A DNA stretch of 64,000 bases. Origin: Candidatus Omnitrophota bacterium. GTDB taxonomy: Bacteria > Omnitrophota > Gorgyraeia > 1-14-0-20-64-10. How positions within the stretch are numbered: position 1 is the first letter of the stretch; each line of letters starts with the position of its first letter. The DNA lies in contig JAHFFE010000001.1 in assembly GCA_023248155.1 (NCBI GenBank), forward strand, positions 212,873 through 276,872. Direction: 5' to 3'. The translations under genes were made by a program, and so were the position numbers. The notes beneath the pieces are model-generated. The model was not told the origin of the DNA. It saw only the letters and a program-made list of their open reading frames with translations, and did not search any database. Shown here piece by piece: positions 1 to 64,000 of the stretch.

Positions 1-2
1 TC

Positions 3-1294
<1,292 letters not shown>

Positions 1295-1340
1295 TTTCCA
1301 ACCCATCGATCTGTTTCGCGTGATACAATAGCTCTTAACT

Positions 1341-1416
<76 letters not shown>

Positions 1417-1424
1417 ATTTTCAC

Positions 1425-1463
1425 AAGGGCGCAGCTTATTTAACGCTGCGCCCTTTCTTTTTC
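1425..1463 (+). terminator. Rho-independent terminator after tRNA-Met
   Basis: GC-rich hairpin AAGGGCGCAGC-ttatttaa-GCTGCGCCCTT followed by TTCTTTTT. Confidence 0.7.
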
Positions 1464-1500
1464 GGAGTTGTTAGCGGTAGGATAGTCTTAAATATTTTTG

Positions 1501-1529
1501 TTCAAATATAAGATTTTATTAGGTATACT
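1501..1529 (+). promoter_or_regulatory. Putative sigma70-like promoter (TTCAAA-N17-TATACT) for the giant secreted protein, with a very short leader
   Basis: -35-like TTCAAA 1501-1506, 17-nt spacer, -10-like TATACT 1524-1529, ATG at 1542; the same GTATACT element recurs upstream of six other genes in the window. Confidence 0.4.
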
Positions 1530-1541
1530 TACCTTATATCG

Positions 1542-4500
1542 ATGAAACACCAATCCCCCCAACCTATAACGGGTCGTCTTTGGGCGCTTATTTTGGTCAT
1601 TGCGCTTGCTTTGCCAAATCCTGCCCTCGCTCTGCGCCCTACAGGCCTTGAAGAAAGCTCCTCTAAAAACAAAAGTAATTTTCTTAGTCAATTAGCCGCT
1701 TCTTCTGCCGGGCAGGAAGAAAGAACCCATCTCCTTGAGCTGGGGGATTCGCAATCTATTTACGATCGAATGGTCGACATCGCTCAAATAGTTGTCGGCT
1801 CAAGCATATTTGATCAAGATGCTGTGACAGAGTTTCTTCTAGGCGACGAGCCACCTGTTGTAATTCTTGCTTTAGATAAAGTAAAGGTTTTTTATGCTCC
1901 TGGAGATTCCCTCGACCAAAATCAAAGTGGTAACGATATTTTAATTGTATGGGAGCAGGGTTCATTTGACGAGAGAGAGATTGCACAATATTTCCGCACT
2001 ATTGGTGCAGATGATCCGTCGCTGCTTCCTTCAGTAGAAGGAGCTATAGATTTCAGTTTTAATTTTTCCAGCGGGATGCCAGCCGGGAGCCTGACAGACA
2101 TTCGGGTTGCCGAAGTGATACATCATTTAGACACGGGCGGCGATATAACGCTTAGAATTAAGTATTCAAAAGTGGCTGAAATCGCCGAGCGTCTCCCAGT
2201 CGTTTTGGCATTGGCAGCGCGGTTTATCAAAAAAGGCTATAATCCTTTCTCCGCCGGGCAGGAGGAGAAAACACAGCTACCCTTTAATCGAAGAACGGCT
2301 CTTCGAACCTTTGGGGTATTGTTGGGATTGCCGTTCTTGTCGGAATTTACGATTGCACAAAACTCAGTTAGTCCGCCCAAAATATTAACAACGCTGCAAC
2401 TGCCGCCGGTGCCACTGCCCAATAGTTTGATGGCTCAAAAAGCCGTTCGTCTTGCCACGAAAACCGACAGTACCTTTAAGGATAATTCCGGCGCCAAACT
2501 CTGGGTTGCTGGTTGGCCGGGAGACTCTGTTCAACCGAAACCGGTCATCATTCCAAAGGGTGTCAATTTGGTGGGCGAGGGTGATGCCGCTCAGGTTCTT
2601 GAAGGGAACCTAACCATAGGATCCGGTTCCATTGTCGCCAATATGACGATTCGCGGCGATGTTACGCTTACCGGCGGCGCGCAATTACTAAACTCGGTTG
2701 TCCAGGGCCGCGTGATTCTGGCCGGCGATGCCAATCAGGTTCGGGGGAACCGTATTTTTGGAAATACACTCTACCGTGAAAATGGGAAATTGCAGTATTC
2801 GCTCGGTCCTGCCGGCCCGCTGGTTCGTATTGGCACAAAAGAAGTCGCGTCCAACGGCAATGTTTTGGAAGGTAACAGTATTATTGCCGGTGTCCCTCCC
2901 GCTGAAATCGGATACCACCCTACCGCTTATCTGAAGAAACAATTTCCCAACGATGAACAACCGCAAACAAGTATGGGCAGATCAAGAAAACTCGAATTGT
3001 CTGCGGTCCATGTCGTCCAGGGAGCTCAAAATAAACTTCGGTATAACACAATCGTTTCATTGGAGAGCGATGCTCCCGCTGTTTTGGTAGGCGCGTGGCG
3101 CGAATATGTTTTGCCGGATAGGGGTAAAGTTATTGGATCGGTGACGCTTGAAAACAATGTCGCCATCAATATCGGAAAACTTGATCCCGACAGAATAAGA
3201 CCTATTGTGGCGGATCGAGAGGTAGTTTCCGGCGGGAATAATCTAATGATCTCGGAGCAGTTCATTCACACTCAAGCTAAAGTAACTGATTCGGACCGCG
3301 CCTACGGCATCGCCGCGGGTCCGACGATAGAGTTCAGGCCGGAACGGGAGATGTTGTTTGAGCGCGCGAACGGAGCACCCAAGAAAAGCTCCTTCGACCT
3401 GATCGGTACGCAGCCAGGCACTTACCGATTAAGGAAAGAATTCTTTGATCAGAATACTCCATTCGGAAAATTTCCCGAGATAGGCGTATTCCGTCAATCG
3501 AGCGACCAGCAGGCCGGGCAGGAGGAGAAGACAACACCCAAACCCAACATGAATTTGGCAGGGCCGGCCGGTCTGCGCCCTCAGTTCGATAAAATCAGTG
3601 CGCTGCAAGGACTCTCACCAGCCAGAAAAGACCAATTGGCACAGGCAATCGCCAGCGAAAGACCTTTCTCCGGTTATAAAGATTCCGCCGATTTGGTTGC
3701 CCGCATGAGGGGGCAAGTTTCCGGTGTCAACACCACCCAGTTGCAGGCGATAGGAAATCATTTCCAGCCGGGCATGTCCAGACGCGGCTTGCTTGCGATT
3801 GCTTTTGGAGTGACATTGCTGGCAGCAGTTCCTGTAGCCCTATGGCTTTTCCAGCCTGCGACGGCACCGGAGGGACATATTGTCTGGGTTTTCGAACCAC
3901 ATGGAGCAAATGATCTGGGAGTTGTTTTCGCCGAATTGCGCGCCGCCGCCAAAAGCGGACAGAAAACCATCTATATTCGGGAATCTGTCCCTTTCGCCAA
4001 CTTTTCACAACTCAACGCAGAGGCTCCAAAACTTGCCCAACAATTGAAGCCTGAGACCATCGACCCTCTGCTCGCGTTGTATGAACAAAATGGAGAAGAG
4101 GGGCTTCTAAAAGAATCGGCGCTTGCCCGGGAAATAAAAACTCTTTACGAAGAACGGCAAAAAGATGCAGACATAGAGATTCCGCAGCTTCGTTCCGATC
4201 CATCGGTTCTCAAGGATCCGCCGCCCGGCCTGGATCAGAATATTCTTTTAGAAGCACAGTTGCTGGTCGATTATCCCAACATTGAAGTCCGGAACGAAAA
4301 AGCTTCATTTATTGCTTATCTTTATCACATCCGATCAGAATGGACGAACGAACTGGCTGGCCGGGCTCTTTTTGGCGATAACGACCGCGATGCCTATTTC
4401 CGTTTCATGATGGATTCCTTCCGCTACGAGGCGCTTAATATTGAGCTGCGTGACCGGCCCTTTGCCTCTTTCGTTGAATCGATTCTTCGGGAAAACCCAG

Positions 4501-7091
4501 GTGCCACTGTTGTTGTACAGCGCGGTCTTTATCATGTTGTATCTGAATACGGTATCGATTACGATACGCTGAAATTCCGTTCCATAGAACGAAGGGTAGA
4601 AATAGATGACTCTATTACCAAGATAGCGTTTTTTTACCACGAACAGTTTCTAAGAGGAGAGTCGGTTCCTGTTTCGGATAAAATGCGCCGGAGTATGCTG
4701 GAAAATTTTATCGGTGATTCAGTGACGCGATTGTTGCAGGAAGAAACATCATCGGCCATTGCTTTTCGGGAAGCGGCTTCAATTACCGGAGCGTTGTCAG
4801 ATCAAGAGCTGGACGAACTCATCAAATTCCTTGGGGAAGATTTTGTAGCTTTTCGAGAAAACCAGAAGACGGCTTTCTTTGGAGCCTGGAATAGTCAAAG
4901 AGATTTAACGACACTGCAATGGCTGCAGACGCATCAAAAAATATCTGCCGCTAATTTCGAAATACTTCGTCCTGCAATCAATCGTCGAGTAAACGCCGGG
5001 CAGGAAGAATTGGGCACGGTGGTTATCGACCAGCACCAAAAACCTATTTCGGCGGTGGCGATCAGCTCGGACGGAAAAACAATTGCCTCTGGAGATAGTG
5101 CCGGCCGGTTGATCATCAAGCAGGTGGAAGGAGCACCGGAACCGATCATCGTTAATACGGGAAATGTAATTACCGACCTGGTTTTTGATACCAGCGGCGG
5201 AAAAATTGCCGTGGGATATGTCAACGGAGCCATTGCATTTTACGATCCGCAAACCGGAAAGACATTTCCAGAAGATGTCGCTCAACCGACTGAGCTGGGT
5301 TCTTTGATCTGGGATATGGCGTTCCACAGAGAAGGTCATCTTACCGCGATTTCTCATCCAGGACTTATTCATTCGATTGATCCTGAAACGGGTGATATCG
5401 ACCGTCTCTTTGAAGGACTTGTTAAATTCTCAACAACTCCCGGAATTGTTCGTATGGCCGTTGCTTTCCCGAACAACGAAAGCAGTCCCAAGTTCGCGAT
5501 TTCTGGTGATTCTGAAGTAAGGGTTATTGAAGAAGGTTTATCGCCCCGCGAGATCGACAGGTTTGAGGCGCCGGGTCATGTAATTCAGCAATTGGCGATT
5601 GATCCGACCGGGCAATATCTGGTGGCTTCCAATCTGGAAGACAACGACGACGAAAACTGGATTCAACTGAGAGACATTAACGCGCATGCTTCTATAACAT
5701 TGAACGGTGTTCATCGGCAGAGAGCGAATGCAATAGCCTTTTCTCCCGATGGAAAAATGCTGGTTTCTGCGGGTAAAGACGGCCAGTTGGTTTTTTGGGA
5801 AGTTCCTTCAGGCCGCGTGATCAAAATCGTTTCGCTCGACCCGATGGAGGGCAAAATTCAGCCTGTACCTAAAAGAGGAGATCCGTCGTATGTAAGCTCT
5901 GTTATTTTTCATAATGTAGTTTTTACGCCCAACGGCCACTCGGTGCTGGTTGCCGTTGAAGATCAGCGCAGTAAGCAGCAGACCGTCCGGCAATTTTCCG
6001 TTCCCGCCGCCGGGCAGGAAAAAGATTTGCCGCTGGATATCCGGCAATGGGATATTGATCAAGCAGATGTGAATGGCAAACCAATCGAAGAGTTAGCTCT
6101 TGTGAAATTACCGCCGGAGGGCCTTCGCTTGCCGCACGCGGCCATTCCAAACGAAGGGGTCCAAATTTATTTAGGGATTGCGGGGGTTCATCTTTCTCCG
6201 GAACCGGCTCCATGGTGGAGTGGTTTTCTTTTTTTGAAATCGGCCGCAAAGTCTCTGCGACTGACACAGACGGTGGCGCACAGCGACAAAGGCAAGATTC
6301 TCCGGCAGGGTGGAACGCCCATTCTGCTTGGCCTAGATCCGCAACAAGGAGCTTCATCACAATACGCGGCGGGGCCTTTTGACCCGTATCTTGTTTCGGT
6401 CGCTGGAGTTTCCAGGGCACACCTGCTTATTCGCTGGGATACGAATGGGGATATTGTTTTCAAGGACCTCAATTCCAGAAATGGCACCTGGATTGATCGA
6501 CAAGCCGCAGAACAGATCAAAGTGGGTTCACTGGCGATTCCATTTGTTAGCGCCGGGCAGGAGGAGGGAATCACGGTTGCTTTTCCGGAATCGGTATTGC
6601 AGGATGCGCAAAGACAGGGCGTTACTGTTTTTGATGCCGAGCAATTGGCAGGCTACGGTATTCCGGGCGCGCATGGAATATTAATTGCCGACTCAGCAAA
6701 CAGCAAGAGTTCTTCTGGGAAAATTTACGCGGACAATGAATTAGAAAACAGAGCCGCAGAAAGAGTATTCACTTGGGTGCTCGCCGGTGATAACGCAGTC
6801 GATATTATAGAGACTGCTGAAATTAATTCGGCAGCGGCCGGAGATTTAATTATTTTACGCCCGGAAACAGGTTTGGATAACGATCGAATTAAACAACTTT
6901 TGGAAGCGCAATGGATTAATCCTTCCGTTCGGGTCGTTGTTGGGGACGCTTCCGTTGTGAATGGGCTTTCCGTGAATGCGTTTCGTTTGCTGGCAGGGGG
7001 ACTTGATTTGCCGCCGGTGGTATTCCTCAACACAACGGTTCGCTTGAATGATGAAGCTGGCAATACTTACACGCTGATCCTGATGGCGTAA
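1542..7091 (+). CDS. Giant secreted/membrane multidomain protein (1849 aa): signal peptide, right-handed beta-helix, internal TM helix, WD40-like beta-propeller, FHA domain; six (A)GQEE(K/R) motifs between domains
   Basis: Single uninterrupted ORF. N-terminal signal peptide (LWALILVIALALPNPALA); parallel beta-helix repeats (NLTIGSGSIVANMTIRGDVTLTGGAQLLNSVVQGRVILAGDANQV); TM GLLAIAFGVTLLAAVPVALWLF; WD40-like blades (ISSDGKTIASGDSAGRLII, FSPDGKMLVSAGKDGQLVFWEV); FHA signature (VSRAHLLIRWDTNGDIVFKDLNSRNGTWIDRQ); AGQEE at aa ~56, 238, 658, 1152, 1490, 1671. Confidence 0.85.
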   Translation: MKHQSPQPITGRLWALILVIALALPNPALALRPTGLEESSSKNKSNFLSQLAASSAGQEERTHLLELGDSQSIYDRMVDIAQIVVGSSIFDQDAVTEFLLGDEPPVVILALDKVKVFYAPGDSLDQNQSGNDILIVWEQGSFDEREIAQYFRTIGADDPSLLPSVEGAIDFSFNFSSGMPAGSLTDIRVAEVIHHLDTGGDITLRIKYSKVAEIAERLPVVLALAARFIKKGYNPFSAGQEEKTQLPFNRRTALRTFGVLLGLPFLSEFTIAQNSVSPPKILTTLQLPPVPLPNSLMAQKAVRLATKTDSTFKDNSGAKLWVAGWPGDSVQPKPVIIPKGVNLVGEGDAAQVLEGNLTIGSGSIVANMTIRGDVTLTGGAQLLNSVVQGRVILAGDANQVRGNRIFGNTLYRENGKLQYSLGPAGPLVRIGTKEVASNGNVLEGNSIIAGVPPAEIGYHPTAYLKKQFPNDEQPQTSMGRSRKLELSAVHVVQGAQNKLRYNTIVSLESDAPAVLVGAWREYVLPDRGKVIGSVTLENNVAINIGKLDPDRIRPIVADREVVSGGNNLMISEQFIHTQAKVTDSDRAYGIAAGPTIEFRPEREMLFERANGAPKKSSFDLIGTQPGTYRLRKEFFDQNTPFGKFPEIGVFRQSSDQQAGQEEKTTPKPNMNLAGPAGLRPQFDKISALQGLSPARKDQLAQAIASERPFSGYKDSADLVARMRGQVSGVNTTQLQAIGNHFQPGMSRRGLLAIAFGVTLLAAVPVALWLFQPATAPEGHIVWVFEPHGANDLGVVFAELRAAAKSGQKTIYIRESVPFANFSQLNAEAPKLAQQLKPETIDPLLALYEQNGEEGLLKESALAREIKTLYEERQKDADIEIPQLRSDPSVLKDPPPGLDQNILLEAQLLVDYPNIEVRNEKASFIAYLYHIRSEWTNELAGRALFGDNDRDAYFRFMMDSFRYEALNIELRDRPFASFVESILRENPGATVVVQRGLYHVVSEYGIDYDTLKFRSIERRVEIDDSITKIAFFYHEQFLRGESVPVSDKMRRSMLENFIGDSVTRLLQEETSSAIAFREAASITGALSDQELDELIKFLGEDFVAFRENQKTAFFGAWNSQRDLTTLQWLQTHQKISAANFEILRPAINRRVNAGQEELGTVVIDQHQKPISAVAISSDGKTIASGDSAGRLIIKQVEGAPEPIIVNTGNVITDLVFDTSGGKIAVGYVNGAIAFYDPQTGKTFPEDVAQPTELGSLIWDMAFHREGHLTAISHPGLIHSIDPETGDIDRLFEGLVKFSTTPGIVRMAVAFPNNESSPKFAISGDSEVRVIEEGLSPREIDRFEAPGHVIQQLAIDPTGQYLVASNLEDNDDENWIQLRDINAHASITLNGVHRQRANAIAFSPDGKMLVSAGKDGQLVFWEVPSGRVIKIVSLDPMEGKIQPVPKRGDPSYVSSVIFHNVVFTPNGHSVLVAVEDQRSKQQTVRQFSVPAAGQEKDLPLDIRQWDIDQADVNGKPIEELALVKLPPEGLRLPHAAIPNEGVQIYLGIAGVHLSPEPAPWWSGFLFLKSAAKSLRLTQTVAHSDKGKILRQGGTPILLGLDPQQGASSQYAAGPFDPYLVSVAGVSRAHLLIRWDTNGDIVFKDLNSRNGTWIDRQAAEQIKVGSLAIPFVSAGQEEGITVAFPESVLQDAQRQGVTVFDAEQLAGYGIPGAHGILIADSANSKSSSGKIYADNELENRAAERVFTWVLAGDNAVDIIETAEINSAAAGDLIILRPETGLDNDRIKQLLEAQWINPSVRVVVGDASVVNGLSVNAFRLLAGGLDLPPVVFLNTTVRLNDEAGNTYTLILMA

Positions 7092-7103
7092 TACAATAGC
7101 AGT

Positions 7104-7814
7104 ATGAGAATCGCGAAAGCGCTGGCCTTAGCCGGCATCGAATCCCGCCGGAAAGCGGAAGCTTATGTTTTGGAAGGGGCCATTACCGTCAACGGCAAGG
7201 TTGTCAAAGACCTGGGCCGGCAGGTGGAACCTGACACAGACAAAATCACCTTTCGCGGCAAGCCGGTGGTTTTCCAGAAAAAAGTTTATTACCTGCTGAA
7301 CAAACCGGCCGGCTATACGACGACTGTTTCCGATCCGCATGCCTCAAAAACCGTGATGGAACTGCTGCCGTCGGAATTTAATCTGTTCCGGCTGTTTCCG
7401 GTCGGCCGGCTGGACCGCGAGTCGACGGGGTTGTTGCTGATGACCAACGACGGCGATTTGGCGCAGAAACTGACGCACCCGCGCTACGGAGTCGGCAAGC
7501 GGTACGAAGTGACCGTCGACAAATCGCTGGAAACCGGTATTCTCAAACGGCTGATGCGCGGGGTGGAGCTGGCAGAAGGGCTCGCGAAAGCCGAACAGAT
7601 TGAAGTGCTCTCCAATACGAAGGTGCGTTTGCTGCTCCGCGAAGGAAAAAAGCGCGAAATCCGCCGCATGTTCGAACAAAACGGTTATATTGTAAAAACA
7701 TTGTGCCGCATCGAATTTGGCCCCCTGAAACTGGAACAATTAGCTGCCGGCAGCGGGCGGGTATTGACCGCTCAGGAACTGGACCGGCTCCGAAAAACCT
7801 CTCCGGCTTCCTAG
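7104..7814 (+). CDS. rRNA pseudouridine synthase, RsuA/RluB family (S4 domain + PseudoU synthase)
   Basis: N-terminal S4 RNA-binding motif (MRIAKALALAGIESRRKAEAYVLEGAITVNGKVV) and catalytic motif LGRLDRESTGLLLMTNDGDLAQKLTHP. Confidence 0.88.
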   Translation: MRIAKALALAGIESRRKAEAYVLEGAITVNGKVVKDLGRQVEPDTDKITFRGKPVVFQKKVYYLLNKPAGYTTTVSDPHASKTVMELLPSEFNLFRLFPVGRLDRESTGLLLMTNDGDLAQKLTHPRYGVGKRYEVTVDKSLETGILKRLMRGVELAEGLAKAEQIEVLSNTKVRLLLREGKKREIRRMFEQNGYIVKTLCRIEFGPLKLEQLAAGSGRVLTAQELDRLRKTSPAS

Positions 7815-7913
7815 ACAGGCCTTTTTCCCTTTGTTTCAGAACGATAATTTGTTATCTTGATAAAATACGGTTTGCTCCGGAAATTTATCCGTTGGGCGGT
7901 TAGAAAGCACTTT

Positions 7914-7987
7914 GCGCCCGTAGCTCAACTGGATAGAGTGACAGGCTTCGAACCTGGAGGTTGGGGGTTCAAATCCCTCCGGGCGCG
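7914..7987 (+). tRNA. tRNA-Arg (anticodon TCG)
   Basis: GCGCCCGTAGCTCAACTGGATAGAGTG...; anticodon loop CTTCGAA; T-arm GGTTCAAATCC; acceptor closes CGGGCGC. Confidence 0.8.
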
Positions 7988-7996
7988 GGCTTTATC

Positions 7997-8072
7997 GGGC
8001 CGTTAGCTCAGCTGGTAGAGCAGGGGACTCTTAATCCCAAGGTCATAGGTTCGATCCCTATACGGCCCACCA
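7997..8072 (+). tRNA. tRNA-Lys (anticodon CTT), CCA encoded
   Basis: GGGCCGTTAGCTCAGCTGGTAGAGCAG...; anticodon loop CTCTTAA; T-arm GGTTCGATCC; ends ACGGCCCACCA. Confidence 0.82.
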
Positions 8073-8100
8073 TTATTATCAATGTTCTTTGTTAAACAGC

Positions 8101-8185
8101 TGGGCATGTGGCGGAATTGGCAGACGCGCAGGATTTAGGATCCTGTCCCGTAAGGGGTGGGGGTTCAACTCCCTCCTTGCCCACG
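8101..8185 (+). tRNA. tRNA-Leu (anticodon TAG), class II with long variable arm
   Basis: D-arm TGGCGGAATTGGCAGACGCGC typical of tRNA-Leu; anticodon loop TTTAGGA; variable arm; T-arm GGTTCAACTCC. Exact ends uncertain (one apparent acceptor-stem mismatch). Confidence 0.65.
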
Positions 8186-8215
8186 GGCAGTCTTAAAAAT
8201 TTAAAGTAGTTTATC

Positions 8216-8290
8216 GCGGGAGTAACTCAGCGGTAGAGTGCAACCTTGCCAAGGTTGAGGTCGAGGGTTCGAATCCCTTCTCCCGCTCCA
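8216..8290 (+). tRNA. tRNA-Gly (anticodon GCC), CCA encoded
   Basis: GCGGGAGTAACTCAGCGGTAGAGTG; anticodon stem-loop CAACC-TTGCCAA-GGTTG; T-arm GGTTCGAATCC; ends CTCCCGCTCCA. Confidence 0.85.
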
Positions 8291-8346
8291 CTTTTTTCGT
8301 CGGGAAGTTCGGCTATTTTTTCAGTAATTTGGAGGGGCTCACAGTC

Positions 8347-8817
8347 GTGAAAATCACCGATTTTTTGCGGGAAAGCGCGATATCCGTCGAATTGCAGGCC
8401 AAGAACAAGCAGGCCGTCATCAGCGAATTAGTCCATTTGCTGGTAAAGTCCGGCGACATTAAAGCTGCGGAAGAGGAAAAGATCGTGGCCGTACTTCTGG
8501 CGCGCGAATCGCTCGGGTCCACCGGCATCGGTCAGGGCGTTGGTATTCCGCACGGAAAAACCAACATGGTCAAACAGCTGGTCGCGGCGTTCGGCATTTC
8601 ACGGCAGGGAGTGAATTTTGACGCGCTGGATGGAGAACCCGCTCATATCTTTTTCCTTTTGATCGCGCCTGAAGATTCCGCCGGTCCTCATCTGAAAGCG
8701 CTCGCCCGTATTTCCCGTCTTTTGAAAGACCGTTATTTCCGTGAAAGTCTCAAAGAGTCCAAAGAAGAAAAACAGGTGATTCGGATCATCCAGCAGGAGG
8801 ATCAGAAGAGCCTGTGA
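8347..8817 (+). CDS. ptsN: PTS EIIA-Ntr-type protein (PtsN, PTS_EIIA_2 fold)
   Basis: LVHLLVKSGDIK...ARESLGSTGIGQGVGIPHGKT...HIFFLLIAPEDSAGPHLKALARISRLL matches the EIIA-Ntr active-site region; a GTG start at 8347 has SD GGAGGGG 9 nt upstream (the listed ORF starts at TTG 8329). Confidence 0.8.
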   Translation: MKITDFLRESAISVELQAKNKQAVISELVHLLVKSGDIKAAEEEKIVAVLLARESLGSTGIGQGVGIPHGKTNMVKQLVAAFGISRQGVNFDALDGEPAHIFFLLIAPEDSAGPHLKALARISRLLKDRYFRESLKESKEEKQVIRIIQQEDQKSL

Positions 8818-9326
8818 GTTCTCCGGTGGTCCGGAGCCCGTCTCTATTTTTGGAATCGAAGATGGATCTCAGCGCTTTTTTAGACGGCGCGCATCCGCTT
8901 AAACGAAAGGAATCCCGGCTCGTGATGGAAAAATCCGTCGCGTTGAACAAGGAAATCGAATTAATCCAAGCCGGCTCCGCTTTTCGCATTGGTTATCAGA
9001 TTTTTAATCAATTGAAGAAACCGGTTCGCTTCATTTTTTCCTGCCAGTGGATCGTTTCGTTTAAAGACGCTCAGGTGAACCGTTCCGGCGAGGCCGGCCC
9101 GCTGCGGCGTTTTTCCGTCTTGGATCCGGCGGAGCGCCTCGAAGCGGTCTGGGCGTTTTCCCGCGCGGCCCGCATCGCTTTTTCGCCGCTTGAAAAAAAA
9201 TCGGGCGAGCGCCGCATTTACCAGGGCGCCGTCATTCGCGGGTTTTGGCCTGTGACGCTCGCAGCGTCGGGCCGGTGGAAACTGAATTATGAATTGAAAG
9301 TAGGGCAGCCCTGTGGCGGTCTCTAA
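8814..9326 (+). CDS. Hypothetical protein inside the pts cluster
   Basis: 170-aa ORF overlapping ptsN stop and ptsH start, same orientation; no family recognised. Confidence 0.35.
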   Translation: MSSPVVRSPSLFLESKMDLSAFLDGAHPLKRKESRLVMEKSVALNKEIELIQAGSAFRIGYQIFNQLKKPVRFIFSCQWIVSFKDAQVNRSGEAGPLRRFSVLDPAERLEAVWAFSRAARIAFSPLEKKSGERRIYQGAVIRGFWPVTLAASGRWKLNYELKVGQPCGGL

Positions 9327-9693
9327 ATCTGAACCGGGTTCCGAAAATAATTCCGAAGCAGCCTCCTGGAAGGATTTTCCCGAGATCCGGAAAACATTCC
9401 GCATTCAAAGCCGTCAAGGACTGCACGCGCGGCCCGCGGCCGTTTTCGCGCAGGTGGCCACCCGTTTTAAATGCACGATCCGCGTGTGCAAAGGCAAACT
9501 GGCCGTGGATGCCCGTTCGATCATGGGTTTGCTGACGCTTTCAGCGTCGCGCGGATCGATGCTCGATGTCTCCGCGCAGGGGCCGGATGCCGAAGAAGCG
9601 CTGCGCGTTTTGGAACAGATCATCTGCCGGGCCGACCTGCCGGCGATCGTCACCGTCGCCAAGCCCGATGGCTCGACCCCGCCGCCAAAGTAA
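9313..9693 (+). CDS. ptsH: Phosphocarrier protein HPr (with unusual N- and C-terminal extensions)
   Basis: Core GLHARPAAVFAQVATRFKCTIRVCKGKLAVDARSIMGLLTLSASRGSMLDVSAQGPDAEEALRVLEQII is a canonical HPr; the only ATG in frame is at 9313. Confidence 0.75.
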   Translation: MAVSKSEPGSENNSEAASWKDFPEIRKTFRIQSRQGLHARPAAVFAQVATRFKCTIRVCKGKLAVDARSIMGLLTLSASRGSMLDVSAQGPDAEEALRVLEQIICRADLPAIVTVAKPDGSTPPPK

Positions 9694-11482
9694 ACCGGCG
9701 GCTCCTTCCGCCGAACCCAGCTCCGCCAAGGTTCAGCCGGTCTCGCTGAAAGGGATCCCGGCTTCACCCGGCATTGCGATCGGCCACGCGTTTATTATGG
9801 ACGGACAGCAATCTCCCATTGCCAAAGAATTTATTTCTCCCGAAGAAATTTCTCTGCAGATTAACCGTTTTGAAGAAGGACTTTCGCGGACCCGTCAGGA
9901 AATCGTCGGTGTTCAGAAAAAAATCGAACAGGAATTGGGCGGTGACCAGGCCGAAATTTTCAACGCGCACCTGATGGTGTTGGAAGACCGCACGTTTATT
10001 GAAGAGGTGATTGAACGGATCAAAAATGAGCACCTCTGCTGTGAGTATGTCGTTTCCAGTGTATTGAGAAAATACATCGAGGCGTTCAGCCATATTGAAG
10101 ACGAATACATGCGCGAACGAACCGCCGATGTCGAGGATGTCGGCAACCGCATTTTGCGCCATTTGACCGGCGCGCGGCGCCAGTCTCCGGCGGAACTTCA
10201 AAAGCCGGTGATTGTGGTGTCATTCGATCTTTCGCCTTCGGACACGGCCGCGATGGATCGCGATCATGTGCTGGGGTTTGTCACGACGATCGGCGGGCCG
10301 ACTTCGCATACGGCGATCATGGCAAAATCGCTCGAAATTCCGGCTGTTGTCGGCGTGGACACCGCCACCGACCGGATCCGGTCCGATGATTTGCTGATCG
10401 TCGACGGTACCAGCGGCCGGATCATTATTAATCCGGAACCGAGCACGCTGGACCATTACCGCGAACTGCGCGAGAAACTGCGCACGCTTGATGAAACGCT
10501 GCTGCGCTCGCGCCATCTGCCGGCCGAAACACCCGACGGCCAGCGCGTCCAGTTGTGCGCCAACATTGAACAGCCGGGCGAGGTGGCCTCGGTGATGGCG
10601 CACGGCGCCGACGGCATCGGCCTTTACCGCACCGAATTTTTTTATCTCAACCGCAAAGATCTTCCGACGGAAGACGAGCAGTACGAAGCGTACAAGCAGG
10701 TAGCCGGCGCGATGGCGCCGCACCCGGTGACGATCCGCTCGATCGACATGGGCGGCGACAAGTTTATGTCGGCGCTGCGGATTCCACGCGAGATGAATCC
10801 GTTTATGGGCCAGCGCGCGATCCGGTTCTGTCTGGCGCGGCCGGATCTGTTCAAGGTGCAGCTGCGCGCGATTCTGCGCGCGTCGGCGCACGGTAAAATC
10901 AAACTGATGTACCCGATGATTTCCGGCCTGGAGGAAGTGCGCGCCGCCAACGCTATTTTAGAAGAAGCGCGGAAAGAACTTTCCGCCGAAAATAAACTGT
11001 TCGATGAACAGATGGAAGTCGGCGCGATGATCGAAGTCCCTTCGGCCGCGATGATCCTGGACCTGCTGGCCAAGGAAGTAAAATTTTTCTCAATCGGAAC
11101 GAACGACTTGATCCAGTACTCGCTGGCCGTTGACCGCGTGAATGAAAAAATCGCCTATTTGTACGAGCCGGCGCATCCGGCCGTGCTTCGGCTGATCCGG
11201 CAGATTATCCAGGTGGCGCATGAGAATAATGTCTGGGTCGGTATGTGCGGCGAGATGGCCGGCGAACCGGCATTCGCGCTGCTGCTGCTGGGCATGGGCC
11301 TCGACGGGTTTTCAACCAGCCCCGTGAATATCCCGCGCGTTAAGCAGGTGATCCGCTCGGTGCCGACATTCCGCGCGAAGGAAGTGGTGAAAGAAGTTTT
11401 CCGGTTAACCACGGGGAAGGAAATCGAAGCGTATGTCCGGACCCGATTATGCGAGTTTGTCCCCGACCAATGCGAACTATAG
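9668..11482 (+). CDS. ptsI: Phosphoenolpyruvate-protein phosphotransferase (PTS Enzyme I)
   Basis: SLKGIPASPGIAIGHAFIM..., phosphohistidine domain (TSHTAIMAKSLEIPAVVG) and PEP-utilising TIM barrel (GIGLYRTEFFYL...NDLIQY). The start is uncertain: there is no start codon between the HPr stop and the conserved N-terminus, so ATG 9668 (or 9566/9587) inside the HPr 3' region is used. Confidence 0.85.
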   Translation: MARPRRQSKPAAPSAEPSSAKVQPVSLKGIPASPGIAIGHAFIMDGQQSPIAKEFISPEEISLQINRFEEGLSRTRQEIVGVQKKIEQELGGDQAEIFNAHLMVLEDRTFIEEVIERIKNEHLCCEYVVSSVLRKYIEAFSHIEDEYMRERTADVEDVGNRILRHLTGARRQSPAELQKPVIVVSFDLSPSDTAAMDRDHVLGFVTTIGGPTSHTAIMAKSLEIPAVVGVDTATDRIRSDDLLIVDGTSGRIIINPEPSTLDHYRELREKLRTLDETLLRSRHLPAETPDGQRVQLCANIEQPGEVASVMAHGADGIGLYRTEFFYLNRKDLPTEDEQYEAYKQVAGAMAPHPVTIRSIDMGGDKFMSALRIPREMNPFMGQRAIRFCLARPDLFKVQLRAILRASAHGKIKLMYPMISGLEEVRAANAILEEARKELSAENKLFDEQMEVGAMIEVPSAAMILDLLAKEVKFFSIGTNDLIQYSLAVDRVNEKIAYLYEPAHPAVLRLIRQIIQVAHENNVWVGMCGEMAGEPAFALLLLGMGLDGFSTSPVNIPRVKQVIRSVPTFRAKEVVKEVFRLTTGKEIEAYVRTRLCEFVPDQCEL

Positions 11483-12540
11483 ACGATTTAAAACAAATTA
11501 AAAAAATTGACCGCTCCGGCATGCTGGTCCGCGCCGCGGCGCTGCCCGCGCAATGTCTGGAGGGATGGTCCATCGGCCTGCGCTGGAAAGTTCCGGCGGC
11601 TTACGCGAAAACGAAACAACTGCTCGTGCTGGGCATGGGCGGTTCGGCGATCGGTGCCGATCTGGTTCAGGGTATTTTGGGCGATGATTTGCCGAAACCA
11701 ACCGTGGTATCGCGCGGGTACACGATTCCGAAATGGGTCGGGCCGGAGACGCTGGTGCTGGTGGCCAGTTATTCGGGCAACACCGAAGAGACGCTTTCTT
11801 CCGCCATGGCCGCTTCCAAAAAAGGCGGCAAAATTATCGCGATTACCTCGGGCGGAAAACTGGCCGATTGGTGCCGCAGCAAGCGGTATCCGCTGACATT
11901 GATTCCGCAGGGGCTTCCGCCGCGCAGCGCGGTCGGCTACATGACCTTTATTCCGCTGGGACTTATGGTGCGGCTTGGCTGGGTTTCCCGCGCATCGGTT
12001 CCGGTTGAAAAAGCTTGCCGTGAAGCGGAACGATTCGTAAAAAATTCGCTGGGTCCCAAGAGCAAGACTGTTCGCAACCCGGCCAAGCAGATTGCGCTGC
12101 GCCTGCATGGAAAAATTCCGGAATTGTATGGCGCCGCCGGCGGATGGGAAGGGATCGTTTACCGCTGGCGCACACAGATCGAAGAAAACGCCAAAGCACT
12201 GGCATTCCACCACATGATTCCCGAAGCGACGCACAATGAAGTGTCTGCCTGGATGAATCCGAAACCGTTGATGCCGAAAATGGCCGCCGTTTTTCTGACG
12301 GATCGCGACCTGCATCCGCGCACGCGCCGCCGCATGCAGTTTACAGCCGGCGTTGTGAAAAAAGAAAAAGCCGCTGCATTATTCGTGGAAGCACCCGGCT
12401 CTTCTCGGCTGGCGCGCATGATCGGGCTGATTGCTATCGGCGATTTTGTCAGCAGTTATCTGGGTATTTTGTACGGCATTGATCCTACGCCCGTCGAACG
12501 GATCGAAGGCCTCAAAAAGTTCATGATAAAGGGCGGGTAG
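11470..12540 (+). CDS. Bifunctional phosphoglucose/phosphomannose isomerase (SIS-domain PGI/PMI family)
   Basis: SIS motifs LLVLGMGGSAIGADLV and LVLVASYSGNTEET; length and layout match the archaeal-type pgi/pmi family. Confidence 0.7.
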   Translation: MRTIDDLKQIKKIDRSGMLVRAAALPAQCLEGWSIGLRWKVPAAYAKTKQLLVLGMGGSAIGADLVQGILGDDLPKPTVVSRGYTIPKWVGPETLVLVASYSGNTEETLSSAMAASKKGGKIIAITSGGKLADWCRSKRYPLTLIPQGLPPRSAVGYMTFIPLGLMVRLGWVSRASVPVEKACREAERFVKNSLGPKSKTVRNPAKQIALRLHGKIPELYGAAGGWEGIVYRWRTQIEENAKALAFHHMIPEATHNEVSAWMNPKPLMPKMAAVFLTDRDLHPRTRRRMQFTAGVVKKEKAAALFVEAPGSSRLARMIGLIAIGDFVSSYLGILYGIDPTPVERIEGLKKFMIKGG

Positions 12541-12541
12541 A

Positions 12542-13282
12542 ATGCAGACTGTCGTTCTGGCGGCCGGTTACGGCACGCGCCTTTATCCGCTGACGCAAAA
12601 TACGCCGAAGGCGCTTTTGCCCATGGGGTCCTCAACGATCCTGGGTCAGTTGGCCGTGAAACTGGAAAAGCCGGGCACCGGCATTCAAGAGATTTCCCTG
12701 GTTTCCAATCATAAATTCGCCGAACCGTTCCGCAAGTGGGCCGCCGGTCAGAAGGGGAAACTTTCCTGGACGGTTCTGGATGATAAATCCAGTTCCGAAG
12801 CCGACCGGCTCGGATCGATCGGCGATCTGGTCTTCGCGATCCGCGAACAAAAAATCGACGACGACCTGCTGGTATTCGGAAGCGACAACCTGTTTGAAAC
12901 GGAGTTCGCCGATTTTGTGAAATTCGCGAAAGAAAAAAATCAGGTGACACTGGCCGCGTATGAATTGCCCGATAAATCGTCGGCGTCGCACTACGGTGTT
13001 TTGACGGTGGATTCCGATTGGCGGATTACCGAATTTGCCGAAAAACCGGCCCAGCCGTATTCGGCATTGATCTCCACAGCGGTCTATTTTTTCCCGCGCC
13101 GGACGGTTTCGCGGGTGGTAGAATATTTGTCTTCGCAAAAAACGGCCGACACGCTGGGGGCATTTATCGCCTGGATGATCGCGCGTGAGCCGGTCTATGC
13201 GTATCCGCTCAAAGGGACCTGGTTTGACATCGGCGATTTGGAGTCCTACCGGAGCGCACAAAAAATCTTTGGAGGGGTTTAA
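12542..13282 (+). CDS. Sugar-phosphate nucleotidyltransferase (NTP_transferase fold; mannose-1-P guanylyl/glucose-1-P thymidylyl-transferase-like)
   Basis: N-terminal [29 protein letters not shown] signature of nucleotidyltransferases. Confidence 0.75.
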
Positions 13283-13287
13283 ATTCG

Positions 13288-14448
13288 ATGAGTACCAAGG
13301 AACATTTTGTTTTTACATCAGAGTCGGTCACCGAGGGGCATCCCGATAAACTGTGCGACCAGGTTTCAGATGCCGTCTTAGACGCCATTTATGAAGAAGA
13401 TCCGCAGGGCCGCGTTGCCTGCGAAACGTTCGTCACCACCGGCCTGGTGCTGGTGGCCGGCGAAATTACGACCAGCTGTTATGTCGATGTTCCGAAGATT
13501 GTCCGCGAAGTGGTCCATGACATCGGTTACAACGATATGGAAGGCGGATTCAACTACAAGACCTGCGGCGTGCTGGAAGCGATTCAGGCGCAGTCGCCCG
13601 ACATTTCAATGGGCGTGGATACCGGCGGCGCCGGTGATCAGGGCATGATGTTCGGCTATGCCAGCAACGAAACTCCCGAATTAATGCCAATGCCGATTCA
13701 TTTGGCGCATCGTTTGGTCCGCCGGCTATCGGAAGTTCGAAAGAACAAAACACTTCCTTATTTGAAGCCGGATGGAAAATCACAGGTTTCAGTCGAATAT
13801 GTGAACGGGAAACCGACGCGCATTACCGGTGTGGTGGTCAGCGCGCATCACAGCTCGCGCGTTTCAACTCCGAAACTGCGCAAAGATATCCGCGAGATTG
13901 TGATCGATCCGATCCTTCCGAAAGAATTCGTGAACCGCCAGACGCAGTATTTCATCAACGCGACGGGCCGGTTTGAAGTTGGCGGTCCGATGGCCGATAC
14001 CGGTCTGACGGGGCGCAAAATCATCGTCGACACCTATGGCGGGTTCGGCCGGCACGGCGGCGGCGCGTTCAGCGGCAAGGATCCCACGAAAGTGGACCGT
14101 TCCGCCAGCTACATGGCCCGGTATGTCGCCAAGAATATTGTGGCCGCCAAACTTGCCGAGCGCTGCGAAATCCAGATTGCGTACTGCATCGGCGTGCGCG
14201 AGCCGGTCTCGGTAATGGTCAATACGTTCGGCACCGGCAAAGTGCCCGAACCGGAATTAGAGCGCATTGTGCGCAAAGTGTTCGACTTAACTCCTCCCGG
14301 AATTATCCGCGACCTGAAACTGCGCCGGCCGATCTACCGCAAGACGGCCGCCTACGGCCATTTCGGCCGCAACGAGTCCGGTTTTACCTGGGAAGAAGTG
14401 GACAAGGTCGAAGCCCTTAAAAAATCCGCCGGAAAATTCGGCCGATAA
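13288..14448 (+). CDS. metK: S-adenosylmethionine synthetase
   Basis: [55 protein letters not shown] - all MetK hallmarks. Confidence 0.95.
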
Positions 14449-14468
14449 TTACAGAAAGTAAGAAAATC

Positions 14469-15722
14469 ATGGCATCCGATATCACCAGCATTAAATTAGC
14501 GAAAGTAGGGCAGGCGCGCGTTGATTGGGCCGGACGGTTTATGCCGGTTCTGGCCAGCATCCGCAAACGGTTTGAGAAAGAAAAACCGCTCAAGGGCCTT
14601 CGCTTAAGCGCTTGTTTGCATGTCACCACCGAGACCGCCCAGCTGATGCACACGCTGCGCGCCGGCGGCGCCGATGTTTCATTGTGCGCTTCCAACCCGC
14701 TTTCTACTCAGGATGACACGGCTGCCGCTCTGGTGGCCAGTGGATTCAAGGTCTATGCGCGCCGGGGCGAAGATCGCAAAACCTATTACAAGCATATCCT
14801 GGCCTGCCTCGACAGCAAACCGCATGTCACGATGGACGACGGTGCCGACCTGGTTTCCGTGATCCATCAGAAATATCAGAAAATGGTCAGCACGATGGTC
14901 GGATCGACCGAAGAAACAACGACCGGCGTGATTCGTTTGAAGGCGCTGGCGGCGGAGAAACGGCTGTTATTTCCGGTCGTGGCCGTTAATGATTCGCAGA
15001 CCAAATTCATGTTTGATAACCGCTATGGCACCGGCCAGTCAACGCTCGACGGTGTGATTCGCGCGACCAATATATTGCTCGCCGGATCGGTGATCGTGGT
15101 GTGCGGATACGGCTGGTGCGGCCGCGGTGTGGCGTCGCGCGCGCGCGGGATGGGCGCGCATGTGATCGTCACGGAAGTGGACCAGGTTCGCGCGTTGGAA
15201 GCGATCATGGACGGCTATCAGGTGATGACGCTGGCCAAGGCGGCCCCGCTGGCAGACCTGTTCATCACGGTCACTGGCGACATCCACGTGATCCACAAGG
15301 CGATCTTCCAGAAAATGAAGGACGGTGCCGTCGTTTGCAACAGCGGCCACTTCAATGTGGAGATCGACCTGGAAGCGCTCAAGAAAATGAGCCAGTCGGT
15401 GCGCGAGGTCAAGCCGCAGATCAATGAATACACGCTGCGCAGCGGCAAGAAAGTTTTGATCCTCAGCGAAGGGCGTCTCGTGAACCTTTCCTGCGCGGAA
15501 GGACACCCGGCGCAGGTGATGGACATGAGCTTCGCGAACCAGGCGCTGTCGGCCGAGTGGCTCGTGAAAAACAAAAAGAAGTTGAAGGCCCAGGTCTACC
15601 GGCTGCCCGAGCAGATCGACCAGGAAATTGCCCGGCTGAAATTATCGAGCCGCGGCATTGTAACCGACCGGTTGACGCCGGAACAGAAGAAGTATTTGGC
15701 CAGCTGGGAGTCCGGTACCTAG
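14469..15722 (+). CDS. ahcY: Adenosylhomocysteinase
   Basis: HVTTETAQLMHTLRAGGADV, NAD-binding GYGWCGRGVA, CNSGHFNVEID; full-length 417 aa. Confidence 0.93.
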   Translation: MASDITSIKLAKVGQARVDWAGRFMPVLASIRKRFEKEKPLKGLRLSACLHVTTETAQLMHTLRAGGADVSLCASNPLSTQDDTAAALVASGFKVYARRGEDRKTYYKHILACLDSKPHVTMDDGADLVSVIHQKYQKMVSTMVGSTEETTTGVIRLKALAAEKRLLFPVVAVNDSQTKFMFDNRYGTGQSTLDGVIRATNILLAGSVIVVCGYGWCGRGVASRARGMGAHVIVTEVDQVRALEAIMDGYQVMTLAKAAPLADLFITVTGDIHVIHKAIFQKMKDGAVVCNSGHFNVEIDLEALKKMSQSVREVKPQINEYTLRSGKKVLILSEGRLVNLSCAEGHPAQVMDMSFANQALSAEWLVKNKKKLKAQVYRLPEQIDQEIARLKLSSRGIVTDRLTPEQKKYLASWESGT

Positions 15723-15729
15723 TTTTAGT

Positions 15730-16203
15730 ATGCTGCAATCTTTTCGGCCGTTCGTCGACAGACGGGCGGCCGTTTTGATTTTAGGGACCATGCCGGGGCC
15801 AGAAGCGCTGCGCCGCCAAGAATATTATGGATTTCCCGGGAACCATTTCTGGAAGATTATGGCCGATTTTTACAATGCCGGCAAGCCGCTCGAATCCTAC
15901 GCGGAAAAACTGCGGCTGCTTAAAAAGAATCGGATCGCGTTATGGGACACGATCGGTTCATGCCTGAGGGAAGGGGCCAGTGACTCGGCGATTTGCGATG
16001 CGAAACCGAATGACATTACCGGATTAGTGCGGCGCTACCCGAATATCCGGATGATTATTTTGAATGGGAAGACGGCCGAGAAGTTTTTTTTGAAATACCA
16101 CGCTGATAAAATTAAAATTCCGCACCAAACGTTGCCGTCCACTAGTCCCGCGCACGCTGCGATGCCGTACGCCGAAAAATTAAAACGCTGGTCCACCCTC
16201 TAA
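15730..16203 (+). CDS. Uracil-DNA glycosylase superfamily protein (family-6 hypoxanthine/deoxyinosine DNA glycosylase-like)
   Basis: AVLILGTMPGPEALRRQEYYGFPGNHFW ... LPSTSPAHA motifs of the small UDG-fold glycosylases. Confidence 0.7.
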   Translation: MLQSFRPFVDRRAAVLILGTMPGPEALRRQEYYGFPGNHFWKIMADFYNAGKPLESYAEKLRLLKKNRIALWDTIGSCLREGASDSAICDAKPNDITGLVRRYPNIRMIILNGKTAEKFFLKYHADKIKIPHQTLPSTSPAHAAMPYAEKLKRWSTL

Positions 16204-16215
16204 GCCGGTAAGAAC

Positions 16216-17595
16216 CTAAGCCACAACTCTGATGGCGACAAAACTAATCTCAGTGGTGGTGCTATCGAAATCATTGGTGACCACGCCATTGGGGTAAGGC
16301 CACAGGTCGCAATCGCTACCCCCGACCACGGACCAGGCTCCCACGAGATGCCAGCCCTCGTCGGCGTTACATTCAATACCATCGAGCGTATTACCGAAAC
16401 CGTTAAAAACTGAACCGGCAGGAGCAGCTACATTGTTCAGCGGAAGGAAGGGAGTAGTGCCCGCCGGAGCGGAAATAATACGAATCGGCCGAGTGCCGCC
16501 GCTGCTTCTAAACCCCTGCGCGAATTCGATCCGCGGCCCTCCTGCCAGTGCAACATAAGCGCCGCCGCTTTGAGACACCATAATCTGGTCCGTTGTGGAA
16601 TTGTAGTAAAGCCGGCCTGTATTGTTAACGCTGACCGAGGGATCAGCCGCCAAGCCGGGCAGTTGGATAGCCCCATCTTGAGTAAGCCGCATTCGTTCCG
16701 TGGAGGCGTTGGCGCCGGCTGCTGTTGTTGAAAAGATCAGCATGGCGGGCGTGGAAGCGGCCGTCCAATTCGCCGTTGCCTGCGCGCTGATTTGCGCTCC
16801 CGGGGCGAACCCCGCGCCGGTAAATCCAAAGAAGCCCACTTCCCCAAGAAGATCGTTGTTCAACACCGGTTGGCGGAACGCGCCTCCGGGAAAGTTTCCA
16901 CGCTCCCGCATCAGCGATAACCGGGCTCCCTGGTTGGCCGTGTCTGATTCCGCGTGAATCGACAAATTCGTCGTTTGCCCGAACGGACCCACGGCCACCA
17001 ATTGCGCCGCAGGTTCCAGAGGAAACGCCGTTCCAATGCTCAGATTGCCGCCGGTAATCGCTAAACTATCGTTGCCGGTCATTTGGATCCGCATATCGAA
17101 GTCGGTCGGCGCGTCGTTGGCAAAATCAATGTAGGGATTCCCGCCAAATGTCTCCGAACGAAGTTCAATCGCGGTGTTCTGATCGGAAGGGCCCCGAATC
17201 TGAACATAGTTCGCCGATCCAGCCGCCTGCCTGACAAACAAGTCTCCGGCTATATCCAGGCTTATCGTCCCTCCCGCACCCGGCAGAAATAGAGCCTGCG
17301 ATGCTTGGCCGGCGACACCCTGCACTTGCAGCAGCGTCAGGGGGTTTGTTGGCGCGTTATTCCCAAACCCGGGACCAATCCCCAAACTCGTCTGGATCAA
17401 TGCCTGGCCGTTGGCCAGCGTCGTGTTCAGATAAGCGTTGCCGACCGTCAAACTGGTAACATGTTCGTTGCCGCCAGACGTCGGGTAATAAGTGACGATC
17501 TCCGTAGTTTCCGCCCAGGCGTATCCAACAAAAGTTCCGATGAAGAAGAGAAAAAGAAGAACGCTTTTATTTTTCCAGAGAGGTTTAATTTTCAC
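16216..17595 (-). CDS. Secreted fibre-like protein, paralog family member (type-A N-terminal module)
   Basis: A GTG start at 17595 (SD AGGAG 8 nt upstream) gives VKIKPLWKNKSVLLFLFFIGTFVGYAWA|ETTEIVTYYPTSGGNEHVTSLTVGNAYLNTTLANGQALIQTSLGIGPGF..., the shared family N-terminus; also carries the DLFVRQAAGS...NPYIDFANDAPTDFDMRIQ module shared with 32375 and 39817. Confidence 0.85.
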   Translation of the reverse strand: MKIKPLWKNKSVLLFLFFIGTFVGYAWAETTEIVTYYPTSGGNEHVTSLTVGNAYLNTTLANGQALIQTSLGIGPGFGNNAPTNPLTLLQVQGVAGQASQALFLPGAGGTISLDIAGDLFVRQAAGSANYVQIRGPSDQNTAIELRSETFGGNPYIDFANDAPTDFDMRIQMTGNDSLAITGGNLSIGTAFPLEPAAQLVAVGPFGQTTNLSIHAESDTANQGARLSLMRERGNFPGGAFRQPVLNNDLLGEVGFFGFTGAGFAPGAQISAQATANWTAASTPAMLIFSTTAAGANASTERMRLTQDGAIQLPGLAADPSVSVNNTGRLYYNSTTDQIMVSQSGGAYVALAGGPRIEFAQGFRSSGGTRPIRIISAPAGTTPFLPLNNVAAPAGSVFNGFGNTLDGIECNADEGWHLVGAWSVVGGSDCDLWPYPNGVVTNDFDSTTTEISFVAIRVVA

Positions 17596-17620
17596 GGGAT
17601 ATCTCCTATCGTAACAGTTT

Positions 17621-18730
17621 TCAGGCGAGTTTTTTCCAGGTTTCGCGCAGGCCGAACCAGGCAAATCCAATCGGCGCGACCCAGGCCGCCATCAACGGCG
17701 GAAGCCAGCCCCCTTTTCCGAGCGCTACGCACAGCGCGTTAGCGCCGTAAAAAATAAGGCCTACGCCTATTCCAAAACTTAGTCCCAACGCGGCGCCTCC
17801 GCGGACCGGCTGAATAGCGAACGGAACGCCCAGGATCGTCAAAACCAGACAGACTATTGCGGCAGCCGGTTTTCCATAGAGATCCACGCGCAGTTTGCGC
17901 AGCGTCGCGTTGCCGGCCCCCTGCAGGCGGCGGATGTAACGGTTTAAGTCGCGCATATTTAAGAGCGACGACTGGTTTTCGGCCCGTTCCAGATACTCCG
18001 GCTTGTCGCCGACGCGGATGATTTTTACGGTAAATGGCGCGGCTCGGCCGACGGCCTGACCATCCGCGTCAAAATGCAAAATCGTGCCGTTGTAAAACCG
18101 CCAGTAGGCGTCGGCAGTCCAAACGCCGCTTTCAGCCGTGATTTTTCGCAGCAGGTGAAGATCGGATCCATGCTGCAGCACGATCACGCCCTCCAACCGT
18201 TTTTCTACGGGATCGAATGTTTTCGCGTACATCAGAGAATGTCCCAGGCCGAACGCGGTCAGGTTCTCCACCACATGCGGAGAACGATACTTCGCTTTTT
18301 TAACGAGCGAAATTCGTTCCAGCTTGACCTGGCGGATTTGATGGGTCACCACATTGGCCTGCGGAACCACCCACTCATTCATCGAGAAAACACCGATCGA
18401 AACTAAAATAGCCACCCAGATAAATGGCCGCGTGATGCTCCAGGGACGGATTCCGGCCGCGCGCATCGCCATGATTTCTAGGTATTTGTTGAGCGTGCTC
18501 AACGTATAAAGCGTGGCCATCAGGCAGGCGAACGGCGCGACCTGCACGAAAATCATCGGAAGCATCAGCAGATAATATTTCGTGACGATCGAAAACGCGA
18601 CATGGTTGTACAAAATATCATCCAAATGCTCCAGAAGATCCAGCACCAGATACAACCCTGAAAAAATCGACAGACACCAGATCAGCGGAGCCAGGTAAGC
18701 GCGCAGCAGATAACGGTCAAGGATTCGCAT
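17621..18730 (-). CDS. lptG: LPS export ABC transporter permease, LptF/LptG (YjgP/YjgQ) family
   Basis: MRILDRYLLRAYLAPLIWCLSIFSGLYLVLDLLEHL... typical YjgP/YjgQ N-terminus; six TM segments; internal Met chosen so it does not overlap the upstream paralog. Confidence 0.8.
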   Translation of the reverse strand: MRILDRYLLRAYLAPLIWCLSIFSGLYLVLDLLEHLDDILYNHVAFSIVTKYYLLMLPMIFVQVAPFACLMATLYTLSTLNKYLEIMAMRAAGIRPWSITRPFIWVAILVSIGVFSMNEWVVPQANVVTHQIRQVKLERISLVKKAKYRSPHVVENLTAFGLGHSLMYAKTFDPVEKRLEGVIVLQHGSDLHLLRKITAESGVWTADAYWRFYNGTILHFDADGQAVGRAAPFTVKIIRVGDKPEYLERAENQSSLLNMRDLNRYIRRLQGAGNATLRKLRVDLYGKPAAAIVCLVLTILGVPFAIQPVRGGAALGLSFGIGVGLIFYGANALCVALGKGGWLPPLMAAWVAPIGFAWFGLRETWKKLA

Positions 18731-18732
18731 GG

Positions 18733-19821
18733 TTATCTCCGGCAGAGTTTCCAGAACAACAGCAAGCCCAGCGCGAAGAAGACGCCGTTCCCCAGCCACA
18801 TCGCGAAAATAGCCGATGAAAGTCCTTTTTCCGATAACGCCTGCCCGATCGCCAGAAACAGGTAATACCCCAGGAAAATCACAACGCTCATTCCAAACCC
18901 GACCGTTTTTTGCGCCCGCTGCGTCGTGATGGCCAGCGGAAATGCCATCAGCGCGAACACCAGCGGTGAAAACGCCATCGCGATCCGACGGTGCATCTCG
19001 ACATAGAGCGGCGACGCATTGATTTTTTTCTGTTCCAGTTCCCGGATTGTTTGTTTTAGCTGGTTCAGGCCCATGTCTTTGGGTTTCATCGAGATTGAGC
19101 GCGGATCTTTATCGCCCACGCCCATGTTGAGCGTGTAGGTTTCAAACTTGAGTTTATAGAATTTCGAGGCGTCTTTCGGATCGGGTTCGTCGGCGGTGCC
19201 GTTGCGCAGTTTCAGCAACACTCTCCGTTGTTCGGGCAGCGGGATAAATTCACCCGATTCCGCGACGATGGTGCGCGTTGGTTTCCGGTTGTCGGTTTCG
19301 TAAATCCGTATTTTTTGCATCTGGTTTCCATCGACGTGGTAGACGAACAGGATGTACGGATGAAATTCCTTGATGAATGTGCCTGACTCCAGGAACGCCG
19401 TCGGGTTCCGGATCGCGATGTCGATGCCGACGCGCCGCGCTTCAAAATGCGACCAAGGGACCAGCGTGGTGTTCATCGGAACCAGAACTGCGCTGGCCAG
19501 AAGTCCGGCGGCTAAAACGGGGAACGCGATAAACGGATAACTGACGCCGCAGGCGCGCATCGCGATGATTTCCCGGTCGCTGGACAATTTCCCAAACGCC
19601 AGCAGTGTTCCGGTCAACACCGCCATCGGCACGGTGTAACTCATCAAGCTGGGCAGCAGCAGTACAAACAGCTGCAAAATTGCCAAAGGGGAGACCCCCC
19701 GGTTCACGAACAGGTCTGCCAATTTGACCAAATTTCCGACTAACAGTACGAAGGTAAAAAGCACCAGCGTCATCAGCGTCGGCTGGACCCATTCCGTAAG
19801 CAGATGCCGCCGCAGAATCAC
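18733..19821 (-). CDS. lptF: LPS export ABC transporter permease, LptF/LptG (YjgP/YjgQ) family
   Basis: ILRRHLLTEWVQPTLMTLVLFTFVLLVGNLVKLADLFVNRGVS... YjgP/YjgQ signature; GTG start at 19821 overlaps the comF stop (GTGA). Confidence 0.8.
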   Translation of the reverse strand: MILRRHLLTEWVQPTLMTLVLFTFVLLVGNLVKLADLFVNRGVSPLAILQLFVLLLPSLMSYTVPMAVLTGTLLAFGKLSSDREIIAMRACGVSYPFIAFPVLAAGLLASAVLVPMNTTLVPWSHFEARRVGIDIAIRNPTAFLESGTFIKEFHPYILFVYHVDGNQMQKIRIYETDNRKPTRTIVAESGEFIPLPEQRRVLLKLRNGTADEPDPKDASKFYKLKFETYTLNMGVGDKDPRSISMKPKDMGLNQLKQTIRELEQKKINASPLYVEMHRRIAMAFSPLVFALMAFPLAITTQRAQKTVGFGMSVVIFLGYYLFLAIGQALSEKGLSSAIFAMWLGNGVFFALGLLLFWKLCRR

Positions 19822-20561
19822 CTCGTTCCTCCGGCGACGCGCGCGGCGGTGATCACAAAAACCGATTTTGCCCCCGCTTGTTTGAGCGCTTTCGCGCAAG
19901 CGTCGGCGGTGGCGCCGGTGGTCAGCACATCATCGACCAGCAAAACGGTTTTGCCCGCTGTTTCAGACGGCCCTAAAAGTTCGATAGTGCCAACCAGGTT
20001 ATTCAGCCGATCCCGCCGGGAGAGAGATGCCTGGGCGGCGGCCGGCTGATTCCGGACGAGCAGCGCGTCAGCCGGGCGTCCGTACAGCTTTTGAGCGACC
20101 GCGTCAGCCAGCCGTTCGGCCTGGTTGTATCCCCGTTCGCGCCGCCGGGTTTCATGCATCGGAATCGCGATCACCCGGTCGAACGCAAAATCGTTCCAGC
20201 ATTGGCGAACTTGAGCGGCCATATGGCCCGCCAAGAAGCCGATCAGCGCGTGCCGGCCGCGGTATTTTAAATCGGCGATAAAATCCGGAAGCGGTTTTTC
20301 ATAGAGGAAGACACTGCGTGCCTGGTCAAAAATGGGCGACGAATCGCGGCAGCCGCCGCAGAGATCAATTCCGGCGCCTAAGTTTCGCAGGCTTACGCCG
20401 CAGCGCAGGCAGAGCGGAGCCCGGTTCCATGGAAGCCGCGGCAGACAGCGCGCGCAGACGGGGGCTTCTTCGGGGTTTTCCACCGCGGCACCGCACTCCG
20501 CGCACGAAGCTGGGAACAGCAGGGAGTATCCACCCCGGAGAAATTCGCTGGCAAGCCGCAT
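19818..20561 (-). CDS. comF: ComF-family protein (phosphoribosyltransferase domain)
   Basis: N-terminal Cys cluster (CAECGAAV...CARC...CLRCG...CGGC) plus C-terminal PRTase motif VLLVDDVLTTGAT. Confidence 0.8.
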   Translation of the reverse strand: MRLASEFLRGGYSLLFPASCAECGAAVENPEEAPVCARCLPRLPWNRAPLCLRCGVSLRNLGAGIDLCGGCRDSSPIFDQARSVFLYEKPLPDFIADLKYRGRHALIGFLAGHMAAQVRQCWNDFAFDRVIAIPMHETRRRERGYNQAERLADAVAQKLYGRPADALLVRNQPAAAQASLSRRDRLNNLVGTIELLGPSETAGKTVLLVDDVLTTGATADACAKALKQAGAKSVFVITAARVAGGTR

Positions 20562-20604
20562 GATTGGCAGAATAGCATCCGGCTGACGCGGGTGTCAACG
20601 AACG

Positions 20605-20632
20605 CTTGACGCGGCCTATTTATTGGTATAAT
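20605..20632 (+). promoter_or_regulatory. Sigma70-type promoter (TTGAC-N16-TATAAT) for the 20696 gene
   Basis: cTTGAC 20605-20610 and TATAAT 20627-20632; strong SD AAGAGGAGG before the ATG at 20696. Confidence 0.5.
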
Positions 20633-20695
20633 AAAGCGATCCTTAGAAACGCCCGTTTCTTTAACCCGATTTTTTAAGAGGAGGTTTGAATAGCA

Positions 20696-21175
20696 ATGCG
20701 TCGTATGATGGTTTTACTTGGAATCTTTGTTTGGATGTTGAATGGAGTTTCGGTTGCGATGGCCGAAGAAACTGGTTCTTCTGCGACATCGGATATGGCT
20801 GCCATGACCACCGCCGATATGGCTAATCCTCCGGCGGAAGAAGCCGCTCCCGTTGAGTCTGCCCCCGCCGAGTCGGCTCCAGTCGCTCCGGCGCCTGTCG
20901 CGATTACGCCGCCGGCTCTCAAGCCGATTACCATCACCTTCAGCGGTGAGGTAGTTTCCACAGATGTGGCTGCAAGCCAAATCACAATTCAGGACCGTTA
21001 TGGCGTTAAGAAAGAAATTGCCGTACCGGCCGAGGCCAGAATCAGCCAGGGCGCCAATTCCAAGACCTTGGGTGATTTAAAAGCCGCCGACAAAGTGACC
21101 GTGGAGTATACCTACGATGTTGCTTCGAACAAGCGGACGGCCCAGACGATTTCTCTAGGCGAAGCGGCTTCGTAA
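20696..21175 (+). CDS. Secreted hypothetical protein with Ala/Pro-rich linker
   Basis: Signal peptide MRRMMVLLGIFVWMLNGVSVAMA, low-complexity PAEEAAPVESAPAESAPVAPAPVAITPP linker, ~80-aa C-terminal domain; own promoter, SD and terminator. Confidence 0.6.
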   Translation: MRRMMVLLGIFVWMLNGVSVAMAEETGSSATSDMAAMTTADMANPPAEEAAPVESAPAESAPVAPAPVAITPPALKPITITFSGEVVSTDVAASQITIQDRYGVKKEIAVPAEARISQGANSKTLGDLKAADKVTVEYTYDVASNKRTAQTISLGEAAS

Positions 21176-21202
21176 GCTTTTTCGGAAATTGGTTTTACAA
21201 AA

Positions 21203-21236
21203 AGCCGGACAGGAAAAATCCTGTTCGGCTTTTTAT
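21203..21236 (+). terminator. Rho-independent terminator
   Basis: GCCGGACAGG-aaaaat-CCTGTTCGGC hairpin followed by TTTTTATTT. Confidence 0.65.
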
Positions 21237-21254
21237 TTGGATAGGACGGCTTGA

Positions 21255-22619
21255 ATGACGCCAAATCCGATCATTTTGGAAATAAAAACGCTTTCTCCCG
21301 ACGGGCTGGGTGTTGCCCAATGGGAAGGGAAAACCGTTTTGGTGCGCGATGCGCTGGCCGGCGAACAAGTCGAGGCGGAAATTATTCGCCGCCGGCGCGG
21401 CCAAACGGAAGCAAAAACCCTGCGCGTGATCGTTCCGGCCCAAGACCGCGTTTCTCCGCGCTGCGCCCATTTCGGCATTTGCGGCGGATGCAAACTTCAG
21501 CACCTTAGCTACGATTCACAAGTTGAGTGGAAAGGCCGCTGGCTCGGAAATTTATTCCGCGCCGAACTGCCGGGCCAAATCGATGTTCCGCTTGAACGCG
21601 TCGCGATGGAAGACCCCTGGCAATACCGCGGCAAGATGGAATTTTCTTTTTCTCCGGAAGAGGGCCGACTGGGACTGGGACTTCACCGCAGCGGAAGTTT
21701 TCAGCGCGTTGTGAATCTGAAGGAATGCCCGATCGCGCCCGATGTGGTTTCGGCGCTGTTGCCGGTGATTCGCGCGGCGGCCGAGGCGTCGGGGCAGCCG
21801 GCCTACGACACCCGCCGCTGCGAGGGGTTCTGGCGCCACGCGGTGGTGCGCGTTTCGCGCAGCGCGCAGACGGCGATGGTGACCATCGTTACGCGCGAAG
21901 GTCCTGCCGAATGGATGGAACCGATGGTTCGCATGATTCGCGAACAGGTCCCGCAGGTCAAAGCGTTATTTTGGGGAATTTCCAACCGCATTTCCGATGT
22001 CGCCTACGCCGAAAAAATGACCCAATTATTCGGCGATGATCATTTGGAAGATCAGATCGGCGCGGTCCGGTTTCATTTCGGCCCGACGCAGTTTGTTCAG
22101 CCAAATCGTCTTCTCGCCGAGGCGGCCTATCAGGCAATCCGCGAAAATTGCCGGCTGACCGGAAATGAAACGGTCTATGATCTTTATTGCGGCATGGGGT
22201 TGATCAGTCTGGCGCTGGCGCCGTTTGCGCGCGCCGTTTATGGAGTCGAATCGGAGAGTGACAATGTGGCGCTGGCCGAGCAGAACGCCGCGCTCAACGG
22301 CATTACCAACGCGTCGTTTATCTGCGGGAAAACCGAAGATCTTTTACGCGGCGGCGCCATTTTTAAGTTGGGCGGGAAGCCGGATCGGATTGTGCTGGAC
22401 CCGCCGCGCGCCGGACTGCATGGCGACAGCATCGCGCCGGTGTTGCAGGCGCGCGCGCCGCGGATCGTTTATCTTTCGTGCAATCCGAAAACGCTGGTCA
22501 ACGATTTAAAAGCGATGCTCAAGCGCGATCCAGCCTACCGCGTCGAGCGCGTGCAGTGGTTTGATTTTTTTCCGCATACCATCCATATGGAAACGCTCGT
22601 CACGCTCGTCCGCCGCTAA
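21255..22619 (+). CDS. rlmD: 23S rRNA (uracil-5-)-methyltransferase RlmD/RumA (TRAM + SAM-MTase)
   Basis: N-terminal TRAM domain, 4Fe-4S cysteines (CAHFGICGGCKLQHL), C-terminal SAM methyltransferase with DPPRAGL motif. Confidence 0.88.
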   Translation: MTPNPIILEIKTLSPDGLGVAQWEGKTVLVRDALAGEQVEAEIIRRRRGQTEAKTLRVIVPAQDRVSPRCAHFGICGGCKLQHLSYDSQVEWKGRWLGNLFRAELPGQIDVPLERVAMEDPWQYRGKMEFSFSPEEGRLGLGLHRSGSFQRVVNLKECPIAPDVVSALLPVIRAAAEASGQPAYDTRRCEGFWRHAVVRVSRSAQTAMVTIVTREGPAEWMEPMVRMIREQVPQVKALFWGISNRISDVAYAEKMTQLFGDDHLEDQIGAVRFHFGPTQFVQPNRLLAEAAYQAIRENCRLTGNETVYDLYCGMGLISLALAPFARAVYGVESESDNVALAEQNAALNGITNASFICGKTEDLLRGGAIFKLGGKPDRIVLDPPRAGLHGDSIAPVLQARAPRIVYLSCNPKTLVNDLKAMLKRDPAYRVERVQWFDFFPHTIHMETLVTLVRR

Positions 22620-22620
22620 G

Positions 22621-23048
22621 CCACTCGCTTCTTCACGCTTCCGTCAGGCAACCTGTGTTTCGAGTCGGCTCGGGCATGGGAGCCGTGGACACGCTCGGAA
22701 TCGACTACCGATTCCGTCGCTCTGTCTCCGGCCTTGCCGAAGAACAATTCGTTTCGGCCTCCGCCAAGGTCCACTTGCCCCATATCCCGATCCGCCTCTT
22801 ACCACGCATGAGTTAGAGTGAGAGCCACGAAGGGGTCCCGGAGCTTCGAGCGATTCCGTGCAGGATAAGGCTGAGCAGGCACTGGAAACCCTGAGCGGGC
22901 ATGGTTCTCCGTCGAAGACGGAGAGAGCGAAGGGTTGACCGTAGTGCAGCGAGACTCGCAGGGGCGAGCAAGCGGCCTGCGAACGCCTTGCCTGACGGAA
23001 GCGCGAAGAAGCGTACCGTGTCCACGGTCCCCATGCCCGGGCCGACTC
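22621..23048. repeat. ORF-less intergenic block with two long crossing complementary segment pairs (possible structured RNA or rearrangement scar)
   Basis: A: 22626-22651 pairs with 22988-23013 (26 nt, 1 mismatch). B: 22662-22693 pairs with 23017-23048 (32 nt, 1 mismatch + 2 GU). The order is A,B...A',B' (crossing), plus internal hairpins at 22696-22716 and ~22910-22922. Confidence 0.5.
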
Positions 23049-23114
23049 TAAATTAATAGTGAGCGAGAAAACGGGTTTGAATTCGCGGGTCGGGAACTTT
23101 ACAATAGAGGGACG

Positions 23115-23615
23115 ATGCGCGCTGACAACAATTACAAAGAATCCAAAATTTTCTCGCTGGTGCTGATACCGCTCTTAAGTCAGTATGTGCTGACGCTGGA
23201 AGAAGTGGGGGGTCAGCGGCTGATTCCGATCTGGATCGGCATCAACGAGGGCAACGCCATCGGCGTTTATCTGCAGGGCGAAAAAATTCCGCGCCCGATG
23301 ACGCATGATCTGATGGCCAACTTTTTGAAAATCCTGGGCGCGCGCGTTGAACGGATTCTGATTTCTGATTTAAAGGACGGCACGTATTACGCGACGGTCG
23401 GGTTGACGTCCGGCAACCAGCGGTTCGAGATCGACGCCCGGCCTTCCGACGCGCTGGCGCTGGCTGTGCGCACCGACAGCCCGATTCTTGTCAGTGAAAA
23501 AGTTCTGAAGAAATGCCCGGTCATCATGAAGCCGATCAGCGATGAGGAAGTGGATCGCTTCAAGAAACAGCTGGAAGTGCTGAAACCGGAAGATTTCTTT
23601 AAAGGTCTTGAGTAG
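23115..23615 (+). CDS. Bifunctional nuclease family protein (BFN/DUF151)
   Basis: MTHDLMANFLKILGARVERILISDLKDGTYYATVGLTSGNQRFEIDARPSDALALAVR is characteristic of the BFN domain. Confidence 0.75.
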   Translation: MRADNNYKESKIFSLVLIPLLSQYVLTLEEVGGQRLIPIWIGINEGNAIGVYLQGEKIPRPMTHDLMANFLKILGARVERILISDLKDGTYYATVGLTSGNQRFEIDARPSDALALAVRTDSPILVSEKVLKKCPVIMKPISDEEVDRFKKQLEVLKPEDFFKGLE

Positions 23616-24000
23616 AACCGCCCTGCTCCAGCCGCTTTGAAATGCCCAAGCCGATCTGCTGAGCGATATCCACTTTCGGGAGCAGGTGCTTTCGCGCGCG
23701 CACCGTGACGCGGACCGCCGAGGGGGTTAACTGCTTGAGTGTGATTGCCACATCGGCATCCTGAACCAGCGCGGCGATCCGGCCGTGGTTCAAATCTTCT
23801 TTCTTGATCAACCCCTGCGATTTGGCTTCTTCCAGCGCCGCCTGCCAGACTTCCATCCAGGGCTTTTCCAGCGTCAGTACCATCGAATCCCGGCTGATGG
23901 CGTACCCGGCGGCGGCACCCGTGACAATCAGCATCGGCGCGCATCCGAACAACCCGGTCATCATTCCTGCGCACAAAGTAGCGGCGAGAATTTTTCGCAT
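23599..24000 (-). CDS. Putative lipoprotein (hypothetical)
   Basis: Signal peptide with lipobox (MRKILAATLCAGMMTGLFGC); convergent, 17-nt overlap with the nuclease gene. Confidence 0.5.
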   Translation of the reverse strand: MRKILAATLCAGMMTGLFGCAPMLIVTGAAAGYAISRDSMVLTLEKPWMEVWQAALEEAKSQGLIKKEDLNHGRIAALVQDADVAITLKQLTPSAVRVTVRARKHLLPKVDIAQQIGLGISKRLEQGGSTQDL

Positions 24001-24055
24001 CAGGTATACTCCTTAAAGTAGAGTCTGTCGTTCATTGTACCCGAGAGGGAATCCA

Positions 24056-26170
24056 ATGACAACCATCGCAAAACTGCAGAAAGAATGGAAACAGCCGTCG
24101 CTGCTGGAGCGGCTTAAGCCGGTGATTTTAGACGGCGCGGTTTGCTCCGATCTGAAACGGGCCGCTTCGCGCGAATGGGTGATTACCAACGGCATCGGCG
24201 GGTATGCTTCGTCCACGGTGGCCGGTATGAATACGCGCCGTTCCCATGGACTTCTGGTGGCTGCGATGAACCCGCCCGTCGGACGAATGGTCATCCTTTC
24301 CAAGGTAGAGGAAGAACTGGTGCTGCCGCATTCCCGCCAGATGCTTTCGGTCAATCAGTACGGCTCCGACGTCATTCACCCCGAGGGTTTCCGATACTTG
24401 ACGCAGTTTCGTCTGGATCCTTGGCCGGTGTTTGTTTACCGTACGTCGGAATGCGTTTTGGAAAAATCGGTCTGGATGCTTCCGGGTGAAAACGCGACGG
24501 TGATCGGTTACCGGATTCTGCAGGCGCCTTCTCCGGTTGAATTATGGGTCCGCCCGCTGGTGGCGCTGCGCGATTTCCGCGATTTGCGCCATGAACGGAC
24601 CAGCCCTCCGCCGTCGTGCGAGCAGGGTCCGGACTGGGTCGCCGTCCGGATGCAGCCCGGGCTTCCGGAGTGCTGGATTCATCACAATGCTGAGTGGGTC
24701 GAGTGGGCTGCCTGCTGGTACAAAAATTTTGAATACGCCGAGGAACGCAGTTTGGGACCGATGACCGGGTATCGGAAAACAGACCTCAACTGGAGCCGCG
24801 AAGATCTCTGGTCGTTCGGAAATTTACGCTATCTATTAAAAGAAGGCGAGACCGGTTTTTTGGTGGCATCGACCGGACGGCAGGGAATGGGTGATTTTTC
24901 GTTTCACGCGCGGCGCGTGGAAAATACGCAGGCCGTTCTGGCGCAGTCGATCCGTCCGCCCGGTAAGGGACCGCTGGCGACGCGGCTTTCCTGGACCGCC
25001 GACTCATTCGTTGTGCGGCGGCGGGCCGATTCGGTTTCCGGCCGGCATTCGGCCCGAACCGATTTAATGGCCGGATGGCCCTGGTTCACGCCGTGGGGAC
25101 GCGACGCGCTGGTGGCCCTGCCGGGGCTTACCTTGTCGACGGGGCGGCCGGAACTGGCGCGCGAAATTTTACAGACATTGGTTTCACACATGCGCGGCGG
25201 GCTGATCCCGGTTCGTTTTTCGGAAGCGGATGCCACGCCCCAGTATGATTCAGCCGATACCGCGCTCTGGTTTTTTTGGGCCGTCTGGCATTACTGGCAA
25301 AAAACGGACGATTTGAAATTTATCCGCAAATCGTTGTGGGACCCGATGCGCGAAATCATTCAAGCCTATTTGCGCGGCACCGGATTTGGCATCACTGCCG
25401 GAGAAGACGGACTGATCGACCTGTCGGACCCGGACCGGCCTCTGACCTGGATGGACGCGCGGTTGCCCTCCGACGAAGAAGAAGTTCTGCCCGGCCTGGC
25501 GGTTACGCCGCGTTCCGGCAAACCGGTGGAAGTCAACGCGCTCTGGTACTGCGCGCTGGAAATCATGGCGCACCTGGCCGATGAAATCGGTTTTCACAAG
25601 TCGGGCGTCTACGCGCGGTTCCGCGGAAAAATCCGCCGCTCGTTCATGCAGCAGTTCTGGTCGGAGCCCGAACAATTTTTGTACGACCGCGTCACGCCGC
25701 AGGGGCCGGACCGGTCGATCCGGCCGAATATGCTGATCGCGGCCAGCCTTCCGTTCACGCCGCTGACGCGCCGCCAGATCGCGGCCATCGTCGCGTTAAC
25801 GCGCCAACAGCTGCTCACGCCGTCGGGCGTTCGCACGCTGACGCCGCTGGATTCCCGGTACCGGGGCCGGTACGAGGGTGATTTTTCGGCGAGGGCCGAG
25901 GCCTATCATCAGGGAACTGTCTGGACCTGGTTAATCGGACCTTATGTATCCGCCGCGTTGAAAGCGGCCGGTAACGCCGCGTCCGAACGCCGCCGGCTGG
26001 CCGACGGCCTGCGGCCGTTTTCGGCTTATCTGCAACAGGGCTGCCTCGGATCTCTGCCGGAACTGTTTGACGGCGATTCGCCCCATCGTTCGCGCGGAGG
26101 CCCTTCGCAGGCCTGGTCGGTGGGCGAGATGCTGCGCGCGATTGAGCAAACCGGCGTTTCTGATTTGTAA
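24056..26170 (+). CDS. Glycogen debranching enzyme (GDE N-terminal domain + amylo-alpha-1,6-glucosidase, archaeal type)
   Basis: ITNGIGGYASSTVAGMNTRRSHGLLVAA (GDE_N) and a C-terminal six-hairpin amylo-1,6-glucosidase region; start taken at Met8 (24056) with SD GAGAGGGAA. Confidence 0.8.
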   Translation: MTTIAKLQKEWKQPSLLERLKPVILDGAVCSDLKRAASREWVITNGIGGYASSTVAGMNTRRSHGLLVAAMNPPVGRMVILSKVEEELVLPHSRQMLSVNQYGSDVIHPEGFRYLTQFRLDPWPVFVYRTSECVLEKSVWMLPGENATVIGYRILQAPSPVELWVRPLVALRDFRDLRHERTSPPPSCEQGPDWVAVRMQPGLPECWIHHNAEWVEWAACWYKNFEYAEERSLGPMTGYRKTDLNWSREDLWSFGNLRYLLKEGETGFLVASTGRQGMGDFSFHARRVENTQAVLAQSIRPPGKGPLATRLSWTADSFVVRRRADSVSGRHSARTDLMAGWPWFTPWGRDALVALPGLTLSTGRPELAREILQTLVSHMRGGLIPVRFSEADATPQYDSADTALWFFWAVWHYWQKTDDLKFIRKSLWDPMREIIQAYLRGTGFGITAGEDGLIDLSDPDRPLTWMDARLPSDEEEVLPGLAVTPRSGKPVEVNALWYCALEIMAHLADEIGFHKSGVYARFRGKIRRSFMQQFWSEPEQFLYDRVTPQGPDRSIRPNMLIAASLPFTPLTRRQIAAIVALTRQQLLTPSGVRTLTPLDSRYRGRYEGDFSARAEAYHQGTVWTWLIGPYVSAALKAAGNAASERRRLADGLRPFSAYLQQGCLGSLPELFDGDSPHRSRGGPSQAWSVGEMLRAIEQTGVSDL

Positions 26171-26193
26171 TTTCAAAATCAGATAGGTATACT
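26165..26193 (+). promoter_or_regulatory. Putative promoter (TTGTAA-N17-TATACT) giving a leaderless transcript for the pseudopilin gene
   Basis: TATACT 26188-26193, only 6 nt before ATG 26200; -35-like TTGTAA overlaps the upstream stop codon. Confidence 0.4.
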
Positions 26194-26199
26194 TAAATT

Positions 26200-26736
26200 A
26201 TGAGGCAGACTTCTTCATTCAAGCGGCGCGGGCAGTCCGGTGTTTCGCTGCTGGAGTTGATTGTCGCCACGGCGATCGTCGGCATTGTCAGTTTAGCTGT
26301 CGCTACGATCTACACCACTGCCAACCGCTACATGCTTCAGGATTTCAATTCCTCTAATGCGCAGAGCGAAGCTTCGTTCGCGCTGGAGCATATCAAGAAA
26401 TTTGTGCAGTTGGCCACCGCGATTGACAATGCGACTCTGCCGGTTGGCGGAAATTCAAACGCGCTGCAGTTTACCTGGACGAATCGAGAACCTCCCAGCA
26501 CCGGCGCATTGGTTACGCGCACTTCCCGCTATGAAATCCAGGCCGGGAATTTGGTTTTTATACAAGATACTACGGTGGGTGCCGCGGAACAATTGGCGAG
26601 GGGAGTCTCGGCCATTGAGTTTACGCGTCCGTTGGCCGGAAGCATCGCGGTTGATTTGACCGTTAATGTCAACGCGGTTACCGGCACCCGGCAGCAGCGG
26701 CTTCAAACCACGGTGAATCCTCGAGGCGTGGCATAA
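26200..26736 (+). CDS. Prepilin-type N-terminal cleavage/methylation domain protein (type IV pilin / pseudopilin)
   Basis: Class III signal: KRRGQSG|VSLLELIVATAIVGIVSLAV with Glu at +5. Confidence 0.8.
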   Translation: MRQTSSFKRRGQSGVSLLELIVATAIVGIVSLAVATIYTTANRYMLQDFNSSNAQSEASFALEHIKKFVQLATAIDNATLPVGGNSNALQFTWTNREPPSTGALVTRTSRYEIQAGNLVFIQDTTVGAAEQLARGVSAIEFTRPLAGSIAVDLTVNVNAVTGTRQQRLQTTVNPRGVA

Positions 26737-26750
26737 AAGGAGAAAATAAT

Positions 26751-27281
26751 ATGCTTTCTACGCGCACATCGGAGCGCGGATCAGCGCTGGTGATTGCGAT
26801 GGCGGCCGCGGTGATTGTCTCGATCATCGTGGCGGTGGTGATGAATCTTTCCATCCGCCGGTTTGAACTGTCCGCGCAGCGCACCGACCACGAAGTGGCC
26901 AAGATGAGCAGTGAGGCGGGCTTGCAATATGTCTTCTCCCGGCTGGCCATCGATGACGCTGTTTTCGGAGCTGCGGTTCGGCTTAAAAGAACTTCGCTGG
27001 GGGCGGCAGCTGTTCCGTTGAATAACGCCGCCGCTGAATATGTGGTCACCTGTGACACGGCGCTGCCTGGGGGGTCCGATGAGGTGGATCAGCGCCTGCA
27101 TGTCGGCGCTAAGATCGATACGCAGGGCCCAGCCAGCCCGACGAACGGCCAATATGTCGGCGGCAAGCATGTGACGATTCGCGTACGGTTTTTGACGGCG
27201 AACGACTTTACGGCAAATCCGACTCTGGATGCGGCCCGGCCTTACCGGGTGAGGGTCGATACCAATTTCGCGGAGGGTTAA
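26751..27281 (+). CDS. PilX/GspK-like minor pseudopilin (N-terminal hydrophobic helix, no Glu+5)
   Basis: SERGSALVIAMAAAVIVSIIVAVVMNL N-terminal segment; position between two prepilin genes. Confidence 0.55.
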   Translation: MLSTRTSERGSALVIAMAAAVIVSIIVAVVMNLSIRRFELSAQRTDHEVAKMSSEAGLQYVFSRLAIDDAVFGAAVRLKRTSLGAAAVPLNNAAAEYVVTCDTALPGGSDEVDQRLHVGAKIDTQGPASPTNGQYVGGKHVTIRVRFLTANDFTANPTLDAARPYRVRVDTNFAEG

Positions 27282-27285
27282 ACCG

Positions 27286-27858
27286 ATGGGATCGCGCGAG
27301 AATCAAGAGGGCGTTTCGCTGCTGGAAGTGCTGATTTCCATGGTGATCATTACGATGGTGGCCGGCGGAATCATCACCGCGATGATCCAGAGCCGCCGCG
27401 TGACGATCCGTTCTTCGTCGGAACTCTCCACCGCGGGCCTGGTTTCGGAAGTTTCGGAAGCGCTGCGCTCGGCCGTCAACGGGCCGATTACCACCGGCCC
27501 ATTTACCGGATTTGATTTGACGAATCCTGGGATTTTTGCCGATGCCAATATGCAAAACCGTCCGGCCGGCGCTACCGCCGTTAACTCATTAATTCTGCCG
27601 GCTGATTTTAGAGATAAATTCCAAACCAGTGCCGGCACCGCTGCGACGATTGCCGGACATGGAGACGGGCGCTTGGTGGTGGTGGAGAACGCGCCAGTTG
27701 ACAACAACCCCGCCAACGGAACGATTGACGCGGCCGAGCTGGCTGCCGTCGATCTCGACGGAGACGGGCAGGCCGGCATCGATTTTGACAATGACGGCAT
27801 CACCGATTTGCGGCGCGTCCGCGTGAAAGTGAAATTTACCTCCCCGACATCCAGCTGA
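27286..27858 (+). CDS. Prepilin-type N-terminal cleavage/methylation domain protein (minor pilin)
   Basis: NQEG|VSLLEVLISMVIITMVAGGIITA with Glu at +5. Confidence 0.75.
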   Translation: MGSRENQEGVSLLEVLISMVIITMVAGGIITAMIQSRRVTIRSSSELSTAGLVSEVSEALRSAVNGPITTGPFTGFDLTNPGIFADANMQNRPAGATAVNSLILPADFRDKFQTSAGTAATIAGHGDGRLVVVENAPVDNNPANGTIDAAELAAVDLDGDGQAGIDFDNDGITDLRRVRVKVKFTSPTSS

Positions 27859-27957
27859 TTTCAACCTGAATTCCGCACCTTTTTTCTTGCCCACCGGGAA
27901 ACCCCCGTGTTAAAATCTATGCTTCTGCTAACGTTTAAAGAATAAAGGGTTATAACT

Positions 27958-29274
27958 GTGGTACAGCCTACCTTGGAAGAGACAAAAGAAATGGGAAAAA
28001 TTACCGTTAACGGACAGTCGCTTGATTTACCGGTGATTACCGGTTCTGAGAACGAACAGGCAGTTGATATTTCGAAATTGCGCGGGAAGACCGGTTTCAT
28101 TACGATGGATCCGGGTCTGGGCAACAGCGGTTCCTGCACCAGCGCCATCACCTTTCTCGACGGCGAGCGCGGAATTTTGCGCTACCGCGGTTATTCCATC
28201 GAGCAGTTGGCCGAGTCGGCCACCTACACTGAAGTAGCCTACCTTTTGATTTACGGCGAACTGCCGAGCAAGACTCAGCTGGATACCTTTTCGAAAAAAC
28301 TGTCCGCGCATCAGGAACTTCCGGCCGGACTGGAGAAAATTTTTGACGCACTGCCGGCCGGTATTCACCCGATGGCCGCGCTGTCGATCGTCACGGAGTC
28401 GCTGTCCGGTTTTTATCCGAAGCTGACGAACCCGGCTCTCTCCAAAGAGGAGATGGACGAGGTCATCGTCACGTTGATGGGTATTTTCCCGGCGCTGACG
28501 GCCGCCTGCTACCGCAAATCAAAGGGACTGCCGCTGATCGCGCCGCGCAAAGATCTTTCTTATGGCGCCAACTATCTGACGATGGCGTTCGGCCTGCCGG
28601 CCGGAAAGAATGCGCCGGATGAAGTGATGGTCCAGGCGTTCCGCCAATTATTGATTTTGCATGCCGATCATGAGCAGAACTGCAGCACCTCGACGGTGCG
28701 CGTGGTCGGTTCCAGCCGCGCCAACGGGTTCGCCTCGGTCGCATCGGGCATCAACGCGCTCTGGGGGCCGCTGCATGGCGGCGCCAACCAGGCTGTCATC
28801 GAAATGCTTGAGCAGATTCAGAAATCCGGCGGCGAATTTTCAAAATATTTGGCGATGGCCAAGGATAAAAATTCCACGTTCCGCCTCATGGGCTTCGGCC
28901 ACCGCGTTTACAAAAATTTCGATCCGCGCTCACGCATTATCAAGGTTGCCTGCGACAAAGTGCTTGCCAAGATGGGCATTAAAGATCCGACGCTCGATCT
29001 GGCCAAACAGTTGGAAGCAGCCGCGCTGGCAGATGATTATTTCGTCGCGCGCAAGCTTTACCCGAATGTCGATTTCTACAGCGGCATCATTTTGCGCGCG
29101 CTGGGAATTCCGACCGAGCAGTTCACCGTGATCTTCGCGCTGGGCCGCCTGTCGGGCTGGCTCGCGCACTGGAAAGAAATGCTGGAATCTCCGGAGTTTC
29201 GTATTGTCCGGCCGCGCCAGATCTACACCGGTTCGACCGAGCGGCCGTTTGTTCCGCTGGCCGCGCGCGGATAA
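27958..29274 (+). CDS. gltA: Citrate synthase
   Basis: Active-site region MGFGHRVYKNFDPR; HADHEQN; full-length ~438 aa; GTG start. Confidence 0.93.
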   Translation: MVQPTLEETKEMGKITVNGQSLDLPVITGSENEQAVDISKLRGKTGFITMDPGLGNSGSCTSAITFLDGERGILRYRGYSIEQLAESATYTEVAYLLIYGELPSKTQLDTFSKKLSAHQELPAGLEKIFDALPAGIHPMAALSIVTESLSGFYPKLTNPALSKEEMDEVIVTLMGIFPALTAACYRKSKGLPLIAPRKDLSYGANYLTMAFGLPAGKNAPDEVMVQAFRQLLILHADHEQNCSTSTVRVVGSSRANGFASVASGINALWGPLHGGANQAVIEMLEQIQKSGGEFSKYLAMAKDKNSTFRLMGFGHRVYKNFDPRSRIIKVACDKVLAKMGIKDPTLDLAKQLEAAALADDYFVARKLYPNVDFYSGIILRALGIPTEQFTVIFALGRLSGWLAHWKEMLESPEFRIVRPRQIYTGSTERPFVPLAARG

Positions 29275-29295
29275 CCCCCCTCGCCGTATAAAACG

Positions 29296-30237
29296 ATGCG
29301 TCGAAAAGTAGCGATTATCGGGGCGGGGAATGTGGGGGCCACTTGCGCGCAGCGGATCATTGAGCGCGGGTTGGCCGATGTGGCGCTGGTCGATGTCGTC
29401 GACGGCGTTGCCGCCGGCAAAGCGCTCGATCTTTCCGAAGCGGCTCCGCTCGAAGGGCACGACTGCCGCATCACCGGTTCCACAAATTACGATAGTATCC
29501 GCGGCGCGCAAGTAGTGGTAGTTACCGCCGGCATGGCGCGCAAGCCGGGCATGTCCCGCAGCGACCTGTTGGAAGCCAACGCGAAAATCGTCGGCTCAAT
29601 CATTCCGCAAGTCACCGCCAATTGTCCCAACGCTGTTTTAGTGACCGTCACCAATCCGCTCGATACGATGACCTATCTGGCTTTCAAAATGAGCGGCTGG
29701 CCGAAGGAACGGGTGATTGGTATGGCCGGCGTGCTCGACTCGGCTCGTCTGCGTTTTTTCGTGGCGGAAAAATTAAATGTTTCGGTGCAGGATGTCGACG
29801 CGCTGGTGTTGGGCGGCCACGGCGACAGCATGGTTCCTCTGCCGCGCTACACGACAATCAACGGTGTTCCGATCACCGAATTTTTACCGGCCGATCAGAT
29901 TGAGCAGATCATGCAGCGGACCCGCGACGGCGGCGCTGAAGTAGTCAAATTACTCAAGACCGGCAGCGCTTTTTATGCGCCGGCCAGTTCCACGGCCGAC
30001 ATGGTCCAATCAATTTTAAATGACGAGCACCGGTTGCTGCCGGCCTGCGTCTGGCTGACCGGCCAGTACGGTTTGAATGAAGTTTTTTGCGGCGTGCCGG
30101 TCCGGTTGGGCGCGTCGGGCATCGAGCAAATCGTCGAAGTGACTGTGACGGCCGATGAAAAGAAAGCGCTGCACACTTCCGCAGAAGCAGTCCGGCAGGA
30201 CATGAAGTTGGTTGACGCCCTGCTCGCGAAATCATGA
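29296..30237 (+). CDS. mdh: Malate dehydrogenase (LDH-like NAD-dependent)
   Basis: KVAIIGAGNVGATCA Rossmann motif; TNPLDTMTY; GGHGDSMVPL. Confidence 0.9.
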   Translation: MRRKVAIIGAGNVGATCAQRIIERGLADVALVDVVDGVAAGKALDLSEAAPLEGHDCRITGSTNYDSIRGAQVVVVTAGMARKPGMSRSDLLEANAKIVGSIIPQVTANCPNAVLVTVTNPLDTMTYLAFKMSGWPKERVIGMAGVLDSARLRFFVAEKLNVSVQDVDALVLGGHGDSMVPLPRYTTINGVPITEFLPADQIEQIMQRTRDGGAEVVKLLKTGSAFYAPASSTADMVQSILNDEHRLLPACVWLTGQYGLNEVFCGVPVRLGASGIEQIVEVTVTADEKKALHTSAEAVRQDMKLVDALLAKS

Positions 30238-31397
30238 AACTCCTCGAATACCAGGCCAAAAAACTTTTTGCTGAATGGGGCGTTACTGTTGCCGGCGGCA
30301 AAGTGATCACAAAAGCTTCCCAATTGTCAGCCGCCATCAAACAGTGCGGCGGTAAATATCCGGTCGTCGTCAAGGCGCAGGTTTATGCCGGCGGCCGCGG
30401 CAAAGCCGGCGGCGTGGTGCTTGCCAAAAATCTTTCTGAGGCCAAAGCTGCTGTTAAACGATTGCTGGGCAATCGGCTCGTAACGATCCAGAGCGGCAAA
30501 GACGGCGTTCCGGTCAAGGCGCTGCTGATCGACCCGGGCGTGACGCTGCTTAAAGAATATTACCTCAGCATTTTAATCGAGCGCTCAAAACAGCTGCCGA
30601 TCATCGTCGCTTCCAAAGAGGGCGGCGTGGCGATTGAAGAGCTGGCCAAAACCAACCCCGACGCGATTTTAAAAACGCCGTTTGATCCGTTGATGGGCCT
30701 TTTAACTCACGAGGCGCGCGCGATCGCGAAATGGCTCGAGATTCCGGCCGCCCACCGCGAAACAGCCGTCAAACAACTGAAAGCGCTGGCCAAAGGATTT
30801 TTCGCGACCGACGCGTCGTTGGTGGAAGTCAACCCCTGGGCGCTGACCAAAGAAAAAGGAATGCTCGCGCTCGACGGCAAGGTGACGTTTGACGACAGCG
30901 CGCTGTTTAAATATCCGCAGTGGGACAAATTAAAGACGGCCGATGCCGACGGTCCGAGCGAAGCGAAATCGCGCGAGATCGGAATTAATTATGTGGCGCT
31001 CGACGGCACGATCGGCTGCATGGTCAACGGCGCCGGTCTGGCGATGGCGACGATGGATGTGATCAAACTGCACGGCGGCGAACCGGCCAACTTTCTGGAT
31101 GTCGGCGGCGGCGCCGGCGTCGATCAGGTCCGCGAAGCGTTCAAGCTGATCATCGCCGATAAAAAAGTAAAAGCGATTTTAGTGAATATCTTCGGCGGCA
31201 TCATGAAATGCGATGTGATCGCGCAGGGTGTGATTGAAGCGACCAAGAGCGTCAAGATCAAGATGCCGCTGGTGGTGCGCCTCGAAGGGACCAATGTCGA
31301 CCTGGGCCGGAAAATGCTCGATGAGTCGGGCCTTGGATTTTTAACGGCCAAAACAATGGATGAAGCCGCCTCGAAAGCGGTTCAGGCCGCCCGATGA
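30234..31397 (+). CDS. sucC: Succinate--CoA ligase [ADP-forming] beta subunit
   Basis: [22 protein letters not shown]-grasp N-terminus; [15 protein letters not shown]. Confidence 0.93.
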
Positions 31398-32299
31398 GTA
31401 TTCTTTTAAGCAATAAAACCAAAGTGATTGTGCAGGGTATTACCGGCAAGGCCGGATCGTTCCACGCGTCGCAGATGAAAGCATACGGCACGCGCGTAGT
31501 CGGCGGCGTAACGCCGGGCCGCGGCGGCGAAAAATGGGAAGGGCTTCCGGTTTTTGACACGGTGGCCGAAGCGGTTGCCGCGACCGGCGCCGATGCCACT
31601 GGTATTTTTGTTCCGGCTCCATTCGGCGCCGACGCGGTGCTGGAAGCGATTGATGCCGGACTAGCGCTGATCGTCGTAATTACTGAGGGAATCCCTGTTC
31701 AGGAAATGCTGAAGGTGAAGGCCTATCTGCGCAACCGCGTCAATGCCGGCCTGAAAAATCCGGCGATTATCGGCCCCAACGGACCGGGCTTGATTACGCC
31801 GGGCCAGGCCAAGATCGGGATCATGCCGGGCTACATCCATAAACCGGGATCAATCGGACTGATTTCTCGTTCAGGCACGCTGACCTACGAAGCGGTCTGG
31901 CAGTTGACCCAGCTGGGTCTGGGGCAGACCACCTGCGTCGGCATCGGCGGCGATCCTTTGCCGGGCACAGGATTTATTGAAACGCTTCAATGGTTCCAGA
32001 ACGATCCCGATACGAAAGCGATTGTAATGATCGGCGAAATCGGCGGATCGGCCGAGGAAGAAGCCGCCCAGTTTATTTCTAAAAATCTGACCAAGCCGGT
32101 TGTTGGATTCATCGCCGGCGCGACGGCTCCCGCTGAGAAACGAATGGGCCACGCCGGCGCAGTGATTTCGCAGGGGCAAGGCACGCATGAATCCAAAATT
32201 AAGGCGCTGAAAGCAGCCGGTGTTTTCATCGCGCAAAGTCCCTCCGCCATCGGTGATACGATGGTCCGCGCGCTGCGCGACCGCGGCGTCAAACCTTAA
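31394..32299 (+). CDS. sucD: Succinate--CoA ligase alpha subunit
   Basis: [15 protein letters not shown]; SRSGTLTYE; active-site His region GHAGA. Confidence 0.93.
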
Positions 32300-32332
32300 A
32301 AAATCCTTCCTGTTAGCGCTTCCTTTTTTGTG

Positions 32333-32338
32333 TATACT
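32333..32338 (+). promoter_or_regulatory. GTATACT -10-like element upstream of the first gene of the fibre cluster
   Basis: TGTATACT 32331-32338, 36 nt before ATG 32375, SD GGAGG in between. Confidence 0.35.
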
Positions 32339-32374
32339 TATTTTTAGGGGGTCACTTTCTCACGGAGGTGTCTC

Positions 32375-34069
32375 ATGAAGCACAGTGTCGTTATTCCTCT
32401 GCTTGTCCTTGGAATTTTCGCCAACTATGCCTGGGCGGAAACCATCGAACTGGTCACTTATTATCCGACATCATCGAATGCCGGCGATCAACATCTCACT
32501 AGTTTAACCGTCGGCAATGCTTATCTAAACACGACACTGGCCGCCGGGCAGGCCTTGATCCAGGCCAGTTTGGGGATTGGTCCCGGGTTTGCGAATAACG
32601 AGCCGGCGGCTCCGACGATGCTGCAAGTGCAGGGTGTCGATGCTCAGGATTCAACAGCTCTATTTTTACCCGGCGCTGGAGGAACGATGAGCGTGGGGAT
32701 TGGCACAACGCCGGTTCTTGGAAGCGCTCTGGATGTTACCGGCGGAGACTTGTTTGTCCGGCAGACGGCCGGATCTGGAAACCATGTTCGGATCCGGGCT
32801 CCCTCCGATGCGAATACGGCCATTGAACTGCGCTCGGAAACGGCCGGCGGAAATCCGTACATTGATTTTGCTAATGACGCGGCAACCGATTTTGATATGC
32901 GCATTCAGTTAACCGGCAACGATGAGTTGCGCATTGACGGCGGGGCTCTTCAGGTGCGTCGGGAAGGGGGAGTCGATCAAACCGGCCAGCTGGCCCGGTA
33001 CACAAATGACGCGCAGCCGACCTCGCTATCTCTGCTGAAGGGCAGGAACACAGCAGCGGTCCCTTTCCGTCCTTCCCTTAATGATGGGTTGGGAATGATT
33101 CGTTTTCAGGGGGTTAATGTGGTTGGGCAGAATTATGACGGGGCCACGATTCAGGCTATTGCGTCGGCGAACTGGACCAATGCATCCGCGCCGGCCGATA
33201 TGGTTTTTTCCACCACGCCGTCTGGCGCCAACGGATCCGCGGAACGGATGCGGATTACGGATGACGGCCGAGTTTTGATTGGAACAACGGTTGTTCCCCC
33301 GACCGCGCCGACTACGCTGCTTGTGGCCCGGCGCGATGCCGATGAAATGGTGATGATGCGTGTCGAAAATCAGAATAATTCCGCGAACGCCGCCGCCCGC
33401 GTGTTTGCGGTTTCCCAGCAGGCCGCCACGCCAATCTCAATTGGAATGGATGCCTTCTCCCAGAATTTTAACACGACCACTTCATTAGGTGCTGCTGTTC
33501 CTGGGAATACGCTAATTGCTACCTTTGCCACTTTTGGGGCGATGGCTGCCAACCTGGGCAACCTGTTTATCGCGTCACGCGGACCCAACCAACGGATTGC
33601 ATTCCATACAGGAAATCTTGCTGTTGATGCGACCACCGAACGAATGCGGATTACCAACACCGGTCTTGTCGGGATTAATATCACAAATCCTACCTTCCGT
33701 TTACAATTACCCAACCTCGCTGTTGATTCAACGGGGCGCGGGCGCGCGAACGCATGGACAACCTACTCCTCCATTCGATGGAAAGAAAACATTACCTCAA
33801 TTGACCACCCCCTGGATAAGATTCAGGAACTTCGCGGTGTTTATTTTAATTGGAAAAAAGAACAAGGAGGCGTCCGGGATATTGGATTAATTGCCGAAGA
33901 AGTTGGCAAAATAATTCCGGAGGTTGTTTCTTATGAAGAGAACGGTAAAGATGCCAGTGGTATTACCTATGACCGATTGGTGGCTCTTTTAGTAGAGGGA
34001 ATCAAAGAGCTCAAGGTTGAGAATGATGCACTGAAGAAAAGAATTGATGATTTGGAGAAAAAATCATGA
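32375..34069 (+). CDS. Secreted fibre-like protein, paralog family (type-A N-term) with C-terminal intramolecular-chaperone (peptidase S74, endosialidase-chaperone-like) domain
   Basis: Signal peptide + AETIELVTYYPTS; C-terminus SSIRWKENITSIDHPLDKIQELRGVYFNWKKEQ...IGLIAEEV...YDRLVALLVEGIKELK...coiled coil matches the IMC/S74 domain of phage tail spikes. Confidence 0.85.
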   Translation: MKHSVVIPLLVLGIFANYAWAETIELVTYYPTSSNAGDQHLTSLTVGNAYLNTTLAAGQALIQASLGIGPGFANNEPAAPTMLQVQGVDAQDSTALFLPGAGGTMSVGIGTTPVLGSALDVTGGDLFVRQTAGSGNHVRIRAPSDANTAIELRSETAGGNPYIDFANDAATDFDMRIQLTGNDELRIDGGALQVRREGGVDQTGQLARYTNDAQPTSLSLLKGRNTAAVPFRPSLNDGLGMIRFQGVNVVGQNYDGATIQAIASANWTNASAPADMVFSTTPSGANGSAERMRITDDGRVLIGTTVVPPTAPTTLLVARRDADEMVMMRVENQNNSANAAARVFAVSQQAATPISIGMDAFSQNFNTTTSLGAAVPGNTLIATFATFGAMAANLGNLFIASRGPNQRIAFHTGNLAVDATTERMRITNTGLVGINITNPTFRLQLPNLAVDSTGRGRANAWTTYSSIRWKENITSIDHPLDKIQELRGVYFNWKKEQGGVRDIGLIAEEVGKIIPEVVSYEENGKDASGITYDRLVALLVEGIKELKVENDALKKRIDDLEKKS

Positions 34070-35433
34070 AGCGCGCAATTTTGTTGTTCACCGTTTTAGG
34101 GCTTGTTTCTAGTATCGCCTGGGCGGAAACCACAGAAATTGTTACCTATTATCCGACTACCGGCGGTAATAACGAACATTTAAACGATTTAACGGTAGGG
34201 CCGGGCTTTTTGGGAGAAAACCCCGACCCTGGCGAAGTGCTGATTGAAACGCGGCTTGGAATCGGAACTAATAATCCGCAGGAACAGATTCAGATCACGG
34301 GCAATTTAAGGCTTCCTGCCACCACCGCCGCGGGAGGTGTTCCTTCCGGCGGTGTTATTTTTTCTAATACAAACAGGTTTATTCACAATTTTGGGAGCGG
34401 CAATTTTTTCGCGGGGACCAACGCAGGCAATTTCACGCTGACGGGTTCTTCGAATGTTGGGATAGGCACTAACGCGATGCAGAGCCTGACGAACGGAATT
34501 CAGAATGTCGCCGTGGGACCTCGCGCCATGGAGAGCACGACCAGCGGGCAGAGGAATTCCGCGTTTGGCATGGAGAGTCTGAATAATAATACGACGGGCG
34601 GTTTGAACACAGCGCTGGGGCATAATACGCTTTTTTTTAATCAGACCGGATTTGATAACACCGCGGTAGGCTATCAGGCTTTGCTGAACACGACGGGCAG
34701 CGATAACGTGGCGGTGGGCCAAAACGCCGGATCGAATTTGTTGGCGAACGCGAACACGACCGGGTCGGGCAATACGTTTATAGGGACCCGATCGGGTTCC
34801 GGGGTGGCCGCGCAATTAACCAACGCGACCGCGCTTGGATTTGAAGCATTGGTCTCGGCCAGCAACGCGCTGGTGCTGGGCGGAACAGGCGCCAACGCGG
34901 TCAATGTGGGGATTGGCACGGAAACGCCGGCTCAGCGGCTTCATGTCGTGGGAACCGTGCAAATCGTAGATGGGACCCAGGCGAACGGAAGAGTGCTAAC
35001 CTCTGACGCCAACGGCGTAGCCAGCTGGCAGGCAGCCACTTCAGTGCCTGTTATCGCAAATCCTACATTGGCCGCACCGGTCTGGGTTCGGGTCGGGAAT
35101 AATATCCTTTTCGGGAACCAGGATCATGAATTCATGACCCGGTTCACGTTTGCCACCGCGGGAGGTGTCCGCCGCGTGCGGCTTACGGTGACGGCTCGAA
35201 ATGCCAACGATCAGCCGCCTGTCGGTACCGTCTTTAATCTGAATTCGCCCACATTCAGGGACGGTTGGGGTGGAAATAACGCGGGACCAGGAGGAGGGTA
35301 TACTCTCAACTGGATTCAGTTTTACACCCAAAATCCAGGAAACGGAAATCAGTTAACCGTCGTCGCTTTTGGAGAGGATGGCAGCAGTGGCTTTGGATCG
35401 ATTAATGCAAACGTTGATGTTTCGTATCAGTAA
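34066..35433 (+). CDS. Secreted fibre-like protein, paralog family (type-B N-term)
   Basis: MKRAILLFTVLGLVSSIAWA|ETTEIVTYYPTTGGNNEHLNDLTVGPGFLGENP...; NTAVG/NTTG repeats; start overlaps the upstream stop (ATGA). Confidence 0.85.
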   Translation: MKRAILLFTVLGLVSSIAWAETTEIVTYYPTTGGNNEHLNDLTVGPGFLGENPDPGEVLIETRLGIGTNNPQEQIQITGNLRLPATTAAGGVPSGGVIFSNTNRFIHNFGSGNFFAGTNAGNFTLTGSSNVGIGTNAMQSLTNGIQNVAVGPRAMESTTSGQRNSAFGMESLNNNTTGGLNTALGHNTLFFNQTGFDNTAVGYQALLNTTGSDNVAVGQNAGSNLLANANTTGSGNTFIGTRSGSGVAAQLTNATALGFEALVSASNALVLGGTGANAVNVGIGTETPAQRLHVVGTVQIVDGTQANGRVLTSDANGVASWQAATSVPVIANPTLAAPVWVRVGNNILFGNQDHEFMTRFTFATAGGVRRVRLTVTARNANDQPPVGTVFNLNSPTFRDGWGGNNAGPGGGYTLNWIQFYTQNPGNGNQLTVVAFGEDGSSGFGSINANVDVSYQ

Positions 35434-35500
35434 ATAAACGGAATTATTCGATTTGACCAGCGAAAATATATTTTTAGGCATGAAAGGTGAGTAGATTAAA

Positions 35501-36886
35501 GTGAAAGAATTATGGTTGTTTCTGGGTATATTTGGATTACTAATCAGCTCCGTTTGGGCGGAAACCACAGAAATTGTTACCTATTATCCAACCTCTGGCA
35601 GCAACGAACATGCCACCAGTTTGACGGTTGGTAATGATTATCTGAATACCGTGCTGGCCGACGGTCAGGCGTTGATTCAAACCAGTTTGGGGATTGGGAC
35701 CGGGTTTGGAGGTGGTGCGGGTAATTTGCTGGAGGTGCGTGGCGTTTCTGGGGTTACCAGTAATGCTCTGTTTTTAGCAGGCACGGGTATCGGCTCGAAC
35801 ATCCGGGTTGGGATCGGGGTTGCGGTTCCGAATGAGCAGCTGGAGATCTCCGGCAATTTTCGGCTTCCTCCGACGACAGCGGCCACCGGAATTATTTTCT
35901 CGGGCGCCAACCGGTTCATCCACAATTTTGGGACCAACAACTTCTTCGCCGGTGTGAACGCGGGCAATTTCACCCTGACGGGAACTGGAAATGTGGGGAT
36001 TGGCCCGCAAACTCTCCTAAGCCTCACCAGCGGTGTTCGAAATATTGCTATCGGAACGGACGCTCTTTTATCTAATAGAAGTGGAAGTGGAAATGTCGCG
36101 ATTGGCACTGGAACCATCAGTTTTAGCACGCTCGGCAGTGACAATGTCGCTATTGGCCGCGCTGCGTTGGCAAATGTAAGTACCGTGGGCGCTCTGTCCG
36201 GACAGAACAATGTTGCTATGGGTTCCACCGCCCTTGTGTTCAATACCACCGGTTCTGAAAATGTGGCGCTTGGTTTTCAGTCCGGCGTGACGGTCACCCA
36301 GGCCAATGCCAATACGACCGGTTCCAATAATACGTTTGTTGGATTTAATGCCGGTCCTGGAACAGCAACTCAGCTGAACAATGCCACCGCCCTTGGCGCC
36401 AACGCGCTGGTTTCGGCCAGTAACGCGCTGGTGTTGGGCGGCACCGGCGCCAATGCTGTGAATGTGGGGATTGGCACGGAAACGCCGGCTCAGCGGCTTC
36501 ATGTCGTGGGAACCGTGCGGATCGTGGACGGGACCCAGGCGAACGGAAGAGTGCTAACCTCTGACGCCAACGGCGTAGCCAGCTGGCAGGCGTCCGGCGC
36601 TGCGGGATTTCCGGCTCCGGATTACGACAGTGGATGGGTTACTTCCCAAAGCCCGGGCAATACCAAGACATATACGCATAACCTTGGAACATTAGAATAC
36701 ATGGTCTATATAGAAGGAAGAACCGTTTCCGGAGATCATCCCCCAGGCACGATTCATCAAGTGAATAACCCGGGAGGGACTGACGCGTCCTGGTTGGACA
36801 GCAAGAAAACAAATTCAGTCGTTGTGATGCGTCACACGGGAGACACAGACTGGGATGAGACCAGGGTAAGATGCTGGAGATGGTAA
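35501..36886 (+). CDS. Secreted fibre-like protein, paralog family (type-A N-term)
   Basis: GTG start with SD; ...VWA|ETTEIVTYYPTSGSNEHATSLTVGNDYLNTVLADGQALIQTSLGIG; shares a ~170-bp near-identical block with 34066 (NALVLGGTGANAVNVGIGTETPAQRLHVVGTV...). Confidence 0.85.
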   Translation: MKELWLFLGIFGLLISSVWAETTEIVTYYPTSGSNEHATSLTVGNDYLNTVLADGQALIQTSLGIGTGFGGGAGNLLEVRGVSGVTSNALFLAGTGIGSNIRVGIGVAVPNEQLEISGNFRLPPTTAATGIIFSGANRFIHNFGTNNFFAGVNAGNFTLTGTGNVGIGPQTLLSLTSGVRNIAIGTDALLSNRSGSGNVAIGTGTISFSTLGSDNVAIGRAALANVSTVGALSGQNNVAMGSTALVFNTTGSENVALGFQSGVTVTQANANTTGSNNTFVGFNAGPGTATQLNNATALGANALVSASNALVLGGTGANAVNVGIGTETPAQRLHVVGTVRIVDGTQANGRVLTSDANGVASWQASGAAGFPAPDYDSGWVTSQSPGNTKTYTHNLGTLEYMVYIEGRTVSGDHPPGTIHQVNNPGGTDASWLDSKKTNSVVVMRHTGDTDWDETRVRCWRW

Positions 36887-36918
36887 CCTCGACCGTGATC
36901 GGGATGCCGAAGTAGCGA

Positions 36919-38274
36919 TTATTTCGTCTGGCCGGTGAATGTGAAATCGCGGATCAGCATGGCCGGCGCTACAACCGAACTAAATCCTTGCGCCGGGTCG
37001 GCCACGAGCCGCCGTTCTTTCGAGAGCGCGATCACCTGAGAAAATGCTTTTAAGACCGGCTGCGTGAACCGCAGTGTTTTCGCGGCGCCTACCACCTTGC
37101 CTTTCTCGACGATGAAAGTTCCGTCGCGCGTCAGACCCGTCATCAGCGCTTCCCGCGTATCGAGAAGTCCGCTGACATAATGGAACCGGGTGATCCAGAG
37201 CCCCCGGTCCATTTTTTTCAGCATCTCGGCGCGCGGTGTTTTGCCCGGGTCCACCAGCAAATGCGTGGCGATCGGTCCTTCCGCTTCGTCATAGGGCAGC
37301 GCGTGGCCGGTCGAGGGTTGATGGTACAGTTTGCCGTAATGGCTGTCGTAGACCAGCCGCTGCGCCCGGCCTTTCTCGATCAAGCCGACATTTTTTCGGG
37401 GGACCCCTTCGAAATCAAACGGCATCGAGAGACAAGCCGGATCGGCCGCGTCGTCGCGGATCGTGATGTTGTCGCCCATGATTTTGTCGCCGATCCGTCC
37501 TGCCATGAAACTTGATTTCTCGTAAAATTGTTTGGCGCCAAAACCGATAAAACTGAGCCACTCCACCAATTCCGCCACCGCCTCCGGTTCGATCAGCACC
37601 GTATATTTCCCGAGCGGGATCTTTTTTTGATTCCGGTTGCGCCGGCAATGATCGCTGGCCCGCTTGAGCAGTTCATCGGCATCCAGCGTTTCGGAGTCGC
37701 GGTACGATTGTGCCGCGAACCCGGATGATTTTCCGGAAGTCGCAACCAGGCGCAATCCTCCTGCGGTAAAAGGCTGATAGACAGCGAGTCCTCCTGATCC
37801 GACGACGGCCAGTTCGCTTTCTCCTGCGGTCGAGGATCCTGCCAGTTCCAGCCCGGTTTTTTCGGCGGTCAGCCAGAGATTTTTGAGAAGAGTAAGCCGT
37901 TCTTTCGGCTGCTGTTGGGCTGTTTGCGCGAAATGCGTTTGAAGCACAGGCAGAGGTTTTTTCAACGGATTGGTTTGGAATGACGCTGCCGGTGATTTGC
38001 CGGATAGTTTCGCGATTGCCAGCGCCGAATCAACGGCGCGGCGCAGAGCCTCTTTCGTCAGCGAAGAACAGGTAGCCACGCCGACGCGGCCATGCCAGCT
38101 GGTTTTTACCCAGACGGTAATATCCTGCTCAGCAAAGTTCTGATGAATCTTTCCGCTGGAGAACCGGAATATCGTTTGCTGTGAATGCTGGCAGGCGATC
38201 AGCGTCTGGTCGGCCTTCGAGTAACGCGCCGCCTGCTTCAATTCTGAAATCAGTCTTATTTTTCCGATCAGCAT
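36919..38274 (-). CDS. pmbA: TldD/PmbA-family metalloprotease (PmbA/TldE-like)
   Basis: 451 aa TldD/PmbA family, paired with tldD immediately upstream. Confidence 0.8.
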   Translation of the reverse strand: MLIGKIRLISELKQAARYSKADQTLIACQHSQQTIFRFSSGKIHQNFAEQDITVWVKTSWHGRVGVATCSSLTKEALRRAVDSALAIAKLSGKSPAASFQTNPLKKPLPVLQTHFAQTAQQQPKERLTLLKNLWLTAEKTGLELAGSSTAGESELAVVGSGGLAVYQPFTAGGLRLVATSGKSSGFAAQSYRDSETLDADELLKRASDHCRRNRNQKKIPLGKYTVLIEPEAVAELVEWLSFIGFGAKQFYEKSSFMAGRIGDKIMGDNITIRDDAADPACLSMPFDFEGVPRKNVGLIEKGRAQRLVYDSHYGKLYHQPSTGHALPYDEAEGPIATHLLVDPGKTPRAEMLKKMDRGLWITRFHYVSGLLDTREALMTGLTRDGTFIVEKGKVVGAAKTLRFTQPVLKAFSQVIALSKERRLVADPAQGFSSVVAPAMLIRDFTFTGQTK

Positions 38275-39722
38275 CAGCCGACCTGCACTTTCTCAAAGCG
38301 GGCCGGGGAAGCGCCATGGCCCACATGCATCACCTGGATCGGTTCTCCCTTGGCGCAGTTGGGAACGCCGTAGAGCCGCCATTCTTCTTTGCCGGTAATG
38401 CCGCTGCACGAGTTCCAGAATTCCGGCGTGATGCCGGTATAAACCGGATTTTTCAACGCCTGTCCCAATTTTCCGTTGCGGATCTCCCAGCCGATTTCGG
38501 TTCCGAACTGAAAGTTCAGCCGTTTATCGTCGATCGACCAGCTTTTGTTGGTCGCCAGTAAAATCCCTTTTTTCGTGTCGCCAATCAGGTCATCCAGCGT
38601 GCCGGTTCCGGGATCGAGGCTTACATTGGTCATCCGCACGATCGGCACGGCGTTCCATCCATCGGCGCGCATCGCTCCGGTTGAATGGCTGCCGATTTGC
38701 GCGGCGGTTTCCCTCGAGCTGAGATAGTTGACGAACCGGCCGTTCTGAATAATCGGCACGCGCTGGGCAGGCACACCCTCATCGTCGTAGCCGAATGTGC
38801 CGCAGCCTTTCGGCAGTGTGGCGTCGGCGGTAATATTAACGAGCCGGTTTCCGTAGCGGTAATGTCCCAGCGTGTCGGGCGTCAGAAAACTGCCGCCTGC
38901 GAATGAAAGTTCCATTCCCAGTGCGCGGTCCAGTTCGGTTGGATGCCCGCATGACTCATGCACCTGCAGAATCAGCTGATCCGGCATTAAAATCACGGTG
39001 GTTTTTCCGGAAGGGCATTCTTTGGCGCGCAGCAATGTGACCGCTTCCTGGCGCACCCGTTTTGCTTCGCCGACAAAATCGAGTGCTTTTACATATTCAT
39101 AACCGGCCTGCGCCAGCGAACAGGAATTTGCCGTCGGGAATGACCGTTTTTGCATCTCATTGCCGAGCACGGCGGTGGCTTCAATCATGCCGCCCGATTC
39201 GGTGATCAGCTGTTCGATCCAGGCCCCTTCGGTCGAGCAAAACAGTTTCTCGGTTTTATGGAATTCCAGTTTCGCGATCGCGCTGGCGATCTGCGGATTA
39301 TCCTTAAGCACCTGGCAGGTCCAGAGCAGGTAATCCAGTTTGCGCTGCAGTGGCACACGGAACGGGTCGATCTCCAAAGGAGTTTCGTAACGGCCGCGCG
39401 CCGGTTTCATCGGTCTTAAATGGGCCATTGGCGCGGTGGTCAGTGCTACGGCGCGCGCCATTTCGATGGCCCGGTCGGCGGTCTGCTTGAGTCCGCGCCG
39501 GTTAAAATGACAGGACGACGCGTGCCCCCAGGCCCCGTGGTCAAGTACGCGGATGAAAACACCTTCGCTGGCGCTCTGGCTGATATGCTGCGGCTGACCG
39601 TTTTGCACCACCAGCTCCTCTTTCAGCGCGTGGACAAAACGGAGATCTCCGTAACGGATGCCGCGCCGTTTGAGATAGGAAATAGTCTCGGAAAACAGGT
39701 TTTTGGGTTTGGAAGGAACCAT
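38274..39722 (-). CDS. tldD: TldD-family metalloprotease
   Basis: HESCGHPTELD zinc-binding motif; 482 aa. Confidence 0.85.
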   Translation of the reverse strand: MVPSKPKNLFSETISYLKRRGIRYGDLRFVHALKEELVVQNGQPQHISQSASEGVFIRVLDHGAWGHASSCHFNRRGLKQTADRAIEMARAVALTTAPMAHLRPMKPARGRYETPLEIDPFRVPLQRKLDYLLWTCQVLKDNPQIASAIAKLEFHKTEKLFCSTEGAWIEQLITESGGMIEATAVLGNEMQKRSFPTANSCSLAQAGYEYVKALDFVGEAKRVRQEAVTLLRAKECPSGKTTVILMPDQLILQVHESCGHPTELDRALGMELSFAGGSFLTPDTLGHYRYGNRLVNITADATLPKGCGTFGYDDEGVPAQRVPIIQNGRFVNYLSSRETAAQIGSHSTGAMRADGWNAVPIVRMTNVSLDPGTGTLDDLIGDTKKGILLATNKSWSIDDKRLNFQFGTEIGWEIRNGKLGQALKNPVYTGITPEFWNSCSGITGKEEWRLYGVPNCAKGEPIQVMHVGHGASPARFEKVQVG

Positions 39723-39780
39723 GGGAATTCATCTACCCTACGGGTTTTTAAGTCGGCTGTCAATGAGTGCCGGTATCATG

Positions 39781-39786
39781 TATACT
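39781..39786 (+). promoter_or_regulatory. GTATACT -10-like element upstream of fibre gene 39817
   Basis: GTATACT 39780-39786, then SD AGGAGG and ATG 39817. Confidence 0.35.
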
Positions 39787-39816
39787 TATTTTATAAATTC
39801 ACAGGAGGTGTTTTTT

Positions 39817-41364
39817 ATGAAGGTAAACGCTAGGTTTAGTGCCGCTGTTCCCGCCATCATCCTTCTCGTCTCAGTTATTTTTACCGGCATTGCCTGGGCC
39901 GAAACTGTTGAGTTAGTGACTTATTATCCAACATCGGCAAATAGCGGCGACCAGCATCTAACCAGTTTAACGGTGGGCAACGATTATTTGGCTACCACAC
40001 TGGCCAATGGCCAGGCATTGATCCAGACCAGCTTGGGGATTGGAACCGGGTTTGCCAACAACGAACCGGCGGCTCCGACGGTTTTGGAAGTACGCGGAGT
40101 GGCCGGTGATGCATCGCAGGCTCTGTTTCTGCCGGGTGCCGGCGGTACGATGAGCGTGGTGATCGGCCGGGACGGGGCGCCGGGGGCGGGAATCCCCGGC
40201 TCCGGTTTGTCGGTGGTCTCCACCAATGACGGCGTAGACATACGCGGGATAAGTGTTTTGCATTCCAGTAACGGTATCCAGGGAGGCATCCTAAATCTCC
40301 TTAAAAGCCGGGCGGCCGGTGCGGTGGTGCAGGCCGGGGATTATGCGGGCGGCGTGGGTTTCTGGTTTTTCAACAACGGCGAGGGGGGCATTTCCGAATC
40401 CGGATACACGCAGTCCGCGGCTATCTGGAGCGCCGTCAACAACGCGACTCCCGGGTCCGAAGCGGGGCATCTCGAGTTCTACACGACGAACGCCGGCGTG
40501 TCGTCGGAGAAGATACGGATCGCCGCGAACGGCAACGTGGGGATTGGAACGGCGGCACCCGGACAAACATTAACCGTTAATGGCACTCTGGGTATCTTGG
40601 AAGGAGGCGCCAATCCAACCGACCACACGATTTTTCAGGGAGGCACCCAGACAGGCGATATTACATACTCTCTCCCGGCGGCCCAGGGAGCTGCCGACAC
40701 CGTTCTTGCAAATAATGGGGCCGGTGTTCTCTCGTGGAGTGCTTCGGCGGGAGGAGGTGTTCCAAACACCGTCGTTGTTTTCAATGCTTCGGGAAACTGG
40801 ACGGCTCCTGCTGGAGTGACAAGAATTAATGTCCAGGTTTGGGGCGGCGGCGGCGGTGGCGGTGGAGCCACTAGTTGTTCGGGTTACGGCAGCGGCGGGG
40901 GCGGCGGCGGTTACGCCGAATCCATTCTTGCGGTTACACCGGGGACAACCTATACCGTTACGGTGGGTGCCGGAGGAACCGGAGGCGCTAGTATCGCGGG
41001 TACCGCCGGAGGCACATCGTTTTTTAATACCGCCGCGATCGTTTCGGCGACTGGCGGTGCTGGAGGACTAAGAGACTGCGAAGCCACGGCCGTCAACTCT
41101 ATTGGGGGAAATGGTCTAGGCACCATCACCATCACGGGCGCTTCCGGAGACATGGGCGGGAACACGAGCAGCTCTGTTCCAAACGGAGGCGATTCTCCTC
41201 TGGGCGGTAGTGGAGGGGATGGAGGTGCTAATAGCGGAACCCCGGCGCAGGGAAATGGTCGCGCAGGCATTATTCCTGGCGGTGGTGGCGGCGGTGCGGG
41301 CGGCACGGGCACAAGTGGTATAGGCGGCAATGGAGCACACGGAAGAGTAGTGATAAGGTTCTGA
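39817..41364 (+). CDS. Secreted fibre-like protein, paralog family (type-A N-term) with Gly-rich C-terminal region
   Basis: MKVNARFSAAVPAIILLVSVIFTGIAWA|ETVELVTYYPTSANSGDQHLTSLTVGNDYL...; C-term VWGGGGGGGGATSCSGYGSGGGGGGY...TVGAGGTGGAS. Confidence 0.85.
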   Translation: MKVNARFSAAVPAIILLVSVIFTGIAWAETVELVTYYPTSANSGDQHLTSLTVGNDYLATTLANGQALIQTSLGIGTGFANNEPAAPTVLEVRGVAGDASQALFLPGAGGTMSVVIGRDGAPGAGIPGSGLSVVSTNDGVDIRGISVLHSSNGIQGGILNLLKSRAAGAVVQAGDYAGGVGFWFFNNGEGGISESGYTQSAAIWSAVNNATPGSEAGHLEFYTTNAGVSSEKIRIAANGNVGIGTAAPGQTLTVNGTLGILEGGANPTDHTIFQGGTQTGDITYSLPAAQGAADTVLANNGAGVLSWSASAGGGVPNTVVVFNASGNWTAPAGVTRINVQVWGGGGGGGGATSCSGYGSGGGGGGYAESILAVTPGTTYTVTVGAGGTGGASIAGTAGGTSFFNTAAIVSATGGAGGLRDCEATAVNSIGGNGLGTITITGASGDMGGNTSSSVPNGGDSPLGGSGGDGGANSGTPAQGNGRAGIIPGGGGGGAGGTGTSGIGGNGAHGRVVIRF

Positions 41365-41384
41365 AAAAAATCAGTCCCTCGGCA

Positions 41385-42773
41385 GTGACGCAGGCGGTTA
41401 ACAGGGTATTTCTCCAATTGCCTGGAGAGCAAATCAGTTCTCTGGCGCGTCGGCGCCGGTCGCTGGCGTTAAAACACCAGATGGTAGTTTATAATTCCCG
41501 CAAGCAGCCCCACCAGATCGATCTTCAGATGCGGCCCTGGGTGATGACGCGCGTGCAAGAATCATTTTTTTATAAAACCTGCCGGCTTCTGAATTCCGCG
41601 CTCGATAGAATCGTTCCTCTCTATTTGCACAATCCGCAGGTTCGCCAGATCGTTCCGTTGGAGCCGTATGAAGACGAATGGCTGCGTGCCGCCAACGCCC
41701 GCAAACTGCAAACGCCGCGAACGGTTTTCGGCCGGATCGACGCGACCGCTACCTTCGCGCATCCGCGCTGGAAGGACGATTTCTGGTTTTTGGAGCCGAA
41801 TGAAATCGGCATCGGCGGTGTTTATTACATCTACGGCACGATGGCGATGGCCAATGAATGGGTCGTGCCGCTGCTGAAAGAAAAAATCCCGGCGTTTCAG
41901 CCGCGAATGGCCAACGATCCGCAGCGGCTGCTGTTTCTGCTGATGCGCCGGCACGCGCGCGCCATTGGCCGGCCATTAAAGCGCGTGGCATTGGTCGAAG
42001 ATTGTTCAGAGCCGGAAGGGACCGCCGAATTTTCTTCGGTAGTCCAATCGTTCCGGCGATGGGGACTGGACGCGTTTGTGGCCGACCCTCGTCAGGTGAA
42101 AAGTCGTCGCGGCGAAATTACCGTGCGCGGGAAACCGGTTGATCTGATTTACCGCGATACGGAACTGACCGAGATGGCCGAAATGGGCGGCCGCGATTTT
42201 TCAAAAAAATTCTCGGGCATGCGCGAAGCGTTCATCCAAAACCGCGGGATCTCTTCGCTGGCCGGCGAGTTCGATCACAAGTCATGCTGGGAATTGTTTA
42301 CCAATCCGCAATTTGGCCATTATTTTACGCCTGCCCAGCGCCGGCTTTTCCAGAAACATATTCTTTGGACACGGTTACTGTGGGAACGGACCACGACCGA
42401 TTGGAACGGAAAATCGGTCGATCTCGTTGCCTGCACTCAAAAGAACCGCGCACGCTTGGTGCTGAAGCCAAACCGCGCGTACGGCGGAGAAGGGGTTTTA
42501 TTCGGTTGGGCTGTTTCGCAGAGCCGATGGGATCGCGCGCTGGCAACGGCGCTGCGGGAACCGTCCCAATGGATTGTTCAGCGCGCCGCGCGCGTGCATG
42601 AAGAATTATTTCCGGAGATCCGTCCCAATGGCCGCGTAAAACTGGAACCATTTTTTGCGGTAACCGGTTTTGCCGCTACCCCCGACGGCATGGCGGTTCT
42701 GGGCCGGTTTTCAGAAGAATCGGTAGTGAATGTTTCCCGCCGCGGCGGATTAATTCCGGTTTTTCGATTGTGA
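41385..42773 (+). CDS. Hypothetical protein, possibly circularly-permuted ATP-grasp / glutathionylspermidine-synthase-like
   Basis: 462 aa, GTG start; weak resemblance (IGIGGVYYIYG, RAYGGEGVLFGW ATP-grasp-like strands); assignment is tentative. Confidence 0.35.
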   Translation: MTQAVNRVFLQLPGEQISSLARRRRSLALKHQMVVYNSRKQPHQIDLQMRPWVMTRVQESFFYKTCRLLNSALDRIVPLYLHNPQVRQIVPLEPYEDEWLRAANARKLQTPRTVFGRIDATATFAHPRWKDDFWFLEPNEIGIGGVYYIYGTMAMANEWVVPLLKEKIPAFQPRMANDPQRLLFLLMRRHARAIGRPLKRVALVEDCSEPEGTAEFSSVVQSFRRWGLDAFVADPRQVKSRRGEITVRGKPVDLIYRDTELTEMAEMGGRDFSKKFSGMREAFIQNRGISSLAGEFDHKSCWELFTNPQFGHYFTPAQRRLFQKHILWTRLLWERTTTDWNGKSVDLVACTQKNRARLVLKPNRAYGGEGVLFGWAVSQSRWDRALATALREPSQWIVQRAARVHEELFPEIRPNGRVKLEPFFAVTGFAATPDGMAVLGRFSEESVVNVSRRGGLIPVFRL

Positions 42774-42779
42774 TATACT
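42774..42779 (+). promoter_or_regulatory. TATACT -10-like element 6 nt before ATG 42786 (leaderless-type)
   Basis: GATATACT-gctgtc-ATG. Confidence 0.35.
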
Positions 42780-42785
42780 GCTGTC

Positions 42786-44300
42786 ATGAGCGATAAAAAA
42801 TCTTTCACAAAAATAGTCCTTGGGTTTTTAGCAATAGGGCTTGTTGCCGGCATCGCCTGGGCCGAAACGACCGAAATTGTGACCTATTATCCTACCAGCG
42901 GCGGTGGCGGCGCCGATCCGCAGGTAAACTCGATCAGGGTCGGAAACGGCTATGCAGGAACTGCTGCTCCGGGGAATGGAATAGCGCGCATCGAAACATC
43001 TCTCGGGATCGGTCTGGCGGGACTACCCACTCAACAGATTGAAATTACCGGTAATTTTCAGTTGCCGGCCACGACGGCTCCGGGAGGTATCCTTGCCGGG
43101 GGCGCTATTTTGTCCAATGGCAACAGGTTCATTCACAATTTCGGATCGAACAATTTTTTTGCGGGTGTGAACGCCGGTAACTTTACCATGACCGGTGGTA
43201 CGAACACGGCGGTTGGGGCTACTGCTTTGCGTGCCAACACTACCGGTGGCGGTAATACGGCTGTCGGTCAAAGTGCTTTGGCGAGCAATACCACCGGTCC
43301 TTCAAATACCGCTATCGGAATTGCTGCGCTCACTGCCAATATTAGCGGCGGCAACAATGTTGCTATTGGACGGACGGCGCTTTTCCTTAATAATAATGGT
43401 TCCTTCAACACCGCGGTCGGGAACCAGTCTCTTGCAAACAACACGGTTTCCGACAATACAGCCATTGGTTTTGGAGCTATGCAACTCAATACGACCGGCA
43501 CTGACAACACCGCCGTGGGGTTCTCTGCTCTGCTGAGTAATACCACGGGCGTCACCAATGCCGCCGTCGGCATGAACACCCTTCTCAACAACACCATTGG
43601 CGGCGGCAACGCCGCGCTGGGGACCAGTGCTCTTCTCAGCAACACCACCGGCATAAATAACACGGCGGTCGGCAGTGCTGCAGGTGGTATTAACACCACC
43701 GGTTCAAACAATGTTTTTATTGGGCAAATAGCACAACCAACTGTCGGGAACCTTACTAATGCCATTGCCATCGGTTCCAACGCGCAAGTTGGCGCCAGCA
43801 ACAGTATGGTTCTGGGTGGAACCGGCGCCAATGCGGTCAATGTCGGTATTGCTGTGACTACGCCGAGAACGCCGGCTCCGAACGCGGCCGCCGGCAACCT
43901 GGATGTAAATGATGTTTGGGTAAGAAGTTTGAACGCCGGGGCGGGAGCCTGGCTGAGTCAGCAGGCCGGAGGTGGAGCTCAAATGGTGACGGGCAGTTAT
44001 GTCGGTAATGGAATCAATGCCCGTCGAACCATAGCGGTTGCCGGCGTTACGGCGGCCACGCCGATTCGTTTCTTGACGGTAATTGGAAATTGGCGCAATA
44101 CGACTTCTGCGATGACCAATATTAAAACAGCGACCATGGCAGGAACGCTGAATTATCATTGGGCGCCTGCGCTGGCAACCTATGAGCTTACCGTCGGCGG
44201 TCCCGCGATTCAATTTGAGGCGACCGGGTTTAGTTTTCTGCATGATGCGGGCACCATCAATCAGAATGGGCAGACGTACCACTACATCGCCTATTTGTAA
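42786..44300 (+). CDS. Secreted fibre-like protein, paralog family (type-B N-term)
   Basis: ...GIAWA|ETTEIVTYYPTSGGGGADPQVNSIRVGNGY...; long run of NTAVG/NTTG 14-15-aa repeats. Confidence 0.85.
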   Translation: MSDKKSFTKIVLGFLAIGLVAGIAWAETTEIVTYYPTSGGGGADPQVNSIRVGNGYAGTAAPGNGIARIETSLGIGLAGLPTQQIEITGNFQLPATTAPGGILAGGAILSNGNRFIHNFGSNNFFAGVNAGNFTMTGGTNTAVGATALRANTTGGGNTAVGQSALASNTTGPSNTAIGIAALTANISGGNNVAIGRTALFLNNNGSFNTAVGNQSLANNTVSDNTAIGFGAMQLNTTGTDNTAVGFSALLSNTTGVTNAAVGMNTLLNNTIGGGNAALGTSALLSNTTGINNTAVGSAAGGINTTGSNNVFIGQIAQPTVGNLTNAIAIGSNAQVGASNSMVLGGTGANAVNVGIAVTTPRTPAPNAAAGNLDVNDVWVRSLNAGAGAWLSQQAGGGAQMVTGSYVGNGINARRTIAVAGVTAATPIRFLTVIGNWRNTTSAMTNIKTATMAGTLNYHWAPALATYELTVGGPAIQFEATGFSFLHDAGTINQNGQTYHYIAYL

Positions 44301-44310
44301 GTCCTCTTTT

Positions 44311-44344
44311 ATTGTCAACCGGAACGGTGTTTTGAGTTGACAAT
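44311..44344 (+). promoter_or_regulatory. BirA-operator-like palindrome (bioO) upstream of bioB
   Basis: ATTGTCAAC-N16-GTTGACAAT, a perfect 9-bp inverted repeat resembling the TGT(A/C)AAC-N-GTT(T/G)ACA biotin operator, 66 nt before bioB. Confidence 0.55.
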
Positions 44345-44409
44345 TCCTACCTGACGAGCGATCCTACAAAGAACGGTATTTTAACCTTCCCTAAAGAGGA
44401 GTTTTTGGC

Positions 44410-45384
44410 ATGATAGAGACAATTCAGACGGTTTCGCAGCGAGTGCTCGGCGGCGGAAAAATCACGATGGATGAAGCGTCGAAATTTATCGAGATGGACA
44501 ACTGGCCGGATGTTTTACACCTGGCCTCCGAAGCGACGCGCATCCGCGAGAAATTTACCGGCAAACAGGTTGATCTTTGCGCGCTCGTCAACGCGAAAGC
44601 CGGCAACTGCGCCGAGAACTGCGGTTATTGCAGCCAGTCCGCCCATTTCAATACCGAAATCTCTTCGTATCCGCTCATGAACCCAGACCAGATCGTCGAG
44701 CGGGCGCGCCAGGCCAAGGAATTCGGCGCGACGCGGTTTTGTATCGTGACGGCCCAGCGCGGTTTGTCCGACAACGATCTGCCGACGCTCTGCGAAGCGG
44801 TGCGCCGCGTGAAAGCCGAAGTTGGGCTCGAACCGGAATGTTCCCTCGGTTTTGTGACCGATCATCAACTGGAACAACTGAAAGCGGCCGGCATGACGCG
44901 CTATAACCATAACCTCGAAACGGCCGAAACCAATTTCCCGAACATCTGCACGACGCATTCCTATCAGGACCGGCTTGCTACACTGCGCCAGTTGCGCAAG
45001 CATGGCCTGGAAATCTGCAGCGGCGGCATTCTCGGCCTGGGCGAGTCGCGCCAGGAACGGTTGGCGCTGGCGTTTGAATTGTCCGAGCTGGATGTCGAAT
45101 GCGCGCCGATCAATGTGTTGAATCCGCGTCCCGGTACACCGCTGGCCGAGAACACGCCGCCGGATCCGATGGAAGTGATCAAGACGATCGCCGTGTTCCG
45201 GTTCATCCTGCCGAAGGCCAAGCTGGAATTGGGCGGCGGCCGCGAAGTGAACCTGCGCGATTTTCAGTCGATGGCGTTTTTGGCGGGTGCCAATTCGCTG
45301 ATCATCGGCGGATACCTGACGACCAACGGCCGCCAGCCGGCGCATGACACGCAGCTGCTGAAAGACCTCGGCTTCACGGTTTAA
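44410..45384 (+). CDS. bioB: Biotin synthase (radical SAM)
   Basis: CAENCGYCSQS radical-SAM cluster motif and biotin-synthase C-terminal region. Confidence 0.92.
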   Translation: MIETIQTVSQRVLGGGKITMDEASKFIEMDNWPDVLHLASEATRIREKFTGKQVDLCALVNAKAGNCAENCGYCSQSAHFNTEISSYPLMNPDQIVERARQAKEFGATRFCIVTAQRGLSDNDLPTLCEAVRRVKAEVGLEPECSLGFVTDHQLEQLKAAGMTRYNHNLETAETNFPNICTTHSYQDRLATLRQLRKHGLEICSGGILGLGESRQERLALAFELSELDVECAPINVLNPRPGTPLAENTPPDPMEVIKTIAVFRFILPKAKLELGGGREVNLRDFQSMAFLAGANSLIIGGYLTTNGRQPAHDTQLLKDLGFTV

Positions 45385-45392
45385 AAGCAGTT

Positions 45393-46124
45393 TTGGATAT
45401 TTCCCTCCAAGGCAAAAAAATCCTGGTGACGGGTGCCACCGGCGGGATCGGCGTCGCCATCATCGGACAGCTTCTGCAGTCGGGCGCGCAGGTGACCGGA
45501 TCTTATTTTCAGGATCAATCTGCCGCCGATGCTCTCCAAAAACAGGGTACTTGCATGATGCGCGCCGACCTGGGCGATCGTTTAGCGGTCCGTTCGCTGG
45601 TACAGAAAACATTGGAACAATCCGGCGGAGCCATTGACGCGCTGATCTACGCGGCCGGCAACACGCGCGATCACACCTTGATGAAAATGACCGACGATGA
45701 ATGGGACTCCGTCATCGGCGTGCACCTCACCGGCCTGGTCACGGCCTGCAAAGAACTGCTTCCGTCGATGCAGCAGCGCAAGCAGGGCAAGATCATCGCG
45801 CTCGGATCACAGTCCGGATTAACGGGGCGAATGGGCCAGGCCAATTACAGTGCCGCGAAAGCGGGAGCGGCAGGCTTCATTAAAACATTGGCGCGCGAAG
45901 CCGGCCGTTTCGGCGTGACGGCCAACCTGGTTTGTCCCGGATTTGTCGATTCTAAAATGACGCGCTCGGCTCCGCCGGAAGCGTGGGAGCGGGCCAAGGC
46001 TGCCTCGGCGCTGGGAACGGTTTCTTCGGCGCAGACGGTTGCTTCCTTTATTGCCTGGATGGTGTCGGACCATTGCGCCGGCGTAACAGGGCAAATCTTC
46101 CAGCTCGACAGCCGGATTTTATGA
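45393..46124 (+). CDS. SDR-family oxidoreductase (FabG-like 3-oxoacyl-ACP reductase)
   Basis: KKILVTGATGGIGVAI Rossmann motif; YSAAKAG catalytic motif. Confidence 0.8.
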   Translation: MDISLQGKKILVTGATGGIGVAIIGQLLQSGAQVTGSYFQDQSAADALQKQGTCMMRADLGDRLAVRSLVQKTLEQSGGAIDALIYAAGNTRDHTLMKMTDDEWDSVIGVHLTGLVTACKELLPSMQQRKQGKIIALGSQSGLTGRMGQANYSAAKAGAAGFIKTLAREAGRFGVTANLVCPGFVDSKMTRSAPPEAWERAKAASALGTVSSAQTVASFIAWMVSDHCAGVTGQIFQLDSRIL

Positions 46125-47286
46125 ACGAACTTCAAAATGAACTGGATGAACTCGACCGTCAGGGACTGCGCCGGTTCTGGCGATGCGTCGAAGCAGTTGA
46201 TGGTGGTCGGATTTTAATCGACGGCCAATGGCGCGTTCATATGGCCTCCAACAATTATTTGGGGTTGGCGGCCCATCCTCGCGTGGTAGCCGCTGCGCGC
46301 GAAGCGCTGGAACAGTATGGCGCGGGCGCCGGGTCGGCGCGATTGATCGGCGGAACTTTTCCGCCGCATGAACAGCTGGAAGAAGAACTGGCCCGGTTTA
46401 AACAAGCGGAAGCAGCGATTGTTTTTCCAACCGGGTATATGGCCAACCTCGGCATTATTACCACGCTGACCGGCCCTGAAGATCTGCTGATCGGTGATCG
46501 GCTGAACCATGCCAGCTTGATTGACGCCTGCCGGCTCAGCCGCGCGTCGTTTCGCGTTTATCCACACCTCGACGCAGAGAAGCTCAACGACCTTTTAAAA
46601 CAGCGCCGCGCGAAATACCGGCGCGTTCTGATTATCGCCGAAGGACTTTTTTCAATGGATGGCGACTGCTCGCCGTTAAAGGAAATTTCGGAACTGGCGC
46701 GCCAGTACGATGCCTGGTTGATGATCGACGATGCGCACGGCACCGGTGTTCTGGGAAAAACCGGTCGCGGTTCTCTGGAAGCGGCCGGTGTTTCTCCCGA
46801 CGGAATTTTGCAAATGGGAACGCTGTCGAAAGCAATTGGTTCGGTCGGCGGATATTTAGCCGGGCCTAAGGCGGCTGTTGAGCTGATCAAGAACAAGGCC
46901 CGTTCATTTATTTTCACGACGGCATTACCGCCGGCCTGCGCGGCTGCGGCGCACGAAGCGCTGCGCGTGATCCAGCAGGAACCGGCTATACGGGAACAAC
47001 TTTGGAATAATGTGCGGCACTGGACGCAGGGCTTGAAAAAAATGGAGCTTCCGCTGGTTTCGGACAACAGCCCGATCGTTCCGGTGCAGGTGGGCGACAA
47101 CCGTTTGACGATGGAAATTGCGCAGTCGCTTTTTGAGCAGGGTGTTTACGCGCCGGGCATCCGTCCCCCGACGGTACCCGAAGGCCAGGCGCGCATCCGC
47201 ACCAGCGTGACGGCGCTGCATACGCCGGATGATTTGGATAATGCGCTGAAAGTTTTTGAAAAAACAATAGGGGTGATTCACCGATA

Positions 47287-47287
<1 letters not shown>
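46121..47287 (+). CDS. bioF: 8-amino-7-oxononanoate synthase
   Basis: MNELQNELDELDRQGLRR...; PLP Lys region GTLSKAIGSVGGY; start overlaps the SDR stop (ATGA). Confidence 0.9.
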
Positions 47288-50746
<3,459 letters not shown>

Positions 50747-50754
50747 TTTTCGAG

Positions 50755-50760
50755 TATACT
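50755..50760 (+). promoter_or_regulatory. GTATACT -10-like element upstream of fibre gene 50779
   Basis: GAGTATACT then 18 nt to ATG. Confidence 0.3.
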
Positions 50761-50778
50761 TTTGAATAGGCAAGAACG

Positions 50779-52377
50779 ATGAAAAATCCAATTGTAAAAA
50801 ATAAAACTAACCGCATCTTATTTACGCTGTTGTTTTTGGGATTAATCGCCACGAGTGTATCTGCCGATACAGTTGAGCTGGTGACTTATTATCCGACCGA
50901 GTCCAACGGCCAGTTTGACCGCAACCATGCCCGGCGTTCGACAGTGGGGTCAGCCTATTCACCCGATACGATTACCGATGCCGCTGTCCCCGATGGGACG
51001 CTGCTGGTTTCGGAGAGGCTTGGAATTGGGATAACCGCGCCGCAATTCCCACTCGATATTTACCGCAGTGCTGATGAGGCCTATCTGCGCGTGATGGGCG
51101 TTGGCAACGGTTTGGCCCCGGAAAACTTTGCTGGGATCGAGTTGGACAGCGATCTTCCGGTCAACGGTGTTCCCGATTACAAATGGCAGCTGGTGCATAA
51201 ACGGGGCGGCGCCGGCGGGGAGAACGATTTCCACATTACTTTTTACGATCCAACTATCCCGGCCTGGCGGGTATGGCTGGCTATTCGGAAAAACGGCAAT
51301 GTCGGCATTGGCAACGTACCGTTCCCGGATGAAAAATTGCAGGTGAACGGCAATATCCGGATGCCTAACACCTTTGTCGACGGACTGGGTGTGGCCACGG
51401 CCGGCGTGATCTACAGCGACACGACGCGGTTTATTCATAACTTCGGTTCGAACAATACATTCATGGGTGTGGAATCCGGCAACTTTACGACGGCCGGAAC
51501 CGGGTTTAATTCCGGCTATGGCCAGCGTACACTGATGAACGTGACCACCGGGTTTTTTAACGCGGCGGTGGGTGCTGGATCACTCACTTCGAATACCGTT
51601 GGCTCCGACAATACAGCGGTTGGCACCAGTTCGCTAACCTCCAACAACACCGGTAATAATAATGTGGCGGTCGGTTATCAGGCGCTGTTGAGCAATATCA
51701 GCGGCAGCAACAATGTGGCGGTTGGAACTCAGGCCGGCGGCAACGCCGGGGGCAACCAGAACATTTTTATCGGTGTTCAGGCCGGTTTGAACGAAGCCGG
51801 CAACGACAAGCTGTACATTGAAAACTCCAGCTCAGCCAACCCATTAATCTACGGTGATTTTTCCACCGATACGGTCCGGATCAACAATCATTTAGGAATA
51901 GGCACCAGTGTCGTGGGTGGCACGAATGCGCTGGCGATTGCCAATGGAATCGAGCCGGCTACCAACCCTGCCGGCCAGATTCAGCTGTTTGCCAAAAATG
52001 TTTCCGGCACATCAAAACTGTGGGTGATTGATGGAGCCGGTTTTTCGTCAACGATTTCACCGCATAACTTCTCACTGATTCCATCGGGCGCCAGCGAGCC
52101 GCTGGCGTGGGCATTTTATTCGGAACGCGCCGGCCATGCCGTTAATGTCGATATGCTGCGCGCCATCCGCGTCCTTGAAAATTTATCCGGCGAGCAGCTG
52201 GTTTATCTAAAAAATCTTCGCACCCATCAAGACGAAAGTTCCCGTTTAACCAGCCCGGTTGTTCCCTCGCTTGAAAAAGAAATTCAACAGCTGAAAGCCG
52301 ACAACGAAAAACTGCAGAAGCAGGTTGATGACCTTAAAAGATCAGTCGACGCGTTGGCGCGAAACTCCCGCCGGTAA
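50779..52377 (+). CDS. Secreted fibre-like protein, divergent paralog with C-terminal coiled coil
   Basis: ...SVSA|DTVELVTYYPTESNGQ...; NRFIHNFGSNN and NTAVG/NTTG repeats; C-term EKEIQQLKADNEKLQKQVDDLKRSVDAL. Confidence 0.8.
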   Translation: MKNPIVKNKTNRILFTLLFLGLIATSVSADTVELVTYYPTESNGQFDRNHARRSTVGSAYSPDTITDAAVPDGTLLVSERLGIGITAPQFPLDIYRSADEAYLRVMGVGNGLAPENFAGIELDSDLPVNGVPDYKWQLVHKRGGAGGENDFHITFYDPTIPAWRVWLAIRKNGNVGIGNVPFPDEKLQVNGNIRMPNTFVDGLGVATAGVIYSDTTRFIHNFGSNNTFMGVESGNFTTAGTGFNSGYGQRTLMNVTTGFFNAAVGAGSLTSNTVGSDNTAVGTSSLTSNNTGNNNVAVGYQALLSNISGSNNVAVGTQAGGNAGGNQNIFIGVQAGLNEAGNDKLYIENSSSANPLIYGDFSTDTVRINNHLGIGTSVVGGTNALAIANGIEPATNPAGQIQLFAKNVSGTSKLWVIDGAGFSSTISPHNFSLIPSGASEPLAWAFYSERAGHAVNVDMLRAIRVLENLSGEQLVYLKNLRTHQDESSRLTSPVVPSLEKEIQQLKADNEKLQKQVDDLKRSVDALARNSRR

Positions 52378-52383
52378 GCAATA

Positions 52384-53085
52384 GTGAGTAAGGAAAAATT
52401 CGTCCACCGTTTGTTTGATACAATCACTCCGCGCTATGACCTATTCAACCGCGTCGGCAGTCTCGGCATGGATCACAGCTGGCGGAGAAAAACAATCCAG
52501 GCGCTTCAACTGAAACCGGAAATGCGCGTACTTGATTTAGCCAGCGGCACCGGTGATTTGGCGCGCGACTGCGCGGCTGAGTTAGCGCCGCTGGGGAAAG
52601 TAGTCGCTTGTGATCTTTCTCTGCAGATGCTTTCACGGGCCGTCAAGCGGCTGGCGGTTTTTCCGCCGGCGCGCTGGCACGTCAGCTACGCGCAGGGAAG
52701 GGCCGAAAACCTGCCGTTTAACCCAGCCACTTTTGACGCCGCCACTATGGCGTTTGCTCTGCGCAATGTTTCCGATTTGGATGCCACTTTTGGCGAATAC
52801 CATCGTACGATGCGTCCCGGCGCTCATTTGGCATTGCTGGAGTTCGGCCGGCCAACCAATTTTTTCGTGCGCGCGGGCCACTGGCTCTGGCTCTCAACCG
52901 CTATTCCTCTGTTTGGTTTTTTAACGACCGGCTTGTTCTGGCCGTTCCTTTATTTGCGCCGATCAATACTGCAATTTATGCCGCCGGAGCAGGTGGTTAA
53001 AAAACTGCAAAACGCCGGTTTTGGCGAAGTCTCCGCCACTCGCTTAAGCGGCGGGATTGTGGTTCTCTACCAGGCTATTCGTTAA
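52384..53085 (+). CDS. menG: Demethylmenaquinone / ubiquinone-menaquinone C-methyltransferase (UbiE/MenG family)
   Basis: FDTITPRYDLFNRVGSLGMDHSWRRK and VLDLASGTGDLA SAM-binding motif. Confidence 0.85.
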   Translation: MSKEKFVHRLFDTITPRYDLFNRVGSLGMDHSWRRKTIQALQLKPEMRVLDLASGTGDLARDCAAELAPLGKVVACDLSLQMLSRAVKRLAVFPPARWHVSYAQGRAENLPFNPATFDAATMAFALRNVSDLDATFGEYHRTMRPGAHLALLEFGRPTNFFVRAGHWLWLSTAIPLFGFLTTGLFWPFLYLRRSILQFMPPEQVVKKLQNAGFGEVSATRLSGGIVVLYQAIR

Positions 53086-53106
53086 CAAAAATAACCAATT
53101 TTATGG

Positions 53107-53112
53107 CATACT
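53107..53112 (+). promoter_or_regulatory. CATACT -10-like element 7 nt before ATG 53120 (leaderless-type); shares ATACTT(A)CCTTATAT with the 1524 element
   Basis: GCATACTTCCTTAT-ATG compared with GTATACTTACCTTATATCG-ATG at 1523. Confidence 0.35.
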
Positions 53113-53119
53113 TCCTTAT

Positions 53120-55864
53120 ATGAGATCCAATAACCGCCTAACAGGGCGATTTTTATTTGCCCGAATTTTAAGCGCTTTGTTGATCGTTAGCATTGCGCTG
53201 CCGCCTTCGTCTGTCTACGCCTTGCGTCCGCTCGCGGGCCGCGAATCCGGGATGGAAGAAAACCTTACGAACAAATTGCGTCCTGTCACTGGGCAGGAGG
53301 AACGGATCGTGGTACGCATCAATCCGGTGACGGAAGCTCCGGAGTGGCGCCTGGAAACGGAGTTCCGCGTTTCTCCTGAATCACAAAGCATCCGTGATTT
53401 GTTAAGCCAGCCGAATCCATCTTCTGCCGATTGGTATCGTCATGATCCGAAGGAGAAGCTGGATCGTTTGGCGGAGCTGTTTCAGGCCGGATTTGATTAC
53501 TATGCTCGCTGGATTCCTTTGTCCGGAGGAGCCCTCGTTTATTATGATGCAAGCCCACTGCTGGCTTATCTGAAGCAAGAATTCCAATGGGCCGCTTCGA
53601 CGGAAACAACCCAGCTCAATCGCATGCAATATACGCACCTGGTGAACACAATAGTCACTCAGCTGTTTCATCCGAACCGGCGTTCGCTGCTCTCTTTCCC
53701 GGATGCAAACGACCACTCGCGCGTCATTGAAAAAGATTTGACGGAAGATTGGCGGGCAATCCCTTACCTGGATGGACGAATCCCTGTTTGGGAAGCGGCT
53801 TCCAAGCCGGGTGAGCGCAATCCCGGATTTTTCACGGTGGAGGGGTGGCACCAAGGCCCGTTTGCGGTGCACGGGTCTCATTCGGATCCGTATTGGATGC
53901 AGGTTCCGTTGGAGGAATATCCGAAGCGGTTAGTTCAACCCATTGCAGCATTGTTTACTCGGCTGAGGAATTCTCCGGCAGATTTCAGGCGCTATTTTGG
54001 AACATTGACCACTCAGTTAGAAGAAAGAGCTCACGCGGAGGACGAGGTGTGGGCGTATCGGTTTCACGGAAGCGTTTTTCCATCCACCCAGTATACAGAC
54101 CATCTTATTGCAGATGCGATTCTCCGCCCGAATTCTAGGGCTGATCGGTTATGGACGAGTCAAAAACAAGCCCACTTAAGAAACGGAGAATTCTTTGATT
54201 CGGCCGGCAATTTTATAGAATTTTCCGGACAATTGAAACGGCTGATCCGGGTGATCGAAGCGGTCTACGCTGAAAAACCGGAACCAGAGGCTGATCCCTG
54301 GGCGTTGGCACTCTTTTTGGAATACGCAATCGACCAGTATGAGAATGGCGTCAAAGCGGCGAAAGGAACATGGACGCCCTATCCGCGTGAGATTTCTCAG
54401 TGGTTTATAAGCCTTTTGGTTGAGCAAGGTCTTCCAAGGGAAGTTCTGGGAACTGGCAGAAAATTTCAAGACGGGTTATGGAACGAACTCAATACGCATC
54501 AATCGGGCGAAGCAGCGATTTCCGGCCGCAAGGCGCTGGCTTGGGCGAAGAATATGCAGCGGTCTTTCTATATAACGGAGGAAGAGCGAATAGATCTTTT
54601 AAATCAGGGGCCCCCCGTTGCGGCCGGACAGGAGGAGAAGCCGGAGGAATTCCCAACGGAGCACGACTCGAAATTCTTTGAAAAGCTGGGGGAACCGCAG
54701 TGGGGTTTCGAACCCAAAGAATGGGCGGGGCTCTGGTATCTGCTTGACGGAAAAGTGCCGCAAAGTCTGGACGGTACGCTGGATGAATTGAATCATGGAA
54801 TCAGACTCCACGCGGATTCAAAGAATTTCTGGGGATCTAAAGACGCGGAGTTCGCACAGAAATTGATACACAAACTATACGACCGGATTCGGAACCAATA
54901 TGGACTTGAATGGAATGATTGGCGTTTATTCTTTGATCTGACGAATGGAAATATTCTGGCCGATTCACAGAGGTTAAGCGTTGTCCTTGACGTGATGATC
55001 TCAAGAAAAACACGGTTTGTTTCTGAGACCCCGCTTACCCCAATTGAATTAACCATGGTCCATTCGTTGCGCGATAGGCTTCAGCAGTCTGAACCGCTGC
55101 CGATAGATCCGAGAATGCGGGATTTCCCGGCTGTTTCTACGGAAAAACAGGTCGCGATGGGGAATTTTGCCAATTTTATTATAGCCGTTACGCTTTTAGG
55201 CGCGGGGTGGTTTTACGCGCGTCAGGCCCAGAATGGAGGTGGAGTCGTCCAGCCGGATAACGCGCCGGCGCCGGCTGTTATAAAACCGCGACAACGACAG
55301 TCGGTTCCAGCCGAATATTTTCGTTTTAAGTGGGAAGGCGAGGGGCCGATTGCCGAGGTGGATGGAGAACGGGTTGATTTCAACGACTGGGATAAATTGG
55401 GCGAGGCGCTTTCTCAGGAACAGGTAGATCTCTTTTTGCGGGAGCAGGAAGGGGCCGAGAGCTGGCTGGTGCCCGTAGACGCGGCGCTGCCGATTAATCG
55501 GGCGATCCATGTTTTTGACCAGGTGGGGATTCCTTCTCAACAGCTGCCGCAGAATCTGAACTATTTTAATTTAAGCCAGGATGCGGCCGCGGAAGTGACG
55601 CCCGATTTGCTGGCGCAGGGCATTAAAGACGGCGATGTTGTGATTCTTCGCGCCGATCAGGTAACGCCGGAAGGGGCCAAGAACCTGATTCCGGAAGGGA
55701 TTAAAGCGCGCGTGGTTTTGTTAACGCCGCTCATGCTTAAGCAACTATCGGCCCGGCAGTTGCTGTTCGTGGCGACTCAGCTTGATCCGGGTGAAACGCT
55801 GTATATCCAGCACCTCTCTTCCGTCACTCTTGAAAGCCAGCGCTACCTGCTGATTGCCGCCTAG
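53120..55864 (+). CDS. Giant secreted/membrane protein 2 (915 aa), paralogous N-terminus to the 1542 protein, with two (A/T)GQEE(R/K) motifs and an internal TM helix
   Basis: MRSNNRLTGRFLFARILSALLIVSIALPPSSVYALRPLAGRES...TGQEER aligns with ITGRLWALILVIALALPNPALALRPTGLEES...AGQEER of the first protein; second motif AAGQEEKPEEF; TM FANFIIAVTLLGAGWFYA. Confidence 0.8.
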   Translation: MRSNNRLTGRFLFARILSALLIVSIALPPSSVYALRPLAGRESGMEENLTNKLRPVTGQEERIVVRINPVTEAPEWRLETEFRVSPESQSIRDLLSQPNPSSADWYRHDPKEKLDRLAELFQAGFDYYARWIPLSGGALVYYDASPLLAYLKQEFQWAASTETTQLNRMQYTHLVNTIVTQLFHPNRRSLLSFPDANDHSRVIEKDLTEDWRAIPYLDGRIPVWEAASKPGERNPGFFTVEGWHQGPFAVHGSHSDPYWMQVPLEEYPKRLVQPIAALFTRLRNSPADFRRYFGTLTTQLEERAHAEDEVWAYRFHGSVFPSTQYTDHLIADAILRPNSRADRLWTSQKQAHLRNGEFFDSAGNFIEFSGQLKRLIRVIEAVYAEKPEPEADPWALALFLEYAIDQYENGVKAAKGTWTPYPREISQWFISLLVEQGLPREVLGTGRKFQDGLWNELNTHQSGEAAISGRKALAWAKNMQRSFYITEEERIDLLNQGPPVAAGQEEKPEEFPTEHDSKFFEKLGEPQWGFEPKEWAGLWYLLDGKVPQSLDGTLDELNHGIRLHADSKNFWGSKDAEFAQKLIHKLYDRIRNQYGLEWNDWRLFFDLTNGNILADSQRLSVVLDVMISRKTRFVSETPLTPIELTMVHSLRDRLQQSEPLPIDPRMRDFPAVSTEKQVAMGNFANFIIAVTLLGAGWFYARQAQNGGGVVQPDNAPAPAVIKPRQRQSVPAEYFRFKWEGEGPIAEVDGERVDFNDWDKLGEALSQEQVDLFLREQEGAESWLVPVDAALPINRAIHVFDQVGIPSQQLPQNLNYFNLSQDAAAEVTPDLLAQGIKDGDVVILRADQVTPEGAKNLIPEGIKARVVLLTPLMLKQLSARQLLFVATQLDPGETLYIQHLSSVTLESQRYLLIAA

Positions 55865-55885
55865 AGTTATGATATTCTGTTGGGT

Positions 55886-57325
55886 ATGGCCTATCGAAAC
55901 CTTTCCGAATTTATCGCCGATTTGGAGCGCCGCGGCGAACTTAAACGCGTTTCTGTTCCGGTTGATCCTACCCTTGAAATTACCGAAATTGCCGACCGCC
56001 TGATTAAATCCAACGGCCCCGCGCTGTTATTTGAAAAAGTAAACGGTTCCTCAATTCCTCTGGCGATCAACCTGTTCGGCACAAAATCACGGATGGAGCT
56101 TGGCCTGGGCGTTAAGGATTTAAATGAGATTGCCAAGCGGATTGAACAGTTGATGGAAATTCCCAACCCAACCGGGTTGATGGAAAAATTAAGTTTGCTT
56201 CCCAAGTTGGCCGAGTTGGGGAATTTCCCGCCGAAGATCGTCTCGAAAGCGCCCTGCCAGGAAGTAGTGATTAAAGACAACCCCTCATTAAATTTACTGC
56301 CGATTTTGCAGTGCTGGCCCGATGATGCCGGCAAATATATCACGCTTGGCTCGACGATTACGCGCAACAAACAAAGCGGCCGCCGCAATGTGGGGCTGTA
56401 CCGCCTGCAGGTATTCGACGACAAAACGCTGGGCATGCACTGGCAGCCGCACAAAGACGGCGCTTCGCATTGGCGAGGATACGCGCCCGGCGAGAAAATG
56501 CCGGTGGCGATTGCATTGGGCGGAGACCCGGCCACCGTTTATGTCGGGTCGGCGCCGCTGCCGGAAGGAATCGACGAATATTTCTTCGCCGGTTTTCTGC
56601 GCAACGAGCCGGTCGAACTGGTGAAATGCGTCACCGTTGATTTGGAAGTTCCGGCGCAGGCCGAGATTATTATTGAAGGGTTCGTCACGGTGGGCGAACG
56701 GCGCGAAGAAGGCCCGTTCGGCGATCATACCGGTTATTATTCGTTGCCGGAACCGTACCCGGTCATGAAAATAACGGCAATCACGCACCGCAAAAATGCT
56801 GTCTATCCGACCACGATTGTCGGCATCCCCCCGATGGAAGATGTCTGGCTGGGCAAGGCGACCGAGCGGATCTTTCTGCCGCTGATCCAAAAAATTCTTC
56901 CCGAGATCGTTGATATGAATTTCCCGCCGGAAGGCACTTTTAATAACGCGGTCATCGTCTCGATCAAGAAAAGTTATCCGGGCCAGGCGCGCAAGGTGGT
57001 GCATGCGCTCTGGGGGCTGGGGCAGGTGATGTTTACGAAAGTGATCATTGTTGTGGATGACTGGGTCGATGTGCAGAATGTCGCGCAGGTTGCCTGGCTT
57101 GGTTTTATGAACATTGATCCGCAGCGTGACTGTTTTTTTGTGGAAGGGCCGGTCGATACGCTCAACCATGCGTCGCCGCAATGGAACTTTGGATCCAAAA
57201 TGGGCGTCGATGCCACCGAGAAATTACCCGAAGAAGGCCACCCGCGCGGATGGCCCGATGTCATTACGATGTCTGCCGAGATAAAGGAGAAAGTCACCCG
57301 CCGTTGGGCCGAATACGGCTTATAA
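55886..57325 (+). CDS. UbiD-family decarboxylase (menaquinone-biosynthesis decarboxylase, MqnL-like)
   Basis: MAYRNLSEFIADLERRGELKRVSVPVDPTLEITEIADRL ... typical UbiD N-terminus; ~480 aa. Confidence 0.88.
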   Translation: MAYRNLSEFIADLERRGELKRVSVPVDPTLEITEIADRLIKSNGPALLFEKVNGSSIPLAINLFGTKSRMELGLGVKDLNEIAKRIEQLMEIPNPTGLMEKLSLLPKLAELGNFPPKIVSKAPCQEVVIKDNPSLNLLPILQCWPDDAGKYITLGSTITRNKQSGRRNVGLYRLQVFDDKTLGMHWQPHKDGASHWRGYAPGEKMPVAIALGGDPATVYVGSAPLPEGIDEYFFAGFLRNEPVELVKCVTVDLEVPAQAEIIIEGFVTVGERREEGPFGDHTGYYSLPEPYPVMKITAITHRKNAVYPTTIVGIPPMEDVWLGKATERIFLPLIQKILPEIVDMNFPPEGTFNNAVIVSIKKSYPGQARKVVHALWGLGQVMFTKVIIVVDDWVDVQNVAQVAWLGFMNIDPQRDCFFVEGPVDTLNHASPQWNFGSKMGVDATEKLPEEGHPRGWPDVITMSAEIKEKVTRRWAEYGL

Positions 57326-57335
57326 GGAGAGAGCC

Positions 57336-58844
57336 ATGAGTCAGATTTCCCGGAAAGTTATCTATCCAGCTATCTTCTTCGCGATTTTTTTGGCCGCGTC
57401 GACTGTTTTCGCGGAGACCGTGGAGATTGTCACCTATTTTCCGACTACCGGCGGCAATAACGAACATGTGAATGATTTAACGGTAGGGCCGGGTTTTTTG
57501 GGCGAAAACCCCGCCAATGGCGTAGCACTGATTGAAACCCGGCTCGGGATTGGCACCAATGATCCACAGCAACAGCTGCATATCACGGGCAACCTAAGGA
57601 TTCCATCGACCACCGCTGTGGGCGGAGTTCCTTCCGGCGGTGTTATTTTTTCTGACACAACCCGGTTTATTCACCGTTTTGGGAGCGGCAATTTCTTCGC
57701 GGGGACCGCCGCGGGCAATTTCACGCTGACCGGTTCCTCGAATATCGGGATAGGCACGAATGCGATGCAGAGCCTGACGAACGGAATTCAAAATGTCGCG
57801 GTGGGCTCTCGCGCCATGGAACTTAATACCAGCGGCCAGAGGAATTCGGCGTTTGGGATGGAGAGTCTGAATAATAATACGACGGGCGGTTTGAACACGG
57901 CGCTGGGGCATAATACGCTTTTTTTTAATCAGACCGGATTTAATAACACCGCGGTAGGCTATCAGGCTTTGCTGAACACGACGGGAAGCGATAACGTGGC
58001 TGTGGGCCAAAACGCCGGATCGGCTCTGTTGGCGAATGCGAACACGACCGGATCAGGCAATACGTTTATAGGAACTCGATCGGGTTCCGGGGTGGCCGCG
58101 CAATTGACCAACGCGACCGCGCTTGGATTTGAAGCGCTGGTCTCGGCCAGCAACGCGCTGGTGCTGGGCGGCACTGGCGCCAACGCGGTGAGCGTAGGGA
58201 TTGGAACTGAAACACCGCAGGCGACATTGGATGTCACTTCCGATGGCGGAACGATTCTGGTGCCTCGAAAAAGCACGGCCGGTGATCCGGCCGTAGGCGT
58301 CAACGGCATGATCTACTACAACGCCAACGCGCAGCAGTTCCGTTTTCATCAAAATGGGGCATGGCAGTCTCTTGATGGAGGATGGAGGCTGATTTTCCGG
58401 GATGACTTTCAAGCCAATGCCAACGGATGGGCTCCAGCAACGAGGACCAATATTGGAGGGGCCACGATCCTGGGTGGGTTTAGTACCGCAGGCAACGGAA
58501 CGACTTTAACAAGGAATTTTGATCTTACCGGTATTGCCCACACTCAGATTAAAGTTGAACTGGATTATTATGCCATTGACAGCTGGGACGGTGAATTTGG
58601 GTTTGTCTTCGCCGCGGGCGCGGCGGGTAGTTCCAGAAATATATGGGCCGAACGAATCAATCAGTTCGACCCCGGACGGATCAACTTCGGTGGGGCAGCC
58701 AACCGGACAGACGGTGTTTACCATGCTCTGTTAACCGGCTCGCATTCCACTAATACGCTGACTGTATCCGCGGGATGCACCTTGGATCAGGCGAGCAACG
58801 ACGAATCCTTTGGAATAGACAATGTGGAGGTTTGGGTCCGATAG
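57336..58844 (+). CDS. Secreted fibre-like protein, paralog family (type-B N-term)
   Basis: ...TVFA|ETVEIVTYFPTTGGNNEHVNDLTVGPGFLGENP; ~85% aa identity over the first ~290 aa with the 34066 product, divergent C-terminus. Confidence 0.85.
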   Translation: MSQISRKVIYPAIFFAIFLAASTVFAETVEIVTYFPTTGGNNEHVNDLTVGPGFLGENPANGVALIETRLGIGTNDPQQQLHITGNLRIPSTTAVGGVPSGGVIFSDTTRFIHRFGSGNFFAGTAAGNFTLTGSSNIGIGTNAMQSLTNGIQNVAVGSRAMELNTSGQRNSAFGMESLNNNTTGGLNTALGHNTLFFNQTGFNNTAVGYQALLNTTGSDNVAVGQNAGSALLANANTTGSGNTFIGTRSGSGVAAQLTNATALGFEALVSASNALVLGGTGANAVSVGIGTETPQATLDVTSDGGTILVPRKSTAGDPAVGVNGMIYYNANAQQFRFHQNGAWQSLDGGWRLIFRDDFQANANGWAPATRTNIGGATILGGFSTAGNGTTLTRNFDLTGIAHTQIKVELDYYAIDSWDGEFGFVFAAGAAGSSRNIWAERINQFDPGRINFGGAANRTDGVYHALLTGSHSTNTLTVSAGCTLDQASNDESFGIDNVEVWVR

Positions 58845-58865
58845 GTTCCTAATGGAGGTTTTGAA

Positions 58866-60773
58866 ATGGCAAAAACTCGCGCCGGTAAATATCCTGTTCT
58901 TTTTGTTGTTGCTTTGATCGGTTTAATTGCCGGGTATGCGTTCGCGGAAACCGTTGAATTGGTGACTTATTACCCGAGCAGCGGCGGAGGCGGCACCGAC
59001 CCGCAAGTGAATTCGATTCGGGTGGGAAGCGGCTACGCCGGGAGCGCGGTTCCGGCCAACGGAGAGGTGCTTATCGAAGGGAACATCGAGTTGCCTGCTA
59101 CGACCGCGACCGCGGGTGTTATCTTCTCTGGCCCCAACCGGTTCATCCATAATTTCGGAACCGACAATTTCTTTGCTGGAGTTAACGCCGGCAATTTCAC
59201 AATGACGGGTGCCGATAATGTCGGGGTTGGGGCGAATTCACTTTTTTCAAACACCACAGGCCGCGACAACACCGCGGTCGGTTTCAACTCGCTAAGGGCG
59301 AATACCATAGGAGCCCAAAACACAGCCATAGGGCAAGAGTCTCTGTTGGCAAACACCGTTGGTACTGGCAACACGGCGGTAGGACAGGAGTCTCTTAAGG
59401 CAAATACGACCGGAAATGCCAACACGGCGATGGGAGAAAATTCTCTGGCGGACAACACGGGCGGAAACAACAACACAGCGGCAGGAGATCATTCTCTGCA
59501 GCGAAACAGGACCGGAAGCGGTAACACGGCGGTAGGACAGGAATCTCTGCAGGAGAACACAACCGGTAGCAACAACACGGCGGTTGGAGTCAGCGCCCTC
59601 AACGCCAACACGACTGCCATTGCGAATACCGCCGTGGGAAGTCGCGCGTTGATGGCCAACACGACCGGCACCGGCAACACGGCGCTGGGGGTTGGCGCTT
59701 TGCAAGCCAACACGCTTGGGAATAATAATACGGCGCTGGGGGTTAACACTTTAGAAGCTAACACGACTGCCATTGCGAATACCGCCGTGGGAAGTCGCGC
59801 GTTGATGGCCAACACGACCGGTACCGTTAACACGGCCGTGGGGGTCGGCGCTTTGGAAATCAACACGACCGGCAGCTGGAACACCGCGGTGGGGGTTAAT
59901 GCGCTTACGAGTAACAATCCAACCCTGGCGACGAATGGGTTCCGGAATACGGCCGTCGGTTCGAGCGCCCTGCAAGACAACACGACCGGTTATCAGAACA
60001 CCGCGGTTGGGTTTAACGTTTTGCCGGCCACCACGACCGGTTATCAGAATACCGCGGTCGGGTCTGGGGCTATGCCGGCCACTACAACCGGTTTTCGGAA
60101 CATCGCCATTGGCAACAACGCCATGCCTAACAATGTGGGAGGCGCTTCGAATATTGCTATTGGCGATTCCTCACTTTCGGGTAATGTGGGCGGCAGCCTC
60201 AATACAGTGGTTGGGCATGAAGCCGGAGTGACTGTAAACAATCTTACTCATGCCACCGCCATTGGCGCCGACTCGAGGGTGTCTGCCAGCAATTGTATTG
60301 TTCTTGGTACAAACACAGATACCGTTTGTATTGGTTTGAATGCGCGTACCAATGCCACTTATAGACTCCAGGTCAACGGTATTGCCGCTAAGAATGGGGG
60401 AGGAAGCTGGACGAACTCCACTTCCGATGCCAGGCTTAAAGAAAACATCAGGCCTTTTAAAGATGGCTTGACTGTGCTGCAAAAGATTAATCCCGTCACC
60501 TATCAATTAAACGGCAAAGGCGGTTTACCGAAGGGCGGGGAAGACATTGGTGTTATTGCGCAGGATGTGAAAGATGTGATTCCTTATACGATTGGGACTT
60601 TCAAAGCGAAATTAAATCCTGATGATAGAGAAGAAACCGAGCTTTATAACTATAATGATACCGCATTGACCTATGTTTTGATCAATGCGGTCAAAGAACT
60701 CAAGACGGAAAACGACCAGCTGCGCCAAGATTTGAACCAGCTGCGGGAAGAAGTTGCCCAGCTTAAAAAATAA
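58866..60773 (+). CDS. Secreted fibre-like protein, paralog family (type-B N-term) with long NTAVG-repeat shaft and C-terminal intramolecular-chaperone (peptidase S74-like) domain
   Basis: ...GYAFA|ETVELVTYYPSSGGGGTDPQVNSIRVG; >25 tandem ~14-aa NTAVG/NTTG repeats; C-term SDARLKENIRPFKDGLTVLQKINPVTYQLNG...IGVIAQDVKDVIPY...coiled coil. Confidence 0.85.
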   Translation: MAKTRAGKYPVLFVVALIGLIAGYAFAETVELVTYYPSSGGGGTDPQVNSIRVGSGYAGSAVPANGEVLIEGNIELPATTATAGVIFSGPNRFIHNFGTDNFFAGVNAGNFTMTGADNVGVGANSLFSNTTGRDNTAVGFNSLRANTIGAQNTAIGQESLLANTVGTGNTAVGQESLKANTTGNANTAMGENSLADNTGGNNNTAAGDHSLQRNRTGSGNTAVGQESLQENTTGSNNTAVGVSALNANTTAIANTAVGSRALMANTTGTGNTALGVGALQANTLGNNNTALGVNTLEANTTAIANTAVGSRALMANTTGTVNTAVGVGALEINTTGSWNTAVGVNALTSNNPTLATNGFRNTAVGSSALQDNTTGYQNTAVGFNVLPATTTGYQNTAVGSGAMPATTTGFRNIAIGNNAMPNNVGGASNIAIGDSSLSGNVGGSLNTVVGHEAGVTVNNLTHATAIGADSRVSASNCIVLGTNTDTVCIGLNARTNATYRLQVNGIAAKNGGGSWTNSTSDARLKENIRPFKDGLTVLQKINPVTYQLNGKGGLPKGGEDIGVIAQDVKDVIPYTIGTFKAKLNPDDREETELYNYNDTALTYVLINAVKELKTENDQLRQDLNQLREEVAQLKK

Positions 60774-61617
60774 ATTCAAGGATATCGTCGAAGCGCTGCG
60801 GCTGGAGCATACCATTTTCGCTTTGCCATTTGCCTATGTGGGTGTTTGGGCCGCTGCCGAGGGGAATCCGTCGTGGCGCGTCGTCGGGTGGGTCACATTG
60901 GCGATGGTCGGCGCGCGCACGGCCGGCATGGCACTCAACCGTCTCATCGACCTTCCGATTGACCGAAAAAACCCGCGCACGAAAAACTGGCCGGTTCCAT
61001 CGGGCCGCGTGAAACCATCACTATTAATTTTATTAACAACTGCGGCACTCGCAATTTTCCTCGTGGCCGCCTGGAAGCTCAATCCACTCTGCGCGAAGCT
61101 CTCGCCAGTGGCGCTGGTACTTCTGGTGCTCTACCCGACGATGAAGCGGTTTACATGGGCCTGCCATTTCTGGCTGGGACTGGTTTTGGCATCGGCTCCC
61201 GCGGCCGGATGGCTGGCCGTAACCGGAAAAATGGAGCTGGAATTGATCCCGCTTTTTCTGGGCGTCTTTTTTTGGGTGTCAGGATTTGATATTCTTTACG
61301 CGCTGCTGGATATTGACTTCGACCGACGGGAAGGGGTATACTCGATTCCTGGGCGTTTTGGTCTTTCGCCCGCCTTGTGGATCTCCCGAAGTGCCCATTT
61401 AATGGCGCTATTGGCATTTGGATGGTTTGGGATCGTTATGGAATTTCGAGGCTGGTTTTGGGCAGGCTGGCTGTTGATCGCCGGGCTTTTGACTTATGAG
61501 CACCGGCTGGTAGGCCCGGGCCGTCTGGAAAAAATCAACAAGGCGTTTTTTACGGTCAATGGTTGGGTCAGCGTTCTTTTCTTTTTATTCACCTGGCTGG
61601 AGTTGACGATGCAATGA
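60754..61617 (+). CDS. UbiA-family prenyltransferase (menaquinone/4-hydroxybenzoate polyprenyltransferase, MqnP-like)
   Basis: TTG start; NRLIDLPIDRKNPRTKNWPVPSGRV Asp-rich motif; 8-9 TM helices; overlaps the 3' end of the upstream fibre gene. Confidence 0.85.
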   Translation: MPSLKNKFKDIVEALRLEHTIFALPFAYVGVWAAAEGNPSWRVVGWVTLAMVGARTAGMALNRLIDLPIDRKNPRTKNWPVPSGRVKPSLLILLTTAALAIFLVAAWKLNPLCAKLSPVALVLLVLYPTMKRFTWACHFWLGLVLASAPAAGWLAVTGKMELELIPLFLGVFFWVSGFDILYALLDIDFDRREGVYSIPGRFGLSPALWISRSAHLMALLAFGWFGIVMEFRGWFWAGWLLIAGLLTYEHRLVGPGRLEKINKAFFTVNGWVSVLFFLFTWLELTMQ

Positions 61618-63116
61618 GAAGCTTATTTGCCTGGAAAGCAGGGGTTGTCTTCTTTCTGTTGGCGGGTTGGGTTGTGCCCGCGGCCTTCGCGGAAACTACA
61701 GAGATTGTTACCTATTACCCAACCAGCGGCGGCGGCAACGAACATCTGAATGATTTGACGGTAGGGCCCGGCTATTTGGGCGAAAACCCCAATAATGGCG
61801 TTGCGCTCATTGAAACCGCTTTGGGGATTGGCACGAATAATCCGCAGGATCAGCTGGAACTTACGGAGAATTTAAGGCTTCCTCCGACCACGGCGACGAC
61901 CGGCATCATCAAGTCCGGCGCCAACCGGTTCATCCATAACTTCGGCGCCAGCAACTTCTTCGCCGGTGTGAATGCGGGCAATCTCACGTTGACGGGCTCC
62001 GCGAATGTTGGGATAGGCATTAACGCGATGCAGAGTTTAACCAATGGAACTCAAAATGTCGCTGTGGGGCCTCGCGCGATGGAGAGCACGACCAGCGGGC
62101 AGAGGAATTCCGCGTTTGGCATGGAGAGTCTGAATAATAATACGACGGGCGGTTTGAACACGGCGCTGGGGCATAATACGCTTTTTTTTAATCAGACCGG
62201 ATTTGATAACACCGCGGTAGGCTATCAGGCTTTGCTGAACACGACAGGCAGCGATAACGTGGCCGTGGGCCAAAACGCCGGATCGAATTTGTTGGCGAAC
62301 GCGAACACGACCGGATCGGGCAATACGTTTATTGGGACCCGATCGGGTTCCGGGGTGGCCGCGCAATTAACCAACGCGACCGCGCTTGGATTTGAAGCAT
62401 TGGTCTCGGCCAGCAACGCACTGGTGCTGGGCGGCACCGGCGCCAACGCAGTCAATGTGGGGATCGGAACGGAAACGCCCAGCGCCACGCTGGATGTGAA
62501 CAGTGGCTCGGTTCGGGTTTCCCGCGATGCTTCTGACGCGGCGGCTTCCGCGGCTCCGCAGAATGGGATGGTCTACTACAACACCACTACGAATAATTAC
62601 CGCGCGTACCAAAACGGCAGGTGGGTGGAGTTGTCTCCAGCCAGACCCAGTGTTTACGTCAATGCGGCCAGCTCGCAGATGCTGTTTAGTACGACTTATG
62701 CGGACGACTCTGAGCTTCAGGTGACGATAGGTCCCGGCGAAAGATGGCAGTTTGAAATTGTCGCTGTCGTCAAGGTTTATGTGGATACGGATCTCAAATT
62801 CAAGTTTACAGGTCCCGGTACCAGCGTGCTCGGGGACATTATAGCGCTCGCGACGATGTTCAAAACCGGAAATGCGGCAGGCGGCCCCGGTGTTGCTTCC
62901 ACTAGTTATTGGTCCTGTATTTTTGATGCTTATACGGATGCGCAGGTGGTGGACTTTACTACCGATGGTTTTGTGCATATCTTTATTACGGGAGAACTTC
63001 GCAACAGCGCGGCGACGGCCGGCACTTTTCACATTCAATGGGCGCTGCGCAACCCTCCCGGCGGAAATGCCTCTGTTTGGAGAGCCCGGTACCTCCGGGC
63101 TACGCGTACCGCATGA
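61614..63116 (+). CDS. Secreted fibre-like protein, paralog family (type-B N-term)
   Basis: MRSLFAWKAGVVFFLLAGWVVPAAFA|ETTEIVTYYPTSGGGNEHLNDLTVGPGYLGENP; start overlaps the ubiA-like stop (ATGA) and stop overlaps the ubiX-like start (ATGA). Confidence 0.85.
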   Translation: MRSLFAWKAGVVFFLLAGWVVPAAFAETTEIVTYYPTSGGGNEHLNDLTVGPGYLGENPNNGVALIETALGIGTNNPQDQLELTENLRLPPTTATTGIIKSGANRFIHNFGASNFFAGVNAGNLTLTGSANVGIGINAMQSLTNGTQNVAVGPRAMESTTSGQRNSAFGMESLNNNTTGGLNTALGHNTLFFNQTGFDNTAVGYQALLNTTGSDNVAVGQNAGSNLLANANTTGSGNTFIGTRSGSGVAAQLTNATALGFEALVSASNALVLGGTGANAVNVGIGTETPSATLDVNSGSVRVSRDASDAAASAAPQNGMVYYNTTTNNYRAYQNGRWVELSPARPSVYVNAASSQMLFSTTYADDSELQVTIGPGERWQFEIVAVVKVYVDTDLKFKFTGPGTSVLGDIIALATMFKTGNAAGGPGVASTSYWSCIFDAYTDAQVVDFTTDGFVHIFITGELRNSAATAGTFHIQWALRNPPGGNASVWRARYLRATRTA

Positions 63117-63703
63117 TGGAACACCCGATTATCGCGATCACCGGCGCGTCCGGTTCGGCTTACGCGATCCGCGTTCTGCAGGTGCTGATTGAACAGCGGC
63201 GCGAGCCGTATGTGGTAGTCAGCGCGGCGGGCCGGCAGGTGATGGCGATCGAGCTGGGTTCCGGTGATTTGAAAGAACATTTGGGTGCGGCGGGTTGGCG
63301 CGAAGAAGACGCGCGCGATTTTACCTCACCGCTGGCCAGCGGCTCGTTCCCGACGGCAGGCATGGTGATTATGCCTTGCTCGATGGGCACGCTGGGCGCT
63401 GTCGCGCACGGCATTTCGGCCAATTTAATTCACCGCGCCGCCGATGTTCATTTGAAAGAACGGCGGCCGTTGATTGTCGTTCCGCGCGAAACGCCGGTCT
63501 CAACGATCGGTTTGCAGAATATGCTGACGCTTTCGCAGGCGGGTGTAACGGTGGTTCCGGCCAATCCCGGTTTTTATCATAATCCTCAGTCGGTGCAGGA
63601 CCTGGTTGATTTTATGGCGGCGCGAGTTTTGGATTTAATGAAAATTCCGCATTCGCTTTCCAAGCGCTGGACCGGCATGCCGGTTTTTAACGAAACGGAG
63701 TAA
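63113..63703 (+). CDS. ubiX: Flavin prenyltransferase UbiX family (MqnM-like)
   Basis: MMEHPIIAITGASGSAYAIRVLQVL...MVIMPCSMGTLGAVAHGIS flavoprotein signature. Confidence 0.88.
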   Translation: MMEHPIIAITGASGSAYAIRVLQVLIEQRREPYVVVSAAGRQVMAIELGSGDLKEHLGAAGWREEDARDFTSPLASGSFPTAGMVIMPCSMGTLGAVAHGISANLIHRAADVHLKERRPLIVVPRETPVSTIGLQNMLTLSQAGVTVVPANPGFYHNPQSVQDLVDFMAARVLDLMKIPHSLSKRWTGMPVFNETE

Positions 63704-63710
63704 GTAAGCA

Positions 63711-64000
63711 ATGGCTTCCACGGTTTCTTCAATTAATTCGGCGTATGCCGATATTGCCGCCAAAGTTGAGGCGGGCCAACGGCTGACGCGCGACGAGGGA
63801 ATCCGTCTGTTTGACGCGGATCTGTTTACGCTGGGCGAACTGGCGAATCTGGCGCGCGAACGGCTGCATGGCGACAACACCTATTACACGCACACACTGC
63901 ATTTAAATTATTCCAATGCCTGCGTTTTGACCTGCGGGCTCTGCGCGTTTTACCGGCCGCTCGAGCATAAAGAGGCCTATACCTTTTCGATGGAGCAGAT
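63711..64000 (+). CDS. Radical SAM menaquinone-biosynthesis enzyme (MqnC/MqnE family), 3' end truncated by the window edge
   Basis: Open frame from ATG 63711 to the window end: ...LHGDNTYYTHTLHLNYSNACVLTCGLCAFYRP (CxxxCxxC-type radical-SAM cluster in a futalosine-pathway context). Confidence 0.6.
   Translation, partial: MASTVSSINSAYADIAAKVEAGQRLTRDEGIRLFDADLFTLGELANLARERLHGDNTYYTHTLHLNYSNACVLTCGLCAFYRPLEHKEAYTFSMEQ

Follow-up and report, generated by a model that had tools for sequence, protein, structure and literature searches.

A recurrent [AST]-G-x-E-E peptide at module borders of multidomain Omnitrophota proteins is a candidate cutting or recognition point

INTRODUCTION

Double-glycine leaders, which are 15 to 30 aa long and end in GG, GA, or GS, are cut by C39 peptidases, and the adhesins of Mycoplasma hyopneumoniae are cut between F and X of the sequence S/T-X-F-X-D/E within disordered regions. 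In polymorphic toxins, a short peptide (VENN in CdiA) stands at the border between the constant and the exchangeable part, and the conservation of its coding DNA is thought to favor exchange. Dual Sec-Tat proteins have a single Tat-dependent last helix that follows an even number of Sec helices. In the cyanobactins, the signal of PatE is AGLEAS. PatA cleaves after GLEAS, a five-residue signal that recurs in the cyanobactin precursors (PMC4282754).

For the Omnitrophota, C39 and S8 domains have been reported in giant proteins. The large proteins are suspected of being cleaved; what is missing is "information about cleavage points," and this gap blocks even their in silico dissection (10.1101/2023.11.21.568195). 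The papers on this phylum describe it as unknown whether the huge multidomain ORFs exist as single chains or are cut, and in 2026, a survey covering 916 long proteins mentioned neither a motif nor cleavage (10.64898/2026.06.07.730766).

Here, we analyzed a stretch of 64,000 nucleotides from a Candidatus Omnitrophota bacterium (the window), in which two proteins, ORF1 and ORF2, carry a recurrent motif of the form [AST]-G-x-E-E. Like the cyanobactin signal G(L/V)E(A/P)S (PMC4282754), it has five residues, can share G-L-E, is repeated, and is found directly upstream of each unit; the reading of the cyanobactin signal by a dedicated subtilisin-like protease, PatA, is the parallel to the cleavage proposed below. 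With EE here and A/P-S in the cyanobactins at positions 4 and 5, this is a resemblance only. Cyanobactin-type precursors have short cores of 6 to 11 aa (6 to 8 residues in a precursor of about 70 aa), whereas the modules here are proteins of 100 to 870 aa, and patA and patG are adjacent genes, whereas no S8 protease is nearby here. The motif logo contained no second signal like the AYD of the cyanobactins, and the spacing between motifs was bimodal, with segments of 8 to 59 aa and domain-sized segments of 103 to 869 aa.

Other systems are similar in other respects. Viral polyproteins of the 3C/NS3 type and those of Mycoplasma likewise hold several units per ORF with short conserved sites and flexible linkers; their proteases and products have been demonstrated, whereas the present family is chromosomal and bacterial, is known from sequence, and has Sec/Tat-type signals inside the chain. 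As at pre-toxin junctions, the motif is where homology between relatives stops, but such junctions occur once per protein, before a C-terminal toxin and an immunity gene, whereas the motif occurs multiple times per protein; no PT-VENN, pre-toxin, or toxin domain was found in ORF1, ORF2, or the relative P0031 with Pfam or NCBIfam. Dual Sec-Tat proteins such as the actinobacterial Rieske protein (PMC3471235, PMC5449189) also have internal twin-arginine signals with Sec engaged as well. They differ from the present family, whose chains have up to three Tat-like signals, each preceded by a motif and located after an odd number of hydrophobic segments. The small residue plus glycine of the motif ([AST]-G) would be a possible P2-P1 pair, as in double-glycine leaders, but the motif is internal and repeated and is not preceded by an amphipathic leader helix. 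Neither a C39 domain nor an ABC exporter was found in ORF1, in ORF2, or in the window.

RESULTS

Copies of the motif in ORF1 and ORF2

A sequence-only reading of the window had reported eight copies of the motif, six in ORF1 and two in ORF2, at the domain boundaries of two "giant" proteins. All eight were found in frame and at the reported positions (Table 1). However, the count overlooked two copies of the wider family type located just after the N-terminal leaders, TGLEE in ORF1 and SGMEE in ORF2, and "giant" is too strong a word for proteins of this length. A DNA scan of the window found the 15-mer GCCGGGCAGGAGGAG exactly in copies 2, 3, and 6 and with one or two mismatches in copies 1, 4, and 8. 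Matches with up to two mismatches numbered seven in all, against 0.17 expected by shuffling, and none of 100 shuffles reached seven; the seventh match, at position 1079, lies outside any long ORF and was taken as chance. Copies 5 and 7 have three mismatches each and were confirmed at the peptide level. The peptide running across copy 2 is GYNPFSAGQEEK.

The strict form [ASTG]G[LMAVIQT]EE occurred nine times in ORF1 and ORF2 (2,763 aa) and once in the 17,472 codons of the other ORFs of the window, about 45 in number (Fisher P = 1.4e-7), so that the motif was not equally frequent in unrelated proteins of the window, a possibility that had been raised with the original observation. The true start of ORF2 is most likely the ATG at 53120, and the genes downstream were assigned by Pfam as rluB-like and ubiD, with no immunity gene there.

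TABLE 1 Positions of the leaders, motif copies, and modules of ORF1 and ORF2 in the window
Feature	Coordinates	Strand	Description
ORF1	1542..7091	+	1849 aa, multi-module: leader, six junction motifs and one leader-proximal variant, WD40 and FHA; identical to P0001
ORF1 N-terminal leader	1542..1640	+	MKHQSPQPITGRLWALILVIALALPNPALA followed by LRP; Sec-type by eye; family consensus ..LPxPAxA-LRP
Leader-proximal motif	1641..1655	+	TGLEE (ACAGGCCTTGAAGAA)
Copy 1	1707..1721	+	AGQEE (GCCGGGCAGGAAGAA), ahead of module 1 (aa 61-237)
Copy 2	2253..2267	+	AGQEE, exact 15-mer
Arg-Arg and hydrophobic stretch	2286..2348	+	NRRTALRTFGVLLGLPFLSEF, 7 residues past copy 2; signal- or anchor-like
Module 2	2439..3512	+	Repeat-rich; homologous to P0035 aa 150-508, P0047, and P0056
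Copy 3	3513..3527	+	AGQEE, exact 15-mer
Module 3	3528..4994	+	Between copies 3 and 4: HhH-like region, (S/T)RR and TM helix, putative EreA/ChaN-like alpha/beta domain
Copy 4	4995..5009	+	AGQEE (GCCGGGCAGGAAGAA)
WD40 module	5010..6008	+	Beta-propeller; Pfam matches at aa 1163-1456
Copy 5	6009..6023	+	AGQEK, degenerate (GCCGGGCAGGAAAAA)
FHA-containing module	6024..6551	+	FHA at aa 1621-1658 (Pfam)
Copy 6	6552..6566	+	AGQEE, exact 15-mer
C-terminal domain	6567..7088	+	End ..AGNTYTLILMA; homologue P0060
ORF2	53120..55864	+	914 aa (P0030), leader- and motif-bearing, no Pfam domain; between ubiE and ubiD
ORF2 N-terminal leader	53120..53230	+	..IALPPSSVYALRP
Leader-proximal motif	53246..53260	+	SGMEE
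Copy 7	53288..53302	+	TGQEE (ACTGGGCAGGAGGAA)
Copy 8	54623..54637	+	AGQEE (GCCGGACAGGAGGAG); homology with the relative P0031 stops exactly there

A lineage-wide motif family with genome-specific dialects

The motif is not confined to these two proteins. AGQEE is the form in which this genome uses a peptide signature shared across the lineage, [AST]-G-[LAMQVI]-E-E. Relatives from metagenome-assembled genomes labeled Omnitrophota or "Planctomycetia" had 3 to 10 copies per protein, whereas 54 control loci from other phyla had 10 copies altogether, with two in a single ORF and no more than one in any other. The family is further characterized by a Sec-like leader, by unrelated and freely shuffled modules, and by a C terminus that usually ends in Ala. 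The leader, present in ORF1, ORF2, and about 25 relatives, was judged to be of the Sec type by eye, and hydropathy agreed. A single-module protein, P0033, had the motif at both ends. Outside the five residues, the information was below 0.5 bit per position, with an upstream side rich in P, R, A, and S.

The third residue was Q in this genome and in the relative L002, A in L062 and L063, and L or M elsewhere, and the first copy after the leader retained L, M, or V across these dialects. The dialect pattern suggests that the motif may have coevolved with a reader protein. A phosphorylation site (S-x-x-E) was also considered and was rejected because Ala fills position 1 in 60% of the copies.

No Pfam model covered the leader or the motif, the matches being limited to WD40 and FHA, and NCBIfam gave no family at an E value of ≤1 for ORF1, ORF2, or P0031. 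The full-length search with ORF1 was dominated by WD40 matches and gave no information on the family, whereas its C-terminal 360 aa matched a single sequence, the 202-aa fragment P0060. No relatives of ORF1 were found in the GTDB representative genomes. The exact 15-mer had at least 120 single matches in metagenome contigs, mostly in high-GC DNA, and no multi-motif protein was among the matches listed. A literature search for the motif found no description of it, returning only the Ras switch-II motif and noise. The motif is an undescribed candidate for a cutting or recognition point of multipart proteins.

The motif at module borders

In leader-bearing proteins, the motif was observed at the front edge of each module. 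Homologues of module 3 were found in at least 25 proteins and at varied positions within them; in all 10 that were aligned (alignment A1), the module was bracketed by motifs, which bears out the earlier placement of the copies at domain boundaries. At about 25% identity, A1 retained just 17 invariant columns, which include the G and EE of the copies on either side, so that these residues equal the catalytic-type residues in invariance. Module 3 may have an EreA/ChaN/TIKI-like fold, which would be marked by fold similarity together with conserved residues of the His/Glu/His type; a sequence search of the PDB with A1 gave no significant match. Its AF2 model (pLDDT of 82) had both flanking copies within segments of pLDDT below 50, which is partly an end effect of the model.

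Further relatives fit this arrangement. In P0040, an aldo-keto reductase domain (residues 1064 to 1281) has AGAEE at 1044 before it and AGAEE at 1327 after it, and in P0051, HATPase_c ends at 365 and the motif follows at 373. In some C-terminal regions (P0032, P0037, P0038, and P0047), motifs were only 15 to 40 aa apart, seemingly at strand-to-helix transitions; the AF2 model of such a region (A2), with a pLDDT of 51, was too poor for use.

Targeting signals after the motif

A basic pair with a hydrophobic 14-mer starting no more than 14 aa past the motif was found after 8 of 103 copies, compared with 1.2% of other positions (P = 5e-5). In P0035, residues 477 to 495, directly after AGLEE, matched the Pfam model TAT_signal (PF10518), which represents twin-arginine signals of the form S/T-R-R-x-F-L-K plus an h-region, with 34.6 bits against a gathering threshold of 22.7, and residues 1251 to 1268, after SGVEE, matched the Tat-type model PF10399 with 28.4 against 24. 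The internal Tat signals recognized by Pfam in the family were located 2 to 3 residues past the motif. The counterparts of module 2 in P0035 and P0047 had a motif plus an RR signal ahead of them.

In ORF1 itself, no match to PF10518 was found at an E value of ≤1 in the segment after copy 2 (aa 243 to 269) or in the anchor of module 3 (aa 742 to 770), and profile matches of the module 3 RR region to the Tat signals of Rieske proteins and EfeB were nonsignificant (E values of about 1 to 2). The proposal that new signals begin after the motif is supported by relatives such as P0035; the twin-arginine likeness of the segment after copy 2 was not borne out by the Pfam model. An excess of Lys and Arg was found on the N-terminal flank of 12 of 16 internal TM-like segments. 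Such a uniform polarity is more in keeping with independent signals than with a polytopic chain of alternating orientation.

DISCUSSION

Cleavage site or uncleaved element

Our preferred reading, held tentatively and at somewhat less than an even chance, is that the motif is a recognition and cleavage site through which polyprotein-like precursors are matured. A dedicated endopeptidase, probably acting in trans, would read the motif and cut the precursors in flexible linkers, and the released modules would then behave as separate proteins. Some of them would be exported via their own Tat or anchor signals, and the WD40, FHA, and aldo-keto reductase modules would remain cytoplasmic; we infer that the WD40 and FHA modules of an uncut ORF1 would end up outside the membrane. 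The near identity of the 15 nucleotides within this genome would be a secondary effect of junctions having been copied or exchanged by recombination.

Several results count against cleavage. No candidate protease emerged: Pfam detected no Peptidase_S8 or C39 in the long (≥150 aa), nonoverlapping ORFs of the window, Peptidase_S8 was absent from the gene tables of loci L062 to L066, and no neighbor gene was conserved across loci. Where motifs are 15 to 40 aa apart, cutting would destroy a small domain, and if the first motif were cut in the cytoplasm, the cargo would lose its Sec-like leader. The segment that follows the motif in ORF1 itself is no recognizable Tat signal. Internal Tat signals can work uncleaved in dual Sec-Tat membrane proteins (PMC5449189, PMC3471235), which also weighs against cleavage.

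Unlikely, but deserving of serious weight, is the alternative that the motif is not cleaved and acts as a docking peptide, whether for a chaperone, a sorting factor, or an assembly partner, or else as a conserved helix N-cap or linker at the start of each module, in intact multidomain chains woven through the membrane. The empty protease search and the uncleaved signals of dual Sec-Tat proteins would agree with this, as would a short conserved island amid disorder, a usual trait of linear motifs, and the close copies in small C-terminal regions, which a low-confidence model places at helix starts. However, neither the invariance of G and EE at 25% identity nor the genome-specific dialects would be expected of a passive linker, the polarity of the signals and the odd number of hydrophobic segments clash with an intact alternating topology, and a docking peptide has no known partner here.

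A stronger form of the cleavage proposal, possible but rather doubtful, has [AST]-G-x-E-E as the code by which genuine bacterial polyproteins are cleaved, at every copy, by a lineage-specific protease with which the third residue coevolves. The products would be localized independently, as Tat-exported enzymes, membrane-anchored hydrolases, and cytoplasmic signaling modules, and the very large multienzyme ORFs reported from the Omnitrophota would be divided by this code or one akin to it.

Constraint on the peptide and on its coding DNA

Within this genome, the DNA is conserved beyond what the peptide requires, as had been claimed: Ala of the motif was GCC in 7 of 7 cases (usage of about 0.3 to 0.5) and Gly was GGG in 7 of 8 (usage of about 0.2), with a combined P value of about 1e-6 to 5e-8, and the 15-mer was near uniform. 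When genomes were compared, the fixed peptide was encoded with every one of the four Gly codons, with either Glu codon, and with several codons for Ser, Ala, and Leu. Because codons vary between genomes, what is primarily constrained across the family is the peptide rather than a DNA site. The nucleotide bias was weaker, with GCC for 34 of 38 Ala residues of the motif versus 51% in other Ala-Gly pairs (P = 1e-6) and GAGGAG in 60 to 64% of copies versus a background of 29 to 36%. From the original choice of protease site, recombination-spread linker, or DNA site, the marking of junctions is retained and a primary DNA site is not, and cleavage is what we infer.

An improbable alternative is that the 15 nucleotides are an in-frame recombination joint, providing microhomology for module swaps, with the peptide as a by-product. 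The codons are near identical in this genome and in L002, the GCC and GAGGAG bias is family-wide, module order is shuffled among relatives, and the motif was the top-ranked direct-repeat family (D1 to D4) of ORF1. Repeat similarity spanned only 15 to 21 nucleotides, and no longer repeats or hairpins were found around the copies, nor was conservation found in their flanking DNA. Homology between P0030 and P0031 ends at AGQEEK/AGAEEK, but the 3' breakpoint of this pair is away from any motif. In addition, a stretch of 15 nucleotides is short for homologous recombination, and a joint of this kind would not account for a third residue that varies by amino acid class or for a peptide that stays fixed as its codons change. 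DNA-level exchange could coexist with a function of the peptide.

Less probable still is an effect at the RNA level, in which the Shine-Dalgarno (SD)-like GGAGG within ..NNG GAG GAG pauses ribosomes between modules and thereby aids cotranslational folding or targeting. Whether SD-like sequences cause pausing is contested. GAG encoded 74% of the Glu residues of the motif but 53% of the remaining Glu residues of these genes (P = 1e-5), and GGAGG was depleted in the other ORFs of the window (50 observed versus 69.6 ± 5.7 in synonymous shuffles) but not in ORF1 and ORF2, where one-third of the sites were inside motifs. Nevertheless, 26% of motif Glu codons are GAA, copies 1, 4, and 5 have no GGAGG, a clear SD was seen in only 11 of 46 genes of the window, and a pause needs no invariant G-x-E-E peptide in a single frame. 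Rfam matched only five tRNAs in the window, and none of its RNA elements coincided with the motif.

The SD-like sequence CAGGAGGAG, which had been noted in several copies, is indeed present in four, and signal-like segments follow some copies. The associated hint that the motif provides an SD for a downstream start, with modules translated separately, is very unlikely: it is unsupported because start codons were not enriched at SD spacing past 60 motif copies. In-frame ATG, GTG, or TTG at codon offsets 5 to 13 numbered 2 to 6 per 60 copies at each position, matching the background of 6.3% per codon; no start spacing was favored in any frame, and a start codon was lacking near copy 2. Chance or composition is hardly conceivable, for although single copies occur in unrelated genes (PtsI SGLEE and metagenome matches), the shuffling and Fisher tests, the near absence of the motif from control loci, and its positional conservation in A1 all stand against it.

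Significance

The motif is short, invariant, and lineage restricted, brackets modules, and precedes internal export signals, which makes it a concrete and testable candidate. Should it prove to be cleaved, the family would consist of bacterial polyproteins that are encoded on the chromosome and whose code is defined. Otherwise, the motif would still be a new signal for sorting or assembly that goes together with a distinct leader at the N terminus.

Recurrence of the motif in the window and its relatives

A DNA search of the window located three exact copies of the 15-mer GCCGGGCAGGAGGAG and three with one or two mismatches, and a six-frame peptide search recovered two degenerate copies (see the table below). 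Seven matches with up to two mismatches were observed versus 0.17 expected from dinucleotide-preserving shuffles. All eight copies reported by the sequence-only reading were in frame within two large proteins, ORF1 and ORF2, confirming that they are real. Matches to the strict pattern [ASTG]G[LMAVIQT]EE numbered 9 in the 2,763 residues of ORF1 and ORF2, whereas the remaining 17,472 codons of the window gave a single one, in PtsI (p=1.4e-7), so that within the window the motif is not equally frequent in unrelated proteins. An extra 15-mer coding for AGQEK, GCCGGACAGGAAAAA, was treated as a chance match; it falls in the gap between two ORFs, where the short frame it belongs to is soon closed by a stop.

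Features of the window and their positions
Feature	Position	Remark
tRNA gene	1340-1413	immediately upstream of ORF1
Upstream stretch with -10-like box, ORF1	1517-1541	
ORF1 (P0001)	1542-7091 (+)	1849 aa
Related copy TGLEE	1641	ORF1, just after N-terminal leader
Copy 1	1707	one or two mismatches
Copy 2	2253	exact 15-mer
Copy 3	3513	exact 15-mer
Module 3	3528-4994	ORF1 aa 663-1151
Copy 4	4995	one or two mismatches
Copy 5	6009	degenerate, AGQEK
Copy 6	6552	exact 15-mer
C-terminal strand and Ala, ORF1	7062-7088	
Four-tRNA cluster	7914-8287	about 0.8 kb downstream of ORF1
Extra AGQEK-coding 15-mer	21204-21218	
Upstream stretches with -10-like box, three other genes	26175-26199, 42761-42785, 50754-50778	
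Gene set with TldD/PmbA pair	26200-27858, 32375-34069, 36919-39722 (-), 39703-41364, 58866-60773	
ubiE-ubiD slot	52384-57325	range runs from ubiE to ubiD; slot between them filled by ORF2
Upstream stretch with -10-like box, ORF2	53095-53119	
ORF2 (P0030 of public collections)	53120-55864 (+)	914 aa; most likely start ATG 53120
Related copy SGMEE	53246	ORF2, just after N-terminal leader
Copy 7	53288	degenerate, TGQEE
Copy 8	54623	one or two mismatches
C-terminal strand and Ala, ORF2	55835-55861	
UbiD	55880-57325	

ORF1 and ORF2 have in common only the motif itself and their first ~55 residues, comprising the hydrophobic leader, ALRP, xG[LM]EE and ..GQEER. The only Pfam domains were WD40 and FHA, in ORF1; none was found in ORF2, and NCBIfam gave no match for either protein.

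Searched exhaustively and without a profile, ORF1 residues 1-1150 gave 27 relatives, most of which match residues ~657-1146, a stretch bounded exactly by motif copies 3 and 4 (module 3). The placement of this module differs widely (e.g., 26-514 of 1222, 565-1050 of 2357 and 3921-4243 of 5133 residues), and the relatives hold 3-10 motif copies each, as SGLEE, AGLEE, AGMEE, AGAEE or TGIEE. The logo of 100 copies was A60/S22/T14/G4 - G - L45/A23/M12/Q10/V5 - E - E, with <0.5 bit at every flanking position, and when module 3 of 10 proteins (~25% identity) was aligned, only 17 columns were invariant, which included G and EE of the motif on either side. As a control, 54 loci of other phyla collected through UbiD held 10 copies in total, with only one ORF carrying two. 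Each of the three closest relatives with enough flank had one leader-bearing protein with 3-4 copies, and five further loci of 8-29 kb, taken from genomes that encode relatives, had the motif confined to large hypothetical proteins, neighbouring ORFs having at most single copies.

The 3009-aa relative P0040, with 7 motifs (locus L062, 9045-19030), lies inside a his/trp biosynthesis run directly after a Peptidase_M48 gene, and locus L063 (including 21135-22978) carries the motif in two separate genes of a 23-kb stretch. A genome would seem to encode many such proteins, dispersed among its housekeeping operons. About 19 of the 27 family proteins end in Ala after a hydrophobic strand (..TYTLILMA, ..RYLLIAA, ..ALVVFA, ..TLLRAA), which a tail-specific protease or a PDZ reader, for instance, may recognise. 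An intein (PF14890) is present in GyrA of the related MAG GCA_964373805.1 (L065, 3685-7716).

Position of the motif at module junctions

The proposed location at domain boundaries was supported by several results. In ORF1, WD40 (1163-1456) lies between copies 4 and 5 and FHA (1621-1658) between copies 5 and 6; in P0040 the copies AGAEE at 1044 and AGAEE at 1327 enclose an aldo-keto-reductase domain (1064-1281), and in the relative P0051 a HATPase_c domain ends at 365, followed by the motif at 373. The homology of ORF2 to the relative P0031 (55% identity) breaks off exactly at ..AGQEEK/..AGAEEK, past which the two proteins have unrelated stretches, one of 255 aa and the other of 728 aa, before an 80%-identical C-terminal domain. 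Spacing between successive copies was bimodal: 8-59 aa for tandem copies, which follow leaders or occupy some C-terminal regions, and a domain-sized 103-869 aa. In an AF2 model of module 3 (pLDDT 82) both flanking motifs lay in segments with pLDDT <50, which is weak evidence, as chain ends often score low trivially.

Module 3, which is widely shuffled, combines an HhH region resembling ComEA, a conserved G-M-(S/T)-R-R with a TM helix, and an alpha/beta domain with invariant His/Glu/Arg-Asp/Gly-x-x-His whose best fold matches were EreA/ChaN-type proteins. It is possibly a hydrolase or protease anchored in the membrane.

A twin-arginine signal often comes no more than a few residues after the motif in the relatives, as in P0035 (TGVEE-NPVSRRQFLGVAAAG..AGA|QS, AGLEE-GLNRRQFLGAAAG, SGVEE-NPTRRGFLQAAAAG), P0047 (IGMEE-RPNRRRW) and locus L006 (SGLEE-WKGPRRNFLKK). 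One P0035 site exceeded the gathering threshold of Pfam TAT_signal and another was scored by a Rieske-type Tat model. Signal-like segments start within 14 residues of 8/103 motif copies versus 1.2% of other positions (p=5e-5), and in 12 of 16 internal TM-like segments the N-terminal flank is the richer in Lys/Arg. The suggestion that new signals follow the motif is supported in relatives. The segment that prompted it, NRRTALRTFGVLLGLPFL after copy 2 of ORF1, fits the pattern by eye and by a hydropathy rule but was not recognised as a Tat signal by Pfam.

Genomic surroundings

The window is ordinary chromosome, with enolase, PTS, SAM cycle, LptF/G, TCA enzymes, biotin and quinone genes, and tRNAs. 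Because its UbiD is 78-82% identical to those of MAGs labelled 'Candidatus Omnitrophota bacterium (NC_groundwater)' or 'uncultured Planctomycetia' versus only 55% to that of Omnitrophus fodinae, the window is placed, on sequence similarity, in an apparent Omnitrophota-like PVC clade, in which the relatives' phylum labels conflict. The ubiE-ubiD slot varies within this clade, holding a non-homologous motif-bearing 1152-aa protein in L006 and an HTH/nucleotidyltransferase-like pair in L004; in L005 another motif-bearing protein is immediately upstream of ubiD, and in L007 and L050 ubiE adjoins ubiD directly. It looks like a hot spot of accessory-gene turnover.

For ORF1, ORF2 and three other genes, a GGTATACTT / GGCATACTT (-10-like) box lies 7-15 nt before the start codon and no Shine-Dalgarno (SD) sequence is present, suggesting very short-leader or leaderless mRNAs. 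An SD-like tetramer preceded only 11 of 46 mechanically called starts in the window. The gene set with the TldD/PmbA metallopeptidase pair also includes a Gly_rich_2 protein, two proteins that end in a Peptidase_S74 (self-cleaving chaperone) domain, and two, possibly three, small pilin-like N-methylation-motif proteins (one an ORF without a Pfam match).

Candidate functions of the motif

The several interpretations first offered could be narrowed. As the leading mechanism we tentatively predict a protease recognition and cleavage site, at which a protease would cut to make the ORFs polyprotein-like precursors. This is argued for by conservation as strong as that of core residues, by the presence of the motif at both ends of single-module proteins (P0033), and by topology, since an intact chain fits awkwardly with the uniform polarity of the internal signals and with the odd number of hydrophobic segments before them, and uncut ORF1 would put its WD40 and FHA modules outside the membrane. 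It is also argued for by genome-specific dialects at the third residue (Q in the window genome, A in L062/L063, L or M elsewhere), which look like co-evolution with a reader; the first post-leader copy keeps L/M/V despite them. Against cleavage, no protease candidate was found in the window and no conserved neighbour gene across the loci, closely spaced motifs inside small C-terminal regions, of which an AF2 model reached only pLDDT 51, may be structural, and internal Tat signals function without cleavage in dual Sec-Tat membrane proteins (PMC5449189, PMC3471235). The main rival is an uncleaved docking or helix-capping motif, which we regard as rather unlikely.

The claim that the DNA is conserved beyond the needs of the peptide stands for the window genome, where motif Ala is GCC in 7/7 and Gly is GGG in 7/8 copies; the close relative L002 has GCCGGG(GCG/CAG)GAGGAG three times. 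Across nine genomes, by contrast, the peptide stays fixed although its Gly is written with every Gly codon, its Glu with both codons and its Ser/Ala/Leu with several. Therefore, the family-wide constraint acts on the peptide, and the nucleotide uniformity, although real locally, is secondary family-wide. A significant residual bias was nevertheless detected, with motif Ala being GCC in 34/38 family copies versus 51% for other Ala-Gly pairs (p=1e-6), motif Glu being GAG in 74% versus 53% elsewhere in the same genes (p=1e-5), and EE being GAGGAG in 60-64% of motifs versus 29-36%. GGAGG was depleted in the window's other ORFs (50 observed versus 69.6+-5.7 in synonymous-codon shuffles) and not in ORF1 and ORF2. 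The bias fits both junction copying by recombination and mild selection that favours an SD-like element. Around the motif copies, neither an RNA family nor a hairpin nor a longer repeat was found. As a primary or additional layer, a DNA recombination joint is improbable and an SD-like pause more improbable still. Internal initiation, also raised by the sequence-only reading, was rejected, since start codons in or out of frame were not enriched at any spacing after the motif.

Relation to known systems

The motif and leader were not found in Pfam, NCBIfam or the literature searched, and the motif is real and specific and, within these resources, undescribed. As far as keyword searching covered them, papers on giant proteins of Omnitrophota describe no junction motif (10.1101/2023.11.21.568195; 10.64898/2026.06.07.730766); in the former, cleavage points are stated to be lacking, and C39 and S8 domains are reported in giant proteins (10.1101/2023.11.21.568195). 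Neither domain was found in the window. The nearest analogue in sequence and logic is the cyanobactin GLEAS recognition signal, which precedes each precursor cassette and is cut by PatA (PMC4282754), although the likeness fails on cassette size, the second signal and adjacent S8 proteases. The VENN junction motifs of polymorphic toxins likewise combine a homology breakpoint with conserved DNA, but toxin and immunity features are absent here. Double-glycine/C39 processing shares the small-residue-Gly pair. We would class the motif with the repeated protease or recognition signals of multi-cassette precursors. It acts as a junction marker at the level of the peptide, shared by a lineage-wide family: a lineage-restricted, invariant five-residue island that heads each module of leader-bearing, rapidly reshuffled proteins.

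Follow-up and report, generated by a model that had tools for sequence, protein, structure and literature searches.

How does an intergenic block without a credible gene come to hold two long pairs of complementary segments that cross instead of nesting? The block lies between an rlmD-like methyltransferase gene and a gene for a bifunctional-nuclease (BFN) domain protein in the window, by which we mean the whole 64-kb stretch of DNA analysed here, and its segments run in the order A, B ... A′, B′. The initial annotation offered two readings of this order, a very long-range pseudoknotted RNA and the integration footprint of a circularly permuted, inverted duplication. We argue that the block most probably represents one member of a family of mosaic repeats, non-coding, rich in inverted repeats and MITE-like or BIME/RIME-like, which occupies intergenic positions in Omnitrophota-like genomes. 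The features of the block and of the other copies are collected in Table 1.

Table 1. Features of the inserted block and its flanks (window coordinates), followed by the module order, termini and neighbours of the copies of the family.
Feature	Position	Strand	Description
rlmD-like U5-methyltransferase gene	21255-22619		upstream flank of block
Whole inserted element	22620-23056	.	~435 bp; boundaries roughly +/-10 nt
Module A, left copy	22626-22651	+	CGCTTCTTCACGCTTCCGTCAGGCAA
Linker l	22652-22661	+	CCTGTGTTTC; between A and B; part of repeat end
Module B	22658-22693	+	terminal inverted repeat of complete family members; holds 6-bp hairpin CGGCTC/GAGCCG
Core (B + M1)	22662-22798	-	137 nt; closed by B:B″; three-helix fold; sole part in all eight copies
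Hairpin H1	22696-22703/22709-22716	.	perfect 8 bp, CGGAATCG-ACTAC-CGATTCCG
B″	22778-22798	+	degenerate inverted B copy; closes core hairpin
Segment X	22812-22846	+	motif GAGAGCCACGAAGGGG; position varies by copy
Module M2	22847-22987	+	A-like motif 22851-22873, partial B motif 22896-22904, hairpin 22906-22924
M2 hairpin	22906-22913/22917-22924	.	8 bp
Module A′	22988-23013	+	inverted copy of A
Module B′	23017-23052	+	right terminal inverted repeat
Promoter-like site of nuclease gene	23077-23105	+	TTGAAT-17-TACAAT; outside element
BFN domain protein gene	23115-23615		downstream flank; glycogen-debranching enzyme gene next
Window copy			A-l-B-M1-X-M2-A′-B′ (window orientation)
L101			(B* remnant)-X-A-l-B-M1-M2 ... 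contig end; adjoins globin and fumarase genes
L102			fragment, core only; between unrelated genes
L103			complete, B-M1-N-B′(short), N being a diverged M2; without A; between thiL and Rce1-like gene
L104			A-X-B-M1-M2-A′ ... contig end; adjoins thiL; 70% identical to window copy
L105 (two copies)			both on a 72-kb contig, 8 kb between them; one at def/priA, the other beside thiG
L105a			complete, B-M1-N-B′(short), N being a diverged M2; without A
L105b			B*-A-l-B-M1-N; truncated
L106-L109			a single locus, upstream of queF, present in the assemblies of four samples
L107			complete, B-M1-M2-A′-X′-B′(16 nt)
L107 termini			GAGTCAGCTCGGGCAT / ATGCCCGGACTGACTC
L103 and L105a termini			GAGTCRGYYCGGG / CCCGRRCYGACTC
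Family element ends			CCTRTGYTTCGAGTCRGYYCGGGCAT

Empty sites in related loci

In the window 495 nt separate the methyltransferase and nuclease genes, against 34-63 nt in seven syntenic relative loci (L081-L087), which we reached via homologues of the nuclease and which have the gene order methyltransferase, nuclease, debranching enzyme. The closest relative is L081, whose nuclease is 89% identical in amino acid sequence. DNA homology to L081 runs as far as the methyltransferase stop codon and picks up again at window position 23072, just upstream of the promoter-like site, and therefore ~435 bp (22620-23056) are extra in the window. By this sequence comparison the block is an insertion. The comparative alignment suggested in the initial annotation thus comes out as presence or absence of the whole block, with L081-L087 having the empty site. 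A locus scan of genome contigs for further relatives of the nuclease gave distant BFN proteins (≤50% identity) whose synteny is uninformative; the named homologues of the nuclease are from Candidatus Omnitrophica (66-74% identity).

The ORFs of the block are at most 86 aa long, Arg-rich and overlapping, and we judged them to be junk, in keeping with the initial view that no credible ORF lies here. A protein search with the 73-aa minus-strand ORF gave no relatives. Moreover, no transposase, recombinase or Y1 transposase was seen among the window ORFs scanned, and those tested are housekeeping genes. We also considered the block as a leader or riboswitch of the nuclease gene. The promoter-like site of this gene is downstream of the block and its sequence context is the same in the empty-site relative L081; the element is therefore not the nuclease leader, and this candidate was rejected.

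Some further observations concern the neighbourhood. The 3′ end of the methyltransferase gene (22587-22608, ATGGAAACGCTCGTCACGCTCG) matches the 3′ half of B (22676-22697, ATGGGAGCCGTGGACACGCTCG) at 16/22 positions. It is coding sequence that is also found in the empty-site relative L081, and the likeness could be fortuitous or could show where the element prefers to insert. In the region of window 23616-24034, the nuclease and debranching-enzyme genes of the relatives L082 and L086 (~75% identity) are separated by a carboxymuconolactone-decarboxylase-like (CMD) gene; it is apparently absent from the window and from L081, where there is only a minus-strand DUF3568-like ORF. Between the ORF at 20696-21175 and the methyltransferase start, window 21187-21246 is AT-rich (GC 0.37) and gives weak covariance-model matches on both strands (E about 0.02-0.03). 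A hairpin is suggested, perhaps one serving as a bidirectional terminator; this stretch has no relation to the repeat family. Four tRNA genes (Arg-TCG, Lys-CTT, Leu-TAG, Gly-GCC) are clustered at 7913-8290, and an 1849-aa ORF (1542-7091) lies between this cluster and a tRNA-Met at 1340-1416.

Crossing repeats and the folding of the block

The repeats themselves are much as they were first described. A and A′, reported as reverse complements with one mismatch, are complementary at 25/26 positions (26 nt, 96%), and the complementarity reported for B and B′ extends to arms of 36 nt at 89%, the three differences in the 32-nt version each being a transition. The order A, B ... A′, B′ is correct, and the two local hairpins reported, H1 and that of M2, are both real, with 8 bp each. 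To these we add B″ (22778-22798), a degenerate inverted repeat of B that is its third partner and had been missed, and, at 22896-22904, a partial copy of B in direct orientation (CGGGCATGG). Only weaker inverted repeats (19-28 nt, 75-85% complementary) are found in the rest of the 64 kb. The differences in the arms total four, all transitions, with two G·U on each strand. This is what is expected from neutral drift after duplication at the DNA level, and it carries no signature of selection at the RNA level.

Could a single RNA form both long helices at once, as the pseudoknot reading has it? Both pairs are highly significant: when the window was shuffled 100 times with its dinucleotides preserved, neither the A/A′ nor the B/B′ pattern appeared. 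The block as a whole also folds better than its shuffles (z -5.6 and -4.8). However, its interior of 294 nt has no more structure than shuffled versions of it (z -0.6 and -1.3), so the folding signal of the block comes from the two arm pairs alone. Moreover, the linker that joins A to B measures 10 nt and the one that joins A′ to B′ only 3 nt, against helices of 26 and 32-36 bp; judging from A-form dimensions such linkers could not span the helices, and A:A′ and B:B′ should therefore exclude each other. The arm differences are also without strand bias, and other copies lack one or both A modules. The long-range pseudoknot is thus not supported and is almost certainly the wrong reading. For the window copy the B:B′ conformer is the predicted minimum (-204/-207 kcal/mol), and the nested conformer A:A′ + B:B″ is a deep alternative minimum (-183/-188 kcal/mol), ~20 kcal/mol higher.

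Dispersed copies of the element

The initial annotation had proposed a search for additional copies, and the outcome differs with scope. Only one copy is present within the 64-kb window, as judged by a covariance model of the core that also found every known copy in the loci, and seven others were recovered on other contigs. They occupy six loci besides that of the window, with a single 72-kb contig carrying two of the copies, and are 70-96% identical to the window copy. The query that worked was a 55-aa spurious minus-strand ORF (22619-22783) over A, B and M1, which gave three matches among protein representatives (79-84% identity); a profile search and cluster listing added more. The contigs with other copies have samples in common with the Omnitrophota-like relatives, but not genes. 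Copies are carried by the ENA samples ERZ27280021, ERZ27280176 and ERZ27276474.

Proteins P0121-P0128 (29-70 aa; MGQVDLGGG...), called repeatedly on the minus strand of the repeat, are spurious ORFs. The S to W and D to H changes in P0121 and P0123 are the two sides of one compensated base pair, the C-G to G-C change of hairpin H1; since these changes are non-conservative and track pair compensation, it is the nucleic acid, rather than a protein, that is under selection. A real small protein was rejected on these grounds and because the C-termini vary.

Nucleotide searches were less productive. Exact-pattern scans with the B core gave 0 matches in genome contigs, 0 in viral contigs and 12 in metagenome contigs, the latter all chance matches inside GC-rich coding sequence (e.g. 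...SGMGTVDM...), and BLASTN against phage and plasmid collections gave no match. For an A-arm pattern with 19 specified bases about one chance match is expected. A 22-nt exact match to A′ occurs at L088:2800-2821, in a coding region of a viral contig and with no surrounding similarity; lying inside a phage gene, it was judged to be chance and rejected as another copy. A separate observation concerns L104, in which the called ATG of thiL (gene 376-1035) is inside the outer part of module A (L104:358-383, CGCGATGAAGCG, compared with CGCGAAGAAGCG in the window). Here the repeat may supply or overlap the start of the gene.

Four contigs (L101, L104, L106 and L109) begin inside the element, within ~20 nt equivalent to window 22974-22992, before or at A′, because repeats break short-read assemblies. 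The queF locus assembles through the element in two other samples (L107 and L108). Given that the window is probably from a metagenome-assembled genome, and that repeats break such assemblies, the crossing order might be an artefact, namely a chimeric join of inverted reads. However, the same junctions are present in independent assemblies from other samples, with A-l-B recurring in L105 and L101, M2-A′ in L107/L108 and L104, and B-A in L105, and we regard an artefact as extremely improbable. Besides breaking metagenome assemblies, such repeats seed databases with spurious small "proteins" (P0121-P0128), and they are usable as strain markers.

Module order and the origin of the crossing

The complete copies (L107/L108, L103 and L105:9845-10126) have B-type terminal inverted repeats (GAGTCRGYYCGGGC...GCCCGRRCYGACTC), with B as the left terminus of L103, L105a and L107. 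The block thus proves to belong to a multi-copy, dispersed element whose full copies end in standard B-type terminal inverted repeats, a finding that the initial annotation itself had named as one that would refute its reading.

Around these termini the modules vary. A is present zero, one or two times per element and is missing from the left end of L103, L105:9845-10126 and L107; L107 has A′ alone, without the left A, and therefore A is not required in pairs. The arrangement A-linker-B is also found at L105:2221-2288 and in L101. Counterparts of the linker are seen as a T-rich stretch before GAGTC in L105b, L101, L103 and L105a, and its reverse complement flanks the short B end of L107 (CCTATGCTTCGAGTC). 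Segment X is not at its window position in L101, L104 or L107: an X-like sequence precedes A in L101 and separates A from B in L104, and L107 has one in inverted orientation, with A′ on one side and the short B′ on the other. M2 is kept in L101, L104 and L106/L107, with the diverged module N in its place in L103, L105a and L105b. The unit B-M1-N-B′ is present at two different loci, L103 and L105a, and therefore appears to move as a unit.

The right end of the window copy provides the link between these arrangements and the crossing. Window 22987-23049 (A′-B′) is the inverted homologue of L105:2186-2247 (B*-A), with 78% identity over 63 nt (E = 4e-8), and the order in L105b is a degenerate B*, 4 nt, A and then l-B-M1. 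In the window copy A starts 6 nt past the methyltransferase stop codon, no B* is present, and the inserted DNA thus begins at A and not at a B terminus.

The family is assembled from reused short modules, in which B acts as the terminal inverted repeat and also occurs internally, and A is subterminal. We propose that the canonical long ends are [B-A] on the left and [A′-B′] on the right, in ordinary nesting around a core hairpin in which the internal B pairs with the degenerate inverted B″ and closes the conserved 137-nt core. No single recovered copy has both [B*-A] and [A′-B′], and the nested form is pieced together from two copies. The window copy would have landed between the methyltransferase stop codon and the nuclease promoter, its outer left B having been lost or being missing; B′ would then find its best complement in the internal core B, and the apparent order A, B ... 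A′, B′ would arise for this reason. A:A′ and B:B′ would be alternative pairings, never formed together. Mobilisation would be in trans, by a transposase recognising the B ends; the window and the other loci examined contain neither a transposase nor an autonomous element that shares these ends. Likewise, the flanks of the window copy, L103, L105a and L107 show no consistent target-site duplication, the only candidates, CTAA (window) and TGCTT (L107), not being in agreement.

Other routes to the crossing order fit less well. Simple nesting of two elements was rejected, as crossing pairs cannot arise by nesting. Circular permutation was rejected too: the left A is inverted relative to A′, not merely moved. 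Of the initial proposal of an integration footprint left by a circularly permuted inverted duplication, the insertion thus stands, in view of the empty sites, and the permutation falls.

The order A, B ... A′, B′ is formally that of a FLEx arrangement, and the interleaved pairs could in principle be the recombination sites of a DNA inversion switch, in which inversion at one pair turns the other into direct repeats. In line with this, the orientation of the element relative to thiL differs between L103 and L104, and segment X occurs in both orientations among the copies. However, L103 and L104 are 22% divergent and have different sets of modules and are therefore not two states of one switch, and the complete copies carry one A or none, so that interleaving is not a feature of the family. 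Moreover, no recombinase gene is present among the neighbouring ORFs scanned and no promoter-like site inside the block. We consider such a switch very improbable and retain the mosaic repeat family as the preferred reading.

The conserved core

The core is 78-96% identical in L101-L107 and scores 183.5 bits in the window with its covariance model. The consensus fold of the minus strand has 51 pairs, 4 of which show compensatory change, and 94.8% of its cells are paired; the plus strand gives 43 pairs. Helix 1 of this fold comprises 19 pairs, among which column pair 38/158 is UA in four sequences, CG in two and AU in one. Compensation is seen in further hairpins: the H1 stem of L101 reads GGAATGG/CCATTCC, a C-G to G-C change, and the M2 hairpin changes from TCTCCGTC/GACGGAGA in the window to TCTCCGCC/GGCGGAGA in other copies (U-A to C-G). 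In the local hairpin of B the variants CGGCTC/GAGCCG, CGGTTC/GGACCG and CGGCCC/GGACCG (one mismatch) mostly keep the pairing, and the 5′ half of B in L105b (GAGGCGGATCGGG) is perfectly complementary to B″. Coming from eight related sequences, the fold, its compensation and its lean to the minus strand are suggestive only.

These data raise the question of whether the core, possibly with M2, is a structured non-coding RNA gene on the minus strand of the window, present in several copies per genome, in which the repeats are RNA helices and dispersal is secondary. Such a gene would fit a core that keeps its identity while the flanking modules are swapped, the larger number of pairs on the minus strand, and the compensatory changes in H1, helix 1 and the M2 hairpin. 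In addition, by covariation measures just 1/500 shuffles equals the observed value. However, only 8 closely related sequences are available, and kinship alone can outdo shuffles without any structure. The 6:1 ratio of consensus G·U to A·C on the minus strand of the core does not reach significance (about p = 0.06), and this was the strand for which the fold had been optimised. Neither a promoter nor a terminator is conserved alongside the core, orientation relative to neighbouring genes is inconsistent among copies, and many copies are truncated (L102, L105b). Moreover, compensated hairpins are equally expected of ends that act as single-stranded DNA. We therefore consider an RNA gene unlikely, and in the mosaic repeat family the compensated hairpins may have their role in a transcript or in an intermediate of single-stranded DNA.

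An Rfam 15 scan of 22300-23400 on both strands, taken to E = 10, gave just one weak match, which lies in a coding region and is unrelated, and the block is thus without a known RNA family, the question on which the initial annotation had called for such a scan. Rfam found only tRNAs across the whole window and no match to the element in L101, L102, L104 and L107. It is quite unlikely that the core (22662-22798, minus strand) is an undescribed structured RNA of Omnitrophota-like bacteria, riding on a mobile repeat or dispersed by one. Compensatory and G·U-compatible changes would then maintain its three helices, and A/A′ and B/B′ would be mutually exclusive closing helices. If the core is transcribed, it would be a new structured RNA for a lineage with few known ones.

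Comparison with known systems

The engineered FLEx/DIO switch, with its interleaved antiparallel lox sites, resembles the window copy in having site 1, site 2, cargo, inverted 1 and inverted 2. The element differs from it in lacking a recombinase nearby, evidence of inversion, and interleaving in complete members. PATEs, which derive from IS200/IS605 elements, have ends that are not inverted repeats and carry similar subterminal hairpins on the same strand at both ends. In contrast, the ends of the element are true inverted repeats, and the hairpin loops of B and B′ (GGGCATGG and CCATGCCC) are complementary, not identical, on one strand.

Closer parallels are found among the palindromic repeats. 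A REP unit is an imperfect palindrome of 20-40 nt, and inverted pairs of it make a hairpin. REPINs are REP doublets that form hairpins and are mobilised by RAYT transposases (PMC3116915, PMC3337134). The element is partly like them in that two inverted copies of a short palindrome-containing repeat, B and B″, are predicted to form a long hairpin, and the compensatory maintenance of its hairpins suggests a single-stranded intermediate. However, B has a 6-bp palindrome with an 8-nt loop and its inverted B″ lies ~85 nt away, so that size and spacing exceed those of typical REPINs, in which the spacer is short where that of the element is about 85 nt or more. The REP palindromes described in PMC3733652 have a GTAG or CGTC tetranucleotide tag at one end; such a tag is in neither B nor its complement, CGTC being found only at the 3′ side of H1. 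REP families also number tens to hundreds of copies and come with a RAYT (Y1 transposase) gene, and no such gene was seen among the window ORFs scanned.

With the BIMEs of enterobacteria, the RIMEs of rhizobia and the BOX elements of pneumococcus, the element shares the recurrence of modules (A, B, X, M1, M2/N) in varying number, order and orientation, a position just past gene ends, and the capacity to form hairpins. Its modules are longer, however, its 137-nt core is larger than a REP/PU unit, and there is no sequence similarity.

Lastly, the bacterial MITEs (Correia/NEMIS, RUP, Nezha) resemble the element in being small (280-435 bp here), ORF-less, intergenic, multi-copy and strongly fold-back, with presence or absence at an empty site and terminal inverted repeats of ~16-36 nt in complete copies. 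At ~435 bp and without a coding gene the window copy falls within the size of MITEs (<~600 bp), and terminal inverted repeats and dispersed filled and empty sites are both found. The element differs from MITEs in having no consistent target-site duplication, a feature by which MITEs are recognised, and, in the loci examined, no autonomous parent, which for a MITE is an insertion sequence with matching ends that encodes the transposase. A further difference is that in the window copy A and the linker lie outside the left B repeat. To this extent the initial statement that the block is not bounded by a simple MITE-type terminal inverted repeat is right for the window copy, and it does not extend to the complete copies with their B-type ends. 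Taken together, the exotic candidate for a pseudoknot or integration scar gives way to a repeat family that has no name yet, from a candidate phylum that has been little studied, and, set beside these systems, the element is bacterial junk or mobile DNA of a fairly ordinary sort.

Follow-up and report, generated by a model that had tools for sequence, protein, structure and literature searches.

The window, by which we mean the whole 64,000-nt stretch of DNA that was analysed, carries a gene for a glycogen-debranching (GDE) protein followed on the same strand by the first pseudopilin gene, together with genes for two giant proteins, ten fibre paralogs and several housekeeping genes. The GDE protein is 52–61% identical to proteins of Omnitrophota metagenome-assembled genomes, which places the source in the Omnitrophota; a search of genome and metagenome collections for closer relatives gave none above 61% protein identity. 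At the GDE–pilin junction, two other public assemblies are base-for-base the same, which rules out an assembly artefact, and the gene calls made on them start at this ATG too. The junction contains the following elements.

26165..26170, plus strand: TTGTAA, the -35 of the pseudopilin promoter; it consists of the GDE gene's final Leu codon (TTG) and stop codon (TAA)
26188..26193, plus strand: TATACT, the -10 of the same promoter; N17 from the -35 and N6 to the ATG
26200..26736, plus strand: first pseudopilin gene, with an N_methyl motif; no start other than ATG 26200 is possible, and a leaderless mRNA is predicted to have its 5′ end there

In the pseudopilin frame, a TAA lies two codons 5′ of ATG 26200 and the next start-type codon (TTG) is inside the conserved prepilin motif, past the cleavage site. 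Public gene calls agree on this start.

TATACT boxes and other promoters in the window

The first-pass annotation had placed the element at 1524, 26188, 32333, 39781, 42774 and 50755 and, as CATACT, at 53107. All of these coordinates and spacings are exact, as is the 17-nt spacing claimed for the -35 hexamers TTCAAA (1501) and TTGTAA (26165), both of which a generic promoter scan flags independently. An intergenic copy at 24005, 45 nt ahead of the GDE gene, had been overlooked. Seven of the eight sites read TATACT, and the CATACT at 53107 has a compensating TGn. All eight are intergenic and co-oriented with the gene downstream. Further copies of TATACT lie on the sense strand of coding sequence (two, at 35299 and 61337) and on the minus strand (three).

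Over both strands of the window, TATACT has 12 matches, against 4.6 ± 2.2 in shuffles. Intergenic DNA amounts to 2778 nt (4.3% of the window) and holds seven sense-strand copies where 0.49 are expected; none of 5000 composition-matched resamples reached seven. The element is thus more frequent than chance would give. Over-representation of hexamers in the whole sequence is uninformative because coding sequence dominates the counts, and non-coding DNA was analysed instead; among all hexamers with at least six non-coding matches, TATACT ranks top by non-coding fraction. The generic scan for sigma-70 promoters and terminators, run on the whole window, found sigma-70-like pairs to be no more numerous than in shuffled sequence and was used only as an independent flag for single sites. 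It is thus where the boxes lie and how well they are conserved, rather than any consensus score, that speaks for promoters.

The remaining surface and accessory genes with such a box have the following promoters.

1501..1529, plus strand: TTCAAA-N17-TATACT promoter of the 1849-aa giant protein (giant protein 1); -10 at 1524, N12 to ATG 1542, no Shine-Dalgarno sequence (SD)
32333..32338, plus strand: TATACT -10 of fibre gene 32375; 36-nt spacing that contains the SD GGAGGTG, leadered
39757..39786, plus strand: CTGTCA-N18-TATACT promoter of fibre gene 39817; -10 at 39781, 30-nt spacing with the SD AGGAGGTG
42771..42779, plus strand: extended -10 TGaTATACT of a fibre gene; hexamer at 42774, N6 to ATG 42786, no SD
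50755..50760, plus strand: TATACT of a fibre gene, 18 nt ahead of ATG 50779; a leader of some 11 nt is predicted, without a clear SD
53104..53112, plus strand: extended -10 TGgCATACT of the 914-aa giant protein 2; N7 to ATG 53120, no SD

The better -35 hexamers are found at 26165 (TTGTAA, 17 nt), 1501 (TTCAAA, 17 nt) and 39757 (CTGTCA, 18 nt). At 24005, 32333 and 50755, the -35 has only three matches out of six; the boxes at 42774 and 53107 have a TGn. The promoter of giant protein 1 comes after a tRNA-Met gene and a terminator hairpin (~1427–1462) and thus opens a new transcription unit; a second box, TACCTT (1530–1535), stands N6 from its ATG. The -35 of fibre gene 39817 overlaps that of the divergent TldD promoter. 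The upstream gene has its stop codon in the TGA of the extended -10 at 42771, and the in-frame stop at this position excludes an earlier start for fibre gene 42786, whose N-terminus aligns from residue 1 with that of paralog 58866, a gene with a normal SD. Of the window's ten fibre paralogs, six are without TATACT and lie behind other promoters.

The housekeeping genes had been described as having conventional SD sequences, in contrast to the accessory genes. Their promoters are as follows.

7092..7097, plus strand: TACAAT of an rluB/rsuA-type pseudouridine synthase gene; N6 to ATG 7104, no SD
20569..20598, minus strand: TTGACA-N18-(TGc)TATTCT promoter of comF; N7 to ATG 20561, no SD
23077..23105, plus strand: TTGAAT-N17-TACAAT promoter of a bifunctional-nuclease-domain (BFN) gene; N9 to ATG 23115, predicted leader of 2–3 nt
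24005..24010, plus strand: TATACT -10 of the GDE (housekeeping) gene; 45-nt leader, SD GAGAGGG, ATG 24056
39735..39763, minus strand: TTGACA-N17-TAGGGT promoter of a TldD/PmbA peptidase gene; N12 to ATG 39722, no SD
55870..55878, plus strand: extended -10 TGaTATTCT of a UbiD-family decarboxylase gene; hexamer at 55873, N7 to ATG 55886, no SD

The contrast is not supported. The rluB-like gene, comF (the first gene of a comF-lptF-lptG operon) and ubiD have a -10 at 6–7 nt and no SD, the boxes of the BFN nuclease and TldD genes are at 9–12 nt, and relatives across the phylum have kept the arrangement at comF and at the nuclease gene. Leaderless geometry is peculiar neither to accessory genes nor to TATACT. 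Where the -35 is a perfect TTGACA, the -10 is weaker (TATTCT, TAGGGT), and TATACT goes with a weak -35 or a TGn; such compensation between -35 and -10 is that of ordinary sigma-70 promoters.

Across the annotated starts, a TAnnnT hexamer ends 6–7 nt upstream in eight genes, compared with a mean of 1.5 at other offset pairs (Poisson p ~2e-4). With the CATACT at 53107 added to these, none of the nine genes with a box at this offset has an SD-like tetramer, compared with 19 of the 39 other genes (Fisher p = 0.006). The leaderless-promoter geometry that had been noted for the N6–N7 cases is confirmed in the window, and the comparative data agree with it. Every one of the leaderless candidates starts with ATG, and the start codons are pinned by in-frame stops, domain boundaries (S4, UbiD_N), the prepilin motif, paralog alignment and independent gene calls. 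In the rluB-like protein, the S4 domain begins at residue 1 and an in-frame stop is found four codons 5′ of ATG 7104; in the UbiD-family protein, the UbiD_N domain starts at residue 10.

Orthologous promoters in Omnitrophota relatives

About 20 orthologous GDE–pilin junctions of other Omnitrophota (loci of relatives are given L numbers below) keep a promoter at the same position, with TATACT as the sole conserved block, about 17 nt past TTGTAA. Over 19 orthologous junctions, the hexamer carries ~2 bits per position, against at most 0.5 for most flanking positions, and in the intergenic regions of 18 other Omnitrophota loci no second block reaches ~2 bits. TTGTAA is kept in place at most of the loci, including those in genomes of 60–67% G+C. 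The box is replaced by TATAAT in L082 and by TAAACT in L086 and L128, substitutions that retain TAnnnT and lose the GTATAC palindrome. A conserved box between neutral flanks is what selection on a sigma-70-type -10 element leaves behind. Downstream of the box, the relatives have a leader of 17–63 nt with a strong SD, whereas in the window this leader is absent (TATACT-N6-ATG), and the N6 geometry of the pilin gene occurs only in the window genome among the ~20 orthologs. In L006, L008, L013 and L014, the pilin gene has no promoter and abuts or overlaps the GDE stop, so co-transcription of GDE and pilin does occur in the phylum.

Other orthologous promoters keep the short spacing. For comF, 11 of 15 loci have the leaderless geometry, TTGACA-N17/18-TGcTATCCT-N6-ATG (N6–7), and for the BFN nuclease, about 20 loci have TTGACA-N17-TACAAT-N8–10-ATG, with TATACT in place of TACAAT in L004. 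A TATACT that seemed to be the promoter of sucD in L004 is in fact coding sequence (MSIL...) and was rejected. The box upstream of CMD-family and GDE genes is conserved in more than 20 relatives, where TATACT precedes both. The CMD-family gene has TATACT-N6/6/7/8-ATG in L082, L090, L005 and L093, respectively, compared with 33–61 nt and an SD in 17 other loci; it has lost its leader in four lineages, giving four independent N6–8 cases. The GDE gene has its box at N9–10 in L008 and L013, compared with N45 in the window. Fibre homologs that open transcription units in L003 and L013 carry TATACT, and a fibre gene in L012 has TATAAT. With gene starts in the relatives assigned by a crude home-made caller, the distance from box to ATG at orthologous promoters is bimodal (at most 12 nt, n = 10; 13–16 nt, n = 0; at least 17 nt, n = 31). 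This would be expected if a transcript starting ~7 nt downstream of the box needs either an AUG at once or a leader long enough for an SD.

Promoter class and probable leaderless expression

The proposal that the recurring heptamer is a -10 element is backed by its enrichment, its orientation and the footprint at orthologous promoters. On this evidence, the TATACT boxes appear to be real promoter -10 elements, probably yielding leaderless mRNAs where they lie near an ATG. Where transcription starts, and with it that translation is leaderless, we infer only from the position of the -10. The explanation that we favour, and think likely to be correct, is that the boxes are sigma-70-type -10 elements with transcription starting ~7 nt downstream, so that the distance from box to ATG sets whether the transcript is leaderless, has a short leader or has a leader with an SD.

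TATACT would be the commonest -10 variant in the lineage, typically combined with a weak -35 and either a TGn extension or a conserved T at -17 and G at -14/-13. Where RNA polymerase starts ~7 nt past a box located 6–7 nt from the ATG, the first base of the transcript would be the A of the AUG or lie no more than one base from it. This is predicted for the pseudopilin gene (26200), the fibre gene at 42786, giant protein 2 (53120), the rluB-like gene (7104), comF (20561) and ubiD (55886). Such an mRNA would have no 5′ UTR or SD, and its 5′-terminal AUG would be bound directly by the ribosome and the initiator tRNA. Boxes 9–18 nt from the ATG would give leaders of ~2–11 nt (giant protein 1, BFN nuclease, TldD and the fibre gene at 50779); those at least 30 nt away would give ordinary SD leaders (GDE and fibre genes 32375 and 39817). 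Several promoters seem to be squeezed into gaps of 12–34 nt by use of the last codons of the upstream gene, TTG-TAA serving as a -35 and TGA as a TGn, and the downstream gene would thereby get a transcript of its own. Five of the six N6–7 cases lie only 12–34 nt past a co-oriented gene with no terminator between, so read-through transcripts must also exist and could supply some translation.

It is improbable, in our judgement, that the N6–7 genes are expressed solely as internal cistrons of such transcripts, with the boxes inactive and translation relying on reinitiation, coupling or SD-independent initiation in a stretch that is A/U-rich and unstructured. The gaps to the upstream co-oriented genes (12, 29, 12, 34 and 21 nt, no terminator), the A/U-richness that the boxes lend to the region and the promoterless pilin genes of four relatives would all suit that arrangement. 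However, the box is the sole constrained element at distances of 6–63 nt from the ortholog starts, which excludes a fixed translational role, and the absence of 13–16 nt spacings would be left unexplained. Giant protein 1 and comF share the arrangement and clearly open their units, one after a tRNA gene and a terminator, the other between divergent genes, with a -35 that matches TTGACA perfectly. Reinitiation over 12–34 nt without an SD is, moreover, inefficient. Far less credible still is an origin by chance in A/T-rich DNA or by shared ancestry, the promoters having travelled with fibre and giant genes as these duplicated, or a role of the GTATAC palindrome as a restriction-modification or dimeric-regulator site. 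Fibre genes 32375 and 39817 do have TGTATACTTATTTT in common, ~24 bases are similar between the sequences ahead of 1542 and 53120, GTATAC is a perfect 6-bp palindrome and an 8-bp palindrome occurs at 50753–50760. Against chance stand the seven copies observed, well above the composition-matched expectation. Outside the box and a few bases beside it, alignments of the upstream regions of the two giant and four fibre genes reveal no homology, nor can paralogy be detected between the two giant proteins; paralogy was rejected as the source of the repeats. The element is strand-specific relative to the downstream gene; its ortholog-invariant positions are T-12, A-11 and T-7, the last of which is outside the palindrome, whereas G-13 of the palindrome shows only weak conservation, and the symmetry is lost wherever TATAAT or TAAACT takes the place of the box. 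The restriction-modification or regulator site was rejected on this conservation pattern, and the pattern and the resampling together largely refute this whole group of readings.

A further possibility is that a dedicated sigma factor (alternative or group 2), or else a regulator, recognises GTATACT along with the T at -17 and the G at -13/-14 and thereby co-regulates the giant proteins, fibres and pseudopilins; we regard it as doubtful. Seven of the eight TATACT-type boxes in the window do precede surface or accessory genes, the unit-opening fibre homologs of L003 and L013 also carry TATACT, and a good -35 is generally lacking at TATACT promoters; all the confidently identified housekeeping and tRNA promoters use TACAAT, TAAAAT, TATAAT, TATTCT and TAGGGT. 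T at -17 is present in seven of eight TATACT-type promoters versus one of nine others (binomial p ~0.001–0.004 before multiple-testing correction). However, paralogy among the four fibre genes means that their promoters cannot be counted as independent, and the motif is neither confined to one functional class nor present on all fibre paralogs (absent from the six noted above): it stands ahead of non-surface genes, namely, GDE here and CMD-family and GDE genes in the relatives. Orthologs swap TATACT with TATAAT or TAAACT (pilin; L082, L086) and with TACAAT (BFN; L004), and a fibre gene has TATAAT (L012); exchange of hexamers at orthologous promoters implies one recognition specificity. TTGnnn at 17–18 nt and the TGn extension are the architecture of primary-sigma promoters. 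In the relatives' loci, tRNA genes were sought as a test of primary-sigma usage and were not present. The alternative sigma factor suggested by the first-pass annotation for the surface-protein repertoire is not supported, and a dedicated factor for TATACT promoters is unlikely. We hold it to be just as doubtful that GTATACT with essentially no -35 forms a distinct class, through which a dedicated sigma factor or activator switches on the surface and host-interaction apparatus of Omnitrophota and whose leaderless format insulates it from read-through translation.

If sigma-70-type promoters with variable box-to-ATG distance are the correct explanation, gene prediction and expression modelling for the Omnitrophota, which are uncultured, widespread and represented by metagenomes only, should allow leaderless starts, as start calling based on SD sequences will misplace some N-termini. 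The pilin, CMD-family and GDE ortholog series around a fixed -10 would be a clean natural example of easy shifts between SD-leadered and leaderless forms. The TATACT promoter, with its exact, short and conserved box, is a candidate part should reporter or transcript work on the phylum become possible. In the literature on Omnitrophota, we found no paper linking the phylum with leaderless genes or promoter motifs. The leaderless mechanism itself is well known and hence not unexpected.

Comparison with known systems

Extended -10 (TGn) elements are found at 42774 (TGaTATACT), 53107 (TGgCATACT), 55873 (TGaTATTCT) and comF (TGcTATTCT) and at tRNA and citrate-synthase promoters. The TATACT class also resembles the ‘TRTGn’ -16 region of Gram-positive bacteria and E. 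coli, having T-17, usually G-14 (two of the four TRTG positions) and a weak -35; T at -15 is mostly missing, however, so the fit is incomplete and the role of T-17 putative. Phage lambda cI (from PRM) and Tn1721 tetR are classical leaderless mRNAs in which a 5′-terminal AUG is used directly. A 5′-terminal AUG is likewise predicted here, but those are isolated cases in an SD-dominated genome, whereas the arrangement in the window is frequent and evolutionarily conserved.

RpoS (sigma-S) is a proteobacterial factor, and the window has no sigma gene. Its promoter consensus in E. coli is TCTATACTTAA (PMC3367168), with which the window shares the core hexamer TATACT and, at 26188, the downstream TTAA as well, giving TATACTTAA. 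The C at -13, which is the selectivity base, is absent, however, this position being G at seven sites and A at one. The likeness is to the hexamer only, and a sigma-S-type promoter was rejected on this position.

A close likeness is to the Actinobacteria and Deinococcus-Thermus (group C; ‘TA-led’ genes, Zheng et al. 2011), where TAnnnT lies 6–8 nt from the first-in-operon start. In GeneMarkS-2 group C genomes, a leaderless Pribnow box is located 6–8 nt from the start (PMC6028130), and published leaderless promoters have TANNNT ~10 bp upstream (PMC3160421). As in those genomes, the window has such genes without an SD and with an ATG start side by side with SD-led genes. By a rough hand count, the leaderless-type share of its recognisable transcription units is roughly a quarter to a third, similar to the 25–50% published for group C (PMC6028130, PMC3160421). 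Unlike group C, the window belongs to another phylum, the Omnitrophota, and many of its promoters are internal, overlapping the 3′ end of the upstream gene. In contrast to the loose TAnnnT of high-GC Actinobacteria, its hexamers are information-rich (TATACT, TACAAT and TATCCT) and conserved base for base in orthologs.

TATACT boxes and the pilin promoter

The window is bacterial chromosome with a G+C content of about 55%. It carries metabolic genes (enolase, PtsI, PGI, MetK, AhcY, the glycogen-debranching gene GDE, citrate synthase, MDH, biotin genes and UbiD/UbiE), five tRNA genes, three pseudopilins, two very large proteins and ten paralogs of the fibre family. The best matches of the GDE protein are Candidatus Omnitrophota metagenome-assembled genomes (52–61% identity), some labelled "uncultured Planctomycetia"; a metagenome scan with GDE gave more Omnitrophota-type matches, none closer than these. 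Seven boxes had been listed in the first-pass annotation, and their coordinates were all correct on recheck. An eighth, at 24005, was absent from that list, as were two intragenic sense-strand and three minus-strand copies of TATACT.

TATACT-type boxes on the plus strand (Nx, x nt between the end of the box and the ATG)
1524, TATACT, N12
24005, TATACT, intergenic, 45 nt 5' of GDE (ATG 24056)
26188, TATACT, N6, first pseudopilin gene (pilin, ATG 26200)
32333, TATACT, N36
39781, TATACT, N30
42774, TATACT, N6
50755, TATACT, N18
53107, CATACT, N7

Of the window, 2778 nt (4.3%) are intergenic, and these contain seven sense-strand copies of TATACT against 0.49 expected from composition-matched resampling; none of 5000 resamples had seven or more. 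The 61 kb of coding DNA contain two copies per strand, and among all ranked hexamers TATACT has the largest extragenic fraction of copies. The recurrence exceeds chance. A repeat element is out as the source, since the upstream regions of the TATACT genes have only the box in common.

The order of GDE and pseudopilin is kept among relatives. Downstream of GDE at 18 other loci, TTGTAA (the final Leu codon and stop codon of GDE) is followed by about 17 unconserved nucleotides and TATACT. Across the orthologous junctions, each hexamer position carries about 2 bits of information and most flanking positions 0.5 bit or less. Among these orthologous loci of related Omnitrophota genomes, L082 has TATAAT and L086/L128 have TAAACT; the variants retain T−12, A−11 and T−7 and lose the GTATAC palindrome, which argues against a palindromic protein site or a restriction site. 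On this alignment, the conservation pattern is that of a selected sigma-70-type −10 element; the first-pass annotation had called the box −10-like, and the TATACT promoter feature is real.

In all relatives, the pilin box is followed by a 17–63 nt leader with a strong Shine-Dalgarno (SD) sequence (GGAGG); the N6 spacing occurs in the window only. ATG 26200 is the sole possible pilin start, since an in-frame TAA stands two codons 5' of it and the next in-frame start-type codon is a TTG within the conserved prepilin motif, past the cleavage site. The start in public gene calls is the same, and the GDE–pilin junction is identical across two independent assemblies. In two relatives (L085:3220–3290 and L090:6060–6140), the leader-peptide coding region has an in-frame insertion just 5' of the GFTLLE cleavage motif, an inverted repeat with a 12-bp stem (CCCCGTTRGATAG-N10-CATCTAACGGGG). 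In L085 (MRRGFT-PLDRRGHLT-GFTLLE), the GFT codon triplet is duplicated, with one copy on either side of the insertion. The insertion resembles either a very small palindromic mobile element that has duplicated its target site or a regulatory hairpin.

Short spacing and predicted leaderless expression

The N6 and N7 spacings described for the accessory genes are exact, but this geometry is specific neither to TATACT nor to accessory genes, being found at the rluB-like, comF and UbiD genes. The housekeeping genes had been assigned conventional SD sequences; five of them have none, and boxes at N6–N12 instead.

Genes without SD (position, strand, promoter)
7104, plus, rluB-like pseudouridine synthase, TACAAT-N6-ATG
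20561, minus, comF, TTGACA-N18-TGcTATTCT-N7-ATG
23115, plus, BFN (bifunctional) nuclease, TTGAAT-N17-TACAAT-N9-ATG
39722, minus, TldD, TTGACA-N17-TAGGGT-N12-ATG
55886, plus, UbiD-family gene, TGaTATTCT-N7-ATG

Over 48 complete genes, TAnnnT ends 6–7 nt 5' of the start in eight cases; other offset pairs average 1.5 (p ~2e-4). An SD-like tetramer precedes none of the nine genes with a box at 6–7 nt and 19 of the 39 others (p = 0.006). Among relatives, comF has TTGACA/TTGTCA-N17/18-TGcTATCCT (or TATTCT/TATGCT)-N6-7-ATG in 11 of 15 loci, and BFN nuclease has TTGACA-N17-TACAAT-N8-10-ATG in about 20. Since the geometry of both genes is kept, predicted expression without a leader, or with one of 1–4 nt, is an old, conserved habit of Omnitrophota.

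A non-coding insert of 495 nt (22620–23114) separates the trmA-like methyltransferase gene from the BFN nuclease promoter; in relatives the distance is only about 20 nt. It contains two pairs of long inverted repeats in a crossed arrangement (22626–22651 with 22988–23013, and 22658–22693 with 23017–23052), without an Rfam match at E<=1 or a long open reading frame in six frames. L001 and L009 have stretches, apparently non-coding and in opposite orientation, that are 73–83% similar to the core of the insert (22891–22983). The insert could encode a non-coding RNA or represent a MITE-like element.

The box at 24005 is a second conserved TATACT promoter. It lies upstream of GDE in the window, and in most relatives its ortholog lies upstream of a 127-aa CMD-family gene. 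The CMD start is 33–61 nt from the box, behind an SD, in 17 loci, and close to it in four (6 nt in L082 and L090, 7 nt in L005, 8 nt in L093); the GDE start is 9–10 nt away in L008 and L013. Spacing over the pooled sites is bimodal (ten at 12 nt or less, none at 13–16 nt, 31 at 17 nt or more). The gap is expected if transcription starts about 7 nt past the box, for such a start needs either an immediate AUG or room for an SD and spacer.

RNA polymerase holoenzyme on the box would start about 7 nt downstream. At N6–7 sites, the transcript would begin with the AUG and be translated without a leader; N9–18 sites would give a 2–11 nt leader and sites at N30 or more a leader containing an SD. We infer the transcription starts, and hence the term leaderless, from sequence. 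Read-through transcription with SD-independent initiation is a rival reading for the genes without SD, one that we consider improbable. Several boxes borrow the stop region of the upstream gene, so that each downstream gene would have its own transcript within a 12–34 nt gap. SD-less starts on read-through RNA would probably be translated poorly, and expression would thus rely mainly on the gene's own promoter.

Stop codons within promoters
7089–7097, TAA directly 5' of TACAAT
26165–26170, TTG-TAA as −35
42771–42773 and 55870–55872, TGA as TGn of an extended −10

Overlapping promoters

In relatives with 60–67% G+C, the rare TTG TAA still ends GDE, and its retention suggests selection on the overlapping −35. 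At 39757–39763, the −35 elements of TldD (TTGACA, minus) and fibre 39817 (CTGTCA, plus) use the same bases; these back-to-back promoters have one near-palindromic −35 region in common.

A DUF3568 lipoprotein gene (minus) and the GDE/CMD gene (plus) are divergent, with face-to-face, overlapping promoters (window 23998–24062, compared with L001–L014 and L081–L145). The SD (GGAG) and ATG of the DUF3568 gene flank the plus-strand TATACT, and the minus-strand −10 (TACAAT, 24034–24039) lies within the GDE 5' UTR. In relatives, the latter appears as conserved CATTTTAYAC or ATTCTAYCAC, on the minus strand often a TGn-extended TAAAAT or TAGAAT. With promoters so placed, the 5' ends of the two predicted mRNAs would overlap in antisense. 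The layout is conserved across the phylum.

Sigma factor usage and known systems

A dedicated factor reading the TATACT promoters of the surface repertoire, as first proposed, would account for the accessory genes downstream of seven of the eight TATACT-type boxes and for T at −17 (5 nt 5' of the hexamer), found in 7/8 of these boxes, 16/17 orthologous pilin boxes and 1/9 other promoters. TATACT also precedes two fibre homologs in other genomes, but six of the ten fibre paralogs in the window are without it, and GDE and CMD, which are not surface genes, are TATACT-driven. Orthologous promoters exchange hexamers, TATACT for TATAAT or TAAACT at pilin and TACAAT for TATACT at the BFN nuclease of L004. 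Perfect −35 elements pair with weaker −10 elements, and TATACT with a weak −35 and sometimes TGn, the usual sigma-70 trade-off. We therefore regard a separate factor as unlikely. T at −17 may serve as an extended −10 contact specific to this lineage. G is frequent at −14/−13 in the TATACT-type and orthologous pilin boxes (L001–L145).

The fibre paralogs (16216–17670 on the minus strand, 32375, 34066, 35501, 39817, 42786, 50779, 57336, 58866 and 61563) conserve the N-terminal 70–110 residues (signal anchor) and diverge at the C-termini. Several have an additional 200–300 residues in common, some pairs are 77–86% identical across about 300 residues, and Peptidase_S74 and Gly_rich_2 occur in one member each. 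The family resembles a surface repertoire that diversifies in cassette fashion.

The hexamer of the window is also that of the E. coli sigma-S consensus (TCTATACTTAA), but none of the window sites has the C at −13 that is diagnostic for sigma-S. For Omnitrophota, we found no literature on leaderless genes with such −10 geometry and no published description of its occurrence; the mechanism is already known from other bacteria. A −10 box 6–8 nt from the start codon is the published signature of bacterial leaderless genes (PMC6028130, PMC3160421), and the N6–7 boxes of the window fit this spacing.

Follow-up and report, generated by a model that had tools for sequence, protein, structure and literature searches.

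The window, the 64-kb stretch of DNA analyzed here, encodes a family of ten Sec-exported proteins that resemble phage tail fibers, share one N-terminal module, end in mosaic C termini, and lie outside any prophage context. A preliminary description of this DNA had proposed such a paralogous family, and its main claims hold. Because the likeness to phage tail fibers goes together with a single short module found only in Omnitrophota-type bacteria, these proteins are probably cell surface fibers that grip host or prey cells. We consider it reasonably probable that they are lineage-specific secreted fibers of an Omnitrophota-type bacterium, most likely a repertoire of cell surface adhesins.

Results

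All ten open reading frames (ORFs), each with a Sec signal peptide, were found at the coordinates given beforehand, and a six-frame motif scan of the window recovered exactly the same ten, with no occurrence beyond them (Table 1; copies are referred to below by their first coordinate). Amino acid identity between pairs of copies ranged from 35 to 86% and was mosaic in blocks. For instance, 34066 is 86% and 82% identical to 57336 and 61614, respectively, over residues 1 to 300, and beyond that point it is unrelated to them.

Table 1. Fiber genes of the window, numbered from its first nucleotide
Gene	Position	Strand	Features
Fiber paralogue 1, 459 aa	16216..17595	-	Signal peptide, N-module nt 17374-17514, unique C-terminal tip
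Fiber paralogue 2, 564 aa	32375..34069	+	Signal peptide, N-module 32435-32581, type A shaft, Peptidase_S74, C-terminal coiled coil
Fiber paralogue 3, 455 aa	34066..35433	+	Signal peptide, N-module 34123-34266, GNLRLPATTA adaptor, six 17-aa repeats
Fiber paralogue 4, 461 aa	35501..36886	+	Chimera: type A N terminus with 45-aa insert module, adaptor, 17-aa repeats
Fiber paralogue 5, 515 aa	39817..41364	+	Signal peptide, N-module 39898-40044, type A start, Gly_rich_2
Fiber paralogue 6, 504 aa	42786..44300	+	Signal peptide, N-module 42861-43013, adaptor, about eight 17-aa repeats, variant junction
Fiber paralogue 7, 532 aa	50779..52377	+	Divergent N-module (ADTVELVTYYPTE; 50863-51030), extra 100-aa insert, 17-aa repeats
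Fiber paralogue 8, 502 aa	57336..58844	+	Signal peptide, N-module 57411-57554, beta-solenoid shaft, junction, PTL_trimer, tip
Fiber paralogue 9, 635 aa	58866..60773	+	Signal peptide, N-module 58944-59096 without LGIG, nineteen 17-aa repeats, Peptidase_S74, coiled coil
Fiber paralogue 10, 500 aa	61614..63116	+	Signal peptide, N-module 61689-61832, shaft, junction, PTL_trimer, own tip type

The signal peptides of the ten copies are 20 to 29 residues long and show a basic n-region, a hydrophobic core, a c-region ending in A/V-x-A, and E/D at position +1; neither a lipobox cysteine nor a twin-arginine motif was present in them. The signal peptides first proposed were thus recovered, but not all of them end in A(W/F)A, as two c-regions read VWA and VSA. 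The mature N terminus is nearly invariant and forms a 49-aa module, ET.E.VTY(Y/F)P...(T/R)VG...G..LIE..LGIG, and positions -3/-1 and +1 to +10 were almost fixed across 139 members. The AET...YYPT core, earlier called invariant, is nearly but not strictly so, with ADTVELVTYYPTE in 50779, YFPT in 57336, and YYPSS in 58866. Instead of the two N-terminal subtypes initially distinguished, we saw at least three or four: ...TSLTVGN.YLNT in 16216, 32375, 35501, and 39817; ...NDLTVGPG(F/Y)LGENP in 34066, 57336, and 61614; ...DPQVNSIRVG.GYAG in 42786 and 58866; and a divergent form in 50779 on its own. The N-module had zero matches to Pfam, NCBIfam, and PHROG models, in keeping with the earlier statement that it belongs to no named family, and the matches precomputed with a newer Pfam release for P0001, P0003, and P0047 included none on it. 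AF2 modeled the module with low confidence (pLDDT 59 in one model and about 50 in another).

Behind the module, seven of the ten copies carry beta-solenoid repeats, 3 to 19 in each. The repeat unit is 17 residues, with a period of 51 nt as seen in 58866, and not 14 to 15 residues as had been described. In the AF2 model of 57336, the shaft reached a pLDDT of 80 to 92 with one strand per 17 aa, and the tip was all-beta; the shaft is thus predicted with confidence to be a beta-solenoid. Copy 16216 has a nonrepeat "type A" shaft in common with 32375 over about 300 aa. The junction reported as conserved, NALVLGGTGANAV(N/S)VGIGTETP, is so in four copies, and variant forms occur in two more. In 34066, the repeats are followed by the NALVLGGTGANAVNVGIGTETP junction and then by a unique knob (aa 326 to 455), and the same junction is found in 35501 with 89% nucleotide identity (36379-36591 versus 34821-35033), there followed by a small unique tip at the end. 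The fibers gave strong PHROG matches to tail fiber, tail spike, and baseplate families, among them matches of residues 212 to 337 of 16216 to tail fiber families and of 39817 to PHROG 863, "tail fiber assembly" (2.3e-34), and a BFVD search returned 40 viral fiber-like matches at E<=1e-3. The PTL_trimer of 57336 is a precomputed PF26696 match. Bacterial fiber bodies combining adaptor, repeats, junction, and PTL_trimer are widespread as well, with more than 3,231 matches, including Bacteroidota and Terriglobia. Since similar bodies are thus found in thousands of proteins of nonpredatory phyla, the fiber body alone is no sign of predation.

The ten C-terminal tips are mutually unrelated by BLASTP. 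Pfam found Peptidase_S74 in 32375 and 58866 and Gly_rich_2 in 39817 and no match in the C termini of the remaining copies, where 50779 has a coiled-coil tail that closes its tip; S74, Gly-rich, coiled-coil, and otherwise unrelated C termini had all been predicted. The two Peptidase_S74 intramolecular chaperones (PF13884) lie at aa 465 to 518 of 32375 (SSIRWK; E=5.6e-14, 52.6 bits) and at aa 520 to 573 of 58866 (SDARLK; E=3.8e-15, 56.4 bits), against a Pfam gathering cutoff of 22. Both retain the catalytic serine with a lysine at +5, at residues 465 and 520, and the chaperone probably cleaves itself off at S-x4-K in the two copies. Copy 58866 also matched the chaperone of the phage S16 long tail fiber (PDB 6F45; E=1.5e-6), with the SDxRxK region aligned. 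The Gly_rich_2 domain of 39817 (PF21722; aa 327 to 515, E=5.4e-15) passes the Pfam gathering threshold, and 57336 ends in a beta-sandwich tip (aa 346 to 502). Among 104 family members, S74 was found in 30, and other tips matched dockerin, BclA_C, Collar, H_lectin, Gp53-like_C, and Peptidase_G2; a single member matched YadA_head. A Foldseek-type search of the tip folds gave weak jelly-roll matches at best, none at E<=1e-3.

Among 1.84 billion representative proteins, only 218 matched the N-module, and in all of them it directly followed the signal peptide, at about residues 20 to 80. In genomes it was found only in Omnitrophota metagenome-assembled genomes (MAGs), some of which were submitted under the name "Planctomycetia"; each MAG has several copies, at up to about 10 loci. 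Looser cousins (T.YYP.P.G.Y) are present in other lineages.

A new observation made here is that fiber genes occupy conserved slots directly behind housekeeping genes in many genomes. In the window these genes are sucD, lptG, bioA/D, ubiD, and ubiA, and elsewhere tatC, purE, and accA; the species carrying the slots have housekeeping proteins 50 to 83% identical at the amino acid level. Copy 32375 opens a tandem trio behind sucD, its stop overlapping the next start (ATGA), and this slot is kept in L004, L005, L022, L034, L066, L085, and L097. Copy 16216 lies between udg and lptG, and the comF-lptF-lptG-fiber-udg arrangement recurs in L028 and L003. The slot of 50779, between bioA/D and ubiE, is kept in L017, L032, L039, and L082; that of 57336, which starts directly behind ubiD, in L007, L027, and L055; and the ubiA-fiber-ubiX slot of 61614 also in L093. 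At one and the same slot, the tips vary from genome to genome. The tip type of 50779 occupies the sucD slot in L034, that of 42786 recurs in L005, L022, and P0008, and that of 61614 is common to P0046 at 75%. A same-strand gene lies upstream in 63 of 77 copies, with a median of 88 nt from its stop to the AET motif. Promoter and terminator scans performed no better than shuffles, and cotranscription with the upstream genes is therefore suggested by spacing alone.

Discussion

The closest known system is that of the mosaic adhesive trimer (MAT) fibers of Bdellovibrio bacteriovorus, a superfamily of 21 genes in strain HD100 (PDB 8OND, 8OL4, and 8ONF). According to Caulton et al. (2024, PMC10769870), the predator displays these fibers on its surface, and binding to glycans of the prey surface was demonstrated for one of them. 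This precedent lowers the novelty of the present family somewhat. Both families are multicopy (21 genes in HD100 versus 10 in 64 kb) and have a Sec signal peptide, followed by a conserved N-terminal module that is common to all paralogues and without a known homologue, a phage-like body with GNVGIGT..P...L motifs, and mosaic tips of S74 (SDxxxK) and non-S74 types, and both kinds of bearer prey on or parasitize other microbes, or are suspected to do so. They differ in phylum and in length, the Omnitrophota fibers being about half as long (455 to 635 aa versus roughly 920 to 1150 aa for the MAT members with lengths given, PMC10769870). The N-modules are alike in position and differ in length, with 49 aa here and about 130 beta-rich residues in MAT. 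Unlike in MAT, the shaft is mostly a regular 17-aa solenoid and the genes sit in conserved housekeeping-operon slots. The family profile (alignment A6) matched 8OL4/8ONF at E=1.7e-4 and 8OND (Bd2133) at E=6.9e-3, in each case through the short GNVGIGT..P..L.V motif only, and 8OND ranked 20th by Foldseek (E=0.022).

The best reading of these data appears to be that the fibers are MAT-like surface adhesins of a host-dependent nanobacterium, their N-terminal module being a new anchor or sorting element. Sec would export them, and signal peptidase I would cleave behind AxA, exposing the near-invariant mature N terminus ET(I/V/T)E(L/I)VTYYP as the first strand of the 49-aa module. This module may be the cell-proximal end, which would either tether the fiber to an envelope component or serve as a recognition element for outer membrane crossing or attachment; no outer membrane export route was evident for the main family. 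The chain behind it would fold into a phage-type fiber, probably trimeric, with a 17-residue beta-solenoid or the alternative nonrepeat shaft carrying the GIGT..P...L junction motifs and the PTL_trimer module, and the variable C-terminal tips would differ in the ligands that they recognize on surfaces or on other cells. The conserved N-module, adaptor, and junction may have been the recombination sites through which the repertoire diversified, and its expression may come by read-through from the surrounding housekeeping operons.

The Omnitrophota form an uncultured, widespread phylum, and its ultra-small bacteria are suspected of living on other microbes. Attention has so far been on their giant proteins (PMC10066038; bioRxiv 10.1101/2023.11.21.568195), and they have been proposed to be host-dependent nanobacteria (PMC10066038). 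A compact repertoire of phage-like receptor-binding fibers, if real, would give them a concrete recognition system, whose tip ligands could lead to host prediction. If this holds, there would be two cases, this one and Bdellovibrio MAT, in which bacteria employ phage fiber architecture for cell-cell recognition, which would suggest a general solution among predatory and parasitic bacteria. The invariant N terminus could offer a handle on the anchoring or export machinery, and ET.E.VTYYP a simple sequence marker for the lineage. Fixed slots in housekeeping operons combined with swappable tips are furthermore an unusual organization for a contingency-type gene family.

Two alternatives would make the family something other than a set of cellular proteins from separate genes. 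The fibers could be remnants or components of a prophage, a tailocin, or a tail-like particle whose other genes lie beyond the window, as the strong PHROG matches, the S74 chaperones, and a shaft fold common with viral proteins would suggest. We regard this as highly unlikely: a cleavable Sec signal peptide on all copies is at odds with cytoplasmic virion assembly, the 64 kb contain no gene for capsid, terminase, tail tube, sheath, or integrase, and the conserved slots are found in species as divergent as indicated above. Moreover, a Pfam scan of neighboring ORFs of at least 150 aa detected no phage structural or integrase gene, all those with a match being housekeeping genes, and the N-module was absent from 2.9 million viral contigs. 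An identity as phage virion tail fibers was rejected on these grounds, and the earlier view that the proteins are cellular fibers is supported by the viral-contig result, the housekeeping-operon slots, and the Omnitrophota-only range. The chance that the copies are collapsed or chimeric assembly artifacts of one or a few genes is vanishingly small. DNA repeats and common blocks, which reach at most about 90% nucleotide identity, could mislead an assembler, but this idea was discarded because the copies are only 35 to 86% identical at the amino acid level and clearly mosaic; their ten tips are unrelated, unique housekeeping genes flank each copy, dozens of unrelated contigs carry fibers in these slots, and a separate, independent ENA assembly contig carries two fiber copies and pmbA in the order of the window (34066, 35501, pmbA).

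Other alternatives concern what cellular fibers would do and how they are held. They might be the cell's own envelope or matrix fibers (S-layer-like, a glycocalyx scaffold, or involved in biofilm formation or aggregation), with tip variation reflecting drift or an immune-like evasion of phages and grazers in place of host or prey recognition. Placement behind housekeeping genes suggests constitutive expression, homologous fiber bodies are frequent among free-living organisms, Bacteroidota and Terriglobia included, and host dependence is presumed for the source genome. We nevertheless consider this explanation unlikely, since ten unrelated tips in 64 kb, tip swapping at the same slot between genomes, and receptor-binding-type tip domains (H_lectin, Collar, BclA_C, and S74-capped) resemble phage receptor-binding proteins or MAT adhesins and not scaffolds. 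Alternatively, a type II secretion system (T2SS) or a type IV pilus-like pseudopilus could have the fibers as its substrates or as adhesins at its tip, with the N-terminal strand docking on minor pseudopilins, which we hold to be rather doubtful. In two separate lineages, fibers with cousin N termini (AEEVTITTYYPAPEGVYDELR...VGIGT; AEDVKITTSYPSPYGVYQEL) lie inside T2SS/pilin operons: L033 has gspF-fiber-fiber-gspG/H/I/J/K-pilMNO with two further fibers ahead, and L096 has gspF, six pilin genes, two minor pilins, and then two fibers. The cousin module occupies the matching position and can be aligned with the 49-aa profile over its full length (18 to 24 bits), but this homology falls below database-wide significance (E about 4), and a third cousin context, L035, has no pilin/T2SS genes. 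In 91 loci with 108 fiber ORFs, no pilin/T2SS gene was detected adjoining main-family fibers, except in the window and L085, where three pseudopilin-like genes, ppil1-3 (26200-27858), head a same-strand array followed by gltA, mdh, sucCD, and the fibers; T2SS-like loci are also reported to be prominent in Omnitrophota. A pseudopilus would refine the anchoring step of the adhesin reading and does not oppose it. We put forward, as a tentative proposal, that the ET.E.VTYYP module is a new Omnitrophota sorting or anchoring signal that docks phage-type fibers on an envelope partner dedicated to them, which could be a T2SS/T4P-like pseudopilus, the fibers being host- or prey-recognition organelles, with each genome holding a repertoire of swappable tips in fixed housekeeping-operon slots.

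Three further groups of proteins resemble the adhesin candidates described here. Phage tail fibers and tailspikes with S74 (the endosialidase CIMCD type; S16 gp37, PDB 6F45; PHROGs 4636, 6002, 23837, and 9942) have similar shaft repeats, junction motifs, S74 domains that bear the Ser-Lys motif, and tips that are exchanged as modules, whereas the Omnitrophota fibers have cleavable Sec signal peptides, a cellular N-module where a domain for attachment to the virion or baseplate would be, no phage genes around them, and no viral-contig counterpart of that module. Trimeric autotransporter adhesins (type Vc, YadA family) are likewise secreted and repeat-rich, and the Omnitrophota fibers are probably trimeric with adhesive heads, as these are; JGI labels one distant match a "trimeric autotransporter adhesin." Their polarity is opposite, however: they are anchored by a C-terminal beta-barrel and have an N-terminal head, while the Omnitrophota fibers are conserved at the N-terminal end and variable at the C-terminal one. 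No C-terminal YadA-like anchor domain was found in the ten copies at E<=0.1 or among the families matched by the 104 members. Finally, the PTL_trimer (PF26696)/S74 fiber-like proteins of Bacteroidota, Terriglobia, and others share the adaptor (GNLRLPPTTA..G.I.SG..RFIHNFG), the 17-aa repeats, the junction, and the PTL_trimer module but carry other, lineage-specific N termini, ET.E.VTYYP being confined to the Omnitrophota-type lineage.

Ten paralogous fibre genes encode proteins with Sec signal peptides

A six-frame scan of the whole window for the AE[TS].E.VTYYP-type motif recovered exactly 10 ORFs, the same ten that the preliminary description had listed; the copies are named here by their start coordinates. 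Pairwise identity among them ranged from ~35% to 86% by BLASTP, with the similarity arranged in blocks, and the longest DNA repeats were ~90% identical across 300 to 600 nt. Two copies and the flanking pmbA were reproduced in an independent ENA assembly. The divergence of the copies, their unique flanks, and independent assemblies rule out an assembly artefact, and the ten copies are real paralogues.

Each copy starts with a predicted Sec signal peptide of 20 to 29 aa, with a basic n-region, a hydrophobic core, and an A/V-x-A c-region; neither a lipobox cysteine nor a twin-arginine motif was found in the ten signal peptides. After predicted cleavage the first residue is E, or D in a single copy, and T-x-E-(I/L)-V-T-Y-(Y/F)-P comes next.

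Features of the window and of the compared loci from other genomes (L numbers); a slot is a fixed position behind or between housekeeping genes occupied by fibre gene(s)
Feature	Position or locus	Strand	Remarks
Fibre copy 16216	16216-17595	minus	~45-aa extra module, non-repeat shaft
Fibre copy 32375	32375-34069	plus	~45-aa extra module, non-repeat shaft, Peptidase_S74 and coiled coil
Fibre copy 34066	34066-35433	plus	junction shared with 35501 (89% nt identity)
Fibre copy 35501	35501-36886	plus	~45-aa extra module; junction as in 34066
Fibre copy 39817	39817-41364	plus	~45-aa extra module
Fibre copy 42786	42786-44300	plus	tip type also in L005, L022
Fibre copy 50779	50779-52377	plus	coiled-coil tip type also in L034
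Fibre copy 57336	57336-58844	plus	PTL_trimer module before knob; AF2-modelled
Fibre copy 58866	58866-60773	plus	Peptidase_S74 tip and coiled coil
Fibre copy 61614	61614-63116	plus	PTL_trimer module before knob
Slot sucD, fibre(s), pmbA/tldD	L004, L005, L022, L034, L066, L085, L097		
Slot comF-lptF-lptG, fibre, udg	L028, L003		
Slot bioA/D, fibre(s), ubiE	L017, L032, L039, L082		
Slot ubiD, fibre	L007, L027, L055		
Slot ubiA, fibre, ubiX	L093		
Three pseudopilin-like genes	26200-27858		between glycogen debranching enzyme gene and gltA; two with N_methyl motifs (GVSLLELIVA, GVSLLEVLIS)
Cousin fibre families	L033 1244-8996; L096 8840-11016; L035 2059-6203		other lineages, GC 40-50%
tldD/pmbA pair and circularly permuted ATP-grasp-like gene	36919-39722 and 41385-42773	minus (pair)	adjoin fibre slots; also kept beside them in L034, L046, L060, L085
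Extended -10-like element TG(T)ATACT	~32340-32355; ~39775-39790; ~50745-50760		ahead of 32375, 39817, 50779
Mobile/defence-type genes	L034 14474-15070; L034 1368-2513; L014 1625-2785; L096 1497-4229		
First large ORF	1542-7091		1849 aa; WD40 and FHA domains
Second large ORF	53057-55864		935 aa; no Pfam match; between ubiE and ubiD

The N-module is confined to Omnitrophota-type genomes

The conserved segment right behind the signal peptide (N-module) comprises 49 residues, opened by the ETxE(I/L)VTY(Y/F)P strand. Of the columns in its consensus, AETtEiVTYYPtsgg..eh.nsLTVG.gY....p..G.aLIEt.LGIG, 10 are invariant in the ten copies and 9 more nearly so. The failure of the preliminary description to assign it to a named family was borne out by searches of Pfam, NCBIfam, and PHROGs, none of which holds a model of it; precomputed results of a newer Pfam release likewise gave no matches for copies recognisable only by N-module and shaft.

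Searched exhaustively with HMMER, 1.84 billion representative proteins gave only 218 matches to the 49-position profile at E ≤ 1e-3, 99 of them at E ≤ 1e-10. The module lies at ~residues 20 to 80, straight behind the signal peptide, in essentially all of the matches listed. Across 139 of the matched proteins there is next to no variation at positions -1 (A), +1 (E), +2 (T), +4 (E), and +6 to +10 (VTYYP). When a single genome of each of 185,579 species was scanned, the module turned up at 30 loci; every one belongs to a MAG labelled Candidatus Omnitrophota or "uncultured Planctomycetia", and one MAG may have as many as ~ten, frequently arranged in tandem. A homologue search with a 52-aa profile returned only 9 short fragments, with "Candidatus Omnitrophota" naming, and the window's housekeeping proteins are 60 to 83% identical to those of Omnitrophota-labelled MAGs, which places the window in this lineage. 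The module was not found in 2.9 million viral contigs. An AF2 monomer of the N-terminal 125 aa, built on a 22-sequence alignment, reached a pLDDT of 58.7, too low for a fold search; in the full-length model of copy 57336 the N-module stood at ~50.

Phage-like shafts and unrelated tips follow the N-module

Downstream of the N-module, the ten proteins are mosaic. Four copies carry an extra ~45-aa module (..L.V.G.....ALFLPGAGGT.S.GIG), followed in 16216 and 32375 by a common non-repeat shaft of ~300 aa. An adaptor, GN(L/F)RLP.TTA..G.I.S...RFIHNFG..NFFAG.NAGN, is present in seven copies and leads into 3 to 19 repeats, whose measured period is 17 residues (51 nt) and not the 14 to 15 residues initially proposed. 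Four copies share the junction NALVLGGTGANAV(N/S)VGIGTETP, and two more have a variant form; between 34066 and 35501 its nucleotide identity is 89% despite differing N-terminal halves and tips.

In PHROGs, shafts and tips matched tail-spike, tail-fibre, and virion-structural families, and the N-terminal ~100 aa had no match. The AF2 model of copy 57336 predicts an all-beta tip and, with confidence (pLDDT 80 to 92), a beta-solenoid shaft with one strand per 17 residues. In BFVD, this model found 40 viral fibre-like proteins at E ≤ 1e-3, 25 to 34% identical to it along the shaft. Foldseek against the PDB gave nothing at E ≤ 1e-3, and its weak jelly-roll and depolymerase matches are a hint of an all-beta tip, no more. 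The body of adaptor, repeats, and junction had >3,231 matches in Bacteroidota, Terriglobia, and others, with other N-termini in front; the fibre body is of a known kind.

No two of the ten C-terminal tips are related. The S74, Gly-rich, and coiled-coil tips noticed earlier were all recovered: two copies have a Peptidase_S74 intramolecular chaperone followed by a coiled coil (Pfam E = 5.6e-14 and 3.8e-15), one a Gly_rich_2 tip, and one a coiled-coil end. The S-x4-K motifs are SSIRWK (32375) and SDARLK (58866); SDARLK lines up with gp37 of phage S16 (PDB 6F45). The PTL_trimer modules (PF26696, precomputed) precede different knobs, and the remaining tips had no Pfam match. S74 is the terminal domain in 30 of 104 N-module proteins; dockerin, Peptidase_G2, BclA_C, phage Collar, H_lectin, Gp53-like_C, and YadA_head each occur in one or a few, and ~60 had no Pfam domain.

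Among characterised systems, the Bdellovibrio mosaic adhesive trimer (MAT) superfamily comes closest: its 21 paralogues carry signal peptides and form trimeric phage-like fibres with S74 or non-S74 tips. Their invariant N-terminal domain of ~130 aa has no PDB homologue and is proposed to lie next to the predator surface, on which members are displayed; for one of them, binding to prey glycans was demonstrated (PMC10769870). The Omnitrophota fibres have in common with MAT the multiple paralogues, signal peptide, and S74 or non-S74 tips, together with an analogous conserved N-terminal segment and a possibly related phage-like fibre body. The profile of the Omnitrophota fibres matched two MAT structures in the PDB (8OL4/8ONF, E = 1.7e-4; Bd2133, 8OND, E = 6.9e-3) via the short GNVGIGT..P...L.V motif only.

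Fibre genes occupy conserved slots among housekeeping genes

All remaining window ORFs of at least 150 aa with a Pfam match are housekeeping genes (enolase, PTS, pgi, metK, ahcY, udg, lptF/G, the TCA genes gltA-mdh-sucCD, tldD/pmbA, biotin synthesis, and ubiE/D/A/X). No phage or mobile-element gene was found among them, in keeping with the cellular context described at the outset. The fibre genes are wedged in between, mostly on the same strand and with very short spacers; the stop codon of 32375 overlaps the start of 34066 (ATGA).

In a comparison with 91 related loci (108 fibre ORFs in all), we found that the window's fibre positions are also filled by fibres in other genomes. Recurrent upstream neighbours beyond the window's gene set are housekeeping genes too (tatC, ccsA, btuR, purE, accA, mqnC). 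The upstream gene was on the same strand in 63 of 77 cases, and its stop codon lay a median of 88 nt from the AET motif, of which the signal peptide takes 60 to 90 nt, implying operon-like coupling. Promoter and terminator scans did not rise above shuffled expectation. Fibre number and type per slot vary among genomes: the sucD slot holds one S74 and two knob fibres in the window; in L034 its three fibres all have the 50779-type coiled-coil tip, and in L005 and L022 the 42786-type tip occurs there. Conserved positions with varying fibres imply that the slots are old and their contents shuffled. What is new is the N-module, its limitation to Omnitrophota-type genomes, and the way the genes are organised in slots.

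Several minor features accompany the slots. The extended -10-like element precedes three copies and a weaker one precedes 42786, the remaining copies abutting the upstream gene; a consensus promoter scan did not exceed shuffles. The proximity of tldD/pmbA and the ATP-grasp-like gene (462 aa) is probably plain synteny. In relatives, fibre slots or pilin operons occasionally adjoin an IS200-type Y1 transposase gene, genes of the AAA_14/DUF4143 type, or an AbiEi/AbiEii pair, which could contribute to cassette turnover.

Proposed function and relation to pseudopili

The family's members have signals for Sec export, a mature N-terminus that is nearly invariant and specific to the lineage, phage-type shafts, mosaic tips of the receptor-binding type, and genes embedded in operons. 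In characterised proteins, S74 and PTL_trimer modules belong to trimeric fibres. By analogy, we infer that the proteins would form trimeric fibres held to the cell envelope by the N-module, with the variable tips facing outward and binding other cells or surfaces. Maturation of the two S74 copies would proceed by self-cleavage, and new specificities may arise from recombination at conserved blocks. The signal peptides, gene context, absence from viral contigs, and conserved slots contradict an origin from a prophage or tailocin. Nor are the proteins trimeric autotransporters, which have the opposite polarity and a C-terminal anchor that is missing here. A purely structural role in the envelope fits the tip diversity poorly, and we consider it improbable.

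Fibres with looser, related N-termini (cousins) bear on how the fibres might be anchored or exported. Each cousin family has its own invariant N-terminus directly behind the signal peptide: AEEVTITTYYPAPEGVYDELR..KMGIGP.YY..SLI.E..VGIGT, AEDVKITTSYPSPYGVYQEL, or ADSLTLTTYYPAP.GAYDRLRL (longer form, ADSLTLTTYYPAPxGAYDRLRLVPR). The AEEVTITTYYPAPEGVYDELR type aligned end to end with the 49-aa profile at 18 to 24 bits only. In two of the three contexts examined, cousins lie within T2SS/pilin operons, ordered as two fibres, gspF, two fibres, gspG-K, and pilMNO in L033 and as gspF, six pilin genes, two minor pilins, and two fibres in L096. The window's pseudopilin-like genes, for their part, stand at the head of a run of genes on one strand whose last members are the three sucD-slot fibres; this array is syntenic in L085. 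Both observations point to a possible pseudopilus link to anchoring or export; apart from this array, however, no pilin/T2SS genes were found in the 91 loci adjoining fibres of the main family, those with the N-module, and we therefore keep the link as a hypothesis only, rather doubtful at present.

Omnitrophota have been proposed to be host-dependent nanobacteria (PMC10066038). Literature searches found nothing on this fibre family in Omnitrophota or on PF26696/PTL_trimer, and the Omnitrophota literature found discusses giant proteins and T2SS-like loci, not the fibres; the family is real and apparently undescribed.

Two further large ORFs of the window have "...ALRP(T/L)G.EE" in their N-terminal part, and both contain the repeated pentapeptide (A/T)GQE(E/K), six times in the first and twice in the second, which is inserted among the ubi genes. 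The pentapeptide motif resembles a signature of linkers or processing sites.
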